DNA from: an uncultured Gammaproteobacteria bacterium
GTDB taxonomy: Bacteria > Pseudomonadota > Gammaproteobacteria > Steroidobacterales > Rariloculaceae
Assembly: GCA_964503125.1 (NCBI GenBank)
Contig: CAZCZE010000064.1
Span: 64,052-128,051 of the forward strand
DNA: 64,000 nucleotides
Direction of reading: 5' to 3'
Part shown: piece by piece, positions 1-64,000 of the stretch
Numbering within the stretch: the stretch's first letter is position 1
How the letters are laid out: every line of letters starts with the position of its first letter
Notes under the pieces: generated by a model
The model's database searches: none
The model's input: only the letters and a program-made list of their open reading frames with translations
What the model was told of the DNA's origin: nothing
Position numbers and translations under genes: made by a program

Positions 1-361
1 CGGCTTCGTCGACGGCGCCTTCGAGCACGGCCGTGATGGCGCGGCCCGCGCGATGGTGCATGCGGTAGCTGAGCTCGAAGTCGCCGACCGAGAACTCCGC
101 CTCGCGCAAGCTGCGGTACAGCGAGTCGAGCGCGGGCTCGTCGACGGCGCGGTGCTGCCCGAGCTCGGCGTCGAGCCTCTCGAGCGCTTCGAAGAAGTGG
201 CCCTGCTGCGCGTAATAGAGCGCCTCGCCGAAGTACCAGTCGCGCGACCCTTGGAAGTCCCCGAAGGGGGGCGCCGTCGCCTCGTCGTCGGCGGGCGGGC
301 GCGCCGCGGCGACGGCCATGAAGCCGAGCGCCAACAGGCCAAGCAGCGGGTTGACGCGCAT
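1..361 (-). CDS. TPR-like secreted protein, N-terminal part (gene runs off the left edge)
   Basis: Open frame on the minus strand from ATG at 361..359 to the window edge. It has no stop in the window, so it is absent from the ORF track. My translation is MRVNPLLGLLALGFMAVAAARPPADDEATAPPFGDFQGSRDWYFGEALYYAQQGHFFEALERLDAELG..., a signal-like N-terminus then TPR-like helices. Third codon positions are G/C-rich. It lies 40 nt downstream of the 401..934 gene on the same strand. Confidence 0.55.
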   Translation of the reverse strand, partial: MRVNPLLGLLALGFMAVAAARPPADDEATAPPFGDFQGSRDWYFGEALYYAQQGHFFEALERLDAELGQHRAVDEPALDSLYRSLREAEFSVGDFELSYRMHHRAGRAITAVLEGAVDEA

Positions 362-400
362 CGGGTGTGTCATACGGCGCTCGTGGCTCTCGAGTGCCGC

Positions 401-934
401 CTACCACTCACCAAGATCGATGGCCGCGGGACCGTTGAGCGCGATCCCGAGCAGCTTCGGCTCGATACCCTTGTCGAACGAGAACGTGGCGCTGCTATCG
501 AAGTCGTCGCCGCTCGGCGTCTTGCCGTTGATCGACACGGCGATCTCGTGGCTGCCGGTCGGAACGTTGCCCGTGTAGATGCGCTGCACGCCGCCGTTCT
601 GCAGCGCATCGAGCTCCTTGAAGCCGTAGAGGTAGTGGGTCGCGAGCGCGCCGTCGATGGCGATCTGCATCGAATCGAGACGGAACGTCTCGCCTTCGGC
701 GATCGAGACGAAGATCGCGAGCTGGGTGTTCGAGGGATACAGGAGCTTCTCTTCGAGGCGGGTCAGGTCCGCCGCGATGCCGAGCACGTCGGTCTTGATT
801 TCCTGCACTTGCTCGTCGAGGCTGCGCATCTCCGCGCTCGCGAGCTCCTGAGCCAGCGCGATTGCCGGCACGCAGGCCGCGCACAAGATCCCACCGAACA
901 ACGGGCCGATCCTTGACCTCGTCATCGTCAACAC
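401..934 (-). CDS. hypothetical secreted protein
   Basis: 177-aa ORF with a signal-like N-terminus (RIGPLFGGILCAACVPAIALAQE). GTG start at 934, alternative ATG at 925. No family recognised. Probably co-transcribed with the TPR-like gene downstream. Confidence 0.7.
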   Translation of the reverse strand: MLTMTRSRIGPLFGGILCAACVPAIALAQELASAEMRSLDEQVQEIKTDVLGIAADLTRLEEKLLYPSNTQLAIFVSIAEGETFRLDSMQIAIDGALATHYLYGFKELDALQNGGVQRIYTGNVPTGSHEIAVSINGKTPSGDDFDSSATFSFDKGIEPKLLGIALNGPAAIDLGEW

Positions 935-1252
935 CCTATCCCTGTGTCTTGATGATCGCGGCAGTGTCCGTGAAATTCGCTGGGCACCGGTGTGAACTGA
1001 CCCACAAAAAGTGACCGAAACGTGACGTCGTTCTTTGGCGACAGGTGGAGCCGCGCGCGACGTGTGCTCATCGAGGCGGTGCGCGACACCTCTGAAGGTG
1101 ACGTAATGCGTTCGTCGCGGCCGTGCACCCGCGACGTCGCGTATTCACTCGGCCGTGTGACGTCGATCGCATATTCGCGCAACCTCCGTAACCGACAATG
1201 CAGTAGATCGTGTCTTTAGCGATCTGATCACTGACCACGGAGGAGCAGTCAC

Positions 1253-1822
1253 ATGCGCAGGACCGCAATACGCACGCTGCTGATCGGGTCGTTGCTCGTC
1301 GCGTGGGTGGCGCCCGCGTTCGCCCAACCGCCGGCGCACGCACCCGCTCACGGCTGGCGCAAGAAGAACGATCCGTTCTACGTGGGCTACACCGGTAGGC
1401 AGTGGGAGCGCGATTTCGACATCTCGTCGGGTAGCTGCAACCGCCAAGAGATCGCGACCGTGATCGGCGGCATCGCCGGCGGCGTGATCGCGAATCGCGT
1501 CGCGGACGAGCACAAGCCGGTCGCGACGCTCATCGGCGTCATCGCCGGCGCCGTCATCGGCAACCGCATCGGCCGCGAGCTCGACGAAGCCGACCGCGGT
1601 TGCTTCGGCCACGCGCTCGAGATCGCGCGCCCGCGCCAGCGGATCACGTGGACGAACGAGCTGGCCGGCGTGCGCTACGTGCTGTCGCCGGGCGCGGACC
1701 GCCCGCGCGGTGGCATCGCGTGCCGCGAGTACACGCTCGTCACGGTCGTGGGCCGCGACCGCTCGACGCAGACGGGTATCGCCTGCCAGTCGCAGCCCGG
1801 AGTCTGGCAAGTCGCCAAGTGA
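1253..1822 (+). CDS. glycine-zipper / 17-kDa surface-antigen-like outer membrane protein
   Basis: 189 aa with a signal peptide (LLVAWVAPAFAQ). Glycine-zipper stretches IGGIAGGVIANRV and IGVIAGAVIGNRIG. C-terminal GIACREYTLV...GIACQSQPGVWQV is typical of the surface-antigen family. Confidence 0.8.
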   Translation: MRRTAIRTLLIGSLLVAWVAPAFAQPPAHAPAHGWRKKNDPFYVGYTGRQWERDFDISSGSCNRQEIATVIGGIAGGVIANRVADEHKPVATLIGVIAGAVIGNRIGRELDEADRGCFGHALEIARPRQRITWTNELAGVRYVLSPGADRPRGGIACREYTLVTVVGRDRSTQTGIACQSQPGVWQVAK

Positions 1823-1826
1823 CTCC

Positions 1827-1846
1827 GAGCGCTGCACCCAGCGCTC
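1827..1846 (+). terminator. stem-loop downstream of the surface-antigen gene (possible terminator)
   Basis: GAGCGCTG-CACC-CAGCGCTC is a perfect 8-bp stem, 5 nt after the stop codon. No clear T-tract follows. Confidence 0.35.
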
Positions 1847-1997
1847 TACGCTGAGCCAACCCTCCGTCCCACACGGAACGTTCGCGGCCGCGCCGCTCGA
1901 CGGTCGCGCGCGGATACGATGAGCCCCTCGTCCCACCGCGGGGCACCGAACCGCCCGGCCCCGGCTATACTCGGCCAATAACAACGAGGAGCGACCC

Positions 1998-3272
1998 TTG
2001 ACCAGCGGAATCTACGCGCGTCTGAGCGTCATGATGTTCCTCGAGTTCTTCATTTGGGGCGCGTGGTTCGTGACGATGGGCAGTTATCTCACGGGCTCAC
2101 TCGCGTTCAGCGGCGCCGACAGCGCGCTCGCGTACAGCACTCAGTCGTGGGGCGCCATCGTCGCGCCGTTCATCATCGGCCTCATTGCCGACAAATACGT
2201 GAATGCCGAGCGCCTGCTCGGTGTCATTCACTTGGTCGGCGCGGCACTCATGTATGCGCTCGCGAGCGCGACCGAGTTTTCGGGTTTCTATCCGTACTTG
2301 TTGCTGTACATGATCCTCTACATGCCGACGCTCGCGCTCGTCAACGCGATCTCGTTTCGGCAGATGACCGACCCCGCGCGGCTATTCGGCTTCGTCCGCG
2401 TGTGGGGCACGGGGGGCTGGATCGTCGCGGGCCTCCTGATCAGCTACGGGTTCGGTTGGGACTCGCAGGCCGGCATCACATCGGGACTCTTGCGCAACAC
2501 GTTCACGATGGCCGCCGTCGCGTCGCTCGCGCTCGGAGTCTTCAGCTTCACGCTGCCGCGCACGCCGCCGCAGAAGACGGGCTCTGCCCGTGGCGCGGGC
2601 GGGCTGCGCGAAACGCTCGGGATCGACGCGCTCGCGCTGCTGCGCAATCGCAATTTCCTCGTGTTCTTCTTGGCCTCGATTCTCGTCTGCATCCCGCTCG
2701 CGTTCTACTACCAGCACGCGAACCAGTTTCTCACGGAGATCGAGGTCCCCGGCGCCGCGGGCATCCAGACCTTGGGCCAGATGTCCGAGGTCGCGTTCAT
2801 GCTGCTCGTACCGTTCTTCTTGAAGCGCTTCGGCATGAAGCTCACGCTGCTGATCGGCATGCTCGCGTGGGCGGTGCGCTACGTGCTGTTCGCATATGGC
2901 GATGCCGGCGAGCTCGTGTTCATGCTGATCCTCGGCATCGCACTGCACGGCGTCTGCTACGACTTCTTCTTCGTCGCGGGCCAGGTGTTCACGGACTCCA
3001 AGGCCGGGCCGCGCTACAAGAGCGCCGCGCAGGGTTTGATCACGCTCGCGACTTACGGCGTCGGCATGCTGATCGGCTTTTGGGTCGCCGGTCAGCTTAC
3101 CGATACGTTCGCCATCGGCGTTGGCGACCACGACTGGCGCTCGATCTGGCTGTATCCGGCCGCGTTCGCGGGCGCCGTGGCGGTGCTGTTCGGCGTATTG
3201 TTCAAGAACGAGGTCGTCGCCTATGACCCGCAGTCGACAGGGGCGCGATCAACGACGCAGAGCCATGGCTAG
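1998..3272 (+). CDS. MFS transporter, nucleoside:H+ symporter-like
   Basis: 424 aa with about 12 hydrophobic segments. The N-terminus MMFLEFFIWGAWFVTMGSYL resembles the NupG/XapB-type Nuc_H_symport family. TTG start at 1998; ATG alternatives at 2031/2034. Confidence 0.85.
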   Translation: MTSGIYARLSVMMFLEFFIWGAWFVTMGSYLTGSLAFSGADSALAYSTQSWGAIVAPFIIGLIADKYVNAERLLGVIHLVGAALMYALASATEFSGFYPYLLLYMILYMPTLALVNAISFRQMTDPARLFGFVRVWGTGGWIVAGLLISYGFGWDSQAGITSGLLRNTFTMAAVASLALGVFSFTLPRTPPQKTGSARGAGGLRETLGIDALALLRNRNFLVFFLASILVCIPLAFYYQHANQFLTEIEVPGAAGIQTLGQMSEVAFMLLVPFFLKRFGMKLTLLIGMLAWAVRYVLFAYGDAGELVFMLILGIALHGVCYDFFFVAGQVFTDSKAGPRYKSAAQGLITLATYGVGMLIGFWVAGQLTDTFAIGVGDHDWRSIWLYPAAFAGAVAVLFGVLFKNEVVAYDPQSTGARSTTQSHG

Positions 3273-4101
3273 CTACCGCTACAACACCATCGACGTCTTC
3301 ACGGCGACGCCGCTCAAAGGCAACGCGCTCGCGGTCGTACACGGCGCGGACGACTGGTCCGACCAGGAGATGCAGAGGTTCGCGCACTGGACGAACCTGA
3401 GCGAAACCACGTTCCTGCTCGAGCCGACGGACCCCGCGGCCGATTACCGCGTGCGGATCTTCTTCCCCAGCAACGAGCTGCCGTTCGCAGGCCACCCGAC
3501 GCTCGGCACGTGCCACGCGTGGCTGGCCGCGGGCGGAAAACCGCGCAACAAGGACGAGATCGTGCAGCAGTGCGGCGTCGGCCTCGTGCGAGTGCGCCGC
3601 GAGAACAAGCGCCTCGCGTTCGCGGCGCCGCCGCTGCGCCGCAGCGGCGACGTCGACGCGGCTACGATCGATGCGATCACGCGCAGCCTGCGCATCGAGC
3701 GCAAGGCGATCCGCGCCGCGCAATGGGCCGACAACGGCCCGGGCTGGGTCGCCGTGATGCTCGGCTCCCGCGACGAGTTGCTCGCGCTCAAGCCCGACTT
3801 CGCGCGGCTGACGCCGAAAGACATCGGTGTCGTCGCGCCGATGCCGCCGGGCCACGAAACGCTGTTCGAGATGCGCGCGTTCATCGGGGGCTCGGGACCC
3901 AACGAGGACCCCGTGACGGGCAGCCTCCAGGCCGGGCTCGCACAATGGCTCATCGGAGCCGGCATGGCGCCCGAGCGTTACGTGGCGACACAAGGCACCG
4001 CGCTCGGCCGCGACGGCCGCGTGTACATCGAGAAGCGTGGGCCGGACATTTGGGTCGGCGGCGACTGCGTGACGCTCGTCGAAGGCAAGGTGAAGCTATG
4101 A
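3265..4101 (+). CDS. PhzF family isomerase
   Basis: Internal ATG at 3265 of the 3121..4101 ORF gives MASYRYNTIDVFTATPLKGNALAVV...ETTFLL...FAGHPTLGT, typical PhzF-family blocks. It overlaps the MFS stop by 8 nt. Confidence 0.9.
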   Translation: MASYRYNTIDVFTATPLKGNALAVVHGADDWSDQEMQRFAHWTNLSETTFLLEPTDPAADYRVRIFFPSNELPFAGHPTLGTCHAWLAAGGKPRNKDEIVQQCGVGLVRVRRENKRLAFAAPPLRRSGDVDAATIDAITRSLRIERKAIRAAQWADNGPGWVAVMLGSRDELLALKPDFARLTPKDIGVVAPMPPGHETLFEMRAFIGGSGPNEDPVTGSLQAGLAQWLIGAGMAPERYVATQGTALGRDGRVYIEKRGPDIWVGGDCVTLVEGKVKL

Positions 4102-5039
4102 GCCAAAGGAGCACCGCGATGAATCGCCGCCGTTTCTTGACCCGCAGCGGCGCGCTCGCCGCGAGCTCGCTCGTCGGGCTGGAGCTCTTCTCGCAGCCGG
4201 CGCGCGCCGACGGCTGCGGCGGCCCCGCCCCCGCCGTGCAGCTTTACACCGTGCGCGACGCGCTCGGTCGCGACCCGGGGGCGGCGCTCGCGTCGTTGCG
4301 CGAGATCGGCATCGTCGAGGCCGAGCTCTACGGCCTGAACGGCCCCGAGAGCGCGACGCTGTTCGGCATGCCCGCGAGCGACCTGAAGCGCGCGCTCGAC
4401 GCGAACGGCATTCGCGTGCCGATCTCGCACATCGGCGGGGCGCTCACGAACACCGCCGCGATCGCCGACATCGCGCGCGCCCTCGGGATCGAGACGCTCG
4501 TCGTGGCGCTGCCGAGCGAGTTCAGCGGCCTGCGCGACGGCCGTTTCACGATGGTACCGGCCGAGAGCCGCGCGCAGCTCGACGCCCTCGCGGCAAAGCT
4601 CAATCGCACGGGCCGCGAGTATCGCGACCGCGGCCTTAAGTTCGGCTACCACAACCATCACATCGAGTTCACGAAGGTCGACGGCATCGTGCCGTACGAC
4701 TACCTCATGGCCAACACGGATCCGGAGCTCGTCAAGATCGAGCTCGACGTCGGCTGGCTCGCGACGGCGGGTGTCGACCCCGTCGAGTACCTGCGCCGCC
4801 ACGCGGGCCGCGTCATCGCCTGTCACCTCAAGGACTACGCTCCGGACATCGCAACCGACGTGCCACAGCGCAAGCTCGTCGCACCGGGCGCCGGCACGAT
4901 CGATTTCGCGGCCGTGCTCGCCGCGATGCGCGCGACCGGGGTAACGCACGGCTACATCGAGGTTGACGTCTCGGACGACCCAATGGGCGACGTCCGCCGC
5001 GGCCACGCGCACCTGCAAATGCTGAAGGGGTGTGCCTAG
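4098..5039 (+). CDS. sugar phosphate isomerase/epimerase (xylose-isomerase-like TIM barrel), Tat-exported
   Basis: ATGA overlap with the PhzF stop. Twin-arginine signal MSQRSTAMNRRRFLTRSGALAASS. Blocks YHNHHIEF, IELDVGW and HLKD. Confidence 0.9.
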   Translation: MSQRSTAMNRRRFLTRSGALAASSLVGLELFSQPARADGCGGPAPAVQLYTVRDALGRDPGAALASLREIGIVEAELYGLNGPESATLFGMPASDLKRALDANGIRVPISHIGGALTNTAAIADIARALGIETLVVALPSEFSGLRDGRFTMVPAESRAQLDALAAKLNRTGREYRDRGLKFGYHNHHIEFTKVDGIVPYDYLMANTDPELVKIELDVGWLATAGVDPVEYLRRHAGRVIACHLKDYAPDIATDVPQRKLVAPGAGTIDFAAVLAAMRATGVTHGYIEVDVSDDPMGDVRRGHAHLQMLKGCA

Positions 5040-5052
5040 GGTTGAACCCGTT

Positions 5053-5433
5053 TCAGGGTTGCGCCGGAGGGGCGGCTACGGGGCGCTCGACGTCGCGATC
5101 CTCGCGCCGGCCTTCGCTGCGATCGTCGTCGTCCTCGTGAAGCTCGTCGCGCTCGCGGCGCAGGCCGCCCCGTTCGTCCTCATTGGCCTCGGCACGCGCA
5201 GCATCACGGCCGCCGTCGTCGCCGGTCGCCGCATCGCGCTCGGCGCGGCCGTCGCTTTCGGCGCCCTCTTCGCCCTCACCGCGGTTAGCGTCGAGCTCGA
5301 GCACGACGGCGTCGACGTCGCTCAAATCGTCGAGCACGCGCATCGTGACGCCCGAGAGATCGCCGTCTTGCGCGAACGCGCTCGCCGAGCCGAACGCCAG
5401 CGCCGCCACCGAGGTCAGGACTCGCCGTTGCAT
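5053..5433 (-). CDS. hypothetical acidic secreted protein
   Basis: Start MQRRVLTSVAALAFGSASAFAQ is a signal peptide; the remainder is rich in D/E/R/G. G/C-rich third positions. A plus-strand ORF (5032..5526) competes for this region, so confidence is moderate. Confidence 0.5.
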   Translation of the reverse strand: MQRRVLTSVAALAFGSASAFAQDGDLSGVTMRVLDDLSDVDAVVLELDANRGEGEEGAESDGRAERDAATGDDGGRDAARAEANEDERGGLRRERDELHEDDDDRSEGRREDRDVERPVAAPPAQP

Positions 5434-5574
5434 GAGGTCCACTCCGTAAGGCTTTGCGGCATCGTACAACGCCGTCCGTCGCCGGCGGCGAACTGGAGCA
5501 CAGTTGTCGGGCTATCTCTAGAATAGCCACGCCGGCTGGACGGCCCAGAGCCGCTCCTTTATAAACAGTAGTTT

Positions 5575-8004
5575 ATGGATCGATCTCGCCTCATCCTCGG
5601 CGTCGTGGGCGTGGCCGCCGCGCTCGGCGGCGGCGCGGCCGCGTTCCTATACCGCGGCGAGCTGTTCGGCCCGAGCGGCGAAGAGCAGTGGACGATCGTC
5701 CAGACCTACTGCGTCGAATGTCATAACGCGGCCGAGGCCGCGGGCGGCGTCGTCTTCGAAGGCATGACGCCCGACTCCGTGGCGCTCGAGGCGCAGGTGT
5801 TCGAAGCGGCCGTGGGCAAGCTGCGTGGCCGGCTCATGCCGCCGCCGGGCGAGCCGCAGCCCGATCAGCCGCGCATCGACTCGTTCGTCGCCTGGCTGGA
5901 GCGCTCGATCGACGAGAGCGCCGCCCTGCCGCGAGCAGGACACGTGCCGATCCAGCGCCTGAGCCGCACCGAGTACGCAGCCGCCGTCAAGGGTCTCGTC
6001 GGCGTCGAGATCGACGCGGCCGAGTTCCTGCCGGCCGAGATCGAGGTCGACGGCTTCGACAAGGTCGCGGCCGCTTTGAGCGTCTCGCCGGCGTTCCTAG
6101 ACCAGTACGTCGCCGCCGCGCGCCACGTCGCGCATCTCGCCGTCGGCGAGCCCGCGCCTAAAGTCGCGAGCGTATCGTTCCCGAAGGCCGAAGACGATCA
6201 AGACGACTACGTCGACGGCATGCCGCTCGGCACACGCGGCGGCGTGCGCTTCACGCACAACTTCCTGGCCGACGGCGAATACCGCATCACGATTACGGAC
6301 CTCGACGTGGGGCAGTACGCGCGCTCTCTCGAGAGCGAGCACACGGTTGTCATGCTGCTCGACCGCAACGAGGTGTTCCGCACGCAGCTCGGCGGTCGCG
6401 AGGAGCTCATGCTCTACAATCGCGGCGGCGCCCCGGCGAAGGCCGATATCATGGAACGGTTCACGAAGATTCCCGTGGCCGTAACCGCGGGGGTCCACGA
6501 GGTCGCGTTCACGTTCATCGAGCGCGCGCGCGCCTCGACCGAGGATCACATTTTCGGCTTTCAGCCGTACGGCGGCTTCGACTACGTGGGCAAGATGCGT
6601 GTGCCGCGCGTCATCGGCCGCATCGTGGTCGAAGGGCCATTCGGCGACACGGGCCTGTCGCGCACGGCGAGCCGCGACAAGATCCTCGTCTGCACGCCGG
6701 GCTCGCTCGCCGACGAGCGGCCCTGTGCCGAACGTATTGCGACCACGCTCGCGACGCGTGCGTTCCGCCGTCCCGTCGACACGGGCGACGTCGAGCGTCT
6801 GATGCCGTTCTACGAGAACGGCCGCGCAGCCGGCAATTTCGATACCGGCGTCGAGCAACTCGTGACGGCCGTGCTCGCGAGCCCCGATTTTCTCTACCGC
6901 GCCATCGCGCCGTCGCCCGAGGATCGCGCCGAGACTTTCGCGCTCGACGACTTCGAGCTCGCGTCGCGGCTGTCGTTTTTCCTCTGGAGCCAGGGGCCCG
7001 ACGAGGAGCTGCTGAAGCTCGCCGCCGAAGGCGAGCTCGGCGACACCGACGTCATCGAAGCCCAAGTCGAGCGCATGCTCGCCGATCCGCGTGCGGAGTC
7101 GCTCGTCACGGACTTCGCGCTGCGCTGGCTCAACGTCGACGAGATCGACGCCGTGGACCCCGACGATCGGTTGTTCCCCGACTTCACGGACGCGTTGCGC
7201 GATGACTTCGCCAAGGAGATCGAGCTCTTCGTGGCGAGCGTGCTGCTCGATGACCGCGACGTGCGCGAGCTCCTGACGGCCGACTGGACCTTCGTCAACG
7301 AACGGCTCGCACGGCACTACGGCATGGGTGCCGTGCATGGCCCGCAATTCCGTCGCGTGACGGTCGAGGACGACGCGCGCCGCGGCCTGCTCGGCAAGGG
7401 CGCGGTGCTGCTGCGCACGTCGTACGGCGATCGCACGTCGCCCGTGCTGCGCGGCGCGTGGGTGCTCGACAAGCTCATGGGCACGCCGCCGACACCGCCG
7501 CCCCCGGGCGTCGAGACGAATCTCGACACGCCCGAAGGCGAGAGGCCGAAGACGGTTCGCGCGCGGCTCGAGCAGCACCGCGAAGACGCGAACTGCAAGG
7601 CCTGCCACGGCGTCATCGATCCGTACGGCTTGGCGCTCGAGAACTTCTCGGTTACCGGCCAGTGGCGCGACGTCGACCCGGTGGCCGAAGAGCCGATCGA
7701 CGCCTCGACCGAGCTGTCGAGCGGTCAGGTCCTGAATGGACCCATCGAGCTGCGGCAAGTACTGCTGCGCCGACCGGATCAGTTCGTGCAAGCGCTCACG
7801 GCGAAGCTCATGATGTACGCGCTCGGGCGCGAGCTCGAGTATTTCGACATGCCGCAGATACGCGCCGTCGTGAGCACCGCCGCGCGCGACGACTATCGGT
7901 TCGCGAGCGTAGTGACCGCTATCGTCAACAGCGACGCATTTCGCATGCAGGCGCTGCCGCACGCAGAAGCCAACGAAGTGACGGCGCGCGCCCAACCCAA
8001 GTAG
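5575..8004 (+). CDS. DUF1592/DUF1588-type protein with two CxxCH motifs (copy 1)
   Basis: 809 aa with an N-terminal TM anchor. CVECH at 5710..5724 and CKACH at 7594..7608. Blocks LASRLSFFLWSQGPDEELL, FVNERLARHYG and SPVLRGAWVLDKLMGTPPTPPPPGV are typical of the Planctomycete-type PSD/DUF1592 family. Confidence 0.9.
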   Translation: MDRSRLILGVVGVAAALGGGAAAFLYRGELFGPSGEEQWTIVQTYCVECHNAAEAAGGVVFEGMTPDSVALEAQVFEAAVGKLRGRLMPPPGEPQPDQPRIDSFVAWLERSIDESAALPRAGHVPIQRLSRTEYAAAVKGLVGVEIDAAEFLPAEIEVDGFDKVAAALSVSPAFLDQYVAAARHVAHLAVGEPAPKVASVSFPKAEDDQDDYVDGMPLGTRGGVRFTHNFLADGEYRITITDLDVGQYARSLESEHTVVMLLDRNEVFRTQLGGREELMLYNRGGAPAKADIMERFTKIPVAVTAGVHEVAFTFIERARASTEDHIFGFQPYGGFDYVGKMRVPRVIGRIVVEGPFGDTGLSRTASRDKILVCTPGSLADERPCAERIATTLATRAFRRPVDTGDVERLMPFYENGRAAGNFDTGVEQLVTAVLASPDFLYRAIAPSPEDRAETFALDDFELASRLSFFLWSQGPDEELLKLAAEGELGDTDVIEAQVERMLADPRAESLVTDFALRWLNVDEIDAVDPDDRLFPDFTDALRDDFAKEIELFVASVLLDDRDVRELLTADWTFVNERLARHYGMGAVHGPQFRRVTVEDDARRGLLGKGAVLLRTSYGDRTSPVLRGAWVLDKLMGTPPTPPPPGVETNLDTPEGERPKTVRARLEQHREDANCKACHGVIDPYGLALENFSVTGQWRDVDPVAEEPIDASTELSSGQVLNGPIELRQVLLRRPDQFVQALTAKLMMYALGRELEYFDMPQIRAVVSTAARDDYRFASVVTAIVNSDAFRMQALPHAEANEVTARAQPK

Positions 8005-8030
8005 CCGGCGCACCACGGGAGGAATAGACG

Positions 8031-9377
8031 ATGTTCCTGACGAAAAAGCATCTGTCGCGCCGTACAGTGCTCAGAGGTGCCGGCGTGTCACTGGCGCTGC
8101 CGCTGCTCGACGCGATGATTCCCGCCGCGACGGCACTCGCTCAAACGGCCGCGGCGCCAAAACTGCGCGTCGGCTTCTTCTACATTCCGCATGGCGCGAT
8201 CCAATGGAACACGGCGCACGGTGCGGCGGCGGATCGCTGGAACCCAAGCGGCTCCGGCGCGAGCTTCAAGTTGAGCGAGATCCTCTCCCCGCTCGAGGAG
8301 TTCAAGCACCTCGTGACATCGTTCTCGCACCTCGAAAACAAGGCCAACCAGAACTCCGTCCACGCGATCGTGCCGGCCACCTGGCTCTCGGGCAAGCGCC
8401 CCGACAGCGGCGCGCAGGGCGCGAGCATGTCGACGACGATCGACCAGATGATCGCCGAGCGCATCGGCCAAGAAACGGCGTTGCCGTCCCTCGAGGTCGC
8501 ATCCGAGACGACGGCGCAAGCCGCGGCTTGTCCATCCGGTGCGGGTTGCTACTACTCGACGACGCTGTCCTTTCGCAACGCGAGTTCGCCGCTGCCGATG
8601 GAATTCAATCCGCGCAAGGTGTTTACGCAACTGCTCGGCGAAGGCGACACCGACACCGAGCGCGCGGCGATCACGGCACAGACGCGCAGCCTGCTCGACC
8701 TGATCGCGAACCGCACGGCCGCACTGCAAAGGGAAGTCGGCGCGAGCGACCGCATCGTGCTCGACGAGTACCTGAGCACGGTGCGCGAGATCGAGCGCCG
8801 CGTCCAAATGGCGGAGCAGCGTGATCTGTCGGCGATCACCCTGCCCGAAGCGCCGATCGGCGAGCTCGACTCTTTCGACGATCAGGTCAAGCTCATGTTC
8901 GACCTGATCGCCCTCGCGTATCAGGCGAACCTCACGCGTGTAGCGTCGTACATCATGGTAGCCGAGGGCACGCAACGCACGTACAACCATATCGGCGTGC
9001 CGGACGCGTTCCACCCGCTGTCGCACCATGCGAACAAGACGGACAGCATCGACAAGCTCGTGCGCATCCAGAAGTACCACGTCGAGCGCTTCGCGGCCTT
9101 CGTGAAGAAGCTCGCCGAGACCCCGGACGGCGACGGGTCGCTGCTCGACCACTCGCTGTTCATGTACGGATCGAACATGAGCAACAGCGACCGGCACAAC
9201 AACTATCCGCTGCCGAACATCCTGGTCGGCGGCGCGAACGGCCGGCTCAAGGGCGGCCAGCAGGTCGAGCTTCCGGAGCACACGCCGCTCACGAACCTGC
9301 TGCTCACGGTGCTCAACAAGGCCGGGCTCGAGATGCCGAGTTTCGCCGACAGCACGGGCGAGATCGCGGGCGTCTGA
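8031..9377 (+). CDS. DUF1552 (HXXSHH) domain protein, Tat signal (copy 1)
   Basis: 448 aa. N-terminus MFLTKKHLSRRTVLRGAGVSLALPLL. HPLSHH motif (DAFHPLSHHANK). GGAGG-type RBS. 26 nt after the DUF1592 gene. Confidence 0.9.
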   Translation: MFLTKKHLSRRTVLRGAGVSLALPLLDAMIPAATALAQTAAAPKLRVGFFYIPHGAIQWNTAHGAAADRWNPSGSGASFKLSEILSPLEEFKHLVTSFSHLENKANQNSVHAIVPATWLSGKRPDSGAQGASMSTTIDQMIAERIGQETALPSLEVASETTAQAAACPSGAGCYYSTTLSFRNASSPLPMEFNPRKVFTQLLGEGDTDTERAAITAQTRSLLDLIANRTAALQREVGASDRIVLDEYLSTVREIERRVQMAEQRDLSAITLPEAPIGELDSFDDQVKLMFDLIALAYQANLTRVASYIMVAEGTQRTYNHIGVPDAFHPLSHHANKTDSIDKLVRIQKYHVERFAAFVKKLAETPDGDGSLLDHSLFMYGSNMSNSDRHNNYPLPNILVGGANGRLKGGQQVELPEHTPLTNLLLTVLNKAGLEMPSFADSTGEIAGV

Positions 9378-10285
9378 TGCGCGGCGTGAATCGCAGGACG
9401 GTCCTACACGGCGCGCTCGGCGTTGCCGCCGCCGCGGTCGTTCGCCCCGCGTTCGCCAAAGTCAGCGCGATCACCGACGAGCTGTCGTTGATCGGTGGCT
9501 TGGGCGGCAACGTCGTCGCGCTGAAGACGAGCGACGGCGCCGTGCTCGTCGACAGCGGCAAGGCCGGCGCGAACAGCCCGGTGTTCGGTTTCCTCGAGGC
9601 AGCGACTAGCAGCCGGCGTGTCCACACGCTGTTCAACACGCACTGGCACCTCGACCAAATCGGCGGCAATGAAGCGCTCGGGAACGCGGGCGCCAACATC
9701 GTCGCGCACGAGAAAACGCGGCTGCGTCTCGCCGTCGGCTACTACATGGCCGTAGAGGACCGCTATCGCCCGCCCGCGCCCGTGCAGGCGCAGCCGACCG
9801 AGAGCTTCTACACGACGGGCTCCACGACGATCGCCGGCAAGCGCATCGAGTACGGCTACCTGATCGAGGCGCATACCGACGGCGATGCCTATGTCTATTT
9901 CCGCGACGACAACGTCATCGCCGTTGGCGACGCAATAGCACCCGAGCGCGACGTCGAGCTCGACTGGTGGGGCGGCGGTTGGCTCGGCGGCCGCGTCGAC
10001 TCGCTGAAGCAGTTGCTCGATCTCACGAACGCGCAGACGAAGTTCGTGCCGAGCTACGGCGACGTCGTCGGTCGCGCCGCGGTGCAAGCCGAGCACGACA
10101 TGTGCGAGCTGCTCTTCGACCGATTCTTCGAGCGCATCCGCAAGGGCGAGACTAACGAGGACATGCTCGCAGCCGGCATCATGGAAGGCACGGGGCGGAC
10201 GTGGAATGACCCGGCCAAGTTCGTCCACGACGCGCACAAAGGCTTCTGGGGCCACAACAACACTTTGTCGCACGATATCGTATGA
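9377..10285 (+). CDS. secreted MBL-fold metallo-hydrolase-like protein (motif HWHLDQ)
   Basis: 302 aa with a signal/Tat-like N-terminus. FNTHWHLDQIGGN at 9641..9658 occupies the HxHxDH position; also AHTDGDAYVYF. One-nt start/stop overlap with DUF1552. Confidence 0.85.
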   Translation: MRGVNRRTVLHGALGVAAAAVVRPAFAKVSAITDELSLIGGLGGNVVALKTSDGAVLVDSGKAGANSPVFGFLEAATSSRRVHTLFNTHWHLDQIGGNEALGNAGANIVAHEKTRLRLAVGYYMAVEDRYRPPAPVQAQPTESFYTTGSTTIAGKRIEYGYLIEAHTDGDAYVYFRDDNVIAVGDAIAPERDVELDWWGGGWLGGRVDSLKQLLDLTNAQTKFVPSYGDVVGRAAVQAEHDMCELLFDRFFERIRKGETNEDMLAAGIMEGTGRTWNDPAKFVHDAHKGFWGHNNTLSHDIV

Positions 10286-11811
10286 GACACCTGACACTCG
10301 CTGTTTCGATTCTGCTTGCCTGCGCTGCGGCGCACGCACAGCGGCCGCTCGCGGATCTGATCCAGAACGGCGAGCGAGCCGCGGCGCTCGCAGCTATAGA
10401 CGACGGCGCCGACGTCAACGCGACGCAAGGCGACGGCACGACGCCGCTGCACTGGGCCGTCTACAAGGTCGACCGCGAGCTCGTCGCCGAGCTGCTCGAT
10501 CGCGGCGCGAAAGCCGACGTCACGAACAACTACGGCTCGAGCCCGCTCGCCGAGGCCGTGAAGCTCGGCGACTTCCCGCTGGTCCGGCAGTTGCTCGACG
10601 CCGGGGCCAACGTCGAATCGCCGAACGGCGACGGCCAGACGGCGCTGATGCTCGCCGCGCGCATTGGCGCACTCGACGTCGCGAAGCTGCTCGTCGAGCG
10701 CGGCGCCGACGTCAACGCGAAGGAGGCCTGGCGCGATCAGACGGCGTTGGTGTGGGCCGTCGACGGCAACTTCCCCGAGCTCACCGAGCTCTTGATCGAT
10801 AGCGGCGCGGACGTGAACGTGCGCGCGTCGGCCAACGACTGGGACTCGCAGATCACGTCCGAGCCGCGCGCTCAGTACCGCCCCGTCGGCGGCCTGACGG
10901 TGCTCATCTACGCCGCGCGTTCCGGCTGCACGCGTTGCGTGCGCTCCCTGCTTGCGGCCGGCGCCGATATCGATCAGCCGACGCCGGAAGGCATGACGCC
11001 GCTGATGATCGCGATCGACAACACGAGCTACGATACGGCGCGCCTGCTGCTCGACGAAGGTGCGAACCCGCACGTCTGGGATTGGTATGGCCGCACGGCG
11101 CTGTACGTGGCCGTCGACATGAGCAATCTCCGCGGGCGGCAGCCGCACCCGACGGCGTCGTCCGAAACGTCGGCGACGGACCTCGTCCGGCTGTTGCTCG
11201 ATGCCGGCGTCAATCCGAACGCGCAGCTCAACATGCATCGGCCGAGCCGCGGCGGAAACAGCGGCCGCTTCGCCGACGAGCTATTGACGACGGGCACGAC
11301 GCCGCTGCTGCGCGCCGCGATCGGCGCCGACATCGACGCGGCCCGCCTTCTTCTTGCGCACGGCGCGCTCGTCGATCTACCGAACGTTCACGGCGTGACA
11401 CCGCTGATGGCCGCGGCCGGACACGTCTCGGGACGCGATCGGCGGTTCGATGCCGAGCAGGCCCAAGTGCGGGCGATCGAGCTGCTCGATCTGTTCCTTG
11501 CCGCGGGCGCCGACATCGACGCCAAGATCACCGACAACCACAGCCGCACAGCGAACGTCGGGCGGCAGCCTAACGCCGTGACAGAGCGCGAGGGGCAAAC
11601 GGCGCTCTACGGTGCCGTGAAGTACGGCTGGACCGACGTCGTCGAGTACTTGCTCGCGAAAGGCGCGGATCCGAACGTCACCGACGCGCTCGGCAGAACA
11701 CCAGTCGACGCCGCACTCGGGCGAGTCGCCGGCCGCGACAACGTCGTCTCCGAGGAGATCGCGGCGCGGTTGCGCGCCGCGAGCGCCCGCGGCCCCATCG
11801 TCACGCGCTAG
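10282..11811 (+). CDS. ankyrin-repeat protein with signal peptide (copy 1)
   Basis: 509 aa. Signal MRHLTLAVSILLACAAAHAQ. Repeated G.TPLHWA...LL..GA..N ankyrin units throughout. ATGA overlap with the MBL gene. Confidence 0.9.
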   Translation: MRHLTLAVSILLACAAAHAQRPLADLIQNGERAAALAAIDDGADVNATQGDGTTPLHWAVYKVDRELVAELLDRGAKADVTNNYGSSPLAEAVKLGDFPLVRQLLDAGANVESPNGDGQTALMLAARIGALDVAKLLVERGADVNAKEAWRDQTALVWAVDGNFPELTELLIDSGADVNVRASANDWDSQITSEPRAQYRPVGGLTVLIYAARSGCTRCVRSLLAAGADIDQPTPEGMTPLMIAIDNTSYDTARLLLDEGANPHVWDWYGRTALYVAVDMSNLRGRQPHPTASSETSATDLVRLLLDAGVNPNAQLNMHRPSRGGNSGRFADELLTTGTTPLLRAAIGADIDAARLLLAHGALVDLPNVHGVTPLMAAAGHVSGRDRRFDAEQAQVRAIELLDLFLAAGADIDAKITDNHSRTANVGRQPNAVTEREGQTALYGAVKYGWTDVVEYLLAKGADPNVTDALGRTPVDAALGRVAGRDNVVSEEIAARLRAASARGPIVTR

Positions 11812-11987
11812 AACGCGATACGGGCTTCCGCCGCACGCATCACGCACTCGGCTCGGGGCGAACGTGTCCAAAGTTTTCTTGCGCGTGTCGGGAGACGCAC
11901 GGCGGACCCGGATCCTGGGCGGTCTCGGCGGGATGCGTGTGCTATAAATCGCCTCCGTCCCCCGGGGCTTAGAGACTTCGACGCGTC

Positions 11988-13088
11988 ATGTCGTGCATGG
12001 AACGCAGGCACCTGCTTTCGATCGCCCATCGCTCTAGGCGGGCGCGCTCCGGCGCGGCGCTCGCCGCGGCGGCGCTGGCATTGCTCTGCGGCGCCTGCAC
12101 GGACTCCGCGCCGGCAGCACGCGGCGGCGCCGCTACCGCGGCCACGGCCATTCCGGTGGTGACGCGGCCCGCGCTCATCGAGCCGATGGGCCTCGAAATC
12201 GAGGCCGTCGGCACCACGCAGGCCAATGAATCCGTCGAGGTGACCTCGAAGGCTTCGAACACCGTCACGGCGATCCGCTTCCAGGAAGGCGAGGAAGTCG
12301 CGCGCGGCGTCGTGCTCATCGAGATGGACGCGTCGCAGGTGCGCGCCAACCTCGCCGAAGCGCAAGCCGCGCTCGCGCGCAGCAAAAGCCAGTACGACCG
12401 CAGCCTCGATCTTCAGGCACGGCAGGTCCTGTCGGTCGCCGATCTCGAGCAGGTCGAGGCCTCGCTCAAAGCCGACGAAGCGCGCGTCGCGGCGGCGCAG
12501 GCGCGGCTCGACGACACCGTGATCCGCGCGTCGTTCGGCGGCCGGACCGGCTTCCGGCACGTCAGCGTCGGCAGCTTCGTGAGCCCGGGAACCGTGATCA
12601 CGACGCTCGACGACACGTCCGTCATCAAGCTCGACTTCACGGTGCCCGAGACCTACCTCTTCGTCCTGCGCCGCGGCCTGCCCGTGACGGCCCGCGCAAC
12701 GGGGTTGCCCGACCGCACGTTCACGGGCATCGTCACGAACATGGACTCGCGCGTCGATCCCGTCACGCGCTCGGTCCTGGTGCGCGCCGAGCTCCCGAAT
12801 CCCGACGGTATGCTGCGCCAAGGCATGTTCATGACCGTTGCTTTGCAAGGCGAAGTCGTGCCGACGCTGCTCGTGCCCGAGGAGGCGATCGTCCCCGAGC
12901 GCGGCCACACCTACGTGTTCGTCGTCCGCGACAGCGTCGTCGACCGCCGCGAAGTGCGCATCGGCAAGCGCCGCCCGGGCTTCGTCGAGATCGTGAGCGG
13001 CGTCGCGGAGCACGAGCGCGTCGTCGTCGACGGCACGCAGAACGTGCGCGACGGCAGCGTCGTTCAAGAAGTCGGCGGCGCGAGCTGA
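11988..13088 (+). CDS. RND efflux periplasmic adaptor (MFP/HlyD family)
   Basis: 366 aa with a lipoprotein-like signal (ALLCGAC). Coiled-coil hairpin (AEAQAALARSKSQYDR...ARVAAAQARLDDTVIRA) and beta-barrel blocks typical of MFPs. Immediately upstream of the RND permease. Confidence 0.9.
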   Translation: MSCMERRHLLSIAHRSRRARSGAALAAAALALLCGACTDSAPAARGGAATAATAIPVVTRPALIEPMGLEIEAVGTTQANESVEVTSKASNTVTAIRFQEGEEVARGVVLIEMDASQVRANLAEAQAALARSKSQYDRSLDLQARQVLSVADLEQVEASLKADEARVAAAQARLDDTVIRASFGGRTGFRHVSVGSFVSPGTVITTLDDTSVIKLDFTVPETYLFVLRRGLPVTARATGLPDRTFTGIVTNMDSRVDPVTRSVLVRAELPNPDGMLRQGMFMTVALQGEVVPTLLVPEEAIVPERGHTYVFVVRDSVVDRREVRIGKRRPGFVEIVSGVAEHERVVVDGTQNVRDGSVVQEVGGAS

Positions 13089-13091
13089 AGC

Positions 13092-16000
13092 ATGCGGATC
13101 TCGGAGCTGTCGGTTCGGCGGCCGGTCTTCGCGACCGTCTTGAGCATGCTCCTCGTGATCTTCGGCGTCGTGTCGCTGCAACGGCTCTCGGTCCGCGAGT
13201 ATCCCGACATCGACCGCCCCACGGTGTCGGTCACGACGGCCTATCGCGGCGCCTCGGCCGCAATCATCGAAACCAAGATCACGCAGATCATCGAGGACTC
13301 CGTCGCCGGCATCGAGGGCATTCTCAAGATCGAGTCCGACAGCGAGGACGAGCGCTCGCAGGTCCGCATCGAGTTCGACGTCGACCGCGACGTCGACGCC
13401 GCGGCCAACGACGTCCGCGACCGCATCGCACGCGTGTTGCGCGGCTTGCCGACCGAGGCCGATCCGCCGCAGATCGTAAAAGCCGACGCCAACGCGGACT
13501 CCGTCGTGACGCTCGCGTTCTCGTCGGACTCGATGTCGATGCTCGACCTCACGGACTACGCCGAGCGCAACATCGTCGACCGCATGTCGACCGTGCCCGG
13601 CGTCGCGAGCGTCGGCATCGTCGGCGGCCGCCGCTACTCGATGCGCGTCTGGATCGACCGCCAGGCGCTCGCGGCCCGCCAGCTCACGGTCACCGACATC
13701 GAAGACGCGCTGCGGCGCGAGAACGTCGAGCTGCCGGCCGGGCGGCTCGAGTCGCGCACGCGCGAGTTCTCGCTGCGCACGATGGTCGGCCTCGAGAACG
13801 AGCAGGATTTCCGCAACCTCGTTATCGCACGCGGCGCCGACGGCCACCTCGTGCGCCTCGGCGAGCTCGCCGACGTGCAGCTCGCCGCCGAGAACGAGCG
13901 CTCGTACAGCAGGCTCAATGGCCAGCCCGGCCTCATGCTGCAGGTGCAGGCCCAGTCGAAAGGCAACACGCTCGAGATTGCGCGCGGCGTGCGCGAAGAG
14001 GTCGAGCGGATGAAGGACAGCCTGCCGGCCGGCACGACGCTGAACGTCAGCGTCGACAACGCGTTGCCGATCGAGGCCGCCTTGCGCGAGGTCCTCATCG
14101 CCGTCGTCTTCGCGCTGTCGTCGGTGCTCGCCGTCATCTATCTGTTCCTCGGCAACCTGCGCGCCACGCTGATTCCGGCGGTGACGATCCCCGTATCCAT
14201 CGTCGCGTCGCTGACCGTCATGTACGCGCTCGGCTACTCCGTGAACGTGCTGACGCTGCTCGGCCTCGTGCTGGCGATCGGCCTCGTCGTCGACGACGCC
14301 ATCGTCGTGCTCGAGAACGTGCACCGCCGCCACGAGCTCGGCGAGCCGCGGCTGCTGGCGGCGATCACGGGCTCGCGCGAGATCGGCTTCGCCGTCATCG
14401 CGACGACGTTGACGCTGATCTCGGTGTTCGTGCCGATCTCGTTCCTGCCGGGCGATCTCGGAAGGCTGTTCCGCGAGTTCGGCTTCACGCTCGCGGCCTG
14501 CGTCGCGTTCTCGGCGCTCATCGCGCTGACGCTGACGCCGATGCTCGCGTCGCGCTTGCCGGAGCACGAGCACCGCAACCGCTTCGCGGCCGCGATGGAC
14601 CGGTTCTTCAAGCAGCTCGCGCGCTTCTACGAGCGTTGCGTGCGAGCGAGCGTCGGCCGGCCCTGGACGGTCATCGCCGTGCTCGCGGTGCTCATCGGCG
14701 TCGGCATCGTGACGTTCCGCTCCGTGCCGGCCGAGTTCACGCCGCAAGCCGACAAGGGCCGCGCGTTCATCGCCATCGAAGGCCCCGAGGGCTCGAGCTT
14801 CGAGTACATCGACGGTTACGCGCGCCAGCTCGAAGCGATCGCGCTTAGAGCGAGGGAAGGCGGTGAGATCCAGCGCGTGCTCGTGCGTGTGCCGGGACAG
14901 GGCGGCCAAGACTTGCGAACCGGCGACATCAACACGGCGCGCGCGTTCCTGATCTTCTCGGACTGGAGCGAGCGCGACCGCACGGCCCGCGAGATCATGG
15001 AACCCGTGCTCGCCGAGGCGCGCAAGCTGCCCGGCGTCCGCGTCTCGATGGGCCAGCCGGGCGGCCTCGGGCGCGGCGGCCTCCAGTCGCCGGTCGTCGC
15101 CGTCATCGGCGGACCCGACTACGAACGGCTCGCGGTCTGGTCCGACCAGATGCTGCAGCTCGCGCAGGCGAATCCGGGCCTCGCGAACGTGCAGTCGAAC
15201 TACAAGGAGCGCAAGCCGCAGATTCGCGTCTCGATCGACCGCGACCGCGCCGCCGACCTCGGCATCTCACTCGAAGGCGTCGGGCGCACGCTCGAGACCG
15301 TGCTCGGCTCGCGCATCGTGACGACTTACATCGACCGCGGCCGCGAGTACAACGTGATCCTCCAGGGCCGCGACGACATCCGCGAGACGACGACGGATCT
15401 CACGAACATCCGCGTGCGCTCCGGCCGCACCGACGAGCTGATCCCGCTGTCGAGCGTCGTGCGGCTCGAGGAGACGTCGGGCACGATGCAGCTGTCGCGG
15501 TTCGACCGCCTGCGCGCGATCAAGATCTCGGCCGACCTCGCGAACGGCTACACGATGGGCGAAGCCGTGCAGTGGTTCGAGGACGCCGTCGCGCGCGAGC
15601 TGCCGCCCGAGGCAACGCTCGACTGGGACGGCCAGACGCGCGAGTTCACGCGCACGGGCCAGCAGCTCTACTTCACGTTCCTGCTCGCGCTCGCGGTCGT
15701 CTACCTCGTGCTCGCCGCGCAGTTCGAAAGCTTCCTGCACCCCGTGATCATCATGGTCACGGTGCCGCTGGCGCTGCTCGGCGCCGTGTTCGGACTCAAG
15801 CTGTTCGGCCTCACGATCAACATCTTCAGCCAGATCGCCGTGATCATGCTGGTCGGCATCGCGGCCAAGAACGGCGTGCTCATCGTCGAGTTCGCGAACC
15901 AGCTCCGCGACCGCGGTGTCGCCTTCATCGACGCCGTCGTGCAAGCCTCCGTGACTCGCCTGCGGCCCGTGCTGATGACGAGCCTGTGCACGGCGTTCGG

Positions 16001-16244
16001 GGCCTTACCCCTGATGCTCGCGACGGGCGCCGGCGCCGAGCAGCGCCGGCCGATCGGCATCGTGGTGTTCTTCGGCGTAACGGTCGCGGTGTTCTTGACG
16101 CTGTTCGCCGTGCCGACCGTCTACGGGCTGTTGGCCAGAAAGACACGCTCGCCGCAGCACGTGAGCCGACTCGTCGATCGCCTGATGGGCGCGCCCGGCG
16201 GCGCTACGGGCGATGCCGTTCTCCGCGACGTCCGTCGCGACTGA
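13092..16244 (+). CDS. RND efflux permease (AcrB/AcrD/AcrF family)
   Basis: 1050 aa. MRISELSVRRPVFATVLSMLLVIFG start, two large periplasmic loops and 12 TM segments. Blocks GLVVDDAIVVLENV and AAKNGVLIVEFANQ. Confidence 0.95.
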   Translation: MRISELSVRRPVFATVLSMLLVIFGVVSLQRLSVREYPDIDRPTVSVTTAYRGASAAIIETKITQIIEDSVAGIEGILKIESDSEDERSQVRIEFDVDRDVDAAANDVRDRIARVLRGLPTEADPPQIVKADANADSVVTLAFSSDSMSMLDLTDYAERNIVDRMSTVPGVASVGIVGGRRYSMRVWIDRQALAARQLTVTDIEDALRRENVELPAGRLESRTREFSLRTMVGLENEQDFRNLVIARGADGHLVRLGELADVQLAAENERSYSRLNGQPGLMLQVQAQSKGNTLEIARGVREEVERMKDSLPAGTTLNVSVDNALPIEAALREVLIAVVFALSSVLAVIYLFLGNLRATLIPAVTIPVSIVASLTVMYALGYSVNVLTLLGLVLAIGLVVDDAIVVLENVHRRHELGEPRLLAAITGSREIGFAVIATTLTLISVFVPISFLPGDLGRLFREFGFTLAACVAFSALIALTLTPMLASRLPEHEHRNRFAAAMDRFFKQLARFYERCVRASVGRPWTVIAVLAVLIGVGIVTFRSVPAEFTPQADKGRAFIAIEGPEGSSFEYIDGYARQLEAIALRAREGGEIQRVLVRVPGQGGQDLRTGDINTARAFLIFSDWSERDRTAREIMEPVLAEARKLPGVRVSMGQPGGLGRGGLQSPVVAVIGGPDYERLAVWSDQMLQLAQANPGLANVQSNYKERKPQIRVSIDRDRAADLGISLEGVGRTLETVLGSRIVTTYIDRGREYNVILQGRDDIRETTTDLTNIRVRSGRTDELIPLSSVVRLEETSGTMQLSRFDRLRAIKISADLANGYTMGEAVQWFEDAVARELPPEATLDWDGQTREFTRTGQQLYFTFLLALAVVYLVLAAQFESFLHPVIIMVTVPLALLGAVFGLKLFGLTINIFSQIAVIMLVGIAAKNGVLIVEFANQLRDRGVAFIDAVVQASVTRLRPVLMTSLCTAFGALPLMLATGAGAEQRRPIGIVVFFGVTVAVFLTLFAVPTVYGLLARKTRSPQHVSRLVDRLMGAPGGATGDAVLRDVRRD

Positions 16245-16332
16245 TCTCGCCGCTATCCATACGAGAGAGCCCGGGAATCTCGCCCGAGCACGGTTCTAGT
16301 CCCCGTAACTCGAGCGAGATGCCGAACCGAAC

Positions 16333-17028
16333 TTAGGCCGTGGCCGGGGTCCCGTGGCCGTTGCCGTTCTCGTTCAAAAGCGCCTGCTCCTGGGTGTCCA
16401 CTGCGTAGTACAGCGACGCGAACGCGCAAGAAACCCAGAGCGAGGAGAAGAACGCGCCGATGATCAGCAAGCAGAGCCCGACGACGAACAGGAGGATCGC
16501 CATGAGGTACATCGCGAAGATGCGCCAGCCGTGGCCTCGAGTCATGGTCCAGCTCTTTTCGACGGCGGCCGCGGGATCCATGCCCTTGTCCATGACCAAA
16601 TAGGGCACGAACGCCAACCGGCACGCGAACACGATGCCCGGGACGATCAGCAAGATGATGCCGATGCCCACGATCGCGACTACGAGCAGGTTGGCCAGGA
16701 CGATGTTCAGGTAGTTCGTCTTGAAGCCATCGACGATCTCGCGAATGTCGGCGCGCTCATCTCGCATGTACTTGAGATAGATTCGAGCAGCGCCGAAATA
16801 GATCACGGGCAGGACTAGCAGCGAATACGCCGCCACGAGGATAGTCAGCATGATCGTCCCGCCGCTCGTGACGCCCCCGTCCCAACCTCCCGGGCCCCAC
16901 CCCCACCAGCTCGGAATATCTGCCACAGCGGCGATCAACCCCACGAGGAAGATGTGGAGGAAGTACTTCGTGAACTGCTGCCAACCGTGACCGTAACTAC
17001 GAAACAGCTTTGCTTCTGGTGCGCTCAT
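16333..17028 (-). CDS. multi-pass integral membrane protein (possibly DUF975-like)
   Basis: 231 aa with 5-6 hydrophobic segments and no catalytic motif. The family assignment is tentative. Confidence 0.75.
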   Translation of the reverse strand: MSAPEAKLFRSYGHGWQQFTKYFLHIFLVGLIAAVADIPSWWGWGPGGWDGGVTSGGTIMLTILVAAYSLLVLPVIYFGAARIYLKYMRDERADIREIVDGFKTNYLNIVLANLLVVAIVGIGIILLIVPGIVFACRLAFVPYLVMDKGMDPAAAVEKSWTMTRGHGWRIFAMYLMAILLFVVGLCLLIIGAFFSSLWVSCAFASLYYAVDTQEQALLNENGNGHGTPATA

Positions 17029-17097
17029 TTTGCGGCTCCTTACCGATGGTGATGAGTGGAGCCAACATAGGCGGTGGACCCAAGCAAAGCGTCCGAC

Positions 17098-17158
17098 TTT
17101 GGTAGTGATTTGGTAGTGTTTTAGTAGTGTTTTGGCCGATCCCTACCAAAGTAGTGTT
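17098..17158. promoter_or_regulatory. three phased 11-bp tandem repeats plus an inverted copy in a divergent intergenic region
   Basis: TTTGGTAGTGA (17098), TTTGGTAGTGT (17109), TTTAGTAGTGT (17120) and a partial TTTGG (17131). Then CTACCAAA (17143..17150), the reverse complement of TTTGGTAG, followed by GTAGTGTT. The block ends 37 nt upstream of the LuxR-family gene start. Confidence 0.5.
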
Positions 17159-17194
17159 CTGATTCGGCCGGTTTCCCTGGCATGATCGCGGCCC

Positions 17195-18154
17195 ATGCCG
17201 AGCTTGAGCCTGATCCTAGTCGTCACGTTCGTTTTCTGCCTGGCGATGACCGTTGCGGCCGTGCTGGTCAGCCGGCAACTCGTCAATACCTACAACAGCG
17301 ACGTTCACAAGCAGTTTTTCTACTACCTCGTGGCCTTCTACGGGTTCGCGTTTTACGCGATCTGGGGGCAAATCCTGGCGCGCGCCCTGCTCGCCTCGAT
17401 CGACACCGACGCCGCCGTCATCGAAGCCGTGGCCTCGTTCCTGCCCGTGCTCGGCGTGCCGTTCCTGTTCGTCTCCTGGGTCTTGCTGATCAACCTGGCG
17501 TTCGCGATGGCCGGCAAGGCGCCGCGCCGGGCGTGGCTGCTCGTGCACGGCATGATCCTGCTCGTGCTACTGCTCGGCGCGTGGCTGGCCTTGACCGTGC
17601 GCCGCACGCCGCCCGAGTTCCTCGACGCGAATCTGCAAGCCATCGAGGCCGCGGGCTTGACCGCCGTCGAGCTGCTCTATTTCGCGACGTTCCTCGTCAT
17701 CGCGTTCCGTGTCCCGGTGCGCGATGGTCAGGGCGGGCGCAAGGTCTTGATCGGGTTCGCGCTACTACTCGGCGCGGGTTTCTTGGTCCGGTCGCTGGTC
17801 AGCAGCTTGGTCCTGCTCGACGTGCGCTTCGGCGCGCCGGCGCTGCTCGTCTACTTCGGCTCGAACCTGGCCGCGCTCTTCTACCTGCGCGCGGGCTCCG
17901 ACGCCGCGTTCAAGCCCGTCAAGGCGGAGGCGCCGAGCGCCGCAGGCATGGCGCACGTGTTCGAGCGCCATGGAATCACGAAGCGCGAGAAGCAGATCGT
18001 GGAGAAGGTCTGCCTCGGCAAGACGAACAAGCAGATCGCCGACGAGCTGTTCATCAGCCTCCAGACCGTCAAGGACCACACGCACCGCATCTACTCGAAG
18101 CTCGGCGTGAAAAGCCGCATGCAGCTCGTCCAGCTCATGGACGTGGCCAAATGA
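17195..18154 (+). CDS. membrane-anchored LuxR-family transcriptional regulator
   Basis: 319 aa. About 6-7 TM segments fill the first ~230 aa. The C-terminal HTH (ITKREKQIVEKVCLGKTNKQIADELFISLQTVKDHTHRIYSKLGV) is a classic LuxR/GerE domain. Confidence 0.85.
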   Translation: MPSLSLILVVTFVFCLAMTVAAVLVSRQLVNTYNSDVHKQFFYYLVAFYGFAFYAIWGQILARALLASIDTDAAVIEAVASFLPVLGVPFLFVSWVLLINLAFAMAGKAPRRAWLLVHGMILLVLLLGAWLALTVRRTPPEFLDANLQAIEAAGLTAVELLYFATFLVIAFRVPVRDGQGGRKVLIGFALLLGAGFLVRSLVSSLVLLDVRFGAPALLVYFGSNLAALFYLRAGSDAAFKPVKAEAPSAAGMAHVFERHGITKREKQIVEKVCLGKTNKQIADELFISLQTVKDHTHRIYSKLGVKSRMQLVQLMDVAK

Positions 18155-18173
18155 CGCCCGCTTTCGCGGGCGT
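18154..18173. terminator. bidirectional stem-loop between convergent genes
   Basis: ACGCCCGC-TTTC-GCGGGCGT is a perfect 8-bp GC-rich stem. It overlaps the LuxR stop codon, between convergent genes. Confidence 0.5.
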
Positions 18174-18204
18174 CGCTTTCACAATCCGTGCCCGGTGCCT
18201 ACGC

Positions 18205-18855
18205 CTAGCGCCGCTCTAGATTGCGCGCGAGCAGCGACGTGGGCTGCGCCGCGGCGGCCGCGCGCCGGCGATGCTCCTCGCCCACGGCGTTGTCGCGCGC
18301 CATGAGCGACGCCGCGAACTCGAGCTCCGGCGCCCGTCCGGGTGCGAGCTCCGCCGCCTTCTGCACGAGCGCATAACCGTCGAGCGCCGCGCTGGCACCC
18401 ACGAGCAGCGGCTCGTATCCCTTCGGCGTGGGCAGCATGCCGTGCACGTGGATGAGGTTGTACTGGCGATAGGTCTCGACGAGATAGCCCGCGTCGAACC
18501 ACGCGAGCGCCGTGGCGGCGGGAGCTTCAGTCCGCGCGACGACCGCGCGCAGCAGCTCCGCGCCGACGCGCTGATGCTTGGCGGCATAGATCGTCGCGCG
18601 GCGCAGGTTCTCCATCCGCGCGAGCACGGGCGCGTCTGCGGATAAGAGCTCCAGCGTGTCGGCCGTCAGGGCGTCCACGTCATAGCCCGGATCCGGCGAA
18701 TTCCAATCGCGGCCCGGGGCCCAGGGCAGGAGCGGCGCGCCGTCCGTGACGAACGGATGACAGATCAACGGCGGGCCGGCCAGCGCCGGTAGCGCAAACG
18801 TGAGCCCGACGGCGAGTGCGGCGACGATGCTCGTGGTGCGATGCGATGCGGACAT
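18205..18855 (-). CDS. hypothetical secreted protein
   Basis: ATG at 18855 is preceded by AAGGAG. Signal MSASHRTTSIVAALAVGLTFALPALAG. No family recognised. Confidence 0.7.
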   Translation of the reverse strand: MSASHRTTSIVAALAVGLTFALPALAGPPLICHPFVTDGAPLLPWAPGRDWNSPDPGYDVDALTADTLELLSADAPVLARMENLRRATIYAAKHQRVGAELLRAVVARTEAPAATALAWFDAGYLVETYRQYNLIHVHGMLPTPKGYEPLLVGASAALDGYALVQKAAELAPGRAPELEFAASLMARDNAVGEEHRRRAAAAAQPTSLLARNLERR

Positions 18856-19024
18856 GGCGAGTCTCCTTGTTGGAGGTGCGAGGGAAATCCGCCCGCAGTA
18901 TCGGCCGCTCAGTCTGCCCCAGGGCGTCACTCGCCGTGAGATCTAACCGTTACTAACCCCTCCGCCGCGGGCCCGCGGCGGCCCGAGGCTCACGCCGCCG
19001 TGCCGTTGTGGGAGACTAGCGCCC

Positions 19025-19921
19025 ATGCCAGCCACCCCCGAAGACGTGCGGCGCCAGCTCGAGCGCGTGCTGTCGAGCCCGGTATTCACGAGCTCCGAGC
19101 GCCTGCGGCGGTTCCTCGAGTTCGTCGTCGAGCGTACGCTCGCGGGCGACGGCGAGCGCCTCAAGGAATACGTCATCGGCGTCGAGGTCTTCGACCGCGA
19201 CGCCGACTACGACCCGCGCCTCGACTCGATCGTGCGCGTCGAGGCGGCGCGGCTGCGTACCAAGCTCGCCGAGTACTACCAGGGCGACGGCCGCGCCGAC
19301 ACCGTCGTGCTGACGATGCCGAAGGGCGGGTATGCGCCCGTTTTCAACGTGATCGCCGCCGCGAGTCCCGGCGCGACGGATCCCAGCACCGCACCACCCG
19401 AGCCGCCGCCCGCCACCGAGGCGAAGCCCACTTTAAGCTCGCGGCGACTGTGGTCGCTCGGGGCGGCCGCGGCCGTACTCGTCGTGGCGGTCGTCGCCGG
19501 TGTGCGCGCGCCGTGGACGGCCGAGAACGCACCGCGGCTACGCATCGCGGTCACGCCGTTCGAGACGTACTCCGCAGATACCGGCGAGCAGCTGTTGGCC
19601 ACGCGCCTCACCGAGGGTGTCACGGCCGAGCTCGTGCGCCTCGATACCTTTCACGTGGTCGCGAGCTCGACGGCCAGGGCCGTGGCCAGCGGCAACGATC
19701 GCGTCCGCGACCTCGCCGCGGCGCTCGAGGCCGACGTGCTCGTGCAGGCCCGCGTCGTGACCGAAGGCGACGGTTTGCGCGTCGAAGCGCGCGCCGTGAG
19801 CGGCACGCTCGAGCACAAGTTCTGGGTCCAGAATTTCCATGGCGACGTCGCGGATCTCGATGCGCTCGAGCGCGAGATCGCCGCAGCCGTCGCCGACGTG
19901 CGTTACGAGCCGCTTCGGTAG
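19025..19921 (+). CDS. membrane-anchored protein with a conserved regulator-like N-terminal module
   Basis: 298 aa. N-terminus RRQLERVLSSPVFTSSERLRRFLEFVVERTLAG...LKEYVIGVEVFDR...DPRLDSIVRVEAARLR is a module I recall at the N-termini of TPR/cyclase/kinase proteins. A central TM segment is followed by a TolB-N-like RIAVTPFE segment. Confidence 0.65.
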   Translation: MPATPEDVRRQLERVLSSPVFTSSERLRRFLEFVVERTLAGDGERLKEYVIGVEVFDRDADYDPRLDSIVRVEAARLRTKLAEYYQGDGRADTVVLTMPKGGYAPVFNVIAAASPGATDPSTAPPEPPPATEAKPTLSSRRLWSLGAAAAVLVVAVVAGVRAPWTAENAPRLRIAVTPFETYSADTGEQLLATRLTEGVTAELVRLDTFHVVASSTARAVASGNDRVRDLAAALEADVLVQARVVTEGDGLRVEARAVSGTLEHKFWVQNFHGDVADLDALEREIAAAVADVRYEPLR

Positions 19922-19992
19922 CCCACGCGGTCAGTGGCGCCACCGCCCCCTGCTAAGATCGCGACCAACGCATAGGACAACCGCCCACCGCC

Positions 19993-20970
19993 ATGGAACG
20001 CTGCGCCCTTCTACTGCTCGCCCTCGCAGGCTCGGTGGCCGTCGCACGGGCCGGCGGCGCCCAAGAGGCCGACGCCGCAGCCACCACGATCGAAGAGATC
20101 ACGATCATCGGCCGCTACCCCGGCCCGCCGCTCTGGAAAGTGTCGTCGGGCGAGCGCGTGCTCTGGATTTTCGGCGAGCTTTCGCCCGTGCCGAAGGGGC
20201 TCGACTGGGACCCGCGCAACGCCGAGCGTGTGCTCGAGCGCGCCGAGGTCGTCATCGGTGCGCCGCGCGTCAGCGCCACGACGCTGAATCCGATCCGGCT
20301 GTTCCGCTTGTTTCGGGCCGCGCGCCGGCTCGCACGCACTCCGAAGGGCACGACGCTCGCCGACCAGTTGCCGCCCGAGCTCTACGAGCGTTACAGCACA
20401 CTACGGACACGTCACTTGCCGGACGACGACGAGGACGACGAGGAGCTCCGCCCCGCGCTCGCAGCGCTGCGCCTCTACGGCGCGGCGCTCGACGACGTGG
20501 GCCTCACGGCCGACTCGCGTGTCGGCAAGACGATCGGGCGGCTCATGCGCCGCTCACGCGCCGACGAGGCCAAGATCGTCATCGAGACCGAGCCCGAGAC
20601 CGTAATCGAGGAGCTCGGCAAGGTGACGCGCGAGGCCGAGCTCACGTGCTTCGCCACGATCATGACGAGCATCGAGACCGATCTCGCCGCGATGAAGGAG
20701 CGCGCCAACGCCTGGGCCATCGGCGACGTCTACGCGCTGCGGCGTTTCGACTACCCCGACTCGCAAGGCAATTGCCTCGCGATGCTGTTCACGGCCGGCG
20801 GGCTCGCGGAGTTGCGCGACAAGCTCTACGCCGATTGGCTCGCCGAGGCCGAGCGCGCGCTCGCAAACCACGAGCGCAGTTTCTCCGTGCTGCCGATGCG
20901 CGAGCTCGTCGCCGCCGACGGCCTGCTCGCGCAACTCGAAGCGCGCGGCTACACCGTTACCCCACCCTAG
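19993..20970 (+). CDS. TraB/GumN family protein
   Basis: 325 aa with a signal peptide. PPLWKVSSGERVLWIFG, a conserved mid-region and a C-terminal block resemble the TraB/GumN family. Confidence 0.8.
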   Translation: MERCALLLLALAGSVAVARAGGAQEADAAATTIEEITIIGRYPGPPLWKVSSGERVLWIFGELSPVPKGLDWDPRNAERVLERAEVVIGAPRVSATTLNPIRLFRLFRAARRLARTPKGTTLADQLPPELYERYSTLRTRHLPDDDEDDEELRPALAALRLYGAALDDVGLTADSRVGKTIGRLMRRSRADEAKIVIETEPETVIEELGKVTREAELTCFATIMTSIETDLAAMKERANAWAIGDVYALRRFDYPDSQGNCLAMLFTAGGLAELRDKLYADWLAEAERALANHERSFSVLPMRELVAADGLLAQLEARGYTVTPP

Positions 20971-22130
20971 TGGGCGGCGGCGCGGTGGCGCGCCAGCAAA
21001 TCCTCGCCGAAGTCGCCCGCTCGGCTGCGCCAGACCTCGTGGATGTGGTTGGCGTTGCCCTGGACGTTGTCGTATTCGAACAGGAAGTCGCGGGTCTGGA
21101 TGCGGTAGTAGTGCGGCTCGCCTTTCTCGAGCCCACCGATCCAGGCGAAGCGCAGGCCGTCGAGATCGAGGGAGGCACGATAGGCGTCGGCGATCTCGGG
21201 CCGATAGGTCGTGAAGACCTCGTCGAGGATCGCGAGCAACGTCGCCTGCTGCGCGCCGTCGAGCTCGCGAAACGCGATGCCGTCGGGCTGAATCGCCGTC
21301 GTCCACGAGTCCCAGTCGCTGCGGTCGGTGAGGATCGTCGACGCGATGAGGTCCCACGGTATATCGCCGGCATAGCTGAAGCCGCCCTGGGCGTTCCACT
21401 CCGGCGTGCCTGGCACGGTCGCCGCCCTCCGCTGCGCCGGCGTCAGCGACGTCGCGAGCTGCCGGCCGAGGTCCTCCTCGACGCGCAGCACGCGCAGCCC
21501 CGCGAGCGGCCCGGACATCACCGTGGCGGGGTCGGCGCCCAGGAACGTCGGCGTGACCGTGAAGCCCTGCCCCGGCACGACGCTGATGGACAGCGAGAGG
21601 TGGTGGCCTTCGAACCGCCACGCCCACGGCACGGTGTCGCTGGGCTCGCCGAACAGCGTGACGCTGTAGTCCTCGATGCCGCGCGGGAAGCCCGTGCCGG
21701 AATTCGCCTGCAGCACGTTCTCGAGCTGCATGATGTTGAGCAGCTTGTGGTAGCCGCGGTTGCTGAGCAGCAGCCACAGGAGCTCGTGCGTGAGCGCGCG
21801 GTGCTTCGCGTGCATGAGGTCGAACGACAGCCCCGACCGCTCCGTGGGCCAGTACTGCCATTGCTCGCGCCACGGGCTATCGACGGGCAGCAGCAGCTTG
21901 TCCTCCATCGAATATGACCGCAGCCGCTCCGAGAATTCGGGCGCGCCGCGCACGGATTCGAGTAGCGCACGGGCGGCCGCCGTCATCGCCTTCGCGACGG
22001 CCGGATCCTCGACGGCAGGTGTGGGCGACCGGGGCTGAGCGAACGCAACGGTCGCCGCCACCGCCCACGACAACACGACAACTTGGCGGACGGCGAGACT
22101 AACCCATGCACTCCGACCGATCTGCTTCAC
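20967..22130 (-). CDS. DUF3500 domain protein (secreted)
   Basis: 387 aa with a signal peptide. Blocks WRFEGHHLSLSI and EPHYYRIQTRDFLFEYDNVQGNANHIHEVWR are typical of DUF3500. Confidence 0.85.
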   Translation of the reverse strand: MKQIGRSAWVSLAVRQVVVLSWAVAATVAFAQPRSPTPAVEDPAVAKAMTAAARALLESVRGAPEFSERLRSYSMEDKLLLPVDSPWREQWQYWPTERSGLSFDLMHAKHRALTHELLWLLLSNRGYHKLLNIMQLENVLQANSGTGFPRGIEDYSVTLFGEPSDTVPWAWRFEGHHLSLSISVVPGQGFTVTPTFLGADPATVMSGPLAGLRVLRVEEDLGRQLATSLTPAQRRAATVPGTPEWNAQGGFSYAGDIPWDLIASTILTDRSDWDSWTTAIQPDGIAFRELDGAQQATLLAILDEVFTTYRPEIADAYRASLDLDGLRFAWIGGLEKGEPHYYRIQTRDFLFEYDNVQGNANHIHEVWRSRAGDFGEDLLARHRAAAH

Positions 22131-22307
22131 GACGGCTCTACCTCGGCTTCAGCTCGTGCCATACGATGGCTTGCGGCACGGCCCGTGACAAGAGGCGGCT
22201 TGGCGAGCGAAACGACGCGTACGCTCGCCGAGCAAGCCGCGTGCTAAGGTTGTCGCATCGGACATACCTCATCGCAACGTCCTGTAAACCAGCGGGGGGA
22301 ACTCATC

Positions 22308-22766
22308 ATGCGGACGGCAACGAGCGGGTCACGGCTTTCGCGGGTCACGGGTATCGTGCTCCTCATTGCGCTCACTCCGCTTGCGGCGCTCGCTCAAGGA
22401 AACTCCGGGTTGCCGCCGCCGCTCGCCGAATTCTTGTCATCGCTGCCGCCACTGCCTTTACGTCAGGTGATAGGCCCGGCCACAGGCAAAGCCCTCAACG
22501 ACGCCATCGCAGCGCTCAAGGCAGAGCGGTACGACGAAGCGCGCGCCGCGCTCGGCAGTTTGACGCTCGATCGGTTGAGCCCGTTCGAGCGGGCGAACGC
22601 CGAGCACATTCTGTTCAGGATCGCGTACGCCGATGGAGAGTACGGCGAGGCGCGCCAACACATCCTGAACGCGATCGATTCCGGCGGGTTGAACGAACAG
22701 GAAACTGCTAACGCTCAAGACCGACTCAAGCAGACCGACGCGCTCGCGACGGCTCCCCCCACGTAG
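22308..22766 (+). CDS. small secreted TPR-like protein
   Basis: 152 aa with a signal peptide (IVLLIALTPLAALAQ). Helical ALKAERYDEARAAL...AYADGEYGEARQHI repeats. Confidence 0.65.
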   Translation: MRTATSGSRLSRVTGIVLLIALTPLAALAQGNSGLPPPLAEFLSSLPPLPLRQVIGPATGKALNDAIAALKAERYDEARAALGSLTLDRLSPFERANAEHILFRIAYADGEYGEARQHILNAIDSGGLNEQETANAQDRLKQTDALATAPPT

Positions 22767-22770
22767 CGCG

Positions 22771-24012
22771 ATGACTAGTTCGACGTGGGTGCTCGCTGCG
22801 AGCCTAGTGCTCGCTGGGGCAGCAGCGCACGGCCAGGACGACGGCGCGATCTTTCCCGGGCGCAAAGGTGGCCAAGACACGTTCGGTCACTACACGGTCG
22901 TCGCCGACTGGCCGAAGCCGCTCGCGCAACTGCCGGGCCACGACGGCTGGACCTACGGCGCCGCGCAGAGCGTGTTCGCGCAAACGCCCGACCGCGTGTT
23001 CGTGCTCCAGCGCGGCGAGCTGCCGCTGCTCGAGCGGCCGGCGACCCAGCGCCTGCGGGCGGTTGCGCCGAGCCTCGAGTATCCGGTGTTTCGGCTACCG
23101 ATCCGCAGCGCGACGGTCGCAAGCCCGCCCGCAGGCGGCGCCGCGGGCGCGATGCCGCCCGACGGCCTCAAGGCCTGGCAGGACCAAGGCGGCGTGCTCG
23201 GCGTCGACGCACGCTGGGAGCACTCCGTGCTCGTGTTCGATCGCGACGGCAACATCGTCGAGAGCTGGACGCAATGGGACTCGCTGCTCGCGCGTCCCCA
23301 CGCCGTCTACGTGAGCCCGTACGATCCGGAACAGCACGTCTGGATCGTCGACGACTTTCGCCACGCGATCTTCAAGTTCACGAACGACGGCAAGGAACTC
23401 GTGCAGACGATCGGCACGTTCAACGAGCGCGGTGCCGACGCGACGCACTTCTTCCGCCCGACGTTCATGGCCTGGCTGCCCGACGGCACGTTCTTCGTCG
23501 CCGACGGCTACGAGAACACGCGCGTCGTGAAGTTCGACGCAACGGGCAAGTACCTCGCGGCCTGGGGCGAGCGAGGCACGCCGCCGAACGACACGCGCCC
23601 CGGCTACCTCAACAACGTACACGGCATCGCCGTGGATCCGCGCACGCGGCGCGTGTTCGTCAACGATCGCGCCAACAATCGCGCCCAGGTATTCGACGAG
23701 AACGGCCGTTTTCTCGATCAGTGGTCGTTTGGCGGACCGCCCTCCGACATTCACATGTTCCTCATCGACGGCGATGGCTTTCTATGGGCCGCGGATCGCG
23801 GCACGAACAAAGTCCTCAAGTACTCGCTCGACGGTCAGTTGCTCTACTCGTGGGGCACGTGGGGCACGTTCCCCGGCGGCATGTGGGGCGTGCACGGCAT
23901 GAGCGTCGACTCCGAAGGCAACTTCTACACGGCCGAGGTCGACTCCGGCCGCGTGCAGAAATTCCGCCCGCTGCCCGACGCGAATCCGCGCTATCTCGTC
24001 AGCCCGCCTTAG
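22771..24012 (+). CDS. NHL-repeat beta-propeller protein (PAL-like)
   Basis: 413 aa with a signal peptide. Repeated HGIAVDPRTRRVFVNDRANNRAQVFDENG and FLWAADRGTNKVLKYSLDG type NHL blades. Confidence 0.85.
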   Translation: MTSSTWVLAASLVLAGAAAHGQDDGAIFPGRKGGQDTFGHYTVVADWPKPLAQLPGHDGWTYGAAQSVFAQTPDRVFVLQRGELPLLERPATQRLRAVAPSLEYPVFRLPIRSATVASPPAGGAAGAMPPDGLKAWQDQGGVLGVDARWEHSVLVFDRDGNIVESWTQWDSLLARPHAVYVSPYDPEQHVWIVDDFRHAIFKFTNDGKELVQTIGTFNERGADATHFFRPTFMAWLPDGTFFVADGYENTRVVKFDATGKYLAAWGERGTPPNDTRPGYLNNVHGIAVDPRTRRVFVNDRANNRAQVFDENGRFLDQWSFGGPPSDIHMFLIDGDGFLWAADRGTNKVLKYSLDGQLLYSWGTWGTFPGGMWGVHGMSVDSEGNFYTAEVDSGRVQKFRPLPDANPRYLVSPP

Positions 24013-24025
24013 AAAACGACGAGAA

Positions 24026-25234
24026 TCAATTGACCGTGGTGCCGGTGGCGCAGACCGCGGCGGCCGAGCCGCCCTGAAGCGGAACGATCGCGAGCGTATC
24101 GCCGCGCTCTTCGTAGGCGAATCCGGCGCAATTCAAGACGCGCTGCAGCGCCTCTCGCGCCGGAACGTTTTGAACCTGCACCGTGACTGTGCGGTCGCCG
24201 AGCTGCTCGAGACCAATGATTTCCGCCGGACCAGAGAAATCCCTGATCAGCTCGACGACCTTGGTGATTTGAAGCCTGTTGAAGTTCAGCGTGAGGGGCT
24301 TGTCGGAAACCAGGTCGGCGACCGAAACCGGCGCCTTCGTCAACGCAAACACGCCGACGAGCGCGCAGAGCGCGATACCGACGACGTCCCTAAAAAGCGA
24401 AGCCTTGTGCGTCCTGATCATCGCGATTCTCTCCCTTTGATTGCCGAAAAAATGCAGCAAAGACGGAAACAGATAGGCGCCGGCACCGACCAACAATGCC
24501 CGGCCGTAGCTGTAGCGGTCATCGTTACTGCTGGCACCGAGAACAGCCTGATCGCACGCGAGCTCTTGATCGTCGCGCATGGCGCTGGCGGCGAGGTGAA
24601 CGATGGGGTTGAACCAAAACACGCTGCGCAGCAATTCCCAGAGCGCTTGGATCCAGAGGTCCCCTCGGGCCGAGTGCGTCAGCTCGTGCTGGACGACCCA
24701 CTTCTGCTCCTCGGGCGAGAAGCGCTGAAAGAAGTCGGTCGGAAGGTGAACGAGAGGACGAACCAAGCCGGTGACGAAAGGCGTGCCCGGCAAGTCCGTG
24801 ACGAAATACCTCGGGCCACGCCGGCGCAGTCGCTCGGGTATCAGCGCGGACAATCCGGACGGCAATTCGATGACCGACGAGTGGTTAGCAAGCATGCGTC
24901 TGAACCTGATCGCGCCGGCAATCCGTACCGCCATCCAGAGCAGCGCGCCACCCAACCAGAGCGCGACCCAGGGCACGCCCGCGGGTAGCACCCAAACGTC
25001 GGGCGATGGATAGATTGCGATCGACAATTCTCCGCCGGGCACGCCGACGCTTTCGACGAGCGTTCTCGGCAATTCCGGGCGGTCGATCAAGACGGCGCGA
25101 ATGACGGGGATGAACCATAGCCAGTATGCCGCGCGCGCCCCGAGCGCTCGACGCACGAAAGGCCGAACCAAGAGGACGAGCCCTATGAGGAGGCTGACCT
25201 CGAGCGTGGTTCGATAAAGCCACTCAACGAGCAT
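24026..25234 (-). CDS. M56 family (BlaR1-like) membrane metallopeptidase with a C-terminal STN/secretin-N-like domain
   Basis: 402 aa with N-terminal TM segments. HExxH is present as VVQHELTHSARGD. The C-terminus LTLNFNRLQITKVVELIRDFS...VQNVPAREALQRVLNCAGFAYEERGDTLAIVP resembles an STN-type domain, not a penicillin-binding sensor. Confidence 0.88.
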   Translation of the reverse strand: MLVEWLYRTTLEVSLLIGLVLLVRPFVRRALGARAAYWLWFIPVIRAVLIDRPELPRTLVESVGVPGGELSIAIYPSPDVWVLPAGVPWVALWLGGALLWMAVRIAGAIRFRRMLANHSSVIELPSGLSALIPERLRRRGPRYFVTDLPGTPFVTGLVRPLVHLPTDFFQRFSPEEQKWVVQHELTHSARGDLWIQALWELLRSVFWFNPIVHLAASAMRDDQELACDQAVLGASSNDDRYSYGRALLVGAGAYLFPSLLHFFGNQRERIAMIRTHKASLFRDVVGIALCALVGVFALTKAPVSVADLVSDKPLTLNFNRLQITKVVELIRDFSGPAEIIGLEQLGDRTVTVQVQNVPAREALQRVLNCAGFAYEERGDTLAIVPLQGGSAAAVCATGTTVN

Positions 25235-25595
25235 CTTTCTTCAGCCGTTTGAGAATCGCTTCCATCTCTTCGATGTCGCGCTTCGACAGCTTCTTCTGCT
25301 CGACGAAGTGCGCAATCAGGGCGGGCATTTGGCCGTCGAAGAAACGACTCAAAAGTCCAGCCGCTTCCGTGTCTACAACGGCTCCTTTCGTGACCAGCGG
25401 CTCGTAGAAGAAGCGCTTGCCATCCTTGCGCCTGCGCACGGCTTTCTTGCCGACGAGCCGGACGAGCAGCGTCTTGATCGTGTTCTCGTGCCAGTCGGAC
25501 TTGGACTGCACGCGCTCGACGATCTGCCCGACCGTGAGCGGTGATTCGTCCCAGAGCGCCTCGAGCACGTAGTGCTCCGACTTGGAAATGTTCAT
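25224..25595 (-). CDS. BlaI/MecI/CopY family transcriptional repressor
   Basis: 123 aa. MNISKSEHYVLEALWDESPLTVGQIVERV...WHENTIKTLLVRLVGKKAVRR is the winged-helix penicillinase-repressor fold. It overlaps the M56 gene by 11 nt. Confidence 0.9.
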   Translation of the reverse strand: MNISKSEHYVLEALWDESPLTVGQIVERVQSKSDWHENTIKTLLVRLVGKKAVRRRKDGKRFFYEPLVTKGAVVDTEAAGLLSRFFDGQMPALIAHFVEQKKLSKRDIEEMEAILKRLKKDAR

Positions 25596-25625
25596 TCTTG
25601 CCAGCGCCTACCTTAGTGGCCTTAA

Positions 25626-25643
25626 AGACTACGCTTGTAGTCT
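25626..25643. promoter_or_regulatory. palindromic candidate BlaI-type operator
   Basis: AGACTAC-GCTT-GTAGTCT has perfect 7-bp arms and lies 31 nt upstream of the repressor start. It contains a TAC...GTA dyad as in BlaI/MecI operators. Confidence 0.5.
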
Positions 25644-25740
25644 AAACGCTGTCAAGCGTAGAGTCGTGTAGCTCTGCGCGCGATGAGTTACCTGTGCTGC
25701 GGCACGCACCGCAGCAGGCCGCGGCGTGTCCAGGGGAATA

Positions 25741-26016
25741 TTACGCGCTTCGTTTTCGGCGCGCCGCCGACCCACCTACCAGCCCGACATCGATCAGAAC
25801 GGCGATGACGACAACGGCCAGCTGGAGACCCTCTACGGATCCACGACTATTGATCGCCCACGCGTACGCCAGCGTCGTCAACGGCAGGAACAGAAACCCA
25901 AGGAATGGCCAGAGTACGGACTCATACGCTCGATCAATGTAGTCGCTGAAGACGACCACGAGCACGATAACGAACCGAGGCGCCATCAGCGCCAGGCAAC
26001 CGATCACGATTGGCAT
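25741..26016 (-). CDS. small hypothetical membrane protein
   Basis: 91 aa with 3 hydrophobic segments. Same strand as the flanking genes. Confidence 0.6.
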   Translation of the reverse strand: MPIVIGCLALMAPRFVIVLVVVFSDYIDRAYESVLWPFLGFLFLPLTTLAYAWAINSRGSVEGLQLAVVVIAVLIDVGLVGGSAARRKRSA

Positions 26017-26038
26017 GAGGCGCGAGTCTACTCCGTTT

Positions 26039-26800
26039 TCACTCGTCGTCGAACTCGAGCAGCGCGTTCTCGAATTCCTCGTAGGTCGCGTTGTCCTCGC
26101 AGACGAGCTCGTCGATCGTCCAGTCGGTCTTGCGGTAGTAGCGCGAGAACTCCCACGGCTTGGCGAGCGCGATCGGATCGTCGACGCGCATGTCGATCTG
26201 GAGCTGGCCTTCGTCGTTCAAGTGGATGCGCTCGGTCAGCTTCATCTCTTCGCTGTGCGGCACGGCGATGCGGTCGAGCCAAGTCTTGTCGTTGAACTGC
26301 GCCGTCTCGACGACGAGCGTCTTGCCTTCCCAATGGCCGATCGAGTCGCCCATCCAGGACGGCGCGAGATCGGTACGGTGCTCGCGGCCGTCAGTGTAGA
26401 TCTGCCGTACGAGGTGGTCGTACTCGAACACCATGAGCACGCGACCCGGCAGCTGAATGATCTCCATCGGGAACGGATGGATGTAGATGCGCGGTGTGCC
26501 GGGCGGATAACACTTGTAGACGAGATCGTCGGTCTCGGCGACGGCTACGCCGCGCGGGCCGCGCTGCGGTTTCGCGGCGTCGAACCTTGCCTGGCCCCAG
26601 GCCGTCATTTCGGGCAGGTCCTTGCTGAACGTATTGATCGCCCACTCGGCCGTACCCGGCAGATTGACGTTCGTCCAGACGCCGCTCAAATCGGCGTTGT
26701 GCTCGCCCGGCGTCGGCGCCTGGGCGTTCGCGCCCGACGTCGACACCAGCACCAGCAGCAAACCTACGGCGAGAGAAGCCGCCCAGCGTTCTCGATGCAT
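26039..26800 (-). CDS. secreted 'WEGDTLVVET'-family protein (paralog A)
   Basis: 253 aa. GGAGG RBS and a signal peptide. Blocks DDLVYKCYPPG, MGDSIGHWEGKTLVVETAQF, KLTERI and VDDPIALAKPW are shared with the ORFs at 39190, 44430 (C-terminal half) and 47146. Confidence 0.8.
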   Translation of the reverse strand: MHRERWAASLAVGLLLVLVSTSGANAQAPTPGEHNADLSGVWTNVNLPGTAEWAINTFSKDLPEMTAWGQARFDAAKPQRGPRGVAVAETDDLVYKCYPPGTPRIYIHPFPMEIIQLPGRVLMVFEYDHLVRQIYTDGREHRTDLAPSWMGDSIGHWEGKTLVVETAQFNDKTWLDRIAVPHSEEMKLTERIHLNDEGQLQIDMRVDDPIALAKPWEFSRYYRKTDWTIDELVCEDNATYEEFENALLEFDDE

Positions 26801-26810
26801 CTTCCCTCCG

Positions 26811-27194
26811 CTATTCGTCGTCGATCAGCACTGTGCCTTGGCCGTCAACGATCTTGAGAATGTCCATCATCGGCGCGCCGTTGCGCGCGGGATGGCCCGT
26901 CATCATGATGCTGTCGCCAGGCGTCAGGATCGACTTGTGCCACTTCACTGCACGCGCGTCGCGCGCGAGGCGATTCGGGCTCGTAAGCTCGCCCCCCCAC
27001 TTCGTCTCTTTGCCGTCGTCGCCTTTCACGACGATGTAGACGAGGACGTGCGGATTCACGAACTGAAAATCCGTGACCGTCCCCGCAACGGTGACTTTGT
27101 TCACGGGCTCGAAGACACCTGCGCCGTGATGCGCCGTGGCCGGCGGCGCCACCAGCAATCCAAGTGCCACGACCACACCGACTTTTGAGCTCAT
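26811..27194 (-). CDS. DUF6152-like small secreted protein
   Basis: ATG at 27194 follows GGAGGA. Signal then ATAHHGAGVFEP...VTVAGTVTDFQFVNPHVLV, the HH...NPH pattern I recall for DUF6152. 10 nt upstream of paralog A. Confidence 0.8.
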   Translation of the reverse strand: MSSKVGVVVALGLLVAPPATAHHGAGVFEPVNKVTVAGTVTDFQFVNPHVLVYIVVKGDDGKETKWGGELTSPNRLARDARAVKWHKSILTPGDSIMMTGHPARNGAPMMDILKIVDGQGTVLIDDE

Positions 27195-27220
27195 GCTGCT
27201 TCCTCCCCGCTTGGGCTCGG

Positions 27221-28240
27221 TCATTGTACCGCGCCGCGCGCGCTCAACCGAATCCGATACAACGTCGTGCGCCCCGTGATGTACAGCGTGCGGCCGTCGG
27301 CGCCCCAGCCCACGTTCGTCAGCGCCTCGTCGGGCCGTATCGTGCCCAAATGCGTGCCGTCGGGCGAGAGGATCCAGACGCCGCCGGGCCCCGTCGCATA
27401 GACGTTGCCCGCGAGATCCACCTTCATGCCATCGGCGCCGCCCAAACCTTCGACGCCCGTGATGTCGAAGAACACGCGCTTGTTCGACAGGCCGCTGGCA
27501 CTGAGATCGTACGCCATCCAGCCCGTCACGGCGCCGCCAGAATTGGCGACATAGAGAATCGATTCGTCGGGCGATAGCACCAGCCCGTTCGGGCGCTCCT
27601 GCTCGCGCGTCAGAAGCTGGAGCTCGCCGCTGGGCCGCAAGCGATAGACGCCGTTGAACGTGAGCTCGCGCAGCGGCGAATTGTCCATGCCTTCGAGGCC
27701 GAACGACGGATCGGTGAAGTACACGGTGCCGTCACGCGCGACGATGAGGTCGTTCGGGCTGTTGAGCCGTTTGCCTTCGAAGCGCTCGGCGAGCGTCGTG
27801 AGCGTACCGTCCTTCTCGAGCCGCACTACCGAGCGGCTGCCGTAGACGCAGACGAGCAGCCGGCCCTCTGCATCGAGCGCGACGCCGTTGGGGCCGACAC
27901 CGCGCAGACCGGTACCGTCGCCATGGAAGAAGGGCCGCACGTAGTCGGTCGGGCCTTCGGCCATCGTCCACTGGTAGATGGCGTTGCCGCGCAAATCGGA
28001 ATAGAGCAGCCGCGACTCTTCGCGGAGCCAGACGGGCCCTTCGAGGAACACGAAGCCCTCGGCGAGCTTCTCGATGGTCGCGCCCGCGGGCACGAGCGCA
28101 TCGAAGCGCGGATCGAGGCGGACGATGACGCCGGCGCCGGCCGGCGTCTCCGTTTGGGCCGCCGTCGGAATTGCCACGAGCAGAGCGAGGCCCACCGCAC
28201 AAGTGGCCACGAGATTCGCCGGACGCAAGCAGGGCCGCAT
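27221..28240 (-). CDS. SMP-30/gluconolactonase/LRE family protein (secreted)
   Basis: 339 aa with a signal peptide. Blocks LEGPVW, NSPNDLIVARDGTVYFTDP, PNGLVLSPDESILYVANS and DGMKVDLAGNVY. Confidence 0.9.
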   Translation of the reverse strand: MRPCLRPANLVATCAVGLALLVAIPTAAQTETPAGAGVIVRLDPRFDALVPAGATIEKLAEGFVFLEGPVWLREESRLLYSDLRGNAIYQWTMAEGPTDYVRPFFHGDGTGLRGVGPNGVALDAEGRLLVCVYGSRSVVRLEKDGTLTTLAERFEGKRLNSPNDLIVARDGTVYFTDPSFGLEGMDNSPLRELTFNGVYRLRPSGELQLLTREQERPNGLVLSPDESILYVANSGGAVTGWMAYDLSASGLSNKRVFFDITGVEGLGGADGMKVDLAGNVYATGPGGVWILSPDGTHLGTIRPDEALTNVGWGADGRTLYITGRTTLYRIRLSARGAVQ

Positions 28241-28378
28241 GCCGAGCTCCTCGCGCTTAAGAGCGCACCCTACTCCTATGCTAGCGCAATAGTGCTCGCA
28301 CGGGCGAAATCGCAGCGTTTAAGCGAACGCTATACTGGCAGTCATTCGAGCACCGCTTCTTCGAGTCCATCGCACACC

Positions 28379-29473
28379 ATGCCGGCCCGCTTTCTATTCG
28401 CCGCAACGCAAGCGGGCGCCGAGCGGGCGCTCAAGAACGAAGTCGCCCGCGACCAGCCCAAGCTGCGGTTCGCGTTCTCGCGGCCCGGCTTCGTCACGTT
28501 TCGCCTGCCCGACGGCTCCGCCAATGACTTGAGGCTCGACTGCGTGTTCGCGCGCACCTGGGGCTACTCGCTCGGCAAAGCGAGCGCCGACGACGACGCG
28601 CTGCTCGCGCGCGAAGCCTGGCGGCTCGTCGCCACGCACCTTCCGAGCGACGTAGCGAGCGGGCTCCGTCACCTGCACGTCTGGCAGCGCGACCGCGCGT
28701 TGCCCGGCGACGAAGGCTACGACCCGGCGTCGGCCGAGCTCGAACGCGCGGTCGGCGCCGCGTTGCTGGAGCAGCGGCCCCGGCCGGATCCCGCTACGCA
28801 ACCGGCCGTCAACGTCGCAACCGCCAAGGGCGAGCTCGTACTCGATTGCGTGCTCGTCGAGCGGAACGAATGGTGGCTCGGTTGGCACCGCGCGGCGTCG
28901 CCCGAGACGCGCTGGCCCGGCGGCGTGCCGCCGCTCGCGTTACCGCAGCGCCTCGTCTCGCGCGCGTATCTCAAGATGGTCGAGGCGCTCGACTGGTCCG
29001 AGCTGCCCGTCGCGGCCGGCGACCGTTGCATCGAGATCGGCAGCTCGCCGGGCGGCTCGTGCCTCGCGCTGCTCGAGCGCGGGCTCTTGGTGACCGGCAT
29101 CGACCCGGCCGAGATGGACGCTGCCGTGCTCGCGCACCCGAATTTCACGCACGTGCGCGCGCGAGCCAAGGAGGTCAAACGCAGCGTGTTCCGCGACTGC
29201 CGCTGGCTCGTCATGGACGCCAACGTCGCGCCGAGCTACACGCTCGACACGCTCGACGGGCTGCTCACTCAGGCCGGCGTCCGGCCCAAGGGCCTCGTGC
29301 TGACGCTCAAGCTCACGGACCCGAAGCTCGCGGAGAAGCTGCCGGCCATCGCCGAGCGCATCCGCGGTTACGGCTACCGCCGTGTGCGCATGCGCCAGCT
29401 CGCGTTCAATCGCCAGGAGGTCTGCGCCGTGGCAACCGACCCCGTCCCGCGGCCGGAGCGCGACTCGTTATGA
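28379..29473 (+). CDS. SAM-dependent RNA methyltransferase, RlmM/FtsJ-like
   Basis: ATG at 28379 within the 27923..29473 ORF. THUMP-like N-terminal half. LVSRAYLKMVEAL...DRCIEIGSSPGGSCLALLERGLLVTGIDPAEMD resembles the RlmM/FtsJ SAM-binding region. Confidence 0.75.
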   Translation: MPARFLFAATQAGAERALKNEVARDQPKLRFAFSRPGFVTFRLPDGSANDLRLDCVFARTWGYSLGKASADDDALLAREAWRLVATHLPSDVASGLRHLHVWQRDRALPGDEGYDPASAELERAVGAALLEQRPRPDPATQPAVNVATAKGELVLDCVLVERNEWWLGWHRAASPETRWPGGVPPLALPQRLVSRAYLKMVEALDWSELPVAAGDRCIEIGSSPGGSCLALLERGLLVTGIDPAEMDAAVLAHPNFTHVRARAKEVKRSVFRDCRWLVMDANVAPSYTLDTLDGLLTQAGVRPKGLVLTLKLTDPKLAEKLPAIAERIRGYGYRRVRMRQLAFNRQEVCAVATDPVPRPERDSL

Positions 29474-30073
29474 TGGCGCCTACGGAGGTGCTGCCGATGG
29501 CGATCCGAATGCTGTCCTTGACGTTGGCTTGGGCCGCGCGTCGGCTTGAAGCAGCGCTTCACGCCGCGCGGGTGCAGGGGCCGCGCATCGTCATCGAGCT
29601 GCCCAACTCGGAGAACCACGTGCACACGATCACGCGCGACCCCGCGAACGATCATGGTGAAGCGTGGCTCGGTTTGACGTATCGCGAGACCGTGACGGCG
29701 GCCGAGCGCTCGGCCGCAGCGCGGCGTACAGCCGAGGAGGCGCACTCATGCCGGCGACTGCCGACTCGTTTCTACGTGCTATCCGCCGAAATCAGGTTTG
29801 CGCCGATCCACTTCGCCTGCGCTGCTTCGTCGACCTCTCCGGCTGCTAGCGCCAGAATCGTTCGGATCGCATCGATCCGGTCGGCACGTGTCCGAGCGCG
29901 GCGCGGGCCTCATGATGCAAGCAGCTCCGACCGAGCGCCTAGAAGATCGCCGTGAGATCGCCGAGGCCCGCAGACAGCGGTAGCTTCGAAAGAGTTCGAT
30001 GTCCTGACGACAACGCTCTACCAGGCGCGGTCAGCCGGTCCACTTCGAGGATGGCGGGGGTGTAAACCTCCGT

Positions 30074-30829
30074 TCACGTCGATGACAGAACGACTTGGCC
30101 CGTGGAAAAGGGCATCAGGCGATCGGTTTCTTTCCGGACCACCGCGTAACACTCGCAACTGAGCTTCTCGATCACGGCTCGGTCCAGCACCGTGATCCGA
30201 CCTCGCGTATACGTGATACCGCCTTGCTTCTGCAAACTGCCGGCGGCTTCCGTGACGCCTTCGCGGCGCACACCAAGCATGTTCGCCATGAGTTCCTGGG
30301 TCATAAATAGCTGGTCTCCCGTCACACGATCCAGGCAAAGCAGCAGCCAACGGCACAGCTGCTGTTCAACCGAGTGGTGCCGGTTGCAGACCGCAGTCTG
30401 GGTCATCTGCGTGATCAACGCCTGCATGTAGCGCAGCAGCAGGATCTGCATGCCGCTCTGGCGATGGAACTCCTTCTTGAACAGATCTGCGGCCAGACGG
30501 TACCCGTGACCAGCGCTCTGCACCATCGCCTGACTGGGAGTGCTGTCGCCGCCCATGAGCAACGCCATGCCGACGAAACCTTCGTTTCCCACCACCGAGA
30601 CTTCCGCCGACGCTCCGTTTTCCATCACATACAACAGCGACACGATCGAGTCGATGGGAAAATAGACGTACCGCATTGCATCGCCGGATTCGTACAAAAC
30701 CTTGCCATATGGCAGATCGATCAGTTCGAGGTTGGGGAACAGACGGCTTTGCACTTCGGCCGGCAGCGCCGCCAGAAGATGATTTTGCTGGGGTTTGTGC
30801 TGCTCAGCCATCTCGTAACGGTCCTTCAA
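30074..30829 (-). CDS. Crp/Fnr family transcriptional regulator
   Basis: 251 aa; the start may instead be MAEQHK at 30811. cNMP-binding-like beta-roll (YVYFPIDSIVSLLYVMENGASAEVSVVGNEGFVG) and C-terminal HTH (TQELMANMLGVRREGVTEAAGSLQKQGGI). Visibly lower GC than its surroundings. Confidence 0.9.
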   Translation of the reverse strand: MKDRYEMAEQHKPQQNHLLAALPAEVQSRLFPNLELIDLPYGKVLYESGDAMRYVYFPIDSIVSLLYVMENGASAEVSVVGNEGFVGMALLMGGDSTPSQAMVQSAGHGYRLAADLFKKEFHRQSGMQILLLRYMQALITQMTQTAVCNRHHSVEQQLCRWLLLCLDRVTGDQLFMTQELMANMLGVRREGVTEAAGSLQKQGGITYTRGRITVLDRAVIEKLSCECYAVVRKETDRLMPFSTGQVVLSST

Positions 30830-30837
30830 CAGCCCGC

Positions 30838-31032
30838 GAAAAAATCACGGTCTCGTTTGATTTCGGCTTGACGCTGCGTGGAAAGGGCGTGCGCTCCCCC
30901 ACTCTCACGTCGTCAGCGACGCATTCGAAGATCCAGCGCGCCGTGCTCCCGCCAGGTCTTGCCCATCTTTCCTGAGGCGCGACGATAAGCTTCCAGAGTC
31001 TTCCTGGGCACGGGCACGATGTATCCAACGGT
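30838..31032 (-). pseudogene. frameshifted, truncated DUF1428-like gene remnant
   Basis: One minus-strand frame reads ...GYIVPVPRKTLEAYRRASGKMGKTWREHGALDLRMRR*. A second frame continues ...ECVADDVRVGERTPFPRSVKPKSNETVIFS.... Joined at about 30925..30930 they resemble the DUF1428 pattern (DGFV.PVP...Y...A..A..vW.EhGAL...EC.gDDV..G..T.F.rAVkak..EtVVFS). There is no start codon at the expected place, and the 3' end abuts the Crp gene. Confidence 0.5.
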
Positions 31033-31338
31033 ACTCGCGCTCGGTCGGCTTGATCTGTGCGGAAGGACACCTAGCGGCGCCAGGTCGAGATCTCGACCAT
31101 TGGCTGATCAGTAGTGAGACGCGGCTGCGGCAGCATGGAATCCGTGCTCGAGCCGTCCACACTTCAGATACCCTTCGAATTCTTCCCGATCGACGCTCGC
31201 CCCCCTCCTCGACGCTCCGCGTCAGGGCGCCGCGGCGAACGACGTCGAGCAAGAACTCGCTGCCTCGCCGTTGGGGTCGAATCGCTCGCGGATGCGCTCC
31301 TTGGCGCACGAAGCGGCCACTCCTTTAATATGTGAGGT

Positions 31339-32286
31339 GTGAGCTCGAAAACACTCGATCGCCGCCGACTCCTCGCCGCCGCCCTTGGAGCGGGCGCGGC
31401 CGCCGCGGTGGGCGCGGCTTGGCGGCGCGCCACGGACGCGCAGGCGGCCGCCGCAACGTTCGCGGAGACGCCACTGCGCGGGGGCATGACCGTGATCACG
31501 GGCGCCGGCAGCAACGTCGTCGTGCTGCGCACCGCAACGAGCGCCGCGCTCGTCGACAGCGGCCCACCCGAGCACGCGGCCGAGATCAAGAAGTTCGTGG
31601 GCGCGTTACCCGTCGAGCTCCTGTTCAACACGCACTGGCATCCCCTGCACACGGGCGGCAACGAGACGCTGCGCGGACCCGATACGACGATCGTCGCCCA
31701 CGAGCTCACGCGGCTCTGGATGAGCACCGAGTACTACGTCGACTGGGAAGACCGTACCTATTCGCCCCGCGCGGCCGCCGCGCTGCCGACGAAGACGTTC
31801 TACGCCTCGGATCCGCAGCCGATCGCGGCGCACAGCGGCGACGAGGAGATCGAATACGCGCATTTGCCCGAGGCGCACACCGACGGCGACATCTACGTCT
31901 GGTTCAAGCGGAGTAACGTGCTCGCCGCAGGCGGCACGGTGACGGCCGGGGCCTATCCTGTGCCGGACCATGCCACGGGCGGCTGGATCGGCGGGCTTGC
32001 GGCCGCGACCGAGAGGCTGCTCGCCATCGCCGATGCCGACACACTCATCGTGCCTGCGGCGGGGCCCGTGCAACGGCGCGCACATCTCGAGAAGCAGCTC
32101 GCGATGCTGGCCGAAATGCGCGACCGCATCGAGGCCCACATGCGCAAAGGCCACAGCGTCGCCGAAATGCTCGCCGCGAACGTGACCGACGGATTCGACG
32201 CCTATTGGGGAGCGGACCGCGACCGGTTCGTCGCCAACGTGTACGAAGGGCTGTGGTGGGCCGGGAGGCTGCGTGACTCGCTTTGA
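31339..32286 (+). CDS. Tat-exported MBL-fold protein (motif HWHPLH), paralog of 9377..10285
   Basis: 315 aa. Tat-type signal LDRRRLLAAALGAGAAAAVGAA. FNTHWHPLHTGGN at 31633..31650 and EAHTDGDIYVWF. Confidence 0.85.
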   Translation: MSSKTLDRRRLLAAALGAGAAAAVGAAWRRATDAQAAAATFAETPLRGGMTVITGAGSNVVVLRTATSAALVDSGPPEHAAEIKKFVGALPVELLFNTHWHPLHTGGNETLRGPDTTIVAHELTRLWMSTEYYVDWEDRTYSPRAAAALPTKTFYASDPQPIAAHSGDEEIEYAHLPEAHTDGDIYVWFKRSNVLAAGGTVTAGAYPVPDHATGGWIGGLAAATERLLAIADADTLIVPAAGPVQRRAHLEKQLAMLAEMRDRIEAHMRKGHSVAEMLAANVTDGFDAYWGADRDRFVANVYEGLWWAGRLRDSL

Positions 32287-34732
32287 TCGACGCGCTTCCG
32301 GTTTCGCCGCGCTCGGCGGTGTGATGCTGCTCGCCGGCTGCGCCGAGCCGCCGCCCGAGCAGGCCGTCGCGCAGCACGTCGCGACGTTCGGCCGCTTCTG
32401 CACCGACTGCCACAACGACGCGGAGCGTGCGGGCGAGCTGTCGCTCGAGTCCGTCACGGCCGCCGACGTCGCGGCCAAGCCCGAAGTCTTCGAGCAGGTC
32501 GTCCGTAAGCTGCGCGGCGGCCTCATGCCGCCGCCGGGCGAGCCGCGACCCGGCGCCGACGAAGCGCACGAGCTCGTCGTCGCGCTCGAGCGCTACCTCG
32601 ACGAGACCGCCGCGGCGCGCGGCCTCAACCCCGGCCGCGTCGCGCTGCATCGCATGAACCGCACCGAATACGCCGCCGCCGTCGAGCAGCTGCTCGGCCT
32701 GCGCATCGACGCGCGCTCGATGCTGCCCGCCGACATGGCGAGCGAAGGCTTCGACAACGTCGCCGAGGTGCTGCGCGTGACGCCCACGCACATCGAGCAG
32801 TACGTGGCGGCCGCGCGCGACATCAGCATCATGGCCGTCGGGGAGAAGACGCCCGCACCGACGCGCGCAGACTATCGCTCGGAGCGGGGGCTGCGCACCG
32901 CGCACGTCGACGGGCTGCCGCTCGGCACGCGCGACGGCCTGCTCGTCGAGCACAACTTCCCGGCCGACGGCAGGTATCTGATCAACCTCAACATCTCGTC
33001 GATTCCGGGCTCGGAGCTGCGCGGCTACCCTTACGGCTGGCTCGAGTACGAGCACGCGGTCGCGGTCACCATCGACGGCGCCAAAGTATTCGCCGGCAAC
33101 ATCGGCGGCGAGGTCGACTCGAAGGCGCTCGATCAAGGCCAGATCAGGGAGGTCGAGGCGATCAAGAATCGCTTCCGCAACATCCCCGTCACCGTCAGAG
33201 CCGGCCGGCGCAGCGTCGGCGCGGCGTTCGTCGCGCGCAGCTTCGCCGAAGGCGATTACCTCTTGCAGTCGCTCGTGCCCGGCGAGGGCGTGCCCGACAT
33301 TCCCCGCCTCTACGGCATGGAGATCATCGGGCCTTACGACCCGACCGGCATCGCCGAGCCCACCGAAAGCCGCGCGCGCATCTTCAGCTGCTACCCGCAG
33401 AACGCGAGCGCGGACGCGGGCAGGGATGCCCGCGGTAGAGCAACGCAGGGAGCAGTTGCCGAGCAGCCTTGCGCGACCGAGATTCTCACGAGCTTGGCGC
33501 GCGGTGCGTTCCGCCGGCCCGTGACGAGCGAGGACGTCGAGCCCGCGCTCAAGTTCTACGCCGAGGGCTATGCCGAGGGCGGCTTCGAGACCGGCATCCA
33601 AAAAGGCCTCATGGCGATCCTCGCGAGCACCAAGTTCCTCTACCGCGCCGAGCCCGGCGCACCGCCGGCAGATCTACCGGAGGGGTCGCCGTACGCTGTG
33701 AGCGATCTCGAGCTCGCGTGGCGGCTGTCGTTTTTCCTCTGGAGCCAAGGCCCCGACGAGACGCTGCTCACGCTCGCCAACGACGGCACGCTGCACGAGC
33801 CCGAGATGCTCGAGCGGCAGGTTCGTCGCATGCTCGCCGACGGGCGCTCGCGCTCGCTCGTGACGAACTTTGCGTTCCAGTGGCTCGGCGTGCGCCGGCT
33901 CGAGGCCATCGATCCAGATCCGCGGCTGTATCCGAACTTCGACGAGGATCTGCGCCGCGCCTTCGTCAAGGAGATGGAGCTCTACCTCGACAGCGTCCTG
34001 CGCAGCGACTCGAGCGTCGTCGATCTGCTGACGGCGCAGCACACGTTCGTCAACGAGCGGCTCGCGCGACACTACGGCTTGCCGAACGTGCGCGGCGATC
34101 AGTTCCGCCGCGTCGAGCTCGACGACGCGCGGCGATTCGGGCTGTTCGGCAAGGGCAGCGTGCTCATGGTCACGTCGTATCCCGACCGCACCTCACCCGT
34201 GCTGCGCGGCGCGTGGATCATGGACCAGATCCTCGCCGCGCCGCCGAACCCGCCGCCGCCCGGCGTCGAGACGGACTTGGCGCCCTTCGGCGACGTGCCG
34301 AAATCCGTGCGCGAGCGGCTCGCGCTGCACCGCACGCAGACGTCGTGCAACCAGTGCCACGGCGTCATCGATCCGCTGGGCCAAGCCCTCGAGAACTTCA
34401 ACGTCATCGGCGAGTGGCGCGAGCGCGAGCGCGACAGCGGCGTGCGCGTCGACTCGACGGGCGTCACATCGACGGGCCAGCCCGTCAACAGCCCCACGGA
34501 GCTGCGCGCGGCGCTGACCGCGGATCCCACGCTGTTCGTGCACGCGCTGACCGAGAAGCTGTTCACGTTCGCGCTGGGGCGCGGCCTCACGCATTACGAC
34601 ATGCCCGTCGTGCGCCGCATCGTGGCGGACGCGGAGCGTGAGGGCTATAGTTTCGAGTCGATCGTGTTGGGTTTAGCTCGGAGCGTGCCGTTCCGGATGC
34701 GGGGCACACCCGAGGAACCGGCAGGAGGCTGA
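32273..34732 (+). CDS. DUF1592/DUF1588-type protein with two CxxCH motifs (copy 2, lipoprotein-like)
   Basis: 819 aa. GTG start overlaps the MBL gene by 14 nt. Lipobox-like VMLLAGC. CTDCH at 32399..32413 and CNQCH at 34346..34360. Same conserved blocks as copy 1 (LAWRLSFFLWSQGPDETLL, FVNERLARHYG, SPVLRGAWIMDQIL). Confidence 0.9.
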   Translation: MTRFDRRASGFAALGGVMLLAGCAEPPPEQAVAQHVATFGRFCTDCHNDAERAGELSLESVTAADVAAKPEVFEQVVRKLRGGLMPPPGEPRPGADEAHELVVALERYLDETAAARGLNPGRVALHRMNRTEYAAAVEQLLGLRIDARSMLPADMASEGFDNVAEVLRVTPTHIEQYVAAARDISIMAVGEKTPAPTRADYRSERGLRTAHVDGLPLGTRDGLLVEHNFPADGRYLINLNISSIPGSELRGYPYGWLEYEHAVAVTIDGAKVFAGNIGGEVDSKALDQGQIREVEAIKNRFRNIPVTVRAGRRSVGAAFVARSFAEGDYLLQSLVPGEGVPDIPRLYGMEIIGPYDPTGIAEPTESRARIFSCYPQNASADAGRDARGRATQGAVAEQPCATEILTSLARGAFRRPVTSEDVEPALKFYAEGYAEGGFETGIQKGLMAILASTKFLYRAEPGAPPADLPEGSPYAVSDLELAWRLSFFLWSQGPDETLLTLANDGTLHEPEMLERQVRRMLADGRSRSLVTNFAFQWLGVRRLEAIDPDPRLYPNFDEDLRRAFVKEMELYLDSVLRSDSSVVDLLTAQHTFVNERLARHYGLPNVRGDQFRRVELDDARRFGLFGKGSVLMVTSYPDRTSPVLRGAWIMDQILAAPPNPPPPGVETDLAPFGDVPKSVRERLALHRTQTSCNQCHGVIDPLGQALENFNVIGEWRERERDSGVRVDSTGVTSTGQPVNSPTELRAALTADPTLFVHALTEKLFTFALGRGLTHYDMPVVRRIVADAEREGYSFESIVLGLARSVPFRMRGTPEEPAGG

Positions 34733-34733
34733 G

Positions 34734-36080
34734 ATGTTCATCACCAAGAAGCACTTGTCGCGACGGACACTGCTCAGGAGCGGTACCGCCGCGATCGGCT
34801 TGCCGCTGCTCTCCGCCATGGTGCCGGCGGCCACCGCGCTCGCGCAGACGGCCGCGGCCCCGAAACCGCGCATGGGCTTCTTCTACCTGCCGCACGGCGC
34901 GATCATGAACAACACGCGCTTCGGCGCGGAGATGAATCGCTGGACGCCCGACGCCGTCGGCCGCAACTTCGACTTGAAACCGATCCTCGAGCCGTTCAGG
35001 CCGTTGCAGAAATACCTGACCGTCGTCAGCGGCCTCGGCAACAAGCCCGCCGAGAGCTCCGCCGTGCACGCGATCGTGCCGGCCACGTGGCTGTCGTGCG
35101 CGCATCCGCGCCAGAGCCACGCGCCGTTCGGCGGCGTCACGATCGATCAGATCGCGGCACGGCACATCGGCCAGGAGACGCCGCTGCCCTCGCTCGAGGT
35201 GGCGACCGAGGAGGAAGGCGGCGGCGCCGCCTGCGATGGCACCTACGGCTGTAGCTACGGCCGCACCCTCTCGTTTCGCACGCCGACGACGCCGTTACCG
35301 ATGGAGTTCGAGCCGCGCAGGGCGTTCGAGAAAATCTTCGGCCGCGGCAAGAGTGACGCCGAGCGCCGCGCCGTGTCCGGCGACTATCAGAGCCTGCTCG
35401 ACATGGTGCTCGCCGAAGCGAACGCCTTGAAGGGCACGCTTGGTGGCGAGGACCGCGCGCTCGTCGACGACTATCTCGACAGCGTGCGCGAGATCGAGCG
35501 GCGGCTCACGCTGCTCGGCCAGCGCGATCTCACGACGATCGACCTGCCCGACGTGCCCGTCGCGCGGCCGAGCTTCGACGATCTCATTCGCTTGCAATTC
35601 GACCTCATCGTCGCCGCGTTCCAGGCCAACATGACGCGTATCGCGAGCTTCATGATGGCCGCCGAGGTCAGCAACCAATCGTACGCGCACGTGGGCGTGC
35701 CCGATGCGTTCCATCCGGTCTCGCATCACGCCGACAACAAGGCGTCGATGGAGAAGCTCGTGCTCATCCAGCGCTATCACACGCAGGTGTTCGCCGATTT
35801 CATGACGAAGCTGTCGAAGGTCCCCGACGGCGACGCGGGGTCGATCCTCGACAACTCGATTTTTCTGTACGGCAGCAACATGAGTAACAGCAACCAGCAC
35901 AATCAGTTTCCGTTGCCGACGCTCGTGTTCGGCGGCGGCGCCGGCGCGATCAAGGGCAATCAGCACCTCGTCTATCCCGACCGCACGCCCCTCGCGAACT
36001 TGCTGTTCACGCTCCTGCTACGCGCAGGCGTGCCCGTCGACAAGGTCGGCGACAGCACGGGTGAGCTCGCCGAGGTTTAG
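34734..36080 (+). CDS. DUF1552 (HXXSHH) domain protein, Tat signal (copy 2)
   Basis: 448 aa. MFITKKHLSRRTLLRSGTAAIGLPLL start and an HPVSHH motif. Starts 1 nt after the DUF1592 stop. Collinear with copy 1 along its whole length. Confidence 0.9.
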   Translation: MFITKKHLSRRTLLRSGTAAIGLPLLSAMVPAATALAQTAAAPKPRMGFFYLPHGAIMNNTRFGAEMNRWTPDAVGRNFDLKPILEPFRPLQKYLTVVSGLGNKPAESSAVHAIVPATWLSCAHPRQSHAPFGGVTIDQIAARHIGQETPLPSLEVATEEEGGGAACDGTYGCSYGRTLSFRTPTTPLPMEFEPRRAFEKIFGRGKSDAERRAVSGDYQSLLDMVLAEANALKGTLGGEDRALVDDYLDSVREIERRLTLLGQRDLTTIDLPDVPVARPSFDDLIRLQFDLIVAAFQANMTRIASFMMAAEVSNQSYAHVGVPDAFHPVSHHADNKASMEKLVLIQRYHTQVFADFMTKLSKVPDGDAGSILDNSIFLYGSNMSNSNQHNQFPLPTLVFGGGAGAIKGNQHLVYPDRTPLANLLFTLLLRAGVPVDKVGDSTGELAEV

Positions 36081-37647
36081 CGTGTCGCTCGGTCTGCGCA
36101 TTTTGCTGTTCACGGCCTGCGTCATCGCGGCCGGTGTGCAGGCGGCGGAGGATTTGGTGGCGGCGGCGCAGCGGAACAATGCGACGGTTGCGTTCGCAGC
36201 GATCGAGGATGGCGTCGACGTCAACGCGAAGTCGGCCGACGGCACGACGGCCCTGCACTGGGCCGTCTACCACGGCAACGTCGCGCTCGTCGAGCGGCTC
36301 ATCGCTGCGGGTGCCGACGTCGCGACGGCGAACGAGTTCGGCTCGACGCCGCTCTCGGAGGCCGCGACCCTCGGCAACACAGCGATCATCGAGGCGTTGA
36401 TCGAAGCCGGCGCGAACGTCGATGCCGAAGGCGCCGACGGGCAGACGGCGCTCATGGTCGCCGCGCGCAGCGGCAACACGGCCGCGGCCGAGGCGCTCAT
36501 CGAGCACGGCGCGAACGTCCACGCGCGCGAGCGCTGGCGGGAGCAGACGGCGCTCATGTGGGCCGCGGCGCAGAACCAGCCCGCGATGGTGCGGCTGCTC
36601 ATCGAACGTGGGGCCGACGTGGACGCACGCTCGGCGGTCAACGAGTGGCCGCGGCAGGTCACGGGCGAGCCGCGGCGCATGTACCGGCCGTTCGGCGGCT
36701 TGACGCCGCTCCTGTTCGCCGCGCGCGAGGGTTGCCTCGAGTGCGTGCGCGCGCTCGTCGCGGCCGGCGCCGACCTCGACCTCCCCGATCCGAAAGGCGT
36801 GACGGCGCTGTTTCTCTCGATCGACAACTTCCACTTCGACACCGCGAAGCTGCTCATCGAGGCCGGCGCGAATCCCAACAAATGGGACTGGTGGGGCCGG
36901 ACGCCGCTCTATTCGGCCGTCGACGTAAGCACGATGCCGCACGGCGGCCGTGCCGACCGGCGCTCCGTCGACACGGCGACGAGCACGCAGATCATAGAGC
37001 TCTTGCTCGAGGCCGGCGCCTGGCCCAACGTGCAGCTCAAGCTGCTGCCGCCGTACCGGCACATCGGCGACGACCGCGGCTGCGACCTCATGCTCGTCAC
37101 GGGCACGACGCCGCTGTTGCGCGCCGCGAAGACCTTCGACACCGCGGCGATTCGCCTGCTGGTCGCGCACGGCGCGCATCTCGACTTGCCGAATGACGGC
37201 GGCATCACGCCCGTGATGGCGGCCGCGGGCTTGGGCTCCGTCGAGTGCGACGCGCGCGGCTACGGCCCCGGCATTCCGCATTACATGACGCCCGACGTCG
37301 AAACGAAATCGATCGAAGCACTCGAGTTGCTGCTCGATGCCGGCGCCAATATCCACGCGCGCACGACGAGCGCGCGCGCCGCCGCGCGCAGCGCGGGGCG
37401 CACCGCGCTCTTCGGCGCGGCGTTCTGGGGCTGGAACGACGTCGTCGACTTCCTCGTCGCGCGCGGCGCCAAGATCGACGTCGCCGAGCGCGGCGGCATG
37501 ACGCCCGTCGACGCGGCGCTCGGCAAGGCCGGCGGCCACAGCCGCGGCTCGACGATCGAGGTCTTCGAAGACACGGCCGCGCGACTGCGCGAGCTCTGCG
37601 CACGACAAACCGATTGCGACTTGACGAAGCCCGACGGCGCGTCCTGA
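36061..37647 (+). CDS. ankyrin-repeat protein with signal peptide (copy 2)
   Basis: 528 aa from GTG 36061. In-frame GTG at 36082 would give SLGLRILLFTACVIAAGVQA as the signal and avoid overlap with DUF1552. Ankyrin units throughout, collinear with 10282..11811. Confidence 0.9.
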   Translation: MSSPRFSVSLGLRILLFTACVIAAGVQAAEDLVAAAQRNNATVAFAAIEDGVDVNAKSADGTTALHWAVYHGNVALVERLIAAGADVATANEFGSTPLSEAATLGNTAIIEALIEAGANVDAEGADGQTALMVAARSGNTAAAEALIEHGANVHARERWREQTALMWAAAQNQPAMVRLLIERGADVDARSAVNEWPRQVTGEPRRMYRPFGGLTPLLFAAREGCLECVRALVAAGADLDLPDPKGVTALFLSIDNFHFDTAKLLIEAGANPNKWDWWGRTPLYSAVDVSTMPHGGRADRRSVDTATSTQIIELLLEAGAWPNVQLKLLPPYRHIGDDRGCDLMLVTGTTPLLRAAKTFDTAAIRLLVAHGAHLDLPNDGGITPVMAAAGLGSVECDARGYGPGIPHYMTPDVETKSIEALELLLDAGANIHARTTSARAAARSAGRTALFGAAFWGWNDVVDFLVARGAKIDVAERGGMTPVDAALGKAGGHSRGSTIEVFEDTAARLRELCARQTDCDLTKPDGAS

Positions 37648-37666
37648 ACGACACACGGGGGATCCC

Positions 37667-38614
37667 ATGAGCGCGACTCCATACCTGCGAGCATCGCTCG
37701 CGTTCGTCTTGCTGTTCGCTGCCGGCCACGCCGCCGCGCAGCGCAACCTGCCGCCGCTCACGATCGAGCAGCTCACGCCGCACGTCTACCGCTACGGCGG
37801 CTTGACCAACGGCGCGTTCATCGTGGGCTCGGAGGGCATCGCCGTCATCGACGGCCAGATCTGCGGTTCGAACGGCACGCAGTGGCTCAAGGACGAGCTT
37901 AGCCGTCGGTTCGACGTGCCCGTGAAATACACGGTCTTGAGCCACGACCACGAGATGCACATCTGCGGCCTCGAGGTCTTCAGCGACACGGCGCGCGCCA
38001 TCTCGCACGTCAATGCGAAGGCACACATCGTGCGCGAGAAGCGCCGCACCGCCGTGCCCGAGATCACGTTCGAGGACCGCATGCGGATCGACCTCGGCGG
38101 CATCGAGGTCGTGCTGTTCTACTTGGGCCCCACGCACACGGATAATTTGATCCAGGTGCACATCCCGGCCGAGAGAGTGCTCATCGCCGTGGACTTCGTA
38201 CGCGAGGGCAAGAGCCTTGCGATGCCCGAGCTGCGCGACTTGAACCTGGACAACTCGATCCGTGCCCTCGGCTATTTGGGGCGCATGGAGGACGTGGAGA
38301 TCGTCGTGCCGGGCCACGGCGGCATCACGACGCAACAGTCGTTCCTCTACGTGCGTGACTTCCTCGTCGCGCTCAAAGAGCGCGTGCTCGCGGAGATGGT
38401 CGCGGGCAAAGGCATCGAGGAGATCCTGACCACCGTCACGATGGACGACTTCAGCGACTACGGCTGGTTCGATCAGTGGATCCGCGCCAACGTCATCACG
38501 ATGTGGGAGCTCATGTACCACTATCGCGAGCCCACGCTCGACCCGGGTTGCTACGAATGCGATTTCCCGATCGGCTTCCCCGTCGGCGAGGTCGACAAAT
38601 TCAACGGTCCCTGA
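37667..38614 (+). CDS. secreted MBL-fold protein (motif HDHEMH)
   Basis: 315 aa with a signal peptide (LAFVLLFAAGHAAAQ). LSHDHEMHICG at 37943..37960, GPTHTDNLIQVHI and VVPGHGG. Confidence 0.85.
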   Translation: MSATPYLRASLAFVLLFAAGHAAAQRNLPPLTIEQLTPHVYRYGGLTNGAFIVGSEGIAVIDGQICGSNGTQWLKDELSRRFDVPVKYTVLSHDHEMHICGLEVFSDTARAISHVNAKAHIVREKRRTAVPEITFEDRMRIDLGGIEVVLFYLGPTHTDNLIQVHIPAERVLIAVDFVREGKSLAMPELRDLNLDNSIRALGYLGRMEDVEIVVPGHGGITTQQSFLYVRDFLVALKERVLAEMVAGKGIEEILTTVTMDDFSDYGWFDQWIRANVITMWELMYHYREPTLDPGCYECDFPIGFPVGEVDKFNGP

Positions 38615-38648
38615 CCGCGGCGCCCGCCGGATCTACCTGTCACGCCAT

Positions 38649-38677
38649 GCATTTCCCCGCGCAACGGCGGGAAATGC
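38649..38677 (+). terminator. stem-loop after the MBL gene (possible terminator)
   Basis: GCATTTCCC ... GGGAAATGC forms a 9-bp stem with an 11-nt loop, 35 nt after the stop. Confidence 0.35.
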
Positions 38678-38745
38678 GGCTGTCATAACTTGCCCTGCAC
38701 TGCTTGAATTGGCACTTGTGGTGCGGTTTAGAATCGGGTGCAGGC

Positions 38746-39048
38746 ATGGCACTGGCGGCAGCGGAGGACGGAATGGAAGCGCGCATCGCGCGGCTCGAGT
38801 CGGACGTGGGCCACATCCGCTCGGATCTCGCAGACGTCAAACAGGACCTCCGCGAGGTGCGCACGCGCGTCGACAAGGGATTCGACGAAGCGCGCGATCG
38901 CATGGACGCCATGGACGTCCGCCTGTCCGACCGAATCACGGGCGTCCAACGGGAGCTCGCCTCCGCGAAGGTCTGGGCTCTGATCCTCTTCATCGCTCAG
39001 GCCGGTGCCGTGTACGGCACCCTGGCACGCACGATGGGTTGGATCTGA
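38746..39048 (+). CDS. small coiled-coil protein with C-terminal TM helix
   Basis: ATG at 38746 within the 38704..39048 ORF. MEARIARLESDVGHIRSDLADVKQDLREVRTRVDKGFDE is coiled coil, and VWALILFIAQAGAVYGTLA is a TM segment. No family assigned. Confidence 0.6.
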   Translation: MALAAAEDGMEARIARLESDVGHIRSDLADVKQDLREVRTRVDKGFDEARDRMDAMDVRLSDRITGVQRELASAKVWALILFIAQAGAVYGTLARTMGWI

Positions 39049-39189
39049 TGGCGGCACGAGCCTGCTGAGCTCCCAACGGTCCGGAGTTATCGGCAGAGCC
39101 GGTTTGCAGCAAGAATCTCGTGGTGCGTTGCCGGGATTCGGGATCTGGGCAAGAATGCCGGAAGGCCTGGATTCTGGGGACCGTCTCAC

Positions 39190-39930
39190 GTGCTGCGAAC
39201 GACCCTCGTCTGCGCCGGCATCCTCGCCTTGGGCACGGCGTGCTCGCAGCGGCAGCCCGCCTCCCATCCCGACCTCTCGGGCCTCTACCGGCCCGCCGGG
39301 CTCGAGGTGCAACCTTGCGGGCGCAACGAATGGATGCGCCGCTCGTTCGACACAGACACGTTCTGCAACGGCGACGACAGCGCGTTTCCGTTCACGGCCG
39401 CGGGGCTCGAGCGCTGGAAGAGCTACGACGTCATCGACGACCCCGTGCTCGGCTGCGTCGAGGACTTTCCGCGCAGCGCGATGCGCGGCCGGCCGATGAA
39501 GATCGCGATCGGCGAGGACGTCACCGAAATCGCCTACTGGTTCAACAACGAATGGTTCGTGCGCACGGTCCACATGAGCGGCGCGCCGCCGCCCGCCGAC
39601 ATGCCCAACAGCGTCACGGGCTACTCGACGGGCCACTGGGTCGGCGACTCGCTCGTCGTCGAGACGACGCACACGCGCGGCGGGCCGATGTTCAACGATC
39701 ACAAGCCGAACAGCTCGGCTGCGAAATTCACCGAGCGCTTCTGGCGTGCGCCCGACGGCGCCAACGTGCTCATGGACCTCGTCATCGACGACCCGGAGAT
39801 CTACTCGAAGCCGTTTCTGTTGAACCGGCAGGAGTGGCTCGCGGCGCCGGCCGACTACCGGCTCAGCGAGGACAAGTGCGAGCCGAGCTCGATTTGGGAA
39901 CGGCGCATGCGCGCCAAAGCAGGCCAGTAG
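39190..39930 (+). CDS. lipoprotein of the 'WEGDTLVVET' family (paralog B)
   Basis: 246 aa with a GTG start and lipobox LALGTAC. Blocks DDPVLGC, TGYSTGHWVGDSLVVETTH, KFTERF and IDDPEIYSKPF. Confidence 0.8.
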   Translation: MLRTTLVCAGILALGTACSQRQPASHPDLSGLYRPAGLEVQPCGRNEWMRRSFDTDTFCNGDDSAFPFTAAGLERWKSYDVIDDPVLGCVEDFPRSAMRGRPMKIAIGEDVTEIAYWFNNEWFVRTVHMSGAPPPADMPNSVTGYSTGHWVGDSLVVETTHTRGGPMFNDHKPNSSAAKFTERFWRAPDGANVLMDLVIDDPEIYSKPFLLNRQEWLAAPADYRLSEDKCEPSSIWERRMRAKAGQ

Positions 39931-39952
39931 ACGTGCGCCTCTGGAGGGAATC

Positions 39953-40570
39953 ATGACATCCGTAAGCAAGGCACTGGCGGCCTCGTTCGTCTTGAGCGGA
40001 GCCCTGTTGGCCGGCGCCGCGGCGGCGCACCACTCCGACTCGCTGTATTTCGTCGACGACCGCTCGGCCGACGGCGGTGCGATCCGCATCGAAGGCACGA
40101 TCTCGCGCGTGCGTTGGATCAACCCACACTCCGAGTTCTTCGTCGACGTCGCCAACCCCGACGGCGGCGCGCCCATCGTCTGGGCGATCGAAACGGACTC
40201 CGTGAACCAGTTGCGCGGGCTCGGCTGGGACGAGAGCACGCTCGAAGTCGGCGACAAGGTCGTCGTCGTCGTCTCGAAGTCGAAGTTCGACGACACGGCA
40301 GGCCGATTGCGCGACATGCTCGTCTATGGCGCCACCCCCGACGAGCCGGCGGCCGTCTACCTCGAGTTCAAGGGTAACGGCAAACCCGAGTGGCAGGCAC
40401 CGTTCGAGGTCTATCGGCAGTACATGCCCTGCCCCGGCACCGCGCCGTTCGACCCCGAGCGCCAGCCGGGTAAGGAGACGCTACTCTGCGCCCGGCTCAG
40501 CTCCGCGGAATTGGCCGCGGCTCAGCAACGATTCGCCGCGCGCGTGCTGTTGCTGCGCGACACTCACTAG
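39953..40570 (+). CDS. DUF6152-like secreted protein (long form)
   Basis: 205 aa with a GGAGGG RBS. Signal then AAAAHHSDSLYF...IRIEGTISRVRWINPHSEFFV. Confidence 0.75.
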   Translation: MTSVSKALAASFVLSGALLAGAAAAHHSDSLYFVDDRSADGGAIRIEGTISRVRWINPHSEFFVDVANPDGGAPIVWAIETDSVNQLRGLGWDESTLEVGDKVVVVVSKSKFDDTAGRLRDMLVYGATPDEPAAVYLEFKGNGKPEWQAPFEVYRQYMPCPGTAPFDPERQPGKETLLCARLSSAELAAAQQRFAARVLLLRDTH

Positions 40571-40851
40571 CGGCCGGTCACCGGACGCCGGCAGAACCAA
40601 TCTCATGTACGGCGCCGTGCAGATCGTGACCTTCGCGGCGTTCCTGCTCCTCGCGCTCGTGCCCTGACGCGCCCGCGCGCCGAACCGGTCGGTCTCGAAA
40701 TCGAACCATTCGGTTCGTGTGGCCGTGGAGCAACAGACCGCCGCAAAACGACGCGGATCAAGGCGCTCGCCCGTTGTTTCCCGTGATTCAAAGTTGGGCC
40801 ATACTCCGGGGCGGGGCGGAAGTAGTCTGGCTGTCGTTTAAGGGGGAATCA

Positions 40852-43647
40852 ATGCGTACTCAATGTCTACGCCTGGCTGCGCTTTCCGCGGCCGTCATCG
40901 GCTCACTACCGTTTTGCGCATCGGCGCAGCTCGAAGAGATCATCGTCACGGCGACTCGCCGCGAGACCGATTTGCAGAGCACGCCGCTGTCGATTCAGGC
41001 CTTCACGGCCGAGCAGCTCGAGCTCGGCGGCATCACGAACGGCCGCGATCTCGGCATCATGGTGCCTAACGTAACACTCAATCCCGGGACGGGCGGCGCC
41101 CAAGCCGACTTCCACGTTCGCGGCTTGCCCGGCGTGGGCTTGTACGTGGACGGCGTCTGGCAGGATGGCTTCGGCTTTCAGCAGATGAACTTCTCGGAGA
41201 TGGAGCGCGTCGAGGTGTTGCGCGGTCCGCAGGGCACGCTATTCGGGCGTAACACCAATGGCGGTGCGGTCAACATGACGACCAAGAAGCCGGGCGACGA
41301 GTTCGGCGCTCGCGTCAGACTCGACGTCGGCGACTTCGATCGGCGCGATGCGTCGATCGCCGTCGACTTGCCGCTCACCGACACGCTGAAGACGAAGTTC
41401 ATGGGCGCGACGGCCCGCAACGACGGGTTCCTGGAAAGCTTGACTACGCCGTGGGACTTCGGCTCGCAAGACGACACGATCCTGCGCGCCGACCTGCTCT
41501 GGGAGCCCACCGATACGTTCTCGTTGCGCTTCACGCACAACGACGAGCAGAAACGCGGCACAGATCCGAAAATCCACCGGATGACGCGCTACGACAACTC
41601 GAAGCTCTACGCCTACGAGATCATGCTCGGGGCGTTCCAAGCAGACGCCAATCGCCGCTGCGTGCAGCTGGGCAATAACGTGTCGTATCCGGTCACGGGC
41701 GGCGGCACGTCCGCCGCCCCGCAGGGTACGCCGGCCGCCTATGTCGGCGCCTACGGTTGCAACAACGGTGTCTGGAGTGCGCCGCCCGCCAACGGTATCG
41801 GTACGCGCTACACGGGCGCGGCACCGACGGCCTTCAACCCGGCCACTCACATGACCGACTTTCCTAACAACTATGCAGCAGAGATGACGAGCCGCTACGG
41901 CAACTATGCGACTTCGCTCAATGCCACGGGTCAACCGGTCGAGCTGCTGGGGTCCACCTACACTCCCAATCCGTTGGTCCCGGATAGGGGGTTCGGCCCG
42001 CCCCAAGTCGGCCAATGGCAAACGAGGTCCGACTCGATGGAGGATGGCATCACGGCAGACCTCAAATACAGCACGATCACCGCCGACTGGGACATCAACG
42101 ACAACTTGAGCCTCCAGGCCATTCTGTCGAACTGGGAGCAGGACCAACGCCAGGTCATCGACTTCGACGGCACCGAGTTCCTCGTGACCACCGACGACAT
42201 CCCCCAGTTTCGAGAGAACCAAACGGTCGAGCTGCATTTGACGGGCTCCGCGCTGAACGATCGCATCAGCTGGCTGGCCGGCTATTATCGGCTCGACGAA
42301 GAGATCATCACGCGCTTTTACCGTTGGGGCATGTGGGAGTTCACAACACCGAACACCGGACCCGCAGACCCACCCACGAATCTTGCGTATGCCGAATACG
42401 TGCGCCAGACCGCTTTCCTGCTGAATCTGAACGGGTTCACGGGCGGTAACATGCTCCAGACGGCTCCCGCTGGGCCGCAGGGGCTCTACGGGTGGAACTT
42501 CGCTTTTATCAGCGACGATCTGCTGACCAGCTCATACGACGAGGACACGGCTTTCTTCGGCGAAGCGACCTTCAGCGTCACCGACAAGCTCGATCTAACG
42601 GTCGGCATTCGACAGAGCGATAAGGAGGGCGGTGATTTTACGTACGTCCCGGCGGATGCGTTTCGAACACCGGATCCGGCCATCCGGCCGCAGGGCAACC
42701 CGTTCGCCTACAGCAGCCGGACCGAAAGCGTCGACTCGCCCAAGCCGAAGATCGACACCTACAAGCTCTCCGCGGCGTATCAGGCGACCGACAACGCGAT
42801 GCTCTACGTGACCTATGCGGAAGGGTTCACGTCGGCTAGCGACCCCATCGTCACCATCGGTGCCGCAGCGGTGCTGTCGTCCATTCCGGCCAGCTCGAAC
42901 CCCGTGCGCGTCAGTCCGACGCAAGCGCGGATCAGCTTGCCCGTAGAAACGATCGAGAACACCGAGATCGGGCTGCGTTCCGACTGGCTCGACAATCGGC
43001 TGCGCTTCAACGCCACCTACTTCGACTCCCAGTGGGACGGCATGCGTATCCAGCTACTGCCACTCGACGCGCAGGGCAACACCCAGCCGTTCCCTTACGC
43101 CACGGGCGACGGCAAAGGCAGCGCCAGCGGTTGGGAGTTCGAGGTGATCTGGGCGGCGACCGACCGCCTGACCTTGAACGCAGGGCTCGGCCTGATCGAC
43201 ACCAACTACCAGCAGGCCGGAGTGTTCACGGGTCTTCCGGGGCAAGCCAGCGTCACAGGTAACTACCCCGGCGCCCCGTTCGCCTACGCCGCGGAAGAGA
43301 GCGGTACGTTGGGTGCGCAGTACGAGATCCCGACGTCGAACGGCGGCCGCATCCTGCTCGTGGGCAACTACGGCTATACGGGCGACTATGCACGCGACGC
43401 GGCGTATCAACGCACGCAGATCGATGCCAACGGCAATCCGATTCTCGAGCCTGCCTACGGCATCCTGAACGCGCGCTTCGTCTACGAGCCGCCTGCGCGC
43501 AACTATTCCGTCGAGATCTGGGGCAAGAACCTCCTCGACGAGCTGTACGTCAACGGCGGCTTCGACACACGCGACACGTGGGGCTACGACTTCTCGATCG
43601 TGGGCCGGTCGCGCGAGGTGGGCGTCAGCCTGAGCTTCTCGTTCTAG
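40852..43647 (+). CDS. TonB-dependent receptor
   Basis: ATG at 40852 after AAGGGGG. Signal then QLEEIIVTATRRETDLQSTPLSIQAF (TonB box/plug), RVEVLRGPQGTLFGRNTNGG, and a C-terminal ...REVGVSLSFSF ending in aromatic F. Confidence 0.95.
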   Translation: MRTQCLRLAALSAAVIGSLPFCASAQLEEIIVTATRRETDLQSTPLSIQAFTAEQLELGGITNGRDLGIMVPNVTLNPGTGGAQADFHVRGLPGVGLYVDGVWQDGFGFQQMNFSEMERVEVLRGPQGTLFGRNTNGGAVNMTTKKPGDEFGARVRLDVGDFDRRDASIAVDLPLTDTLKTKFMGATARNDGFLESLTTPWDFGSQDDTILRADLLWEPTDTFSLRFTHNDEQKRGTDPKIHRMTRYDNSKLYAYEIMLGAFQADANRRCVQLGNNVSYPVTGGGTSAAPQGTPAAYVGAYGCNNGVWSAPPANGIGTRYTGAAPTAFNPATHMTDFPNNYAAEMTSRYGNYATSLNATGQPVELLGSTYTPNPLVPDRGFGPPQVGQWQTRSDSMEDGITADLKYSTITADWDINDNLSLQAILSNWEQDQRQVIDFDGTEFLVTTDDIPQFRENQTVELHLTGSALNDRISWLAGYYRLDEEIITRFYRWGMWEFTTPNTGPADPPTNLAYAEYVRQTAFLLNLNGFTGGNMLQTAPAGPQGLYGWNFAFISDDLLTSSYDEDTAFFGEATFSVTDKLDLTVGIRQSDKEGGDFTYVPADAFRTPDPAIRPQGNPFAYSSRTESVDSPKPKIDTYKLSAAYQATDNAMLYVTYAEGFTSASDPIVTIGAAAVLSSIPASSNPVRVSPTQARISLPVETIENTEIGLRSDWLDNRLRFNATYFDSQWDGMRIQLLPLDAQGNTQPFPYATGDGKGSASGWEFEVIWAATDRLTLNAGLGLIDTNYQQAGVFTGLPGQASVTGNYPGAPFAYAAEESGTLGAQYEIPTSNGGRILLVGNYGYTGDYARDAAYQRTQIDANGNPILEPAYGILNARFVYEPPARNYSVEIWGKNLLDELYVNGGFDTRDTWGYDFSIVGRSREVGVSLSFSF

Positions 43648-44345
43648 CGGCGCCGCACGTCCGACCCGCCGCTCGTGTCGATGTCGACCGAGCTCGGCTG
43701 GCCGCTGTAGGCGATATCGCTGCCGCCGGACGCGTGCCCGGAGATCTTGTCGCGCACGGCGATCACGAGATCGGAGCCGCCGCTGCTGTTGACGTTGGCC
43801 TCGCCCGCCGTGAAACGGCCGGCGTTCACATCGCTGCCGCCCGTCGATGCCAACCGCGCCGCACGCGCCGTGCCGGTCAGGTTCACGTCCGAGCCGCCCG
43901 AGGCGTTGAGCTCCAGCGTATCGACGGCCACTTCGATCACCACGTCGCTGCCGCCGGAAACGTCGATCCGCAGCGCGTCGCCGGTGAGCGCACCCTCCGC
44001 CCTGACATCCGAGCCGCCCGAGGCCGTGAGCGCCACGAGCTTTGGCAGCGTCACGTGCACGGAGCCGGCATCCCCCCAGTGGAAGCCGAACGACCGTTCG
44101 CGGCGGATCTCGAGCTTTCCGGCGCGGACTTCGGTAATGATCTCGCTCGCATCGTCATCCGACTGCACCTCGACGACGAAACGGTCGCCCTGACGGAGCA
44201 GGAGGTCGATGCCACCGCCGACTGCGACGGCTTCGAACCCCGAGAGGTCGCGCGTCTCGGTGTCTTGCGCGGCCGCGGGCAGGGACACCCACAGCGATGA
44301 AACAAGGACGAGTCCGGCGGCTGTCGCCCGATCGTGAGCCTGCAT
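43644..44345 (-). CDS. head GIN domain (DUF2807) protein, secreted
   Basis: ATG at 44345 after AAGGAG, with a signal peptide. FEAVAVGGGIDLLLRQGD..., then periodic (S/T)GGSD(V/L/I) turns, ending GGSDIAYSGQPS. Its stop overlaps the TBDR stop (CTAG). Confidence 0.85.
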   Translation of the reverse strand: MQAHDRATAAGLVLVSSLWVSLPAAAQDTETRDLSGFEAVAVGGGIDLLLRQGDRFVVEVQSDDDASEIITEVRAGKLEIRRERSFGFHWGDAGSVHVTLPKLVALTASGGSDVRAEGALTGDALRIDVSGGSDVVIEVAVDTLELNASGGSDVNLTGTARAARLASTGGSDVNAGRFTAGEANVNSSGGSDLVIAVRDKISGHASGGSDIAYSGQPSSVDIDTSGGSDVRRR

Positions 44346-44429
44346 GGTTCTTCTCCTTGGAAAACCGGCCCTCAATACTGCCACAATGAGCGCGTTGGCG
44401 TAGCGGTCGCCCCGACCGGAGGCTCTGTT

Positions 44430-45419
44430 TTGAGCGCTGCGACGTTGTCCCGCCTCGGCGTCCTCGCGGTTGCACTCGCGCTGCCGGCGTTTGCGCACCA
44501 CGGGGTGGCGCCGCACTACGACGATAGCCGACAAGTCACGATCGAGGGCTCGGTCGAAGAGTTCCAGTTCATCAATCCGCATTCATTCGTTTATCTGCGT
44601 GTGACCGGCACCGACGGCACGGAAGCCATTTGGCACTGCGAGCTCGCGTCGCGCAGCGTGCTCGCGCGCAACGGCTTGACGGCCGAGCGGTTCGCGCCCG
44701 GCACGCGCGTCACGATCACGGGCAGCCAGGCGCGCCACAATCCCACGGGCTGTGCGTTGCGCGAAGCGCAGTTCGCGGACGGCAGCGTGCTGCGCTCGTC
44801 GACGCTGTTCGGCGCCACGCCCGCGACGACCACCGAGGCTGCGGCTGGCAGCGATTCGATCGAAGGCGTCTGGGCCATGAAGACGTTCGCCGTGTCGTAC
44901 TACACGGACGTGCTCACCGACGAAGGCGAGCGCCGGCGCGCGGCGTTCGACCCGATCGAAGACGACCCGGCGATCCATTGCGACCCCGCGAGCCCCGTGC
45001 GCTTCTGGGTCAACGTCAACGAGCCGTTCGAGATCCGCCGCGAAGGCGACTCGGTCGTCGTCGACCACCAGTTCATGGACAGCCGACGCGTCATTCATCT
45101 GGACCGAACGGCTCCGCCTGCGGGCACGCAGCCGAGCACGATGGGCTATTCGACGGGGCGCTTCGACGGCGAGACGCTCGTCGTGACGACGACGAGCTTC
45201 GTCGCGGCCGCGCTCGAGCCGCGGCGCGCCGTCATGCACACGGCGGGCTTGAAGCTCACCGAGCGGCTCGCCGTGAACCCCGCGACGCGCGAGCTCGAGA
45301 TCGCGTGGACCATCGACGACCCCGCGATCTTCAAGGAGCCGCACACGCAGACAGAAATCTTCGTGCGGACCGAGCGGTCGCGGGAGCCCTACGACTGCAA
45401 GCCCGGCTATCAGCAATAG
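44430..45419 (+). CDS. fusion protein: DUF6152-like N-terminal module plus 'WEGDTLVVET'-family C-terminal module
   Basis: TTG at 44430 lies 7 nt after GGAGG (44418..44422). The ATG at 44334 would overlap the divergent gene start. Signal then AFAHHGVAPHYDD...VTIEGSVEEFQFINPHSFV. After about aa 130: DDPAIHCDP, MGYSTGRFDGETLVVTTTSF, KLTERL and IDDPAIFKEPH. Confidence 0.8.
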   Translation: MSAATLSRLGVLAVALALPAFAHHGVAPHYDDSRQVTIEGSVEEFQFINPHSFVYLRVTGTDGTEAIWHCELASRSVLARNGLTAERFAPGTRVTITGSQARHNPTGCALREAQFADGSVLRSSTLFGATPATTTEAAAGSDSIEGVWAMKTFAVSYYTDVLTDEGERRRAAFDPIEDDPAIHCDPASPVRFWVNVNEPFEIRREGDSVVVDHQFMDSRRVIHLDRTAPPAGTQPSTMGYSTGRFDGETLVVTTTSFVAAALEPRRAVMHTAGLKLTERLAVNPATRELEIAWTIDDPAIFKEPHTQTEIFVRTERSREPYDCKPGYQQ

Positions 45420-45436
45420 TCGCGGCGGACCGACGG

Positions 45437-47020
45437 CTAGCGTCGCGCCGCGATCTGCTCGCGCAGGAACTTGGCCGTCTCCGCCGGCTGCGCGCCGTCG
45501 TCGAACAACCCGATCATCTCGGCGAGCGGTGACAGCTGCCGCGGCGACATCTTCTCGACGAGCTCGAGAGCCGTGAGACCGTCCTTGTTGCGCAGCTCGA
45601 CCGAGGCGCCGCCCGCGACGAGCTCGCGGATCGGGCCGAGGCGACCGTCGTGCGCCGCAACGTGCAGCGCGGTATCGCCCTTGGGATTCAGCGCATCGGG
45701 ATTGGCGCCGGCCTCGAGCAACACGCGGACCGCGTCCGCGGGCTCGCGATTGCCGGGCTCGCGAAAAACGCCGATCTTCCCTTCGCGGATGTCGCCCGGC
45801 CCGCCGTCCATGAGCTGGCCCTTGCCGCCGTTGAGCGCCGCCATGAGCGGCGTTTGGCCCGTGTTGTCGCCGAACGGCATCGGCGGCGCGCCTTCGACGG
45901 GCTTCGGCGTCCATTCGACGTCGGCGCCGTGCGCGATCATGAGCTGCAACGACTCGACGTCGGCGGCCACGGCCGCGCGGTAGAACGGCGTTCCCGACCC
46001 CTTCGCGTCGCAGCACATCGACGCCGAATGCATTTGCCCGTCGAACGGCTTGTTCGGGTCGGCGCCCGCCTCGAGCAACCGGGCCACGAGTTCGAGCGCC
46101 GTGAGGTGGTTCGCGTGATCGGCGCGCAGGCGCGAGCCGTCGCGCGCGCGCCAGTCGGTCGGGGCGTCGCGCATCACGACGGCATAGTAAAGCGAGCCGT
46201 CGTTCGCGTCCGCGCCGAGCTCGAGCAACGTCGCGGCCATGTCGAAGCGATCGTTGACGACCGCGAGCATCATGGCGCTGGCGCCGTCGCCGTTCGTCGC
46301 TTTCGCGTCCGCGCCACCCTCGACGAGACGGCGCACCAGGGCCTCGTTGCCGTTACGCGCGGCCCACATCAACGCGGTGAACCCGCCCGTGGGGAAGTCC
46401 GCGCGCATACTGCGTTTCGTGAGCTCGGACACGCGCGCCTTGCGGTTCGGATCCGCGCCGGCCGCAAGCAGCGCCTCGACGACGGGCAGGTGCCCTTCGG
46501 CCGTGGCCCACATGAGCGCGGTCTGCTCCTGTAGCGTCTCGACGGCATTGGGGTCGGCCCCGTGCGCGAGCAACTGCTCGACGATGTCGACGCGCCCGGA
46601 ACGCGCCGCGGCCATGAGCGGCGTCTCGCCGTCGCGGACGGCGCGCTCGACGTCCGCGCCGGCGTCGAGCAACGCGCGCGCCGTGGCCGCGTCGCCGTTG
46701 CGTGTGGCCTGTAGCAACGGCGTGACGCCGAATTGACTGGGCGCGTTCGGGTCGGCGCCGGCCGCGAGCAACGTGGCAACGAGCTCGGCCGACGAGTGGT
46801 AGGCAGCCCAAAGCAGCGCCGGCGTTCCTTCGCTGTCCGGCGCGTTGACGTCGGCCCCGGCCTTGAGCTCGGCACGCACGGCCTCGGGGTCGGCCGCGCG
46901 GGCCGCCGCCGCGACGCTCTCCGCGGCCGCGCGCGAGCCCCATTGGCTCGCGAGCAACGCCAGCGAGACCACTACCGCCGCTCGAACACCGTAACGTCCT
47001 TGCCTCAGCGCGCTCGTCAT
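45437..47020 (-). CDS. ankyrin-repeat protein with signal peptide (third copy)
   Basis: ATG at 47020 after GAGGA. Signal AAVVVSLALLASQWGSRAAA. Ankyrin units GTPALLWAAYH..., GVTPLLQATRNG..., ETPLMAAARSG... and more. Confidence 0.9.
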   Translation of the reverse strand: MTSALRQGRYGVRAAVVVSLALLASQWGSRAAAESVAAAARAADPEAVRAELKAGADVNAPDSEGTPALLWAAYHSSAELVATLLAAGADPNAPSQFGVTPLLQATRNGDAATARALLDAGADVERAVRDGETPLMAAARSGRVDIVEQLLAHGADPNAVETLQEQTALMWATAEGHLPVVEALLAAGADPNRKARVSELTKRSMRADFPTGGFTALMWAARNGNEALVRRLVEGGADAKATNGDGASAMMLAVVNDRFDMAATLLELGADANDGSLYYAVVMRDAPTDWRARDGSRLRADHANHLTALELVARLLEAGADPNKPFDGQMHSASMCCDAKGSGTPFYRAAVAADVESLQLMIAHGADVEWTPKPVEGAPPMPFGDNTGQTPLMAALNGGKGQLMDGGPGDIREGKIGVFREPGNREPADAVRVLLEAGANPDALNPKGDTALHVAAHDGRLGPIRELVAGGASVELRNKDGLTALELVEKMSPRQLSPLAEMIGLFDDGAQPAETAKFLREQIAARR

Positions 47021-47145
47021 GACCGTCCTCTGTTCGCCTAGTCGATGATCGTAGCAGCACTGCACACGCCGGTGTGACCGCCGCTTTGATCTTCGGTATC
47101 CTAACCAGCCGCACGTTGTTCAGGATAGCGCTTAGGGAGTCAGCC

Positions 47146-48126
47146 ATGAGATCTCACACTTCGACCGGCATTGCCCTCGCCGTCTTGGCCGTCGTCTCGA
47201 TGCCCGCCGGGCAGACCCAGCCCGTCGCGAGCACGCCGCCGATGCCGCGCACGTCGTGGGGCGACCCCGCCATCGAGGGCACGTACACGAACAAGGACGA
47301 GTTCGGCACGCCGTTCGAGCGCCCCAACGAGCTCGCCGGCCGGCAGCGCAGCGAGTTCGGGCCCGAGGCGATGGCCGAGCTCATGGTGGAGCGCACGCGG
47401 CGCGGCGCCGCCATCGCGCAGAGCATCGGCGGCAGCGCCACGAACGACACGGGCGCGGGCCCGCCGCACTGGTACGAGTACCTCGAGGCCGTCAACAGCC
47501 GGCCGTGGCTCGTCAACGAGCCGGCCGACGGTAAGGTCCCGGCCGTGACCGACGAGGCGCGCCAGCGCGCCCAAGCGCAGGTCCGCAACTTCGCGAAACG
47601 CGACGCGCCCGACACCTACACCGACATGAGCCTCTACGATCGCTGCATCTCGATCGGGCTGCCGGGCTCGATGATGCCGATGATCTACGGCAATGCGTAC
47701 GAGATCACGCAGTCACCGGGCTACGTGGCAATTCGCTACGAGATGGTCCACGAGACCCGCATCATCCCGCTCGGCGACTCGCCGCGCCTCGCGTCGAACC
47801 TCGACTTCTATATGGGCGACGCGCGCGGCCGCTGGGAAGGCGACACGCTCGTCGTCGAGACGACGAACATCCGCCCCCAAGCGGCGTACCGCAACGCCAG
47901 CGAGAACTTGAAGATCACCGAGCGCTTCACGCCGCTCGACGCGAACACGCTCTCCTGGGAGGTGCGCTTCGAGGATCCCGCCACCTGGACCGCGCCGTGG
48001 TCCTTCGAGATGCCGCTCGAGCGCAGCGCCGAAGCCGCGCCGTTCGAGTACGCCTGCCACGAGGGCAACCTCGGCTTGCGCAACATCTTGAGCGCCGCGC
48101 GCGCGGCCGAGCGCGACGCGAAATAG
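47146..48126 (+). CDS. secreted 'WEGDTLVVET'-family protein (paralog D)
   Basis: ATG at 47146 after GGGAG, with a signal peptide. Blocks YDRCISIGLPG, MGDARGRWEGDTLVVETTN, KITERF, FEDPATWTAPW and a C-terminal YACHEGN. Confidence 0.8.
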   Translation: MRSHTSTGIALAVLAVVSMPAGQTQPVASTPPMPRTSWGDPAIEGTYTNKDEFGTPFERPNELAGRQRSEFGPEAMAELMVERTRRGAAIAQSIGGSATNDTGAGPPHWYEYLEAVNSRPWLVNEPADGKVPAVTDEARQRAQAQVRNFAKRDAPDTYTDMSLYDRCISIGLPGSMMPMIYGNAYEITQSPGYVAIRYEMVHETRIIPLGDSPRLASNLDFYMGDARGRWEGDTLVVETTNIRPQAAYRNASENLKITERFTPLDANTLSWEVRFEDPATWTAPWSFEMPLERSAEAAPFEYACHEGNLGLRNILSAARAAERDAK

Positions 48127-48171
48127 CCGCCAGTTCTGCTCTTACCAGCCCCTACGCCCAACAAGGAAGAC

Positions 48172-48627
48172 ATGAACGCACCGCCGACCCTGACCGAGCT
48201 CAAGCTCTCGCCCGAGATGAAGCAAGCGATCGACACCGCGTTCGAATCCGGCAGAGCCGTCTCGTTCTCCTATGTCGACGACCAAGGCGCTCCGCACCTT
48301 TCGTACCGCGGCAGCACGCAGGCGTACAGCGACACGCAGCTCGCGATCTGGGTCCGCAACGCCGAGGGGCTGCTACTGCCGTCCGTGAAGAAAAATCCCG
48401 CCGTCGCGCTGATATACGGCAACTTCGACCCGAAGCAGCGCGGCTTCATGATGTTTCGCGGCCGCGCGCGCAGCGACGACAACCCCGACGTGCGGCGCCG
48501 CGTCTACGAGGCGGCGCACGAGTTCGAGCGCGACAAAGACAAGGACCGCAAGGGCGTCGCGCTGATCATCGACTTGAACAGCATCGAGGGCTTCTTCGGC
48601 GGCGCACGGCTGCAAATGCGCGCTTAA
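48172..48627 (+). CDS. pyridoxamine 5'-phosphate oxidase family (FMN-binding split-barrel) protein
   Basis: 151 aa. The pattern ...VSFSYVDDQGAPHLSYRGS...LAIWVRN...NPAVALIYGN...MMFRGRARS is typical of PNPOx-like split barrels. Confidence 0.8.
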   Translation: MNAPPTLTELKLSPEMKQAIDTAFESGRAVSFSYVDDQGAPHLSYRGSTQAYSDTQLAIWVRNAEGLLLPSVKKNPAVALIYGNFDPKQRGFMMFRGRARSDDNPDVRRRVYEAAHEFERDKDKDRKGVALIIDLNSIEGFFGGARLQMRA

Positions 48628-48771
48628 CCCCCCCCGGCGAACTGGCCCGTAGAAGCGTGACGCAGGTCTCAAACGAGAGCCCCGGCCGGAAAACGTGATC
48701 GAGGCCACAATTTGCTGCCGCTCTCGGGCGGGATAATCCCTCCCCTCAAACGGCCCGAAGGGGATCGAACG

Positions 48772-50232
48772 ATGCATCGGTCAATGACGCTCGCCGCGGC
48801 GGTCGCAGTCGCCGCGATCGGCCTCGCACCGGCACGCGCAGCGGCGCAGGATCTCGAGCGTTCGCGGTTCATCGCGAGCTCGGATGTGCTCAGCAGCATC
48901 TCCATGTTCAATTATCAGGAGCGGCGCAACTCGGATCTGACGTTCCGCGCCACGCCGGTCATCTCGACGGGCGAAGGCAAGGTCAAGGTCGAATACGAGA
49001 ACGGCAACGCCCACATCTCCGCCGAGGTCCGCAGAATGCCGCCACCGGCCGCGCTCGGTCCCTATACGACTTACGTGCTCTGGACGTTGACGCCCGATGG
49101 CCGCGCAGCGAACGAGGGCGTGTTCACGGGCGCCGAAGGCGGCAGCGGCGCACTTCAGACCCAGCACGCGGCCTCGCAGTTCGCCCTGATCGTCACGGCC
49201 GAGCCGCATTTCGCGGTGAGCGCGCCGAGCACGATGGTCGTCATGTACAACGTCGCCGACAAGGTCAGGGGTGCGGAGACGAAGATTTCGTCGCTGTTCG
49301 AGCGCGCCGACTACTCGACGCTCGCGACCATCGAGCCCGACCAGCGGCCGATCGAGCTCGTCCAGGCCGAGTACTCCGTCGCGATCGCAAAGGCGGCCGG
49401 CGCTGGAGAATTCGTGCCGAACCAACTGTCCGCGGCCCAGGCGAAGCTCGACGCCGCGCGGGCGGCTTGGGGCTCGAGGGGCGGCAGGGACCGCAAGACC
49501 GCCCCAGGGATCGCCCGCGAGGCCGTGACCGCGGGCGAGGATGCGCGCCGCGCTGCGTTGGTGGCGCGCGTCGAGGCCGACGCACGCGCGGAGCGCGACG
49601 CGGCGGCCAAGGCCGCTACAGAGGCGGAGCGTGAGCGCGCGGGGGCAGCCGCGGCGGCCGAACGCGAACGCGCAGCAGCGGCCGCGGCAGCGGAACGCGA
49701 GCGCGCGGCGGCTGCGGCAGCCGAAGCGGCGCTGGCCTCACAGGCGGCGGTCGAAAGGGCTGCGCGGCTAGCGGCCGATGAAGCCGACGCGCGCGCAACG
49801 GCCCGCGCGCGCGCCGAGCTATTGAACCGACTCAGCGCCGTGCTGCCGACACGCGAAACCGATCGCGGCCTGGTGTCGGAGATCGGCGGCGTGCAGTTCG
49901 CGACGGCCACGGCGAATCTGAACGCGCCCGCGAGGGAAAGCCTCGCGAGGTTCTCGGGGATCGTCGCCTCGTATCCCGAGCTGCGCTTCACGATCGAAGG
50001 GCACACGGACAACGTCGGCTCCGACGCGACCAATAGCGAGCTCTCGTTGCGGCGCGCGCTCAGCGTCCGCGACTACCTCACGAGCCTCGGCGTCGCGCCG
50101 GCGCGCATCGAAGTGGACGGCTACGGCCCCTCTCGGCCGGTCGCCGACAACACGACGGCCGACGGCCGCGCCCGCAACCGCCGCGTCGAGATCGTGATCT
50201 CCGGGGGAATGCTCGCCGCAGGCAACCGCTAG
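48772..50232 (+). CDS. OmpA-family protein with an Ala/Glu/Arg-rich repeat linker
   Basis: ATG at 48772, with a signal peptide. C-terminal OmpA_C block: FTIEGHTDNVGSDATNSELSLRRALSVRDYL...GYGPSRPVADNTTADGRARNRRVEIVI. Confidence 0.9.
   Translation: MHRSMTLAAAVAVAAIGLAPARAAAQDLERSRFIASSDVLSSISMFNYQERRNSDLTFRATPVISTGEGKVKVEYENGNAHISAEVRRMPPPAALGPYTTYVLWTLTPDGRAANEGVFTGAEGGSGALQTQHAASQFALIVTAEPHFAVSAPSTMVVMYNVADKVRGAETKISSLFERADYSTLATIEPDQRPIELVQAEYSVAIAKAAGAGEFVPNQLSAAQAKLDAARAAWGSRGGRDRKTAPGIAREAVTAGEDARRAALVARVEADARAERDAAAKAATEAERERAGAAAAAERERAAAAAAAERERAAAAAAEAALASQAAVERAARLAADEADARATARARAELLNRLSAVLPTRETDRGLVSEIGGVQFATATANLNAPARESLARFSGIVASYPELRFTIEGHTDNVGSDATNSELSLRRALSVRDYLTSLGVAPARIEVDGYGPSRPVADNTTADGRARNRRVEIVISGGMLAAGNR
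49621..49725 (+). repeat. in-frame tandem repeat encoding AERERA(A/G)AAAA(A) three times
   Basis: Three roughly 33-nt units (gcggagcgtgagcgcgcgggggcagccgcggcg / gccgaacgcgaacgcgcagcagcggccgcggca / gcggaacgcgagcgcgcggcggctgcggcagcc) lie inside the OmpA-family gene. Confidence 0.7.
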
Positions 50233-50278
50233 GGGCGACCCTCGTCTTGCTGAGGCCAGGCATCCCTGCCTGCCGGGT

Positions 50279-50620
50279 TCACTCGTAACGCAGCACTTCC
50301 GACGGCTGCACCTCGAGAGCGCGCCTGGTCGGCACGATGCCGACCAGGACCGCGGCGAGCAACAGCAAAGACACGGCGGCGAAGGTGAGCGGATCCGTCG
50401 CCTCGATGCCGAAGAGCGTGTTGGAGATCAGCCGCGTCAGGATCAGCGAGCCGATGATGCCGATCACGAGCGCCGCTGCAACGACCACGACGGCCTGGCG
50501 CATGATGAGCGCGACGATCGTTCGTGCGTTGGCGCCGAGGGCCAAGCGGATCCCGATCTCGTGCGTGCGCTGCGCCACCGCATAGCTGATGACGCCGTAG
50601 AACAGGCACGACGACTTCAT
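50279..50620 (-). pseudogene. 3' remnant of an FtsX-like (MacB-type) ABC permease gene
   Basis: The 113-aa ORF matches only the last two TM helices of FtsX-family permeases (GVISYAVAQRTHEIGIRLALGANARTIVALIMRQ...). In-frame TAA TAA lies immediately upstream, and the remaining several hundred aa are absent. Confidence 0.7.
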
Positions 50621-50681
50621 GGGCTTGCCGTCACACCACTGCCCCGGTTATTAGCTACGATAGCGCGCACAGGTCACACGA

Positions 50682-51506
50682 ATGATTCGACACCACTCGA
50701 CTCTGACGCTCGCCGCCCCGCTCCTCACCGCAGCGCTGGTGCACATGCCAGCTTGGGCGCAAACCGTAGACGATCCCGGCCCCTCCCCGGCGTGGGCACG
50801 GGACCCCGCGCAAACAATACGCCTCGGCGACGATCTCAAAGCCTTCGCCACGGAGCCCTTGCGCTGGCGGCGTCGAGAGTGGCTGCGGTTCGGCGGCATC
50901 GCCGCCGCCGTGGGCGTGGCCTATCAGTACGACGACGACGTTCGTGCTCACTACGGAAACGACGGTGAGCCGGACTACCACGAGGTTCAAGATGCGCTGC
51001 CCGCGGCCATCGTATTCGGCACCCGCTGGTTCGCGGCCACGCGTGGGGACAACGAGGAGGCTCGCCGGGAAGTGGCTGCGATGCGCCGGGCTTTCGTGGT
51101 CCAGACCATCGGCACGGAGGTCCTGAAGGTGGCGTTCCGTCGCGAGCGCCCGGGCCCCGGTGTGCCACGGGATCACTGGAACCAACGCGACCTATCCTTA
51201 TCGTTTCCTTCCGGGCACACGGCGGCTGCGTTCGCGATCGGCACGGTGTTCGCCGAGTCGGGCGACGATAGACACCGGCGATTGCGCCGAGTCATCGGCT
51301 ACGGAATCGGTGCATACACGGGCTATCAGCGAGTCAATCACGACACACATTGGTTTTCCGACACCGTCGCCGGCGCCGCGCTCGGGATCTTCACGGCCAG
51401 GTTCGTCATGAAACGGCGCGAGGGCACGGAACCGCGCGGCGAGTTTTCGCTGCAGCCTATTGAGGGGGGAACGAGGGTGACTTACACGGTCCCGCTGCGC
51501 AGGTAG
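50682..51506 (+). CDS. PAP2 superfamily phosphatase
   Basis: 274 aa with a signal peptide. All three PAP2 motifs are present: [16 protein letters not shown] and [12 protein letters not shown]. Confidence 0.9.
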
Positions 51507-51843
51507 TCCGCAACGGGCCGTTCGCGGGACGGCCTGGCCCTGCCACCGCCACTCCCGCATCTCCGGCCGATCGACGCCGTGCTCGTGCGCGTACCGCGCA
51601 CGTGCCGGTTGCGGTGGTTCGTACGCCGGTACGCGAGCCGATGGATCAGCCACGGGTAGCCGTGGAAGCAGAAGCGCCCGAGCTACTCGGAAACAACACG
51701 CACTATCCGCAACGCCACCGTTCATGCGCTGTCGTACAGCTACGCACGGAAAACTCATCGCGGTCTCGCCGCAATCGCTCCCTAGGTACACTGGGTCCTG
51801 AGCCGCGCCGCCGCCCACAGTTTCGGGCACAACGAGGAACCTC

Positions 51844-54558
51844 ATGCCAGGCAACGACGCCAACCTCACGGCACCATCGGGCGAGGAGCAACGCCACTGG
51901 TACGCGCTGCCCGCCGCCGTCGCACTCGCGGCACTCGAGGCGGATGACCAGGGGCTTGCGACGACCGAGGCCGAGGCGCGCCTCGAGCGCCTTGGCCCCA
52001 ACAAGCTGCCGACCGCGGCGGGACGCGGACCGCTCGTGCGATTCTTGCTGCAGTTCCACAATCTGCTCATCTACGTCTTGCTCGTCGCCGCCGTACTCGC
52101 GGCCGCACTTGGCGAGACGACGGATGCCACCGTCATCATGGCGGTCGTCGTCGTGAACGCCATCATCGGCTTCGTTCAGGAAGGCCGTGCCGAGCGCGCG
52201 CTCGAGGCGATTCGCGGCATGATCGACCCCAAGGCGTCCGTGCTTCGCGACGGCCGTCGGCAAACGGTGCCTGCGGACGAGATCGTGCCCGGCGACGTGG
52301 TGCTCATCGAAGCGGGCGATCGGGTACCCGCCGACCTGAGGCTCTTCAAGACCAAGAACCTGCGTATCGAGGAAGCGATTCTCACCGGCGAATCGGTCGC
52401 TGTAGATAAACAGACTGAGCCCGTCGCGGAGCAGGCCGCGCTCGGGGATCGCACCTCGATGGCGTTCTCGGGCACGTTCGTCGCCGCGGGCCAGGGCGCC
52501 GGAGTCGCCGTGGGCACGGCCGCGCAAACGGAGCTGGGGCGCATCAGCACGCTGCTCGGCAGCGTGCAGAGCCTGAAGACGCCTTTGATCCACCAAATGG
52601 ATCGCTTCGCCAAGCAGGTGACGCTCGTCGTGCTTGCAATCTCGGCCATCGCGTTCGTCGCCGCCTACGCGAGCAACGCGTACGGGCTCGCCGATGCCTT
52701 CATGATCGTCGTGGGTCTCGCCGTCGCAGCGATTCCGGAGGGTCTGCCGGCGATCATGACCATTACGCTCGCGATCGGTGTGACGCAAATGGCGAAACGC
52801 CACGCGATCGTGCGCCGCCTGCCCGCAGTCGAGACCCTGGGCTCGGTGTCCGTCATCTGCTCGGACAAGACGGGTACGCTTACGCGCAACGAAATGATGG
52901 TGCAGATGATCGCCACGGCGGCGCGCACCTACGAGGCGACGGGCGTCGGCTACGACCCGACGGGCTCGTTCCGCGTAGACGCAGGCGAGGTGAGCCCCGG
53001 AGACGAACCCGCACTGATGGAAATCGTGCAAGCGGGCCTCTTGTGCAACGACGCCGAGTTGCACCAAGCGGACGGCGTCTGGCGAATCGACGGCGATTCG
53101 ATGGAAGGCGCCCTCGTGACGCTGGCAGCCAAAGCAGGTCTCGATCCGGCGCTCGTGCGCAAGCAACTGCCGCGCACCGACGAGATACCCTTCGATGCAG
53201 CACATCGGTTCATGGCGACGCTGCACCATGGCCACACCGAGGGCAGCTTTACTCTCATCAAAGGCGCGCCGGAGCGCGTCATCGAAATGTGCGCAACGGA
53301 GCCCGGACCTGCGGGCGACCTCGCGATCGACCGCGGCAGCTGGGCGCGCAAAGTCGACGAGCTCGCGGCTCACGGTCAGCGCGTGCTCGCATTCGCCCGC
53401 AAGCCCGCTCGACAAGGGCAGCAAGACCTCACATTCGACGACGTCACCACGGGCGCTACATTGCTCGGCCTCATGGGATTCATCGATCCGCCGCGCGACG
53501 AGGCCATCGTCGCAGTGTCGGACTGCCGCGCCGCCGGCATCAGAGTCGTCATGATCACGGGCGACCACGCCCTGACGGCACGCGAAATCGCAAGACAGCT
53601 CGGTCTCTCTGACGATCCGAAAACGCTCACGGGCACCGATCTCGAGACTCTCGATGAGCAGGGCCTGCGACACGCGGTGCGGGAAACGACCGTGTTCGCA
53701 CGCACGACGCCCGAGCACAAGCTGCGGCTCGTCGAGGCGCTGCAGAGCGAAGGGCTCACGGTGGCGATGACCGGCGACGGCGTCAACGACGCACCGGCGC
53801 TCAAACGCGCCGACGTCGGCGTCGCGATGGGCTCCAAGGGCACCGAGGTCGCGAAGCAAGCCGCCGAGGTCGTGCTCGCCGACGACAACTTCGCATCGAT
53901 CGTGGCCGCCGTTCGCGAGGGACGCACCGTCTACGACAATATAGTGAAGGTCATCGGCTGGACATTGCCGACGAACGGCGGCGAGGCCGTCACGATTCTC
54001 GCCGCCATCGCGCTCGGCCTCGCCCTGCCTATAACGCCCGCGCAGATACTCTGGGTCAACATGGTGACCGCCGTCGCGCTCGGTCTCACGCTGGCCTTCG
54101 AGCCGACGGAGCACGGTACGATGCGCCGCCCGCCGCGGCCACGCACGCAGCCGCTCCTCGGAGCGGAGCTCGTCTGGCGCATCGCGTTCGTCTCCGCGCT
54201 GTTCGTCACTGGGACCTTCGGCATGTTCTTCTGGGCCGAAGAGCGCGGCCTGCCGATCGAGACGGCCCGCACCATCGTCGTCAATACGCTCGTCGTGATG
54301 GAAGTGTTCTATCTCTTCAGCGTGCGCTACGTGCACGGCACGTCGTTGACGCTGCAGGGCGTGCTCGGCACGCCCGCCGTTCTCATCGGCGTCAGCGTCG
54401 TTGTCGTGGCGCAGCTGCTGCTGACGTATACAAGCTTCTTGCAGAGGGCTTTCGGCACGCAGCCGCTGAGCCTGCTCGATGGCGCCGCCATCATCGGCGT
54501 CGGCATCGCACTGCTCGTCGCCGTGGAGATCGAGAAGGCCGTGCGCCGTGCGCTTTGA
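51844..54558 (+). CDS. cation-transporting P-type ATPase (type II-like)
   Basis: 904 aa. Motifs TGES, ICSDKTGTLT, MITGDH, MTGDGVNDAPALKRADVGVAMG, PEGLPA and ILWVNM. Confidence 0.95.
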   Translation: MPGNDANLTAPSGEEQRHWYALPAAVALAALEADDQGLATTEAEARLERLGPNKLPTAAGRGPLVRFLLQFHNLLIYVLLVAAVLAAALGETTDATVIMAVVVVNAIIGFVQEGRAERALEAIRGMIDPKASVLRDGRRQTVPADEIVPGDVVLIEAGDRVPADLRLFKTKNLRIEEAILTGESVAVDKQTEPVAEQAALGDRTSMAFSGTFVAAGQGAGVAVGTAAQTELGRISTLLGSVQSLKTPLIHQMDRFAKQVTLVVLAISAIAFVAAYASNAYGLADAFMIVVGLAVAAIPEGLPAIMTITLAIGVTQMAKRHAIVRRLPAVETLGSVSVICSDKTGTLTRNEMMVQMIATAARTYEATGVGYDPTGSFRVDAGEVSPGDEPALMEIVQAGLLCNDAELHQADGVWRIDGDSMEGALVTLAAKAGLDPALVRKQLPRTDEIPFDAAHRFMATLHHGHTEGSFTLIKGAPERVIEMCATEPGPAGDLAIDRGSWARKVDELAAHGQRVLAFARKPARQGQQDLTFDDVTTGATLLGLMGFIDPPRDEAIVAVSDCRAAGIRVVMITGDHALTAREIARQLGLSDDPKTLTGTDLETLDEQGLRHAVRETTVFARTTPEHKLRLVEALQSEGLTVAMTGDGVNDAPALKRADVGVAMGSKGTEVAKQAAEVVLADDNFASIVAAVREGRTVYDNIVKVIGWTLPTNGGEAVTILAAIALGLALPITPAQILWVNMVTAVALGLTLAFEPTEHGTMRRPPRPRTQPLLGAELVWRIAFVSALFVTGTFGMFFWAEERGLPIETARTIVVNTLVVMEVFYLFSVRYVHGTSLTLQGVLGTPAVLIGVSVVVVAQLLLTYTSFLQRAFGTQPLSLLDGAAIIGVGIALLVAVEIEKAVRRAL

Positions 54559-54628
54559 GCCAACGCTTCGCGACGCCGCGACGCGGGTGACAACGGCTTA
54601 GCTACGTTATTGATGGGCGGCGGGATTT

Positions 54629-54678
54629 TGGTGGAGCAGAAGGGGATCGAACCCTCGACCTCCGCATTGCGAATTCGG
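54629..54678 (-). tRNA. 3' fragment (about 50 nt) of a tRNA-Ala-like gene, or a tmRNA 3' end; att-site remnant, not a functional tRNA
   Basis: The minus strand reads CCGAA-TTCGCAA-TGCGG-AGGTC-GAGGG-TTCGATC-CCCTT-CTGCTCC-A-CCA. This gives an anticodon-arm-like element (loop TTCGCAA, anticodon CGC, one stem mismatch), variable loop, T-arm and a 3' acceptor strand with T70 (compatible with G3:U70), then ACCA. Sequence 5' of it has no D-arm or matching 5' acceptor strand. Confidence 0.6.
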
Positions 54679-54792
54679 TGGGTCGTGTTTGAAGGACTTT
54701 GAAGCTGCTTGCGAGTGTTTGATAACGCGTTGTTTCCATTGCGATACCGTTTGAAGCCCGCCCTACACTCTGCTACCGAGTTTGAAATGAAC

Positions 54793-54811
54793 TGTCTACA
54801 TGGCGTCTACA
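54793..54811 (+). repeat. left copy of a 19-nt imperfect direct repeat (TGTCTACATGGCGTCTACA)
   Basis: 18/19 identical to 63965..63983. It contains two GTCTACA heptamers and spans the integrase-remnant ATG (54800). Confidence 0.5.
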
Positions 54812-55500
54812 TGGCAGCAGGATGCGAGGGTCAAGCTGACGAAGACCGCCGTCGATCAGCTCGCGCCAACGTCCCCTCGTCAACGCCTCATTCGCGACAG
54901 CGAGCTTAGAGGGTTCGCGCTCCGAATTACACCGGCCGGCGTTAAGGCGTTCGTCCTAGAGAAACGCATCCAAGGCCGCGTCCGTCGCGTGACGATCGGC
55001 CGATACGGCGAGCTCACGGTGGCGCAGGCACGCAACCGCGCCCAACAGCTGCTTGGCGAGATCGCCCTCGGCGAGGATCCGGTTACCAACCGAAAGCGCG
55101 CCCGAGCAACGGCATTACCCTCGAAGAAGCGTACGGGGACTTTCTTGAGGCTCGGCAGTTACGGCCCACCACGCGCGCCAATTACGACCGCGCTATCCAC
55201 GGAGGACTAGAGGACTGGAAGCGCCGGCCGTTGCATACGATTACCGGAAACATGGTGATTCAGCGCCATCAATCGCTCGCTAAAACCCGCGGCGAGCAAG
55301 GCGCGAACAACTACATGCGAGTCCTCAGGGCGATTTACGCCTTTGCGATCGATCGCTACGACGACGGCACCGGGCGACCGGTGATCTCGCATAACCTCGG
55401 GCGGGCTTCGGCCCGCCCGCTCTATCTGAAGCCGCGAACCGCCGCACCACGTGATGCGGCGGCGTATCCAACAGACCGGCTTTTCGAAGTTATGAGACAC
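54800..55500 (+). pseudogene. P4-type tyrosine integrase remnant (frameshifted, catalytic domain missing)
   Basis: The frame from 54800 reads ARVKLTKTAVDQL...LIRDSELRGFALRITPAGVKAFVLEKRIQGRVRRVTIGRYGELTVAQARNRAQQLLGEIALGEDP, a DUF4102/Arm-type N-terminus. At about 55105..55112 homology moves to another frame: GITLEEAYGDFLEARQLRPTTRANYDRAI...ITGNMVIQRHQSLAKTRGEQGANNYMRVLRAIYAFAI, a SAM-like core-binding domain. It then decays, and no R...HxxR...Y catalytic region follows. Confidence 0.75.
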
Positions 55501-55541
55501 TCTTGCGAGCCGCCCAGGTCAGCCGACACCGTTCGAGCGAA

Positions 55542-58500
55542 ATGATGCAAGAGACGACTTCCGGTGGCGGGCACGCAGTAAACGCGGGAATAGAGTATCA
55601 GAGCCGCGTCGCCGCGTGGTTCGCTGTTCACGTACTCGCCGAAGCAGCCGTCCAGGGACGCTTCGATCTGCCGCACCCAGCAGTCCTGACTGATCTCTGG
55701 GTCGAGCCCGACGCCGTTGTCGACGACGTCATCGCCAGAACGTCACAAGACGGATTTCTTTTCGTTCAAGTAAAGAAAAACCTGCAGCTCTCGTCGAAAC
55801 CGACGTCGCGGTTCGGACAAGCGCTTGATCAACTGCTTCGACAGTACGTGTCCTTGGCAGAACACGCGCCTGCGGGTCGCTCCTGGGAGCGTCCCTTGGA
55901 GCCTGCGCGAGATCGATTGTTGTTGGTTGTCTCCGGGGAAAGCTCGCGAGTAGTCCGAGAGGCGCTACCTAAACTGCTGACCAGAATTCGAAACCGGTCA
56001 GCCCGTACGCTCCCCAGCGAACTAGCGTCAAGAAGCGAAGAACAGAAGGCCTTGGGGATCTTGCGCGAACTCTTCGAACACGCGTGGGTGAAATACCGAT
56101 CCGGAGCGCCGAGCGATGAGCAGTTGCTAAAATTCTTAGAGCTATGCCACGTCGTCACGGTGAATGCCGAAGCTGGCGGCCCCGACGAGCAGCTGGCACT
56201 TCAGCTTCTGCAAACAACGGTTCTTAGCGAACCAGCCATGGCCGCCAACGCTTGGTCCACCCTCGTGGCCGCCTGCACTTCGATGGCAGCGACTGGCGAA
56301 CACATCACGCCACATGCACTTCGATCTCTGCTGGCGGCGCGGAAGATAACTCCAAAAACAGCGTTGAGTATCGAAGGCGATGTGGCTCGCCTTCGAACCT
56401 ACTCGGAAAGGCTGCTGGGCGATCTAGCTGAAGCATCTGAAATCAAACTCGGGCGCGACGTCATCAGCATTCGCAGAAAAGTACTTGATGGACTATCAGC
56501 GGCAGTTAGTGACGGGCCGCTGATCGTAATTGGCGAGCCCGGCTCTGGAAAGTCTGGCGTGCTGCACCAACTGGCGCTTGCCCATAGCGCAGGTGGGGCG
56601 GACGTCGTCTTTCTCGCGGTCGATAGGCTTATTGCACAAACCGAGGCTGAGCTTGCGCGCAGCCTCGGTATTTTGGCTCCTCTCGAAGACGTACTTCTTG
56701 GCTGGGCCGGTGCGACACCAGGGCTTCTTGTAGTCGATGCCCTTGATGCTGCGCGGTCCGACACTACTGCCGCGGTGCTACGCCGGCTGCTAGAGCGAAT
56801 TCTACGGAAGACATCTCGCTGGAGAATCGTCGCCTCGATGAGGAAATTTGATCTTCGTTACAGCCCAGAGATGAACTCTCTGTTTCGCGGCGAACCGCCT
56901 GGCGAGTTCGCAGACCCTCTCTTTTCAAATCTCCGGCACGTAAATGTAGGGCCACTGTCAGACGACGAGCTAGCGCCACTCCGAGAAAGCGTACCACAGC
57001 TATTCTCGTTTCTTAACGCGAGTTCGCCAGCGCTCCAGAAACTGCTACGCGTGCCGTTCAACCTAAGACTACTCGCCGAACTGTTGGGGCACTCAGTTCC
57101 CACCAGCGATCTGAGTTACGTTCGCGCTCAGGTTCAGCTCCTCGACCGTTACTGGGAGCACCGTGTAATCGCGACACCTTCGGGTTCGGATGAGCGCGAA
57201 GCGGTGCTGCAAGCCGTTACGCGGAAGATGGTCCACGAAAGATCGTTGCGTGTTAGCCGCGTTGAAATCTGGAACCAACCTTCGCAGATTCCCCTTGCAG
57301 CTCTTACCTCACTTCTGCAGCGCAATGTGCTCGCCGAGTGGCAGAGCTCTGACATAAATGCGCCGGACCGGTACTGGATTGTCTTCGCTCACCACGTCCT
57401 TTTTGACTATGCCGCTTCGCGGCTGATTCTTCGCCAGGGACGATCCATTCAGGATCTGATTGCCCTCCTTCAGGCGCAACGCGATCTTATCGTCGTTCTT
57501 CGCCCTAGTCTGACGATGCTTTTTCAGCACCTCTGGGACCGTGCGCAATCACGGGACCTTTTCTGGGAGTTCGCGCTCGCGTTTGCCGAAACAGACAGTA
57601 TTGCGGAGCTGGCGAAGCTGATAGCGCCGCATGTCGCATCCCAGGAAGGGGCCGACCTCGCCGATTTCCGCGGCCTGCTCGACCGGTTTGATAGCGACCG
57701 AATTGAAGACACACGAGCCGCCACAGAAGTCGTGCGTCACCTTTTTGGCGCGGTCATCGCCTGGCAGAAGCCTGGCGACGCTCCTCACAAGTTAGAGCTC
57801 TGGGCAGACGTACTTCAAGCAGTTAGCGCGTATTTCAGTTGCGCGGACCTCCTCTATTCATCGCGTCCCTTGATGTACTGGCTAACGGAAAACGCAGCGT
57901 CCCTATCGACGGGCGCTTGCTTGGCGATCAACGTCGCCGCCCGCCGAATGCTCGAAGCGACCTGGAAGCTCCCCAGATACGACGAAAGCCTAGTCATCGC
58001 CGGCCTTTCCGCCACGTGCAAGACCATGGCTGCTGACCCGAGCTCATCGATTGTCTTGCTAAAGAACCTTATTGAGCCAGAACGTTTGCGCGAGTTTGGT
58101 TACGCGGAACTGCCTTGGTTGGCGGACCAAATCCCAGCCATTGCCAAGGCAGACGCTACTTTCGCAGCGCGAATATATGAAGCGGCCTTCTCGTATGAGG
58201 ACACATCTGACGAGAAGACGGCACTCGGTCGTAGCCAAATTCTTCCGCTCACTTCGAATCGGCGGCAAGACTATGCAGGCGCGTGGTATCGCCTGGAAAC
58301 CGCGTTTCCACGTTTCCTCGAGATCGATTTTAGGACTGCTGTTTCCGCAGCAATCATGGCGGTCTCAGAGCATGTGCGCCGAAATCATCCAGCAGAATCG
58401 GCGACGCATGAGGTTCACTATCGCGGCCGTCGCGGGGTTTTGATCGAGGACTATAGCTACGTATGGAACAGCGAATCGACGCGCCACCACGAAGCGGCAA

Positions 58501-60533
58501 TCAAACTTCTATCCCACATAGACGACTTCTTGACGAAGCACCAAGACGACGAAGGGTCGAGCAATCACTTTCACGACGTCGTCGACCTATTCGTTGAAAG
58601 AGCTCAAACGGCAGCGCTTTGGGCGTGGCTGCTCAAAGCCGCCGCGACTCATCCGCTCACTCTCGGTGTGTACGCAGCGCCGCTTTTGATCAATCGACCG
58701 ATGCTGGAGGCAAATGACACGACCGTCCGGGCCGGCGAACTGCTGGGCGCTGTGTTCAAACACTTACAAGTACAAACTCGTGAGCAAATAGAGACTGCAA
58801 TCCTTAGCATTTCCGACGCGGGCGCATCTGAGGACAGTGATCGCTCTAGGCGCACACGCGATCGGCTTTTGGGCTGCCTGCCAAGAGACAACCTGTCGCT
58901 TGAGAGAACAAAGGAGATTCTTGGAGCGCTTGACCGTGCGCAAGCTGTTCCGGGGAATGCCCCTCTATTTGCGATTCACACGTATTCCAAGACCTATTCC
59001 GACGAAGATTTCCTGCGCGACCAAGGCGTCGATGTAGAACAGCCTACTCACAAAGAGTTGCTCGAAGCGGAGCGCAGGGTAAAGCAATTCCGGGACGAGT
59101 TCTCAAACGGCGAAGTCACCGAGAGCGATTTGGCCCGCCACTTTCTGACTCTCCGCGGTCTTCGCGAAACCATCGACAGATCAGCGGCAGCCCGGCCTGA
59201 AGCGATCGCACACGCTGTTGGCGTGTTAGCAGAGGCTTGCGAGACAGCTGCGATTCGTGGTCAAACGCTAAGGGCCTCTGAAGCGAGCTTGTTCGTTCGT
59301 ACGAACCTGCTTGAAGCGTCAACTCACGATACACCAGAGTACGACGCGGATTCGGACGAAAGGTTTAATGAATCCCAAAGCTGGGGTTCGCCTTCTCCGC
59401 GCGTTCACGCCGCCGCCGGCCTGACATCGCTCGCACGATTCCCCGAGCTCACCGACGCGCGCCTTCTGGACGCCGTCGATCAATTGTCGCGCGACCCCGT
59501 TGCAGTGGTCCGCCACCAGGTAGCGATTCGCCTAACCTGTCTTTATGCAACGGCCAATGAATTGATGTGGCGACTCTTGGAATACGTGGCCGAGACTGAA
59601 GCAAACCGGGGAGTGATCGACGCCGCGGTCTGCCATCCAATACCCGCGTTATGCGGACGCCATGCGGATCGAGCAATAGCCATGCTAAACCGGGTGCTCG
59701 CCCGTGTGCAGACAGGGCCGGGCGCCGATGACGTAAGGGAACACGCGTTCTCGATACTGCTCGACGTATACGTGTGGTTTGGCCGCGAAGAATGCGGAAA
59801 GCTGGTCTTCGGCCTCTTATCCGAGGTCCAGAACAATGGAGAAACCATTTCCTCCCTGGTGGCAAGGCATCGGGAGACTCTGGTCCATGGCAGCGTGACC
59901 GCGCCAGGCGACGCCGTAGAACACGCGCAGAGGAAACGAGCTATCGGCTTCATTACGGCAGCACTTCAGGCAAGCGTAAGAGAGATAGAGCGCGTAATCG
60001 CTCTCCGCGAAGAACGCACACGCCAAGGACAGCCCATTCATTCGGACGACCGAGAGTCGGCTGGATTTCGCCTCGCTAATACGATCGCGCAAGAGATCTA
60101 TTTCGCGTCGGGTGCATACCGAGAGCGAAACAAGCAAACAAAGGACGCTTCAGACGGACCAACCGCTGCGCAGGCGCGCTTCTATAAAGAAGCGCAGCCT
60201 CTATTCGAGCAGCTAGTCGCGCTGAAACTGGTTCCGATAGCTCAACACGTTATCGAGACGTTGGAATTCTTTGTTCCACTGCATCCCCAGGCAGTCTTTC
60301 GCCTCATTCACAGCGCCGTCACTTCTGCACAAGCCGGCGGCTATCAATTTGAATCTCTAGGAACGCAACTCGTCGTTCGCGTCGTCGAGAGATACCTGGC
60401 GGAATACCGCGATTTATTTGCTGACGACGCAAACATGCGTTCCGCACTTGTGGACATTCTGAACGTCTTCGTCCGCGCCGGTTGGCCGGAGGCACGGCAG
60501 CTTACATACAGGTTGTCTGAAATCTATTCATGA
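55542..60533 (+). CDS. giant nuclease-like / P-loop STAND-type NTPase / helical-repeat protein (Avs/NLR-like candidate)
   Basis: ATG ATG at 55542; the ORF track starts at TTG 55503. N-terminal motif: GIEYQSRVAAWFAVHVL...VEPDAVVDDVIARTSQDGFLFVQVKK. Walker A VIGEPGSGKSGV at 56532..56555 and Walker B GLLVVDALDAAR at 56724..56747. More than 1000 aa of helical HEAT/ARM-like sequence follows. The coding call is firm; function is inferred. Confidence 0.85.
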   Translation: MMQETTSGGGHAVNAGIEYQSRVAAWFAVHVLAEAAVQGRFDLPHPAVLTDLWVEPDAVVDDVIARTSQDGFLFVQVKKNLQLSSKPTSRFGQALDQLLRQYVSLAEHAPAGRSWERPLEPARDRLLLVVSGESSRVVREALPKLLTRIRNRSARTLPSELASRSEEQKALGILRELFEHAWVKYRSGAPSDEQLLKFLELCHVVTVNAEAGGPDEQLALQLLQTTVLSEPAMAANAWSTLVAACTSMAATGEHITPHALRSLLAARKITPKTALSIEGDVARLRTYSERLLGDLAEASEIKLGRDVISIRRKVLDGLSAAVSDGPLIVIGEPGSGKSGVLHQLALAHSAGGADVVFLAVDRLIAQTEAELARSLGILAPLEDVLLGWAGATPGLLVVDALDAARSDTTAAVLRRLLERILRKTSRWRIVASMRKFDLRYSPEMNSLFRGEPPGEFADPLFSNLRHVNVGPLSDDELAPLRESVPQLFSFLNASSPALQKLLRVPFNLRLLAELLGHSVPTSDLSYVRAQVQLLDRYWEHRVIATPSGSDEREAVLQAVTRKMVHERSLRVSRVEIWNQPSQIPLAALTSLLQRNVLAEWQSSDINAPDRYWIVFAHHVLFDYAASRLILRQGRSIQDLIALLQAQRDLIVVLRPSLTMLFQHLWDRAQSRDLFWEFALAFAETDSIAELAKLIAPHVASQEGADLADFRGLLDRFDSDRIEDTRAATEVVRHLFGAVIAWQKPGDAPHKLELWADVLQAVSAYFSCADLLYSSRPLMYWLTENAASLSTGACLAINVAARRMLEATWKLPRYDESLVIAGLSATCKTMAADPSSSIVLLKNLIEPERLREFGYAELPWLADQIPAIAKADATFAARIYEAAFSYEDTSDEKTALGRSQILPLTSNRRQDYAGAWYRLETAFPRFLEIDFRTAVSAAIMAVSEHVRRNHPAESATHEVHYRGRRGVLIEDYSYVWNSESTRHHEAAIKLLSHIDDFLTKHQDDEGSSNHFHDVVDLFVERAQTAALWAWLLKAAATHPLTLGVYAAPLLINRPMLEANDTTVRAGELLGAVFKHLQVQTREQIETAILSISDAGASEDSDRSRRTRDRLLGCLPRDNLSLERTKEILGALDRAQAVPGNAPLFAIHTYSKTYSDEDFLRDQGVDVEQPTHKELLEAERRVKQFRDEFSNGEVTESDLARHFLTLRGLRETIDRSAAARPEAIAHAVGVLAEACETAAIRGQTLRASEASLFVRTNLLEASTHDTPEYDADSDERFNESQSWGSPSPRVHAAAGLTSLARFPELTDARLLDAVDQLSRDPVAVVRHQVAIRLTCLYATANELMWRLLEYVAETEANRGVIDAAVCHPIPALCGRHADRAIAMLNRVLARVQTGPGADDVREHAFSILLDVYVWFGREECGKLVFGLLSEVQNNGETISSLVARHRETLVHGSVTAPGDAVEHAQRKRAIGFITAALQASVREIERVIALREERTRQGQPIHSDDRESAGFRLANTIAQEIYFASGAYRERNKQTKDASDGPTAAQARFYKEAQPLFEQLVALKLVPIAQHVIETLEFFVPLHPQAVFRLIHSAVTSAQAGGYQFESLGTQLVVRVVERYLAEYRDLFADDANMRSALVDILNVFVRAGWPEARQLTYRLSEIYS

Positions 60534-62014
60534 CTTCTGACAATGCTGACGACTTTCTAACCAGATTGCTTGCCACGCGCTCTGATTACCGAGCGCACGC
60601 TAGCCGTTTGATAGGCCATTTTCGCCAGGTTCTCGAAGGGCGCGGGCTTCCTGCAGAAGTAGCGGGCCAGATGTCAGCAAAACTGCTGGAGGATCATGCA
60701 CGACAATACATGGTCGATGCCCTGCTGGATGCTCTGAACTGGTCCATCGGCTTCACGTCCCTCACACCAAATACTCTTCCAGAGGTTCCGATCCTCTCGC
60801 AGGAACGCAGTCGAACGCGCTACTTGGATTACTTAGGTTTTGATCGTATCCACCTCAAACCGAGTCTGGTTGTGGAGACCAAACGACCTGACCTCGCCCT
60901 GCCATCGAAACGCTTCGATGATCCTCAAGCTCAGCAATCGCCGGGTGCGTTGATTTCCGCTGGCTTATCAGGAGTGGATGTAGGTAGCGAGTGGAATGAA
61001 TGGCTAGCGACGGTTCGCGATTACGTCCGTTCAGTGAAAGCGGCTTCTGGATCTTGTCCGCAGAGAGCCTTGGTCACAAACGGTGAATGGCTGGTTGTTT
61101 TCGCCGATCCAGAGGACGCATTCTCGTCACCCAACGCAGCGAACATCGACCGAATACACGTCTTTCGGACTTTGGACGAAGTGGCAGCGCGTTATTCGGA
61201 CGTCTACGCCCTCCTTGAGTACCGATGCGTCACTGGAGAGATCGGCGGAGTTGCCCCGGGTGCTATCAGTGCGCTCGTCGACCGAGAGAGAATCAGTGGA
61301 ATCCTGCATGGCGCTCTCCTCAATTACAACGAAGTCGGCATGGGCCATGGTAGAACGCCCGCGATCTACATTACCCCGGCACTATTCCTTCGGCTCGATG
61401 GCGGCAAGTACCTCCGTGTCGAATCGCAGAGAAGCTTCCCGGTCCCTCACGAATACGCAGGAATCGGCGCTCACCTTAGTGAGGTTTCGGCAGCGGCAGC
61501 AAAACTTAAAGCGGACGTGGAACTTCACGTTGGTCGAGCGCTGGAGGTTATCCCAGCAACAAGCCACGACGGGGCAGCCCTAGACGCAAGCTTGCCTTTC
61601 GTTTCAGTACTCGATCAGCGAAACCCGGGCATGACACTTATGCAGATTGTGACCGGCGATAGACATCACTACTTCAGCGCTGAACCAACCGTGAATAACT
61701 GTGCGCATCACACCTGGCAAAATAGCCATGCGGCTGGATGCGGCGAACCCATCGTCCTTGTTCGAGCGGTCTCTCCAAAGTCGTTTTTTACCAATGACGA
61801 AGTACACCACTGTTGTCACCGTGATGTGCGCGCCCTGAAGGCTGCCCACAATAATGCGCACGCGGCCAATGCACCCGTCTCCCCAGACAATCGAGCGTTC
61901 TGCAAAATTTGGCGGTTTGAGCAGCGGCTGTGCTGTCGCACTTGTTCGTTCGAACTGGTGTGTGGGGCTGTAGAGACGTTCACGCTGCCATGCTCGACAG
62001 CGGCGACCAGCTGA
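60530..62014 (+). CDS. HsdR-N-like PD-(D/E)xK nuclease-fold protein with a Cys/His-rich C-terminal domain
   Basis: ATGA overlap with the upstream stop. RYLDYLGFD...SLVVETKRPD...RALVTNGEWLVVF is the type I restriction HsdR N-terminal-like core. The last ~105 aa contain 10 Cys plus many His (CAHHTW, HAAGC, HHCCH, FCK, CCRTCSFELVC). Confidence 0.8.
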   Translation: MTSDNADDFLTRLLATRSDYRAHASRLIGHFRQVLEGRGLPAEVAGQMSAKLLEDHARQYMVDALLDALNWSIGFTSLTPNTLPEVPILSQERSRTRYLDYLGFDRIHLKPSLVVETKRPDLALPSKRFDDPQAQQSPGALISAGLSGVDVGSEWNEWLATVRDYVRSVKAASGSCPQRALVTNGEWLVVFADPEDAFSSPNAANIDRIHVFRTLDEVAARYSDVYALLEYRCVTGEIGGVAPGAISALVDRERISGILHGALLNYNEVGMGHGRTPAIYITPALFLRLDGGKYLRVESQRSFPVPHEYAGIGAHLSEVSAAAAKLKADVELHVGRALEVIPATSHDGAALDASLPFVSVLDQRNPGMTLMQIVTGDRHHYFSAEPTVNNCAHHTWQNSHAAGCGEPIVLVRAVSPKSFFTNDEVHHCCHRDVRALKAAHNNAHAANAPVSPDNRAFCKIWRFEQRLCCRTCSFELVCGAVETFTLPCSTAATS

Positions 62015-62168
62015 GCGATGACTCATGCGTCCTGTAGAGCGTAAGCCATTCACTTGGGGTGAGAATGGTGGCTCCAGATAGTTGCCTAAGGGCTGGGGCC
62101 TTTTTCGAGCGCAACCCCTACACTGCGATAATCTCTGACTTCCCAGCGAATCTAAGGATGCGACTGCG

Positions 62169-62900
62169 TTGGAAGGGCTCGCCCTAGTACTCCTACTCTT
62201 CGTTCTATTTCTTTTCCTTATTGGGGCTTACCTCCGGTCACCTACAGTCATAGGTGCGCGAGGCGAACGTCGAGTCAATTCAATTCTTGATCGCCAGCTG
62301 CCATCGGAAGAATACAAGGTCTTTCACGACGTCACGCTTCACACGTCTCAGGGACCGACCCAGATCGATCACATCGTCGTATCCAAGTACGGCGTATTTG
62401 TGATCGAGACCAAAAACTATACGGGGTGGATTTTCGGTGATGCCAACTCTAAGCAATGGATGCAAACTATCTATGGCTATAGGAGCCGTTTTCAGAATCC
62501 GCTGCGCCAGAATTTCAAGCATACGAAGGCAGTAGAGTCGTTACAGTCAATCAGCCCACGATACGTCCATTCTGTCGTCACCTTTGTTGGCGACGCCGAG
62601 TTCAAGACCGATCTACCGGATAACGTCACTCGCCTGTCGGATCTGTGCCCTTATATCCTTTCATATCGAGATCCACTGTTAAGCACAGACCGCGTCGGGG
62701 CGATTGCGATGATGCTGAGAGATCACAAAGAGGGCCGAGAGTTTCGGCGGCCCCCTACACTGACTGTTCTTCCGGATGAACCTCTTTGCCCGAAGTGCGG
62801 CGAGCGTATGGTCTTGCGGAAGGCGCGAAAAGGAAAAAGCATTGGAAGCGAGTTCTGGGGCTGCCCTCGATTCCCTCGATGCAGGGGTGTCCGCTTTTAG
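62169..62900 (+). CDS. NERD domain protein with a C-terminal topoisomerase-type C4 zinc finger
   Basis: 243 aa from a TTG start, with an N-terminal TM helix. RGERRVNSILDRQL...YKVFHDVTL...QIDHIVVSKYGVFVIETKNYTGWIFG...QNPLRQNFKH is the NERD domain. CPKCGERMVLRKARKGKSIGSEFWGCPRFPRCRG is a zf-C4_Topoisom-like ribbon. Confidence 0.9.
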   Translation: MEGLALVLLLFVLFLFLIGAYLRSPTVIGARGERRVNSILDRQLPSEEYKVFHDVTLHTSQGPTQIDHIVVSKYGVFVIETKNYTGWIFGDANSKQWMQTIYGYRSRFQNPLRQNFKHTKAVESLQSISPRYVHSVVTFVGDAEFKTDLPDNVTRLSDLCPYILSYRDPLLSTDRVGAIAMMLRDHKEGREFRRPPTLTVLPDEPLCPKCGERMVLRKARKGKSIGSEFWGCPRFPRCRGVRF

Positions 62901-62977
62901 CGCTCTGACTCACACCATCGAGCCTCCGGGAAAGCTGGGGCGGTTCAGACATGCTCATTGACCATTTCAAACTGAAC

Positions 62978-63922
62978 TTAGGGTGCTTCCCTTCGGACCT
63001 GGCGGCCATCAAGATTAAGCACGCGACAAATATGCGTAATTGCAGCCCGCGTGAAGCTGTCAGCGTCGTTCAAAGACGTGCCATCGCCAAGATTCACGCG
63101 CTCACCGCTCCGTTCGAACGCACACAGAAATAAACTGTGGGTGAGGCCTCTTTCCAGAGTCACGAACATGCGCGGTTTCATCTCGCGGCGGTCAAGCACG
63201 GTCATCACGTAAAGATAGGCGATCGGCGTAGTATGTCCGCCGGTGAGTCGTTCCCCGAGCGGCCGTGCGTCTTTGACCAATAGAAAAATGTAGTCAGCAA
63301 CCGAGTGGATAGCTATAGGGGGCCGTTGCGTCACGTCCGGCATGGATGGCGACAAAGTGAAGGAGTCTCCCGGCCGCGGACTACTCTTCGGCGGACTTGT
63401 CCTGTCGCGCTCACTGGAAAAATGTTCTCTGTGAGCGTTGGAATTCAGCATCCGGTCATAGAGATTCGGAATCTCATCGACCTTTCGGAACGGCCGCTCC
63501 AATGCGCGACGCCAGGGGGGCTTGTTGTTCGCGTCGGAGATGCGGTACTTAAAGACGTCGAGAAAATGCGTCTGGCAATAGTCGAAAAGTCCGGGATCCT
63601 CCCGGCGGACATCGCGGACACTGCGCACAAGCTCGGCCGCTGACTCAAATTCCGCGATAACGCGTCCCATCCCCTCCATGAATCCTTGGTAGAGGCTCAT
63701 GACATCGCGTCCCGTGAGCTTCAAAGCGTCTGCTGGATTGCTGAGATTGGCACCGACAAGGTGGAAGCGATAGTAGACGTTCGCAAGCGTGTTGCGGACT
63801 GCTGGGGCGAGATCGTCGAGAGGGCCTAGATCGCGCGCCAACGCATTAAAGGCTTTCTGCAGGGCGACAACATCCACGCTCATGCGGCAACTAGTTTGCA
63901 GTGCCCGCGAACAGTGCAACAA
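62978..63922 (-). CDS. hypothetical protein (island cargo, no recognisable family)
   Basis: 314-aa ORF from TTG 63922, with an alternative ATG at 63883 (MSVDVVALQ...). Composition matches the island. No motifs recognised. Confidence 0.65.
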   Translation of the reverse strand: MLHCSRALQTSCRMSVDVVALQKAFNALARDLGPLDDLAPAVRNTLANVYYRFHLVGANLSNPADALKLTGRDVMSLYQGFMEGMGRVIAEFESAAELVRSVRDVRREDPGLFDYCQTHFLDVFKYRISDANNKPPWRRALERPFRKVDEIPNLYDRMLNSNAHREHFSSERDRTSPPKSSPRPGDSFTLSPSMPDVTQRPPIAIHSVADYIFLLVKDARPLGERLTGGHTTPIAYLYVMTVLDRREMKPRMFVTLERGLTHSLFLCAFERSGERVNLGDGTSLNDADSFTRAAITHICRVLNLDGRQVRREAP

Positions 63923-63964
63923 GGGCAGGAGGGCCGCTGACGACGCGAGGCGACGTTCCTCCAG

Positions 63965-63983
63965 TGTCTACATGGTGTCTACA
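63965..63983 (+). repeat. right copy of the 19-nt imperfect direct repeat (TGTCTACATGGTGTCTACA)
   Basis: 18/19 identical to 54793..54811. It also spans an ATG (63972) that opens a frame running off the window (MVSTRGGRS...). Confidence 0.5.
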
Positions 63984-64000
63984 CGAGGCGGGCGGTCATC

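Follow-up and report, generated by a model that had tools for sequence, protein, structure and literature searches.

Two diverged copies of a conserved gene cluster linking DUF1592 and DUF1552 proteins to a metallo-beta-lactamase-fold protein and a secreted ankyrin protein

The window analysed here, 64,000 nucleotides of DNA from an uncultured Gammaproteobacteria bacterium, contains two clusters (cluster 1, C1, and cluster 2, C2) in which genes for a DUF1592-type protein, a DUF1552 (HXXSHH) protein, a metallo-beta-lactamase-fold (MBL) protein and an ankyrin (ANK) protein are packed in an operon-like manner, with export signals and conserved haem- and metal-ligand motifs in their products, and the linkage of the four genes recurs in other genomes. 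Functional coupling of the four genes is very likely. We infer a redox coupling, the subunit roles (redox, hydrolase, scaffold) and any substrate, and the whole explanation with every subunit role included, in which each cluster is the operon of a periplasmic metalloenzyme system that is exported, tethered to the membrane and coupled to cytochrome c, has in our judgement slightly less than an even chance of being right. No description of the four-gene module was found in the searchable literature, and no known function was found in the literature on its protein families.

Gene organisation of the two clusters

The nine ORFs of both clusters all lie on the + strand at the coordinates of the initial annotation, with a coding-type GC3 of 0.86-0.91, and re-analysis by Pfam, motif searches and inspection of the junction sequences bore out its ORFs, families, CxxCH and HXXSHH motifs, export signals and junctions:

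5575..8004, + strand: C1 DUF1592-type di-haem cytochrome c protein (predicted), 809 aa (Pfam)
8031..9377, + strand: C1 DUF1552 (HXXSHH) protein, 448 aa, Tat-exported (Pfam, E 1e-76)
9377..10285, + strand: C1 MBL-fold protein, 302 aa, Tat-exported, motif HWHLDQ (Pfam Lactamase_B)
10282..11811, + strand: C1 secreted ankyrin-repeat protein, 509 aa (Pfam Ank families, Sec signal)
31339..32286, + strand: C2 MBL-fold protein MBLa, 315 aa, Tat-exported, motif HWHPLH (Pfam Lactamase_B)
32273..34732, + strand: C2 DUF1592-type di-haem cytochrome c lipoprotein (predicted), 819 aa from GTG 32273 (Pfam)
34734..36080, + strand: C2 DUF1552 (HXXSHH) protein, 448 aa, Tat-exported (Pfam, E 1e-80)
36082..37647, + strand: C2 secreted ankyrin-repeat protein (Pfam ankyrin repeats)
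37667..38614, + strand: C2 second MBL-fold protein MBLb, motif HDHEMH, Sec signal (Pfam Lactamase_B)

The C1 genes are joined by a 26-nt gap with GGGAGGA upstream of 8031, by TGATG at 9375-9379 and by ATGA at 10282-10285. In C2 the first two genes overlap by 14 nt (32273-32286), a single nucleotide (34733) separates DUF1592 from DUF1552, and a 19-nt spacer lies upstream of 37667; a search for internal terminators within the clusters gave no convincing one. The C2 DUF1592 protein is 802 aa long in the public annotation (P0241), versus 819 aa from GTG 32273. The C2 ankyrin gene is present as initially annotated, but its start is more likely GTG 36082 than 36061, as this gives a clean signal peptide and lies 1 nt past the DUF1552 stop. 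The C2 order of MBL, DUF1592, DUF1552, ankyrin and MBL likewise stands for families and coordinates, but the last gene, MBLb, is by BLASTP not a paralog of the cluster MBLs and falls outside the conserved unit.

Between C1 and C2 the identity is 46% for DUF1592, 53% for DUF1552, 39% for MBL and 47% for ANK, in agreement with the initial view that the copies are clearly diverged. Since the C1 DUF1552 protein is closer to its orthologs in other phyla (64-90% identical) than to its C2 paralog (53%), there has been no recent duplication within this genome, and the sequences indicate that the two module copies are old.

Conservation of the linkage in other genomes

We searched for the four genes in two censuses. 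The first was anchored on DUF1552 in relatives picked by similarity to the window proteins, and among its approximately 72 informative genome loci 53 carry DUF1592, DUF1552, MBL and ANK in this order on one strand with short gaps, while the incomplete orthologous loci lack the MBL (5), the ANK (7) or both (7). Loci with the full module come from the Gammaproteobacteria, Alphaproteobacteria and Acidobacteriota (counted here as three phyla), and the ankyrin orthologs follow the MBL in 52 loci. The second census was anchored on the MBL in metagenome contigs, and a DUF1592 or ANK gene was found within 1.5 kb of the MBL in 60/60 informative contigs (at least 1.5 kb on either side), in four gene arrangements; orthologs of C2 MBLa (62-72% identity) lie upstream of DUF1592 in loci L082-L107. 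These four families are the only ones common to most loci, the flanking genes vary, and the identities of the four proteins co-vary between loci (rho 0.68-0.90). Linkage kept across three phyla despite shuffled gene order points to a joint function.

That the genes are adjacent by chance or by inherited gene order, without a functional link, is extremely improbable. MBL-fold and ankyrin genes are common and the sampled relatives were all chosen by similarity to the window proteins, but the linkage persists through four rearrangements and in three phyla with non-conserved flanking genes, and a partner is present in every MBL contig that extends 1.5 kb or more to both sides. The conserved linkage in genome loci and metagenome contigs thus contradicts chance adjacency, and the absence of MBL and ankyrin from related genomes, which the initial annotation had named as grounds for abandoning its reading, was not what the 53 loci and 60 contigs gave.

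The four-component periplasmic system proposed in that annotation holds as far as the conserved linkage goes, but MBL and ANK are not universal partners, and the fifth C2 gene is not part of the unit. The distant DUF1592/DUF1552 pairs of Chondrinema, Planctomyces and Sphingobium have neither MBL nor ankyrin nearby, and in Novosphingobium the ankyrin, but not the MBL, accompanies a pair with 37% identity. Given their absence from these pairs and from some orthologous loci, MBL and ANK are additions, in one clade, to a two-gene core, and neither is strictly needed by the core pair. This has a bearing on a reading that we regard as rather unlikely, in which the DUF1592/DUF1552 pair is the functional unit and the MBL (removing a toxic by-product) and the ankyrin (a periplasmic chaperone or inhibitor, protecting the cell or helping in assembly) are accessories gained in one clade and outside the catalytic pathway. 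The distant pairs, the Novosphingobium locus and the incomplete orthologous loci all fit it, as do the stand-alone ankyrin paralog in the window and the known cases of a periplasmic ankyrin that supports or inhibits the enzyme with which it is paired (Pseudomonas AnkB with KatB, and Bdellovibrio Bd3460). Against it, the MBL subfamily adjoins the module in all 60 contigs, as expected of a dedicated partner rather than a general detoxifier, the four proteins have diverged together, and translational coupling at TGATG and ATGA suggests matched expression levels.

The DUF1592 proteins

Both DUF1592 paralogs contain PSD3, PSD5, PSD4 (DUF1592), PSCyt3 and PSD2, all above the Pfam gathering cut-offs, together with a weak Pfam match to cytochrome c at the N-terminus. 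Each has two CxxCH motifs (CVECH and CKACH in C1, CTDCH and CNQCH in C2), and C46/C49/H50, M88-P89-P90 and C674/C677/H678 (C1 numbering) are invariant in 49 sequences at 45% identity. With CxxCH, a distal Met and a Sec-type export signal they have the features of c-type cytochromes, and haem attachment is predicted. The C1 protein has an N-terminal hydrophobic anchor, and its C2 counterpart a lipobox (LLAGC).

The predicted layout of the C1 protein runs from the N-terminal membrane anchor through the cytochrome c domain, PSD3, a CBM-like beta-sandwich and the PSD5/PSD4 helical body to PSCyt3 (with the second haem motif) and PSD2. Its AF2 model (pLDDT 73.7) weakly matched CBM-type jelly rolls in Foldseek (E 0.02-0.4), and these matches, assigned to residues 198-356 as the sole beta-rich region of the protein and not from aligned ranges, suggest a CBM-like beta-sandwich within the DUF1592 protein. 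In Sphingobium herbicidovorans genes for a cytochrome c and a cytochrome b follow the distant DUF1592/DUF1552 pair. We consider it fairly probable that electron transfer is part of the chemistry of the module.

The DUF1552 proteins

The HXXSHH motif reads HPLSHH and HPVSHH in the two DUF1552 paralogs, which both have a twin-arginine (Tat) motif with S9-R10-R11 invariant (C1 numbering), while D138, D240, D245, E255, R303, H328, D373, S381 and H389 are invariant throughout the family, down to 27% identity. The structure model of the C1 protein is of low confidence (pLDDT 59.7), and of its 12 top Foldseek ranks 10 are S1 sulfatases, alkaline phosphatase and phosphopentomutases (E 0.02-1), with unrelated folds from rank 13 onwards. 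Members of the alkaline-phosphatase superfamily have an alpha/beta core of the AP type, with metal ligands that follow beta-strand 1 and others in a C-terminal motif of the D-x-H type; in DUF1552, a P[HN]G conserved behind the first strand and the two invariant histidines H328 and H389 would fit this fold. There were no matches to the sulfatase and phosphatase Pfam models even at E 10, and sequence and profile searches found no link to solved structures in the PDB. The model weakly suggests an alkaline-phosphatase/sulfatase-like fold, and DUF1552 is a putative catalytic metalloprotein.

The MBL-fold proteins

The cluster MBLs match the PF00753 fold above the Pfam cut-off, and Tat motifs are present in C1 MBL and C2 MBLa, with a Sec signal in MBLb. 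The canonical binuclear site of this family, with an HxHxDH motif and the ligands H196, D221 and H263, was considered and rejected, as the C1 type has HxHx[DE]Q instead, C2 MBLa has HxHxLH, and H263 is without an equivalent. The equivalents of H116, H118 and H196 are kept, whereas H121 is replaced by Q in the C1-type MBL and D120 by L or M in the C2 MBL proteins; in C1 MBL itself H89, H91, H166 and D170 are invariant, with Q94 in place of the canonical His. The cluster MBLs are members of the fold whose metal centre is non-canonical and probably mononuclear, in which the three-His site alone is intact and the second is degenerate. Membership of the class B beta-lactamases or the SoxH-related quinoprotein-relay MBLs was also rejected, as the best NCBIfam scores are 38-84 bits versus cut-offs of 100-300; the top models are TIGR04558/TIGR04559 (SoxH-related) for C2 MBLa and MBLb, with class B beta-lactamase models higher for C1 MBL. 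By sequence the cluster MBL belongs to a small dedicated subfamily (146 representatives at E<=1e-30). MBLb gave no BLASTP match to the cluster MBLs at E 1e-3 and is a remote relative (22-27% identity); it has no counterpart after ANK in the close ortholog L093, although locus L053 has an MBLb-like extra gene downstream of ANK, and this distribution marks it as a lineage-specific accessory outside the conserved unit.

Alkylsulfatases and phosphodiesterases are members of the MBL superfamily, and together with the S1 sulfatases and alkaline phosphatase among the DUF1552 matches and the CBM-like domain of DUF1592, this would fit a purely hydrolytic nutrient-scavenging system, with two esterases, DUF1552 (similar to a sulfatase or phosphatase) and the MBL, and with haem domains in a sensory or structural role in place of electron conduction. 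We consider this improbable, as there is no variation in either haem motif or in the methionine ligand, both DUF1592 paralogs are membrane-tethered although by different means, cytochrome c and b genes follow the Sphingobium herbicidovorans pair, DUF1552 lacks any sulfatase or phosphatase Pfam match, and the MBL has a degenerate second metal site. A Sox-like pathway in the periplasm, acting on an organic or inorganic compound of sulfur, with the cytochrome as oxidative coupling, DUF1552 as the hydrolase that frees the oxidised group and the MBL as a SoxH-like helper, is highly improbable. SoxH-related models are among the nearest named MBL families, and the Sox components form a similar mix, with SoxAX as c-type cytochrome, SoxB as Tat-exported metallohydrolase and SoxH as MBL, but the scores lie far under the 280-300 cut-offs of these models, no SoxY/SoxZ carrier or other sox gene is found among recurrent neighbours or scanned window genes, and DUF1552 has no detectable relation to SoxB.

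The ankyrin proteins

Both cluster ankyrins contain multiple Ank, Ank_2 and Ank_4 stretches in Pfam (E 1e-60 to 1e-70), in keeping with the tandem 33-residue repeats of ankyrin proteins, and a Sec signal, which in C1 is MRHLTLAVSILLACAAAHA. Membership of the known anti-phage defence systems was rejected, as PADLOC models gave only generic ankyrin-repeat matches and none for DUF1592, DUF1552 or the MBLs. A third ankyrin paralog is encoded in the window, away from any DUF1592 or DUF1552 gene. To our knowledge, periplasmic ankyrins tied to one specific enzyme system are rare.

Proposed mechanism

In the metalloenzyme system that we propose, each cluster would be one operon, and DUF1592 would sit on the outer face of the inner membrane, held by a signal anchor in C1 and a lipid anchor in C2. 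With its two c-type haems and CBM-like beta-sandwich it may serve both as electron conduit and as substrate- or partner-binding subunit, while the Tat-exported DUF1552 would be the catalytic subunit, with a His/Asp-rich metal site probably on an alkaline-phosphatase/sulfatase-like scaffold. The Tat-exported MBL may perform a second step on a product, intermediate or by-product, and the ankyrin solenoid of approximately 510 aa may keep the components together or control them. A glycan or organic ester as substrate is an unlikely guess.

Comparison with known systems

The Cellvibrio japonicus protein Cbp2D, in which DUF1587 stands beside c-type cytochrome domains and a CBM, is a candidate electron donor for LPMOs, and one of its cytochrome domains, in isolated form, reduces LPMOs in vitro (PMC8981238). 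It shares DUF1587 (PSD3), single-CxxCH c-type cytochrome domains and a carbohydrate-binding-type module with the DUF1592 proteins, but Cbp2D is secreted, is built of many modules that include YceI-like and FN3 domains, and comes without a DUF1592/PSCyt3 body, DUF1552 partner, MBL or ankyrin; neither cluster contains an identified LPMO gene. It is quite unlikely that the module represents a new periplasmic redox enzyme class, in which a His-rich metal centre of DUF1552 on an alkaline-phosphatase-like scaffold is driven by a CBM-bearing, membrane-tethered di-haem cytochrome, with the mononuclear MBL and the ankyrin as obligate subunits. If true, bacteria would have in the module a counterpart to the oxidative processing of polymers or esters driven by a cytochrome, following the Cbp2D/LPMO logic, and the very large family of PSCyt/PSD and DUF1552/DUF1501 pairs would gain a first function.

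Like the cluster MBLs, the SoxH-related MBLs (TIGR04558/TIGR04559, 'quinoprotein relay system zinc metallohydrolase') and the class B beta-lactamases have the MBL core and are exported to the periplasm. The cluster MBLs differ in scoring far under the curated cut-offs, in substitutions at H121 or D120 and in lacking an H263 equivalent. For the modules of PSCyt1/PSCyt2/PSD1 and DUF1501 in the PVC superphylum, electron transport and membrane targeting have been proposed, and one variant of four genes has as its extra products a PSCyt1/WD40 protein and a protein with a PPC domain (Kamneva et al. 2012, PMC3542564). There too, in many copies, a multidomain c-type cytochrome is paired with an uncharacterised protein exported by Tat, but the Pfam families are others, and the four-gene variant is without MBL and ankyrin.

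The closest known systems are the DUF1592 (PSD/PSCyt3) and DUF1552 (HXXSHH) pairs, which were first defined in Rhodopirellula baltica and whose conserved adjacency has been noted in Verrucomicrobia (PMC5615132). They and the parallel PSCyt/DUF1501 pairs rank with the most strongly expanded uncharacterised gene families of the Planctomycetes and Verrucomicrobia, and have stayed uncharacterised since 2004. Both clusters share with them the PSD3-PSD5-PSD4-PSCyt3-PSD2 architecture, CxxCH, HXXSHH, the Tat signal on DUF1552, and DUF1552 directly downstream on the same strand (after gaps of 26 nt and 1 nt). The sampled pairs of Planctomycetota and Bacteroidota lack both MBL and ankyrin, whereas in a clade of soil Proteobacteria and Acidobacteriota a dedicated MBL subfamily and a secreted ankyrin of approximately 510 aa have been added. 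In this clade they provide two new handles on the function of the pair, the MBL as a partner of metallo-hydrolase fold whose metal site is defined and unusual, and the ankyrin as a probable scaffold that predicts a physical complex, and they carry the question beyond the Planctomycetes, with a related three-gene locus in a cultured Novosphingobium strain.

Gene content of the two clusters

All nine genes named by the initial annotation in cluster 1 (5575-11811) and cluster 2 (31339-38614) are long open reading frames on the plus strand, with a GC3 of 0.86-0.91 in a window with a GC content of approximately 67%. Reading frames, Pfam searches, translations and junction sequences confirmed its families, motifs, export signals and gene junctions. 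The Pfam assignments are:

5575-8004 and 32273-34732, plus strand: DUF1592 proteins with PSD3, PSD5, PSD4 (DUF1592), PSCyt3 and PSD2, and a weak N-terminal cytochrome c match
8031-9377 and 34734-36080, plus strand: DUF1552 (HXXSHH) proteins
9377-10285, 31339-32286 (MBLa) and 37667-38614 (MBLb), plus strand: metallo-beta-lactamase-fold (MBL) proteins, Lactamase_B
10282-11811 and 36061-37647, plus strand: multi-repeat ankyrin proteins

In the translations, each DUF1592 protein has two CxxCH motifs and the DUF1552 proteins have the motifs HPLSHH and HPVSHH. Twin-arginine signals are present in the DUF1552 proteins and the cluster MBLs, and Sec signals in the ankyrins, in which the repeats cover most of the ~510 residues, while the DUF1592 N-terminus is a hydrophobic anchor in cluster 1 and contains a lipobox in cluster 2. 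Paralogs from clusters 1 and 2 share 46% (DUF1592), 53% (DUF1552), 39% (MBL) and 47% (ankyrin) identity. The cluster 2 ankyrin gene probably starts at GTG 36082, and not at 36061.

Conservation of the four-gene linkage

A scan with a DUF1552 alignment, using one genome per species, identified 80 loci with 64-90% identity to the cluster 1 DUF1552, carried by MAGs of Gammaproteobacteria, Alphaproteobacteria and Acidobacteriota (Terriglobia, Bryobacterales, Vicinamibacterales). The source organism is a relative of the uncultured Gammaproteobacteria MAGs among them (locus L001, 80-90% identity). Gene content of the loci was determined by tblastn with the nine window proteins, and counts were limited to loci with enough flanking sequence. 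In 53 of these, DUF1592, DUF1552, MBL and ankyrin genes follow each other on one strand in identical order. The MBL was missing from five such loci, the ankyrin from seven and both from another seven, and this absence from some loci supports the main rival explanation, in which MBL and ankyrin are accessory proteins and not catalytic partners. Clustering of all reading frames showed that these four families are the only ones common to most loci, the flanking genes being otherwise unrelated.

For the reverse test, metagenomes were scanned with the cluster 2 MBL as anchor. This gave 80 contigs, 60 of them informative, and a DUF1592 or ankyrin gene was located within 1.5 kb of the MBL in all 60. 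The arrangement was MBL followed by DUF1592, as in cluster 2, in 27 informative contigs, ankyrin followed by MBL in 17, convergent MBL and ankyrin in 12, and divergent DUF1592 and MBL in four. From locus to locus, the four proteins also vary together in their identity to the window copies (rho 0.68-0.90). Linkage that is kept through rearrangement and across phyla, amid non-conserved flanks, is a classic signature of functional coupling, and chance adjacency was rejected on the genome-locus counts together with the MBL-anchored contigs. The initial annotation had proposed a four-component periplasmic system from the tight coupling of MBL and ankyrin to the DUF1592/DUF1552 pair, and had named absence of this linkage from related genomes as evidence against it; the linkage is present there, which supports the proposal. 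We regard this as a solid comparative-genomics lead, not as an explained system.

Subtypes and limits of the module

The cluster 1 DUF1552 is more similar to its acidobacterial orthologs (67-69% identity) than to the cluster 2 copy in the same genome (53%), and thus the two clusters represent ancient subtypes; both are found side by side in the homologous locus L077. At the BLASTP level, MBLb does not qualify as a paralog of the cluster MBL. It was rejected as a core component, since it shares only 22-27% identity with the cluster MBLs and does not follow the ankyrin in close orthologs of cluster 2 (e.g. locus L093). In another locus, L053, the ankyrin is followed by an extra MBLb-like gene.

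More distant DUF1592/DUF1552 pairs differ. That of Novosphingobium sp. KACC 22771 (37% identity) lacks an MBL and is followed by a shorter ankyrin, and the second DUF1592/DUF1552 pairs of loci L009 and L051 have an adjoining ankyrin. Chondrinema (Bacteroidota) contains the pair alone, and Planctomyces SH-PL62 has DUF1587, DUF1592, DUF1552 and DUF1080. The simplest history is that of a universal two-gene core, which in a proteobacterial and acidobacterial clade gained the ankyrin first and the MBL later. In Sphingobium herbicidovorans pMSHV (locus L165, 6373-10519), a distant DUF1592/DUF1552 pair is directly followed by cytochrome c and cytochrome b/b6-domain genes, suggesting an electron path wired to the membrane.

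Conserved residues and predicted structures

In 49 DUF1592 sequences, down to 45% identity, C46, C49, H50 and M88-P89-P90 are invariant and form a predicted class-I-like cytochrome c site with a Met ligand; the second haem motif (C674, C677, H678) and the cysteine pair C373 and C384 are equally invariant. The AF2 model of the protein (pLDDT 73.7, pTM 0.70) consists of an N-terminal transmembrane helix, a small helical cytochrome domain, the helical PSD3, a beta-sandwich without Pfam coverage (residues 198-356) and a large helical body. Foldseek matched this model mainly to CBM-type jelly rolls (GH2 sugar-binding domain, CBM6/35/36, BcsB; probability ≤0.98, E 0.02-0.4), and found no whole-length match to any solved structure. 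As the aligned query range is not reported, these matches were assigned to residues 198-356 because this is the sole beta-rich part. Sequence and profile searches of the PDB gave no match for either DUF1592 or DUF1552.

In DUF1552, the S-R-R of the Tat motif is invariant in close homologs, and D138, D240, D245, E255, R303, H328, D373, S381 and H389 are invariant down to 27% identity, a pattern that suggests an enzyme active site. The structure-prediction alignments were shallow (best 120 close homologs), and hence the AF2 model is of low confidence (pLDDT 59.7, pTM 0.68). Alkaline-phosphatase-superfamily enzymes make up 10 of its 12 best-ranked Foldseek matches, with unrelated folds lower in the list, which we take only as a hint of likeness; Pfam searches at E 10 gave no link to sulfatase, DUF1501 or phosphatase families.

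For the MBL, H89, H91, H166 and D170 are invariant in 48 orthologs, position 93 is D or E in 42/48, the canonical H121 is replaced by Q in 42/48, and none has an equivalent of H263. MBLa of cluster 2 lacks an equivalent of D221. The cluster MBLs have thus kept the three-His site, and their second site is degenerate. The canonical Asp of HxHxDH is replaced by a hydrophobic residue in both cluster 2 MBLs, with HWHPLH in MBLa (31339-32286) and HDHEMH in MBLb (37667-38614), whereas the cluster 1 type retains D or E and has Gln in place of the following His. Among named families, class B beta-lactamase cores and the SoxH-related "quinoprotein relay" MBLs come closest, with every score far short of the cut-off, and the best E against the PDB is about 1e-5. 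The subfamily is small: of 1.84 billion cluster representatives searched, just 146 reach E 1e-30.

Upstream elements and neighbouring genes

Upstream of cluster 1, at a distance of 47 nt, is an inverted repeat of 19 nt with arms of 6 bp (GGCTAT-CTCTAGA-ATAGCC, 5510-5528). A similar AT-rich element precedes each of the two clusters, CTCCTTTATAAAC (5554-5566) and CTCCTTTAATAT (31320-31331), and the orthologous locus L003 has CTCATCTATAAAC equally far from its start; mechanically called start codons were inconsistent across loci. The AT-rich element may represent a shared promoter or operator. Promoter and terminator scans gave sites no more numerous than in shuffled sequence. A GC-rich hairpin without a T tract (GCATTTCCC...GGGAAATGC, 38649-38677), 35 nt past the MBLb stop codon and not in the terminator scan output, may be where the cluster 2 transcript ends. 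A Crp/Fnr-family regulator with a cNMP-binding domain and HTH_Crp_2 is encoded on the other strand approximately 500 nt before cluster 2 (30074-30829, minus strand); no regulator is conserved beside the module in the other loci. Cluster 1 is followed, after 177 nt, by an RND efflux pair (HlyD-type adaptor and AcrB-type pump, 11988-16244, plus strand), which is not conserved beside the module in the other loci.

The window also contains three DUF6152 genes, listed here with the related features:

26811-27224, minus strand: DUF6152, paired with a ~250-aa protein without Pfam match (26039-26800, minus strand)
39953-40570, plus strand: DUF6152, paired with a ~250-aa protein without Pfam match (39190-39930, plus strand), immediately after cluster 2 and ahead of a TonB-dependent receptor
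44334-45419, plus strand: fusion of DUF6152 and the partner
45437-47065, minus strand: third secreted ankyrin, 542 aa

The predicted DUF6152 signal peptides end in A-x-A followed by His-His (ATA|HHG, AAA|HHS, AFA|HHG), and each protein has a conserved NPH motif; histidine-brace copper proteins have a mature N-terminal histidine. The third ankyrin aligns collinearly with those of the two clusters (34% identity over 462 aa), is tail-to-tail with the DUF6152 fusion gene and has no adjoining DUF1592/DUF1552 gene. Within 10 kb of the module, a DUF6152 gene with its ~250-aa partner recurs in 13/80 genome loci, and a PQQ-dependent dehydrogenase beta-propeller gene in 15/80 (e.g. 12288-14087 in locus L002). 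Neither was accepted as a module member, as position and orientation are not fixed, and the presence of PQQ dehydrogenases near MBLs whose nearest named relatives include the SoxH-related family may be a coincidence in genomes rich in periplasmic oxidoreductases.

Possible mechanism and comparison with known systems

A periplasmic metalloenzyme system coupled to a cytochrome is favoured here over one that is purely hydrolytic, on account of the invariant haem ligands, the Sphingobium cytochrome c and b genes and the analogy with Cbp2D, in addition to the export routes and the tethering of DUF1592. The export routes are mutually consistent. Sec would export the c-type cytochrome (DUF1592) and the ankyrin, and Tat the two putative metalloenzymes (DUF1552 and MBL), which implies cytoplasmic folding of the latter and probably metal loading there too. 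Both DUF1592 paralogs are tethered, by different means, suggesting that location at the membrane is important, as expected if there is exchange with the respiratory chain. In such a cytochrome-coupled system we infer that catalysis would fall to DUF1552 and that DUF1592 would both conduct electrons and act in binding, with the MBL performing a second or clean-up step and the ankyrin acting as scaffold or regulator. A role in anti-phage defence was rejected.

Cbp2D of Cellvibrio contains DUF1587 and bears a CBM, and one of its cytochrome domains can reduce a copper enzyme in vitro (PMC8981238). He et al. 2017 (PMC5615132) described DUF1592/DUF1552 as a conserved neighbourhood with nothing known of its function, and the core pair here is this Pfam-defined uncharacterised pair. 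Kamneva et al. 2012 (PMC3542564) proposed electron transport for parallel DUF1501/PSCyt modules, including a four-gene form which differs from the module described here. Open-access papers and preprints gave no report of DUF1552, DUF1592, DUF1585, DUF1587, DUF1588 or DUF1595 linked to MBL or ankyrin genes.

Follow-up and report, generated by a model that had tools for sequence, protein, structure and literature searches.

The gene at 44430..45419 (+ strand) of the window, the whole 64,000-nucleotide stretch of DNA analyzed here, is, judged by its sequence, a real gene that joins two exported proteins acting as one unit. Its reading frame starts with a TTG codon at 44430, preceded by GGAGG 7 nt upstream, and its translation of 329 residues is composed of a signal peptide, a DUF6152 domain (D), a linker, and a predicted barrel domain of an unnamed family (F). 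The signal peptide (44430..44498, +) ends in PAFA and is predicted to be cleaved just before a His-His pair. The D domain (44499..44790, +) thus has a predicted mature start at His1-His2 (HHGVAPHYD), contains the invariant FINPH motif, and resembles OB folds in Foldseek comparisons. It matches the Pfam profile PF19649 with 87.6 bits (E 6e-25; nucleotides ~44469–44747), which bears out the DUF6152 assignment proposed in the initial annotation. The F domain (44847..45416, +; ~190 residues) is modeled as one strand, short helices, and ten strands, and carries the motifs DDPAIHC, GYSTGRFDGETLVVTT, KLTER, and IDDP, and a C-terminal Cys. The AF2 model of the fusion has a pLDDT of 81.6 and a pTM of 0.72.

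The window contains exactly three copies of DUF6152, all above the PF19649 gathering cut-off of 27 bits, and four copies of F, the number given in the initial annotation, whose gene positions all proved correct. In the first split pair, the DUF6152 gene (26811..27194, −; 78.2 bits; alternative ATG at 27224) is followed 10 nt downstream by the F gene (26039..26800, −; translated sequence aligned to the C-terminal half of the fusion with BLASTP E 3e-14). The mature form of this DUF6152 protein is predicted with a pLDDT of 93.7 to adopt an OB fold. An SMP-30/gluconolactonase-like gene (27221..28240, −; PF08450, E 2e-43) lies directly upstream of the pair on the same strand, with its stop codon at 27221–27223. 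The second split pair has the opposite order: an F gene encoding a lipoprotein-like N-terminus (39190..39930, +; E 4e-12 to the fusion) precedes a long DUF6152 gene (39953..40570, +; 66.8 bits), whose 205-residue product has a C-terminal extension of ~85 residues. A TonB-dependent receptor gene, recognized by its plug and barrel Pfam matches, is located downstream (40717..43647, +). The fourth F gene (47146..48126, +; E 1e-7 to the fusion, 286.7 bits with the F profile) had been described as solo; no DUF6152 gene is immediately adjacent to it, but the fusion is only 1.7 kb upstream. The window F proteins share the sequence blocks DDP..C, G.S.G.W.GD(T/S)LVVET, K.TER, and DDP, and the C-terminal Cys. 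The gene of an exported ankyrin-repeat protein (45437..47065, −; Pfam Ank families) separates the fusion from the fourth F gene, and ankyrin genes are marginally enriched near D-F units of the genome (8/22, P=0.035).

The 4.37-Mb genome contains 94 DUF6152 genes (95 matches to the PF19649 profile) and 129 F genes. Together they constitute its largest paralogue family, accounting for roughly 4% of crudely called genes. The D and F modules are fused in 25 cases, 24 besides the gene studied here, and are same-strand neighbors in 54 others, so that 79 of the 94 D are fused or adjacent to F, and only six have no F gene within 5 kb. It is possible that F also works alone or with a shared D partner, since F genes outnumber D genes and 34 of them have no D within 1.5 kb. 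D comes first in 25/25 fusions, which would keep His1 free; two apparent fusions in the order F-then-D were discarded, having arisen because an iterated F profile had taken up columns of D. The two families have co-diversified: distances among D correlate with those among F (Mantel r=0.566, a value reached by 0 of 2000 permutations), and the nearest paralogue agrees between D and F in 27/78 units. Co-duplication of neighboring genes alone could produce this correlation. At least five transitions between the fused and split states are placed on the tree of units. The scale of the family (~190 genes in all), together with the DUF6644-paired DUF6152 subtype and the link to cytochrome c and PQQ dehydrogenases described below, goes beyond the initial annotation.

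The association of D with F extends to other lineages. Expansions of D and F coincide in 25/25 sampled genomes of the bacterial family, and the 16 sampled sister families have zero or one copy, with no expansion. Among 401 genomes of the phylum, F is confined to those with D: D is present in 9/9 F-bearing genomes, and F in none of the 364 genomes that lack D. In other lineages, F adjoins eight of nine DUF6152 genes of the F-coupled 'HHSF' subtype, and P0251 and P0392 represent D-F fusions from outside the genome. D and F therefore form a Rosetta-stone pair: in several lineages the two families occur both fused and as separate neighboring genes. The initial annotation had argued that the two modules work as a complex. 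Their homology to the fusion halves, adjacency, co-occurrence, and co-varying trees support joint function, and a physical complex is the probable form of it; neither an unrelated N-terminal half of the fusion nor rare adjacency in other genomes was observed.

The N-termini of D proteins are exceptionally uniform. Signal-type N-termini are present in 94/94 DUF6152 and in 94/104 unfused F proteins, consistent with the export of both modules. The predicted mature N-terminus of DUF6152 is His-His right after an AXA cleavage site in 94/94 paralogues, with Ala at position −1 in 89 and at position −3 in 73 of them. The two histidines and the histidine of the NPH motif are 100% invariant, at a median identity of ~31% among the paralogues. 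The AXA|HH signature is also found at 29 DUF6152 loci in further families of the same phylum. Without a metal or cofactor, three invariant histidines, one of which is the free N-terminus, would be difficult to account for. Their conservation strongly supports the earlier suggestion that His-His is a metal or cofactor site, and the N-terminus probably holds a metal. In proteins of unrelated folds, an N-terminal histidine exposed by signal cleavage has been validated by experiment as a chelator of metal (PMC12537917; YcnI, PMC8424229).

The DUF6152 model has the shape of an OB-type barrel, the best Foldseek matches of which are the LysRS N-terminal domain, SSB, and PriB. The 12-residue N-terminal arm and the 11-residue strand 1 are of equal length in the model, which could place His1 and His2 near the NPH histidine. 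The model does not have the immunoglobulin or cupredoxin-like β-sandwich fold of histidine-brace proteins. We know of no histidine-brace protein with an OB fold, which counts against a brace-style site in DUF6152. The methionine ligands of CusF have no conserved counterparts in DUF6152, and the 50 best structural matches of the model do not include CusF. Our literature search returned no paper on DUF6152, on Rariloculus, or on a histidine brace on an OB fold.

F proteins are ~190–250 residues long and contain two near-invariant cysteines. At 50% identity, the family falls into at least 17,687 clusters; none of the window F proteins matches a Pfam profile at E<=0.1, those of lipocalins and FABP included, and searches of NCBIfam and of PDB sequences (E<=10) gave no match. 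None of the 1670 homologues of the F protein from the first split pair has a Pfam domain. The F model resembles CRABP, CRBP, and FABP (Foldseek probability 1.0, E 3e-4 to 4e-3), and the order of its secondary structure elements fits a ten-strand barrel with a helix-turn-helix lid after strand one. The model suggests that F folds like a fatty-acid-binding protein, a moderate likeness at the level of the fold only (TM 0.5–0.6), and the barrel probably accommodates a small molecule. A structural role is conceivable for the invariant Arg, Glu, and Asp of F. Among the F genes of the genome, a CxxCH motif occurs once, upstream of the likely start.

We hypothesize that D and F form a periplasmic two-part unit, in which D provides a metal site and F a ligand barrel, as a heterodimer or as a single chain when fused; we give this reading about an even chance. 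The fusion and the two split pairs would be three copies of this unit. Removal of the signal peptide would expose His1-His2 on the OB fold of D, and these residues together with the invariant NPH histidine would build an N-terminal-histidine metal site. Copper, bound in the style of a histidine brace, is the leading candidate, and nickel or another transition metal is possible. The F partner would be an exported FABP-like barrel, probably stapled by a disulfide, with a small, probably hydrophobic, organic ligand. The metal site of D might act on the ligand held by F or swap electrons with it, and the unit is probably redox-active. The ~90–130 old, diverged copies would differ in ligand specificity.

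A function in the acquisition or trafficking of a metal such as copper, to which we assign a low though appreciable probability, would make D a periplasmic metallochaperone rather than part of an enzyme. It would deliver its metal to a CopD-like DUF6644 importer, as in CopC/CopD and YcnI/YcnJ, with F as an accessory binding either the metal or a metallophore. DUF6644 is a four-helix membrane protein, with matches of 27.7–43 bits against its own cut-off of 27 bits. It follows single-copy D genes of an 'HHGW' subtype in 20/20 loci across the phylum; besides DUF6644 this subtype has no conserved neighbor, the genes nearby including those of RdgC, GyrB, a TPP enzyme, and Hsp70. DUF6644 is also the sole family clearly enriched near D-F units in the genome (8/17, P=0.004). 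The precedents for metal binding by an N-terminal histidine agree with such a role (PMC8424229, PMC12537917), as do weak similarities of DUF6644 to DUF2214 (21.3 bits, E 3e-4) and CopD (15.6 bits, E 0.02). Both similarities are below threshold, however, that of CopD being 32.1 bits, and the genome has 94 D and 129 F genes but only 17 of DUF6644, which mostly does not accompany the F-coupled D subtype. To our knowledge, homeostasis systems are not amplified ~100-fold. The operons with cytochrome c and PQQ dehydrogenase suggest electron transfer instead.

These operons bear on the possibility, in our view a small one, that the units are electron carriers or adaptors. F would dock on a PQQ or other dehydrogenase, and D, as a copper center, or a fused cytochrome c would pass the electrons on in the manner of amicyanin or cytochrome cL. 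Fusions of cytochrome c with F are abundant and make up a large family, encoded in operons in the order F, cytochrome c-F, F, and DUF6152. In other genomes, DUF6152 is part of 6/6 such operons, and a PQQ dehydrogenase gene is adjacent in four of the six. Our first reading of P0394, in which cytochrome c replaced DUF6152, was abandoned because all six operons carry DUF6152; the presence of D also shows that cytochrome c is no simple substitute for it, which weakens the electron-carrier proposal. The genome encodes 37 PQQ alcohol dehydrogenases and 19 glucose/sorbosone dehydrogenases. The latter are marginally enriched near units (7/19, P=0.04), but the former are not (9/37, P=0.25). Cytochrome c genes show no enrichment near units in the genome (15/84, p=0.15), and no unit in the window has both a PQQ dehydrogenase and a c-type cytochrome as neighbors. 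Furthermore, copper sites with three histidines and an N-terminal amine are typical of catalysis or transport, not of fast electron transfer, and a ligand-type barrel would be an odd docking module.

There is a slim chance that the units bind hydrophobic nutrients in the periplasm without catalysis, as an expanded capture family comparable to Bug or SusD, in which D would be structural or a lid, with its histidines serving folding or ligand contact. The FABP-like barrel of F and the very large, old, and diverged set of paralogues would suit this role, and some units adjoin TonB receptors, as the second split pair does. Nevertheless, six of the 34 TonB receptors of the genome lie 3 kb or less from a unit, where chance predicts 5.8, and the 82-member MacB/FtsX-like permease family is likewise not enriched near units. 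A TonB-receptor uptake locus, an idea prompted by the second pair, was rejected as a general rule on the same count. Nutrient binding also leaves the cytochrome c-F fusions and the three lineage-wide invariant histidines, one necessarily a free N-terminus, without a place. The probability that misassembly or a frameshift created the fusion from two genes, or that the likeness is due to chance, is negligible. Nothing was found in favor of such an origin; the fusion has at least 120 full-length orthologues of ~329 residues (73–88% identity) from independent metagenomes and is found at 15 genomic loci in metagenome-assembled genomes, the 25 fusions of the genome form clades of 12, 8, and 3, and the HMM E-values are 1e-25 and below.

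Going further than the two-part unit, we speculate that DUF6152 is a new class of OB-fold histidine-brace copper center, and that with F it forms a very large, so far unrecognized family of periplasmic copper oxygenases or oxidases whose substrates would be small hydrophobic molecules bound inside the barrel. PQQ dehydrogenases would supply the electrons via c-type cytochromes, copper would arrive via the CopD-like DUF6644, and the ~100 units into which the system has radiated in this bacterial family would be substrate-specific; we consider this extended reading rather unlikely. If it is true, the system would parallel, in soluble and modular form, the coupling of LPMOs to PQQ or cytochrome donors, or the proposed coupling of particulate methane monooxygenase to methanol dehydrogenase. 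Despite the size of its family, F is unnamed in both Pfam and NCBIfam, and all sampled members of an uncultured family of soil gammaproteobacteria show the amplification of D and F. An OB fold bearing a free, strictly conserved His-His N-terminus would give histidine-type metal sites a new scaffold, and the natural fusion offers a ready single-chain form of the proposed complex for studies of structure and activity. If redox-active, the system could partly explain the periplasmic oxidation of diverse organic compounds by such soil bacteria.

Among known systems, DUF6152 resembles CusF, a periplasmic OB-fold chaperone of Cu(I)/Ag(I), in being a small periplasmic OB-fold protein and a proposed metal binder. 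The ligands of CusF are His, Met, Met, and Trp, whereas DUF6152 has no conserved Met and its proposed site uses the N-terminus. The predicted topology of F, strand A followed by a helical lid and nine or ten antiparallel strands, is that of FABP, CRBP, and CRABP from the calycin superfamily; unlike these proteins, F is bacterial, exported, and larger, and has its own motifs and no detectable sequence similarity to them.

As in the CopC/CopD and YcnI/YcnJ systems (PMC8424229, PMC12154828), the gene of a small exported protein starting with His1, as predicted for DUF6152, is located beside that of a small multi-helix membrane protein, although DUF6644 resembles CopD only below threshold. CopC and YcnI have cupredoxin or Ig-like sandwich folds, whereas DUF6152 is modeled as an OB fold with His-His, and it has both a barrel partner and a 100-fold expansion, neither of which is known for CopC or YcnI. 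The 'signal strapping' metalloproteins with N-terminal histidines, which include a DUF4198 nickel protein, DUF6702, and anglerases, are also exported bacterial proteins of the DUF type in which cleavage exposes a histidine that chelates a transition metal regardless of fold (PMC12537917), and chelation by DUF6152 is proposed by analogy with them. That set does not include DUF6152, which differs in fold, has an obligatory second protein partner, and conserves His-His at 100%, compared with 65–79% for His1 in the signal-strapping families. The proposed unit shares with LPMOs and their PQQ-dehydrogenase and cytochrome donors (PMC5960967, PMC8981238) a candidate N-terminal-histidine copper center, which in four of the six cytochrome c-F operons of other genomes is encoded near both a PQQ dehydrogenase and a c-type cytochrome domain, and this operon content fits the scheme of LPMO activation. 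LPMO families are related to DUF6152 neither in sequence nor in fold, and they act on polysaccharide surfaces, whereas the proposed substrate of D-F would be a small ligand held in the barrel.

The gene at 44430-45419 (+) carries two modules in one chain. As the initial annotation had supposed, the N-terminal half of its product is DUF6152-like (Pfam PF19649, 87.6 bits against a cut-off of 27 bits; hereafter D), and the C-terminal half belongs to a second exported family, here called F. The open reading frames placed by the annotation are all present in the sequence. In pair 1, on the minus strand, D (26811-27194/27224, 78.2 bits) is followed by F (26039-26800); in pair 2, on the plus strand, F (39190-39930) precedes D (39953-40570, 66.8 bits); a fourth F gene lies at 47146-48126 (+). 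The three non-fused F proteins are about 250-330 aa long and are linked to the C-terminal half of the fusion by BLASTP (E 3e-14, 4e-12, and 1e-7 for 26039-26800, 39190-39930, and 47146-48126). All four F copies contain two cysteines and the motifs DDP..C, G.S.G.W.GD(T/S)LVVET, K.TER, and DDP from which the annotation had proposed the family. The TTG start of the fusion at 44430 has GGAGG 7 nt upstream. An artefact is ruled out by no fewer than 120 orthologues, each about 329 aa long (73-88% identity), from independent metagenomes, and by 15 genomic loci (60-79% identity) in soil and fen gammaproteobacterial metagenome-assembled genomes, one of them a Candidatus Rariloculus.

Pair 1 is preceded, almost without a gap, by an SMP-30/gluconolactonase-like gene. 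Pair 2 is flanked by a metallo-beta-lactamase-fold gene and a TonB receptor gene, and the fusion by a DUF2807 gene and an ankyrin gene. The longest reading frame of the divergent DUF2807 gene, 43644-44582 (-), runs over roughly the first 150 nt of the fusion gene. The DUF2807 domain begins only at residue 116, which makes a start further inside this frame probable, and the two genes probably share a short divergent promoter region. The D protein of pair 2 has an extra C-terminal tail of about 85 aa with two cysteines (…YMPCPGTAPFDPERQPGKETLLCARL…), which is absent from the other copies and has no family match.

The assembly (4.37 Mb, 99% complete) contains 95 matches to the Pfam DUF6152 model. 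A profile for F, made from the four copies of the window together with six homologues, matches 128 times, and iterated HMMs run on the open reading frames of all six frames count 94 D and 129 F. The two domains occupy one reading frame in 25 cases, always with D first and with linkers of 5-57 residues; two seeming exceptions to this order are profile artefacts. Another 54 D have a same-strand F neighbour with less than 600 nt between the domains (F upstream in 33, downstream in 21), and only 6 of the 94 D lack an F within 5 kb. No paralogue cluster among the roughly 4,370 crudely called genes is larger than the D/F set, whose 189 genes lie in 86 loci on 30 contigs, in arrays of up to nine. The copies are old, with pairs of D sharing a median identity of 31% and pairs of F 25%.

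D and F have diversified together. Across 78 units, D-D and F-F distances correlate with a Mantel r of 0.566 (permutation mean 0.002, SD 0.038), a value reached by 0 of 2000 permutations, and in 27 units the closest paralogues of D and of F are themselves partners. The fused or split state changes at least five times on the unit tree, compared with a mean of 21.7 for shuffled labels, and the fused clades have 12, 8, and 3 members besides two singletons. Fusion or fission has therefore occurred several times, with the fused forms radiating afterwards.

The two families also co-occur. All 25 sampled genomes of the same bacterial family, from three genera, encode 52 to at least 92 D and at least 65 F, counts that are lower bounds; sixteen other families of the order have 0-1 D and no F. 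One relative (G024; 2.4 Mb, 97% complete) has no fewer than 91 DUF6152 and 65 F matches, and the module may account for nearly a tenth of its genes. Of 401 genomes sampled evenly across the phylum, 37 encode D, usually in single copy, and 9 encode F. These 9 all have D as well, and F is absent from the 364 genomes that lack D. Among D genes of other families, F adjoins D in eight of nine loci of the subtype whose mature N-terminus reads HHSF or HHAF. The annotation had argued from fusion and adjacency that the modules work together; co-variation, co-occurrence, and adjacency in other families bear this out, and neither outcome that it named as refuting, an N-terminal half unrelated to the small proteins or split genes seldom adjacent elsewhere, was seen. 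The linkage is very strong, and we are highly confident that D and F constitute one functional unit. It is not proof of physical contact, because neighboring genes duplicated together would likewise co-vary.

The suggested invariant His-His directly after the signal cleavage site is present in all 94 D paralogues, each with a hydrophobic signal region ending in an AXA-type site (Ala at position -1 in 89, at -3 in 73). Only His1, His2, and the histidine of the NPH loop are 100% invariant; unrelated families of the phylum keep this signature too, as seen in 29 loci. The confident AlphaFold2 model of mature pair-1 D (pLDDT 93.7, pTM 0.85) shows an N-terminal arm of 12 residues and a first strand of 11, as well as the NPH loop and a barrel of OB type. 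Foldseek retrieves generic OB folds (LysRS anticodon-binding domain, SSB, PriB; TM 0.5-0.65), with no metal-binding OB fold among the best 50 matches. We found no mention of DUF6152 in the literature searched. Several unrelated exported folds have an N-terminal histidine, freed by signal cleavage, that experiments have shown to chelate metal (PMC12537917; YcnI, PMC8424229). The invariant position of D at the front of the fusions fits a need for a free N-terminal histidine. We consider it probable that D is a metal site, in which the N-terminal histidine(s) would ligate a transition metal.

A second D subtype, HHGW, is single-copy and occurs in 20 loci from many families. It is never near F and is followed in 20/20 loci by a same-strand gene for a DUF6644 membrane protein. 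These proteins score above their own Pfam cut-off and have sub-threshold matches to DUF2214 (E 3e-4), CopD (0.02), and DUF4149 (0.03). The genome holding the window has 17 DUF6644 reading frames, mostly tandem pairs, 8 of them within 3 kb of D/F units (P=0.004); DUF6644 is the only clearly enriched neighbor family. Complete one-strand sets of F, DUF6152, and two tandem DUF6644 genes lie on two contigs, at C41:53030-55573 and C21:66328-68965. The module probably began as such a set, with the many D/F-only units derived from it. Copper would be the best guess for the metal, given the CopD-like partner and the analogy with CopC, YcnI, and LPMOs. A pure metal-trafficking role would draw on the same histidines and CopD-like partner; we think it unlikely.

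A class I cytochrome c is the fusion partner in one F representative. This architecture is large: 7,988 of 8,000 scored candidates have E<=1e-3, and nearly all of the best 120 contain PF13442. Six operons examined in other lineages have the order [F]-[cyt c-F]-[F]-[DUF6152], with DUF6152 in 6/6 and an adjoining PQQ-dependent dehydrogenase in 4/6. Neighbor statistics for the window's genome use crude gene calls based on GC3. Near its D/F units, PQQ alcohol dehydrogenases (9/37, P=0.25), CxxCH genes (15/84, p=0.15), TonB receptors (6/34, 5.8 expected), and MacB-like permeases are unenriched; glucose/sorbosone dehydrogenases (7/19, P=0.04) and exported ankyrin proteins (8/22, P=0.035) are marginally enriched. 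That the units serve periplasmic dehydrogenases as electron carriers or adaptors seems to us improbable.

The same genome has very large periplasmic oxidoreductase sets, with 37 PQQ alcohol-dehydrogenase-type propellers (PF01011) and 19 glucose/sorbosone dehydrogenases (PF07995), as well as 22 signal-peptide-bearing ankyrin-repeat proteins and 15 DUF1592-type cytochrome proteins. Its second-largest paralogue cluster comprises 82 MacB/FtsX-like permeases, each about 850 aa long and bearing a large periplasmic domain (window examples, 50279-50647). They resemble the duplicated orphan permeases known from Acidobacteria, a set unusual in a gammaproteobacterium. In another genome, a 439-aa exported protein (L058:10364-11683) is encoded two genes downstream of DUF6152 in a PQQ dehydrogenase/cytochrome c-F/DUF6152 operon. 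It has no precomputed Pfam match and contains CxxCH and HHM…HxH…H.H motifs, by eye like the copper sites of peptidylglycine/dopamine monooxygenase-type enzymes. Elsewhere, two small opposite-strand TIR-domain genes (L063:8712-9565) separate DUF6152 from the PQQ dehydrogenase of a cytochrome c-F operon; with the toxin-antitoxin pair just past them, they look like inserted mobile defence genes.

Sequence searches with F returned no Pfam model, NCBIfam model, or PDB relative. In the fusion model (pLDDT 81.6, pTM 0.72), F is composed of one strand, four short helices, and ten strands, mostly with pLDDT >90. Structurally it comes closest to the cellular binding proteins for retinoic acid, retinol, and fatty acids (E 3e-4 to 4e-3, TM 0.5-0.6, probability 1.0); the partner of D is predicted to form a lipid-binding-protein-like barrel. 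Near-invariant in 130 F domains are two cysteines (98% and 85%), an arginine (92%), the glutamate of TER (97%), DP (98%), and the motifs G.S.G.W and GDTLVV.T. The predicted export extends to F, since 94 of 104 unfused proteins have a signal-type N-terminus; 13 of the 104 have a lipobox-like motif. A profile search of 1.84 billion representatives finds 17,687 F clusters at E<=1e-3 and 10,805 at E<=1e-10, including tandem double-F proteins and D-F fusions. Weighing the barrel against the invariant histidines of D, we regard non-catalytic nutrient binding as very improbable.

We hypothesize that F holds a small organic ligand, that D and F are joined in a complex, the metal site working on the cargo of F or exchanging electrons with it, and that family expansion supplies many specificities. 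This layered reading as a whole, with D as a metal site, has about an even chance of being right; redox chemistry on the F-bound ligand is a tentative suggestion.

As working analogies, CopC/CopD and YcnI/YcnJ come closest, together with the N-terminal-His metalloproteins described recently and LPMOs paired with a PQQ-dehydrogenase or cytochrome donor (PMC5960967, PMC8981238). D is, however, predicted to adopt an OB fold rather than the beta-sandwich of the N-terminal-His copper analogues, the similarity of DUF6644 to CopD is below threshold, and F has no sequence relation to calycins. The DUF6152-DUF6644 side may be a variant of the CopC/CopD theme.

Follow-up and report, generated by a model that had tools for sequence, protein, structure and literature searches.

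Domain organisation, linkage and genomic context of a divergent PDC-M54-type gene pair encoding a predicted Avs-like STAND protein and a putative metal-binding nuclease

Two overlapping genes near the end of the 64,000-nucleotide stretch of DNA analysed here (the window) raise the question of whether they form an anti-phage system and, if so, whether the two proteins depend on each other. We favour the view that the pair is probably a divergent member of the candidate system PDC-M54 on a degraded island, with protein A a self-sufficient Avs-like sensor-effector and protein B an accessory metal-binding nuclease. This view draws directly on domain identities, residue conservation, a one-sided linkage of B to A, a conserved gene overlap and genomic context.

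An overlapping gene pair on a decayed island

The pair and its junction, as read from open reading frames, translations and sequence, are as follows.

55542..60533, + strand: gene A (PADLOC PDC-M54A), encoding a predicted Cap4-like nuclease, STAND-like NTPase and long helical C-terminal region
60530..62014, + strand: gene B (PADLOC PDC-M54B), encoding the 494-aa partner protein
60530..60533, + strand: ATGA overlap of the A stop and B start, which could permit translational coupling

Both genes are intact, the ATG of B overlaps the TGA of A, and every motif quoted for the two proteins in the preliminary description was found by translation at its position. The frame of A runs from 55503/55542 to 60533 on the + strand, giving 1663 aa from the ATG at 55542, and alignment of homologues favours a start at 55542 or 55545. 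The overlap, which had been suggested to permit translational coupling, is both real and conserved: 70 of 72 A–B junctions from genomes and metagenomes share a 4-nt NTGA overlap, as do those in two plasmid records. More than 231 full-length homologues of A were found, with lengths of about 1650–1670 aa, and an exhaustive search for B gave 573 cluster representatives; the quoted motif residues are invariant or almost so across both families.

The surroundings of the pair contain remnants of a mobile element.

54629..54763, − strand: tmRNA/tRNA-like 3′ fragment with T-arm, acceptor and CCA (sequence, Rfam)
54800..55545, + strand: decayed P4-type integrase (Pfam, translations)
54800..55210, + strand: integrase Arm-DNA-binding domain ORF (Pfam Arm-DNA-bind_3, E 3.5e-18)
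55231..55545, + strand: out-of-frame integrase remnant ending at the start of A (translation)
62169..62900: gene for NERD plus a Top1-type zinc ribbon, neighbouring B

The placement of the pair in a low-GC mobile island agrees with these features and with a drop in GC from about 0.66–0.70 to 0.55–0.59 that sets in at about 55 kb and continues through the remainder of the window. Translations of 54800..55545 contain no integrase catalytic domain after the Arm-DNA-binding ORF. The tmRNA-like fragment, a single copy in the window with an Rfam tmRNA match far under the gathering score (E 0.0057, 12.6 bits), is probably what is left of an attachment site bounding the island on the left; ARAGORN, run over the whole window, found neither an intact tRNA nor an intact tmRNA. 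The NERD gene noted earlier beside the pair is present, but it is not a conserved partner elsewhere, and a survey of neighbourhoods found no conserved neighbour other than A and B themselves. A search upstream of the pair in the window found no promoter-like site, and because the pair lies on a decayed island its expression may be absent.

Predicted domains of A and B

Protein A was divided into three regions from an AlphaFold model, Foldseek and profile matches, and conservation.

55566..56507, + strand: A aa 9–322, Cap4/DUF4297-type PD-(D/E)xK nuclease domain, predicted effector
55722..55727, + strand: A D61-D62, predicted nuclease site residues
55767..55775, + strand: A Q76-x-K78, predicted nuclease site residues
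56511..56951, + strand: A aa 324–470, P-loop NTPase core (sequence, weak Pfam matches, conservation)
56532..56555, + strand: A Walker A, GEPGSGKS, aa 331–338
56724..56747, + strand: A Walker B, LLVVDALD, aa 395–402
56979..60530, + strand: A aa ~480–1663, long C-terminal region, predicted helical-repeat sensor (HEAT matches, Avs analogy)
59349..59774, + strand: A HEAT-like segment, about aa 1270–1411 (borderline profile matches)

The N-terminus of A, which contains GIEYQSRVAAW...VVDDV...FVQVKK, had been read as a nuclease of the Cap4/DUF4297 type, and its predicted structure supports that reading. The model of this domain has a pLDDT of 88 and a pTM of 0.83, and its top 17 Foldseek matches in the PDB (E ≤ 6.4e-4) are LmuA, Avs3 or Cap4 chains only, including LmuA 9hr5 (E 4.8e-5), Avs3 8dgc (E 8.5e-5, TMq 0.46) and Cap4 6wam/6vm6/7yia (E 1.6e-4 to 6e-4). 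D61, D62 and K78 are invariant in 27 aligned sequences. Pfam Cap4_nuclease matched 4 of 27 homologues (best E 0.0016), and a PF14130 search of the window protein gave no match. In other clades of the A family the nuclease is exchanged for a CHAT protease (loci L063 and L076) or an alpha/beta-hydrolase (L023, L024, L028, L030 and P0128).

The signatures of the central domain weakly suggest a NACHT-like STAND NTPase, in keeping with its first assignment as a STAND/NACHT-like P-loop protein: Pfam NACHT matched the window protein at E 3.2e-5 (24.2 bits, under the cutoff of 26.7), and among 29 homologues NPHP3_N matched 13, nSTAND3 10 and AAA_16 10. Downstream of Walker B lie invariant R405 and R434 and a GPLSxxEL segment. 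G331, P333, G334, G336, K337, S338, D402, R405 and R434 are invariant in 29 sequences, and D399 is nearly so. The C-terminal region was originally described as more than 1000 aa of helical repeat. Matches to HEAT (5 of 29 homologues) and HEAT_2 (4 of 29), the borderline segment, and profile matches of A to HEAT repeats in Integrator subunit 4 and in PP2A-A (E 6.5e-4 to 0.4) are consistent with such repeats, and the full extent given is an extrapolation from them. By analogy with Avs proteins this region is predicted to be a ligand sensor. The predicted order effector, NTPase, repeat region that had been compared with Avs/NLR proteins is supported.

Protein B combines a candidate nuclease core with a cysteine-rich C-terminus.

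60767..61129, + strand: B aa 80–200, predicted PD-(D/E)xK nuclease core (conservation, model secondary structure, weak fold matches)
60827..60829, + strand: B D100, predicted catalytic residue
60875..60883, + strand: B E116-T-K118, predicted catalytic residues
B aa 183–187, + strand: TNGxW strand (sequence)
61292..61531, + strand: B aa 255–334, beta-beta-beta-alpha middle module (model secondary structure)
61667..61993, + strand: B aa 380–488, Cys/His-rich C-terminal domain, predicted to bind a metal or Fe-S cluster (conservation)

B carries RYLDYLGFD, VVETKRP and VTNGEW, together with 10 Cys within aa 391–488. Conservation was scored in 101 sequences with 22–40% identity to the window protein, in which the putative triad is almost fixed (D100 0.99, E116 1.00, K118 1.00). 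The structural model has a low overall pLDDT (59.7), and its core elements, with pLDDT of 70–90, follow the canonical alpha-beta-beta-beta-alpha-beta order (alpha42–68, beta82–89, beta96–104, beta111–117, alpha153–173, beta179–183). Of the earlier assignment of B as an HsdR-N-like nuclease, the conserved D...ExK residues and strand order stand, but Pfam HSDR_N matched one of eight B sequences at E 0.084 and Foldseek gave weak matches to MGME1 (the best, E 0.025), 3ijm and DrdV; an HsdR-N-like fold is thus weakly supported. The middle module gave repeated non-significant Foldseek matches to RAD52 in the PDB (E 0.13–0.5) and a best match to ERF/Rad52 proteins in BFVD at E 0.0065 (probability 0.75), a weak lead to possible Rad52/ERF-like ssDNA binding. 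The Cys/His domain (C391, H394, H427, C428, H430, C458, C468, C469, C472, C478, C488), modelled at pLDDT below 35, had no match in Pfam, the PDB or PHROG. Eight of its cysteines are each at least 96% conserved in the 101 sequences, and four histidines are conserved to varying degrees: H394 (96%), H380 (94%), H427 (89%) and H430 (87%). Within it, the conserved spacing of C469-x2-C472-x5-C478 (CX2CX5C) resembles that of the cluster-ligand motif in the DNA-end-binding Fe-S nucleases Cas4, AddB, Dna2 and Exo5.

One-sided linkage of B to A

The two genes had been described as obligately coupled, and how they co-occur elsewhere bears out one half of this claim. B lies directly 3′ of A in all 24 B-positive genome loci, and A lies directly 5′ of B in 63 of 64 informative metagenome loci picked via B. 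Conversely, A occurs without B in 41 of 60 scorable loci (about two thirds), which are scattered across the A tree, and the B-less A proteins retain their nuclease and NTPase residues. The dependence is one-sided, not obligate. Among 53 nuclease-type A proteins, 35 are without B and have intact active sites, and A is thus tolerated without B. In this sample B accompanies nuclease-type A only and none of the CHAT or hydrolase variants. Pairwise identities of A and B correlate with r = 0.97 (shuffle maximum 0.33), a correlation that shared inheritance alone could explain.

One alternative is that B is the sensing or triggering subunit rather than a second effector, using its nuclease, beta-beta-beta-alpha and metal-cluster domains to detect phage DNA ends, ssDNA or replication intermediates and signalling to A, in which case the paired form would sense nucleic acid and not a phage protein. 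The near-constant presence of A upstream of B, their co-divergence, the Fe-S nuclease-like cysteine spacing and the Rad52/ERF-like matches in two libraries are all compatible with such a role. We nevertheless consider it unlikely: B-less A proteins have equal length and the same long conserved C-terminal region, which suggests that A uses its own sensor with or without B, the Rad52/ERF likeness is below significance, the Fe-S likeness comes from motif spacing, and a fully conserved catalytic triad suits an enzyme at least equally well.

That B might instead be an antitoxin- or chaperone-like regulator, restraining or stabilising the Cap4 nuclease with its own nuclease motif secondary, seems more doubtful still. 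Through the strict 4-nt overlap, B would be synthesised in step with A, an arrangement seen in many toxin-antitoxin and effector-immunity pairs, and the restriction of B to nuclease-type A would fit; however, the many nuclease-type A proteins that keep intact active sites without B argue against it, as does strong purifying selection on D100/E116/K118 and the eight cysteines, a constraint not expected of a simple inhibitor. At 494 aa and downstream of A, B is also unlike typical antitoxins.

In the mechanism that we favour, A would be an antiviral STAND protein of the Avs/NLR type, apparently self-sufficient because most of its relatives lack B and other clades carry a CHAT protease or alpha/beta-hydrolase instead. 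An infection-specific ligand would be recognised by the long, predicted helical C-terminal region; if A behaves like Avs proteins, a conserved phage protein is the likeliest candidate. This contact would relieve the autoinhibition of A, which could then oligomerise in an ATP-dependent manner by way of its NACHT-like NTPase. The N-terminal Cap4-type domains would thereby come together as a working dsDNA nuclease and degrade the DNA of phage and host alike, with abortive infection as the expected defence phenotype. A would do this alone, without need of B. B, an accessory subunit adjoining only nuclease-type A, is probably translated by termination-reinitiation at the conserved NTGA overlap, which we propose would tie its amount to that of A. 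With its intact predicted PD-(D/E)xK site and eight-cysteine metal or Fe-S domain, B most likely equips the activated complex with another means of processing DNA, and we infer that it contacts A physically within that complex.

Defence context and comparison with known systems

Relatives of the pair are patchily spread over bacterial and archaeal phyla and also occur on plasmids. In one clade the locus is inserted between HsdM and HsdS, and the recurrent neighbours represent at least 10 different defence systems; those sampled include BrxL, pAgo, Shedu, CapP, ZorD, HmaB and PD-Lambda-1 as well as integrases and Tn7 genes. A role other than anti-phage defence, whether in mobile-element competition or addiction or in DNA repair or housekeeping, with the defence-island setting incidental, would accord with carriage on plasmids and on islands with integrases and transposases, with instances amid ordinary metabolic genes (for example pRLG202), and with a search of viral contigs and phage records in which none carried the system. 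A literature search found no experimental test of PDC-M54. We give this alternative little credence: exchangeable effectors joined to an NTPase and a very large C-terminal region are what immune STANDs typically show, embedding within type I RM operons and the recurrent defence neighbours point the same way, and the patchy, horizontally transferred distribution with repeated loss of B does not fit a housekeeping role.

B resembles RecB-family Fe-S nucleases and the N-terminal nuclease domains of HsdR in its D...ExK triad and canonical strand order, and MGME1, its best fold match, belongs to the RecB-family clade. It differs in having no significant sequence or fold match and no helicase or Cas partner beside it, and its eight conserved cysteines lie at least 190 aa C-terminal of the core instead of flanking it. 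The modelled nuclease fold of A is like that of Cap4 (CBASS effector, DUF4297) and LmuA (Lamassu effector), and A has an invariant acidic pair and a QxK lysine, K78, whose number is near that of EcCap4 K74, the residue mutated in 7yia. Sequence identity to Cap4 and LmuA is 13–15%, however, and whereas Cap4 is activated by a SAVED domain and LmuA by an SMC-like LmuB/C complex, the nuclease of A is fused to an NTPase.

Avs3 and Avs7 (PDB 8dgc; Lee et al., 2026, PMC13581612) are antiviral STANDs that begin with a Cap4-like nuclease. A shares their order of Cap4-type nuclease, P-loop STAND-like NTPase and very long, predicted helical C-terminal region, and its clades exchange effector domains as Avs families do. 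Unlike them, A matches no PADLOC Avs HMM at E ≤ 0.1, with a profile match to Avs4 at only E 0.028; its repeats appear HEAT-like rather than TPR-like, and a third of its members have a dedicated downstream partner that is a predicted nuclease.

The closest known system is PDC-M54, and the preliminary statement that no named defence system matches this layout does not hold: PDLC04700 (PDC-M54A) matches A at E = 0 (1436 bits, aa 8–1662 against model positions 2–1656 of 1657), and PDLC04703 (PDC-M54B) matches B over its full length at E 8.3e-113. According to the accessible text of Payne et al. (2024, bioRxiv 10.1101/2024.01.29.577857), PDC-M54 is a 'guilt-by-embedding' candidate, cassette CAS_00172 (FAM_02606>>FAM_00589), drawn from cassettes embedded in BREX, DISARM or type I RM, with 54 RefSeq instances; in that text the catalogue entry is silent on domains, mechanism and testing. 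The window pair is like it in having A then B adjacent on the same strand with end-to-end HMM matches, and the clade of relatives inside a type I RM operon mirrors the route by which, in the same text, the candidate was discovered; it differs in that its proteins are just 38–40% identical to their nearest relatives. The two-gene layout is already known, catalogued as PDC-M54; relative to that text, the additions made here are the one-sided dependence, the conserved overlap, the predicted Cap4 fold and the cysteine motif.

The two ORFs and their match to PDC-M54

A six-frame listing of the window gave adjoining ORFs of 1676 codons (55503..60533, +) and 494 codons (60530..62014, +). The first gene encodes the large protein A, of 1663 aa if translation starts at the ATG at 55542 and 1662 aa if it starts at 55545, the two starts compatible with the alignment of homologues; the second gene encodes its partner, B, whose last 105 residues contain ten cysteines. 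The ORFs, motifs and ATGA overlap quoted in the preliminary description were all recovered by translation or from the sequence, as follows.

55542..60533, + strand: gene A
In the N-terminal part of A, + strand: motif GIEYQSRVAAW...VVDDV...FVQVKK
56532..56555, + strand: Walker A of A, GEPGSGKS
56724..56747, + strand: Walker B of A, LLVVDALD
60530..60533, + strand: ATGA, the stop of A and start of B, a 4-nt overlap
60530..62014, + strand: gene B, with motifs RYLDYLGFD, VVETKRP and VTNGEW

Promoter and terminator scans around the A–B operon were uninformative.

Both proteins matched components of PDC-M54, a candidate system catalogued in PADLOC-DB. A aligned with PDC-M54A (PDLC04700) at E = 0 and 1436.6 bits (aa 8-1662 against model positions 2-1656 of 1657), and B with PDC-M54B (PDLC04703) at E 8.3e-113 (aa 1-490 against positions 1-485 of 496). 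As in PDC-M54, B is adjacent to A, on the same strand and with the 4-nt overlap. The pair had been described as an uncharacterised candidate whose layout matched no named system; the first part was right, PDC-M54 being catalogued and uncharacterised, and the second was wrong, because A and B match PDC-M54A and PDC-M54B end to end. By these profile alignments, the A–B pair is a divergent member of an already catalogued candidate system. Payne et al. (2024) derived the PDCs from gene cassettes that interrupt BREX, DISARM or type I RM systems, describe them as untested candidates, and give PDC-M54 as cassette CAS_00172, listed with the number 54, which we read as the count of RefSeq v209 instances. 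A literature search found no mention of PDC-M54, and it is not among the PDCs assayed in a study that tested several of them. The two genes are at present annotated as 'hypothetical' or 'ATP-binding protein' and can now receive the labels PDC-M54A, for a Cap4-nuclease STAND-like NTPase, and PDC-M54B, for a Cys-rich partner with a PD-(D/E)xK motif; if the pair does defend against phages, one of the 145 untested PADLOC candidates would be validated.

Domains and family of protein A

A model of A residues 1-322 based on 27 sequences had a pLDDT of 88 and a pTM of 0.83. When this model was compared with the PDB using Foldseek, all 17 matches at E <= 0.001 were LmuA, Avs3 or Cap4 chains (prob 1.00, TMq 0.41-0.46); the best were Lamassu LmuA (E 4.8e-5) and the N-terminus of Avs3 (E 8.5e-5, TMq 0.46), and CBASS Cap4 proteins from three species were also among them. 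D61, D62 and K78 are invariant in the family, and E34, E55 and Q76 are mostly conserved. Pfam PF14130 (Cap4_nuclease) gave weak matches in 4 of 27 A homologues (best E 0.0016) and no match to the window protein at E <= 5. The fold matches and the invariant D61/D62/K78 firmly bear out the initial proposal of a Cap4/DUF4297-type nuclease, and the N-terminal domain of A is confidently predicted to be a Cap4-type nuclease fold, a defence-type effector.

The central domain was judged by the STAND NTPase signature of Walker A, an hhhhDxxD Walker B and a sensor arginine, followed by helical and winged-helix modules. The Walker A residues including K337, together with D402, R405 and R434, are invariant, and D399 is nearly so. 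Pfam NACHT scored 24.2 bits against A, just under its cutoff of 26.7, and weak matches to STAND models among 29 A homologues were distributed over NPHP3_N (13), nSTAND3 (10), AAA_16 (10) and nSTAND_NTPase5 (3). We read the domain as a putative, divergent STAND NTPase, and the original STAND call is more weakly borne out than the Cap4 assignment. The only matches within the ~1180 residues after the NTPase, a putative repeat sensor of the Avs kind (400 aa or more), were to HEAT or HEAT_2 in a minority of homologues, together with borderline ones to HEAT from a PDB profile search. Searching PDB sequences with the A profile returned P-loop and HEAT noise and nothing more. NCBIfam held no match for A or B, and PHROGs none for B or the N-terminal 322 aa of A.

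Members of the A family are nearly constant in length (~1650-1670 aa) and span many bacterial phyla and several archaeal lineages; the closest relative is 38% identical to the window protein. Homologues in Paenibacillus and Alicyclobacillus have an N-terminal alpha/beta-hydrolase in place of the Cap4 nuclease. Among the sampled loci, this hydrolase (DUF676/PGAP1-like) marks four from Firmicutes (L023, L024, L028 and L030), and a HEAT + CHAT (caspase-like) protease replaces Cap4 at two Solirubrobacterales-type loci (L063, 6648-12140; L076, 8708-14116); none of these loci encodes B. Avs/NLR-like immune proteins typically exchange their effectors in this way while the NTPase-sensor chassis stays constant (Lee et al. 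2026, PMC13581612, a study that distinguishes 589 STAND clades). If the pair is anti-phage, a widespread Cap4-STAND receptor family would be added across bacterial and archaeal phyla. At one locus (L011), a distant second A-like ORF (4918-9663, -; E 1.6e-21) lies upstream of A on the opposite strand and a 2142-aa ORF (14979-21404, +) follows A, so that several giant NTPase genes may be clustered there.

Linkage of B to A and genomic setting

We surveyed linkage from both sides. In 80 A-based loci from species-representative genomes, B was present in 24, always immediately downstream and on the same strand. Where A was full-length and at least 1.6 kb of downstream sequence was available, B was found at 18 loci, a remnant at one (L010) and none at 41. 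Loci with and without B are interspersed across the A tree, which implies that B was lost or gained more than once. Beyond B, no gene recurs as a neighbour of A. At L010, a short B remnant (14827-15138, E 3e-7) directly follows an intact A, which is direct evidence of B loss by decay while A was kept. The NTPase residues are retained in 41/41 B-less A proteins; six of these have swapped N-termini, and the other 35 keep D61/D62/K78. In the B-based survey, which comprised 79 metagenome loci and two long contigs, the C-terminus of A lay directly upstream of B at 63 of 64 informative loci. An NTGA stop/start overlap occurs in 70 of 72 A–B junctions, between proteins merely 30-45% identical, and also in two divergent plasmid copies; this conserved overlap would allow coupled translation of A and B. 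The pairwise identities of A and B are correlated with r = 0.97, compared with a shuffle maximum of 0.33. Thus, B is an accessory that depends strictly on nuclease-type A and is inherited together with it, and A is not dependent on B. The description of the two as obligately coupled is correct for B, which has A upstream, and incorrect for A, given the 41 loci without B. Roughly one-third of nuclease-type receptors carry this strictly dependent, putative second nuclease with eight invariant cysteines and the rest do not, a natural with/without-B series in which the contribution of an accessory subunit to an NLR-like receptor can be tested directly.

A shortened variant recurs in six metagenome contigs (L135, L137, L140, L141, L142 and L148), in which the match to A ends near position 664 of the profile and an ORF that overlaps its end matches B at positions 61-271 only; this suggests either that an internal deletion has joined the front part of A to the predicted nuclease core of B or that the lineage has decayed.

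In the window, GC content drops from ~0.66-0.70 to 0.55-0.59 from ~55 kb to the window end, as expected from the earlier placement of the pair in a low-GC island. The other features of this segment are listed below.

54629..54763, - strand: tmRNA/tRNA-like 3' fragment (T-arm, acceptor, CCA), a weak Rfam match at the start of the island
54800..55545, + strand: decayed P4-type integrase (arm-binding domain, frameshift and a short out-of-frame remnant, without the catalytic domain), ending at the A start codon
62169..62900, + strand: protein with NERD and Top1-type C4 zinc-ribbon domains, also matching PglW and MAD6 models in their N-terminal NERD portion, and the unknown-function phrog_21557 (E 1e-27)
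62978-63922, - strand: 314-aa ORF with no match in Pfam, PADLOC, NCBIfam or PHROGs

Neither a tRNA nor a tmRNA is intact anywhere in the 64-kb window. The segment 54629..55545 resembles the left edge of a genomic island that has become immobilised and whose other end lies beyond the window. An ORF at 55231..55545, whose TGA overlaps the A ATG, was considered as a coupled upstream gene and rejected, as it reads as the out-of-frame continuation of the decayed integrase. The NERD gene was likewise rejected as a third component, as it is not a recurrent neighbour of A–B elsewhere. GC also dips at ~24000-27000, ~29000-32000 and ~41000-44000, to 0.61-0.64 where the background is 0.66-0.70, and further segments may have been acquired there.

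Elsewhere, 108 neighbours drawn at random from 58 loci included matches to models for BrxL, class II pAgo, Shedu SduA, CapP, RmrA, a bacterial NACHT protein, ZorD, HmaB, PDC-S05, PD-Lambda-1 and HsdR, as well as six tyrosine integrases, three rve transposases and Tn7 TnsD/TniQ. The A–B pair also occurs on three plasmids. Some loci, such as that of pRLG202, lie outside a defence island, and the pair may, as a less likely reading, have a role other than defence. No relative was encoded in the phage records searched with A or in the viral contigs searched with B. An all-against-all BLAST of neighbours in B-less loci gave no alternative conserved partner beyond clade-specific HsdM/HsdS, integrases and transposases. 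In one clade, A, with or without B, is flanked by the HsdM and HsdS genes of a type I RM system. The same HsdM...HsdS operon holds A alone in L031 (8254-16180) and A with B in L003 (6754-17689), L004, L045 and L062, providing a natural with/without-B comparison in closely related backgrounds. In a 178-kb metagenome contig (L082, 16970-21506), genes for a PLD/SNF2-helicase and an MmeI/Eco57I-type methyltransferase lie downstream of A–B, and L073, L008 and L044 have a PLD-SNF2 helicase of similar type upstream of A.

Protein B, its possible role and comparison with known systems

An exhaustive profile search with B yielded 573 cluster representatives, and conservation was scored in 101 full-length members sharing 22-40% identity with window B. 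D100, E116 and K118 are 99-100% conserved, and C391, C428, C458, C468, C469, C472, C478 and C488 are each at least 96% conserved; histidines follow at 96% (H394), 94% (H380 and H315), 89% (H427) and 87% (H430). The B model is mediocre (pLDDT 59.7, with aa 40-340 moderately confident) because its alignment held 8 sequences, a shallowness that reflects the 7-8 matches obtained when B, as a single sequence and as a profile, was run through a word-indexed protein search. In this model, D100 is on the second strand (96-104) and E116-x-K118 at the end of the third (111-117) of an alpha-beta-beta-beta-alpha-beta unit, a predicted layout that corresponds to the canonical PD-(D/E)xK arrangement with the triad in place. 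The best Foldseek matches of this model in the PDB, all to PD-(D/E)xK proteins, were non-significant (MGME1, E 0.025; 3ijm, E 0.083; DrdV, E 0.17), Pfam HSDR_N matched 1 of 8 B sequences at E 0.084, and the B profile found nothing among PDB sequences. The HsdR-N-like nuclease first suggested for B is a candidate assignment, more weakly borne out than the Cap4 domain. That this nuclease is a paralogue of the Cap4 domain of A was rejected, the hhalign probability being 0.2%. A middle beta-beta-beta-alpha module (aa 255-334; window 61292-61531) gave repeated non-significant Foldseek matches to RAD52 in the PDB and to ERF/Rad52 single-strand annealing proteins in BFVD, and this modelled resemblance is only a lead.

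Within the Cys/His region of B, C469-x2-C472-x5-C478 (each cysteine at least 97% conserved in the 101 sequences) has the C-x2-C-x5-C spacing of the Fe-S ligands of Cas4, AddB, Dna2 and Exo5. In RecB-family 'iron staple' nucleases, the fourth cysteine ligand is N-terminal of the nuclease core and the cluster staples the domain. B shares the ligand spacing of these enzymes but has no conserved cysteine before aa 391, all eight falling within aa 391-488, and the comparison therefore fails one defining feature. The region is putatively metal-binding, possibly for an Fe-S cluster.

By analogy with Avs3, Avs4 and Avs7 (PMC13581612), A would most likely be an autoinhibited monomer at rest. Its C-terminal helical array would bind an infection-specific ligand, ATP-dependent oligomerisation would follow, and the Cap4 domains would assemble into an active dsDNA nuclease, leading to abortive infection. 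B would be made together with A by termination-reinitiation. Most likely, B would add a second, metal-dependent DNA-processing activity, because its triad and cysteines are under strong selection, it accompanies nuclease-type A only, and A remains viable in its absence. The rival roles for B are a DNA sensor or trigger generator, and a regulator. A further reading, which we consider improbable, is that B is a previously undescribed metal-cluster (possibly Fe-S) nuclease with a Rad52/ERF-like ssDNA-binding module that docks onto the Cap4-STAND protein to form a two-nuclease NLR complex, supplying nucleic-acid sensing or end-processing and altering the STAND response or target. Were it true, the pair would represent the first case of an Avs-type receptor that has a dedicated DNA-handling subunit coupled to it in translation, and the natural plus/minus-partner series would allow a study of how an accessory subunit modifies an NLR.

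Among PADLOC models, to which this comparison extends, none of those for Avs1-5 matched A at E <= 0.1. The likeness of A to Avs proteins is in its N-terminal defence-type effector, swapped between clades, whereas its predicted sensor looks HEAT-like rather than TPR-like. The large subunit has a known Avs-like architecture. New for the catalogued candidate are the assignment of its effector from structure, the finding that B depends on A but not the reverse, the 4-nt overlap shared by nearly all junctions, the exchange of effectors between clades and the conserved signature of eight cysteines.
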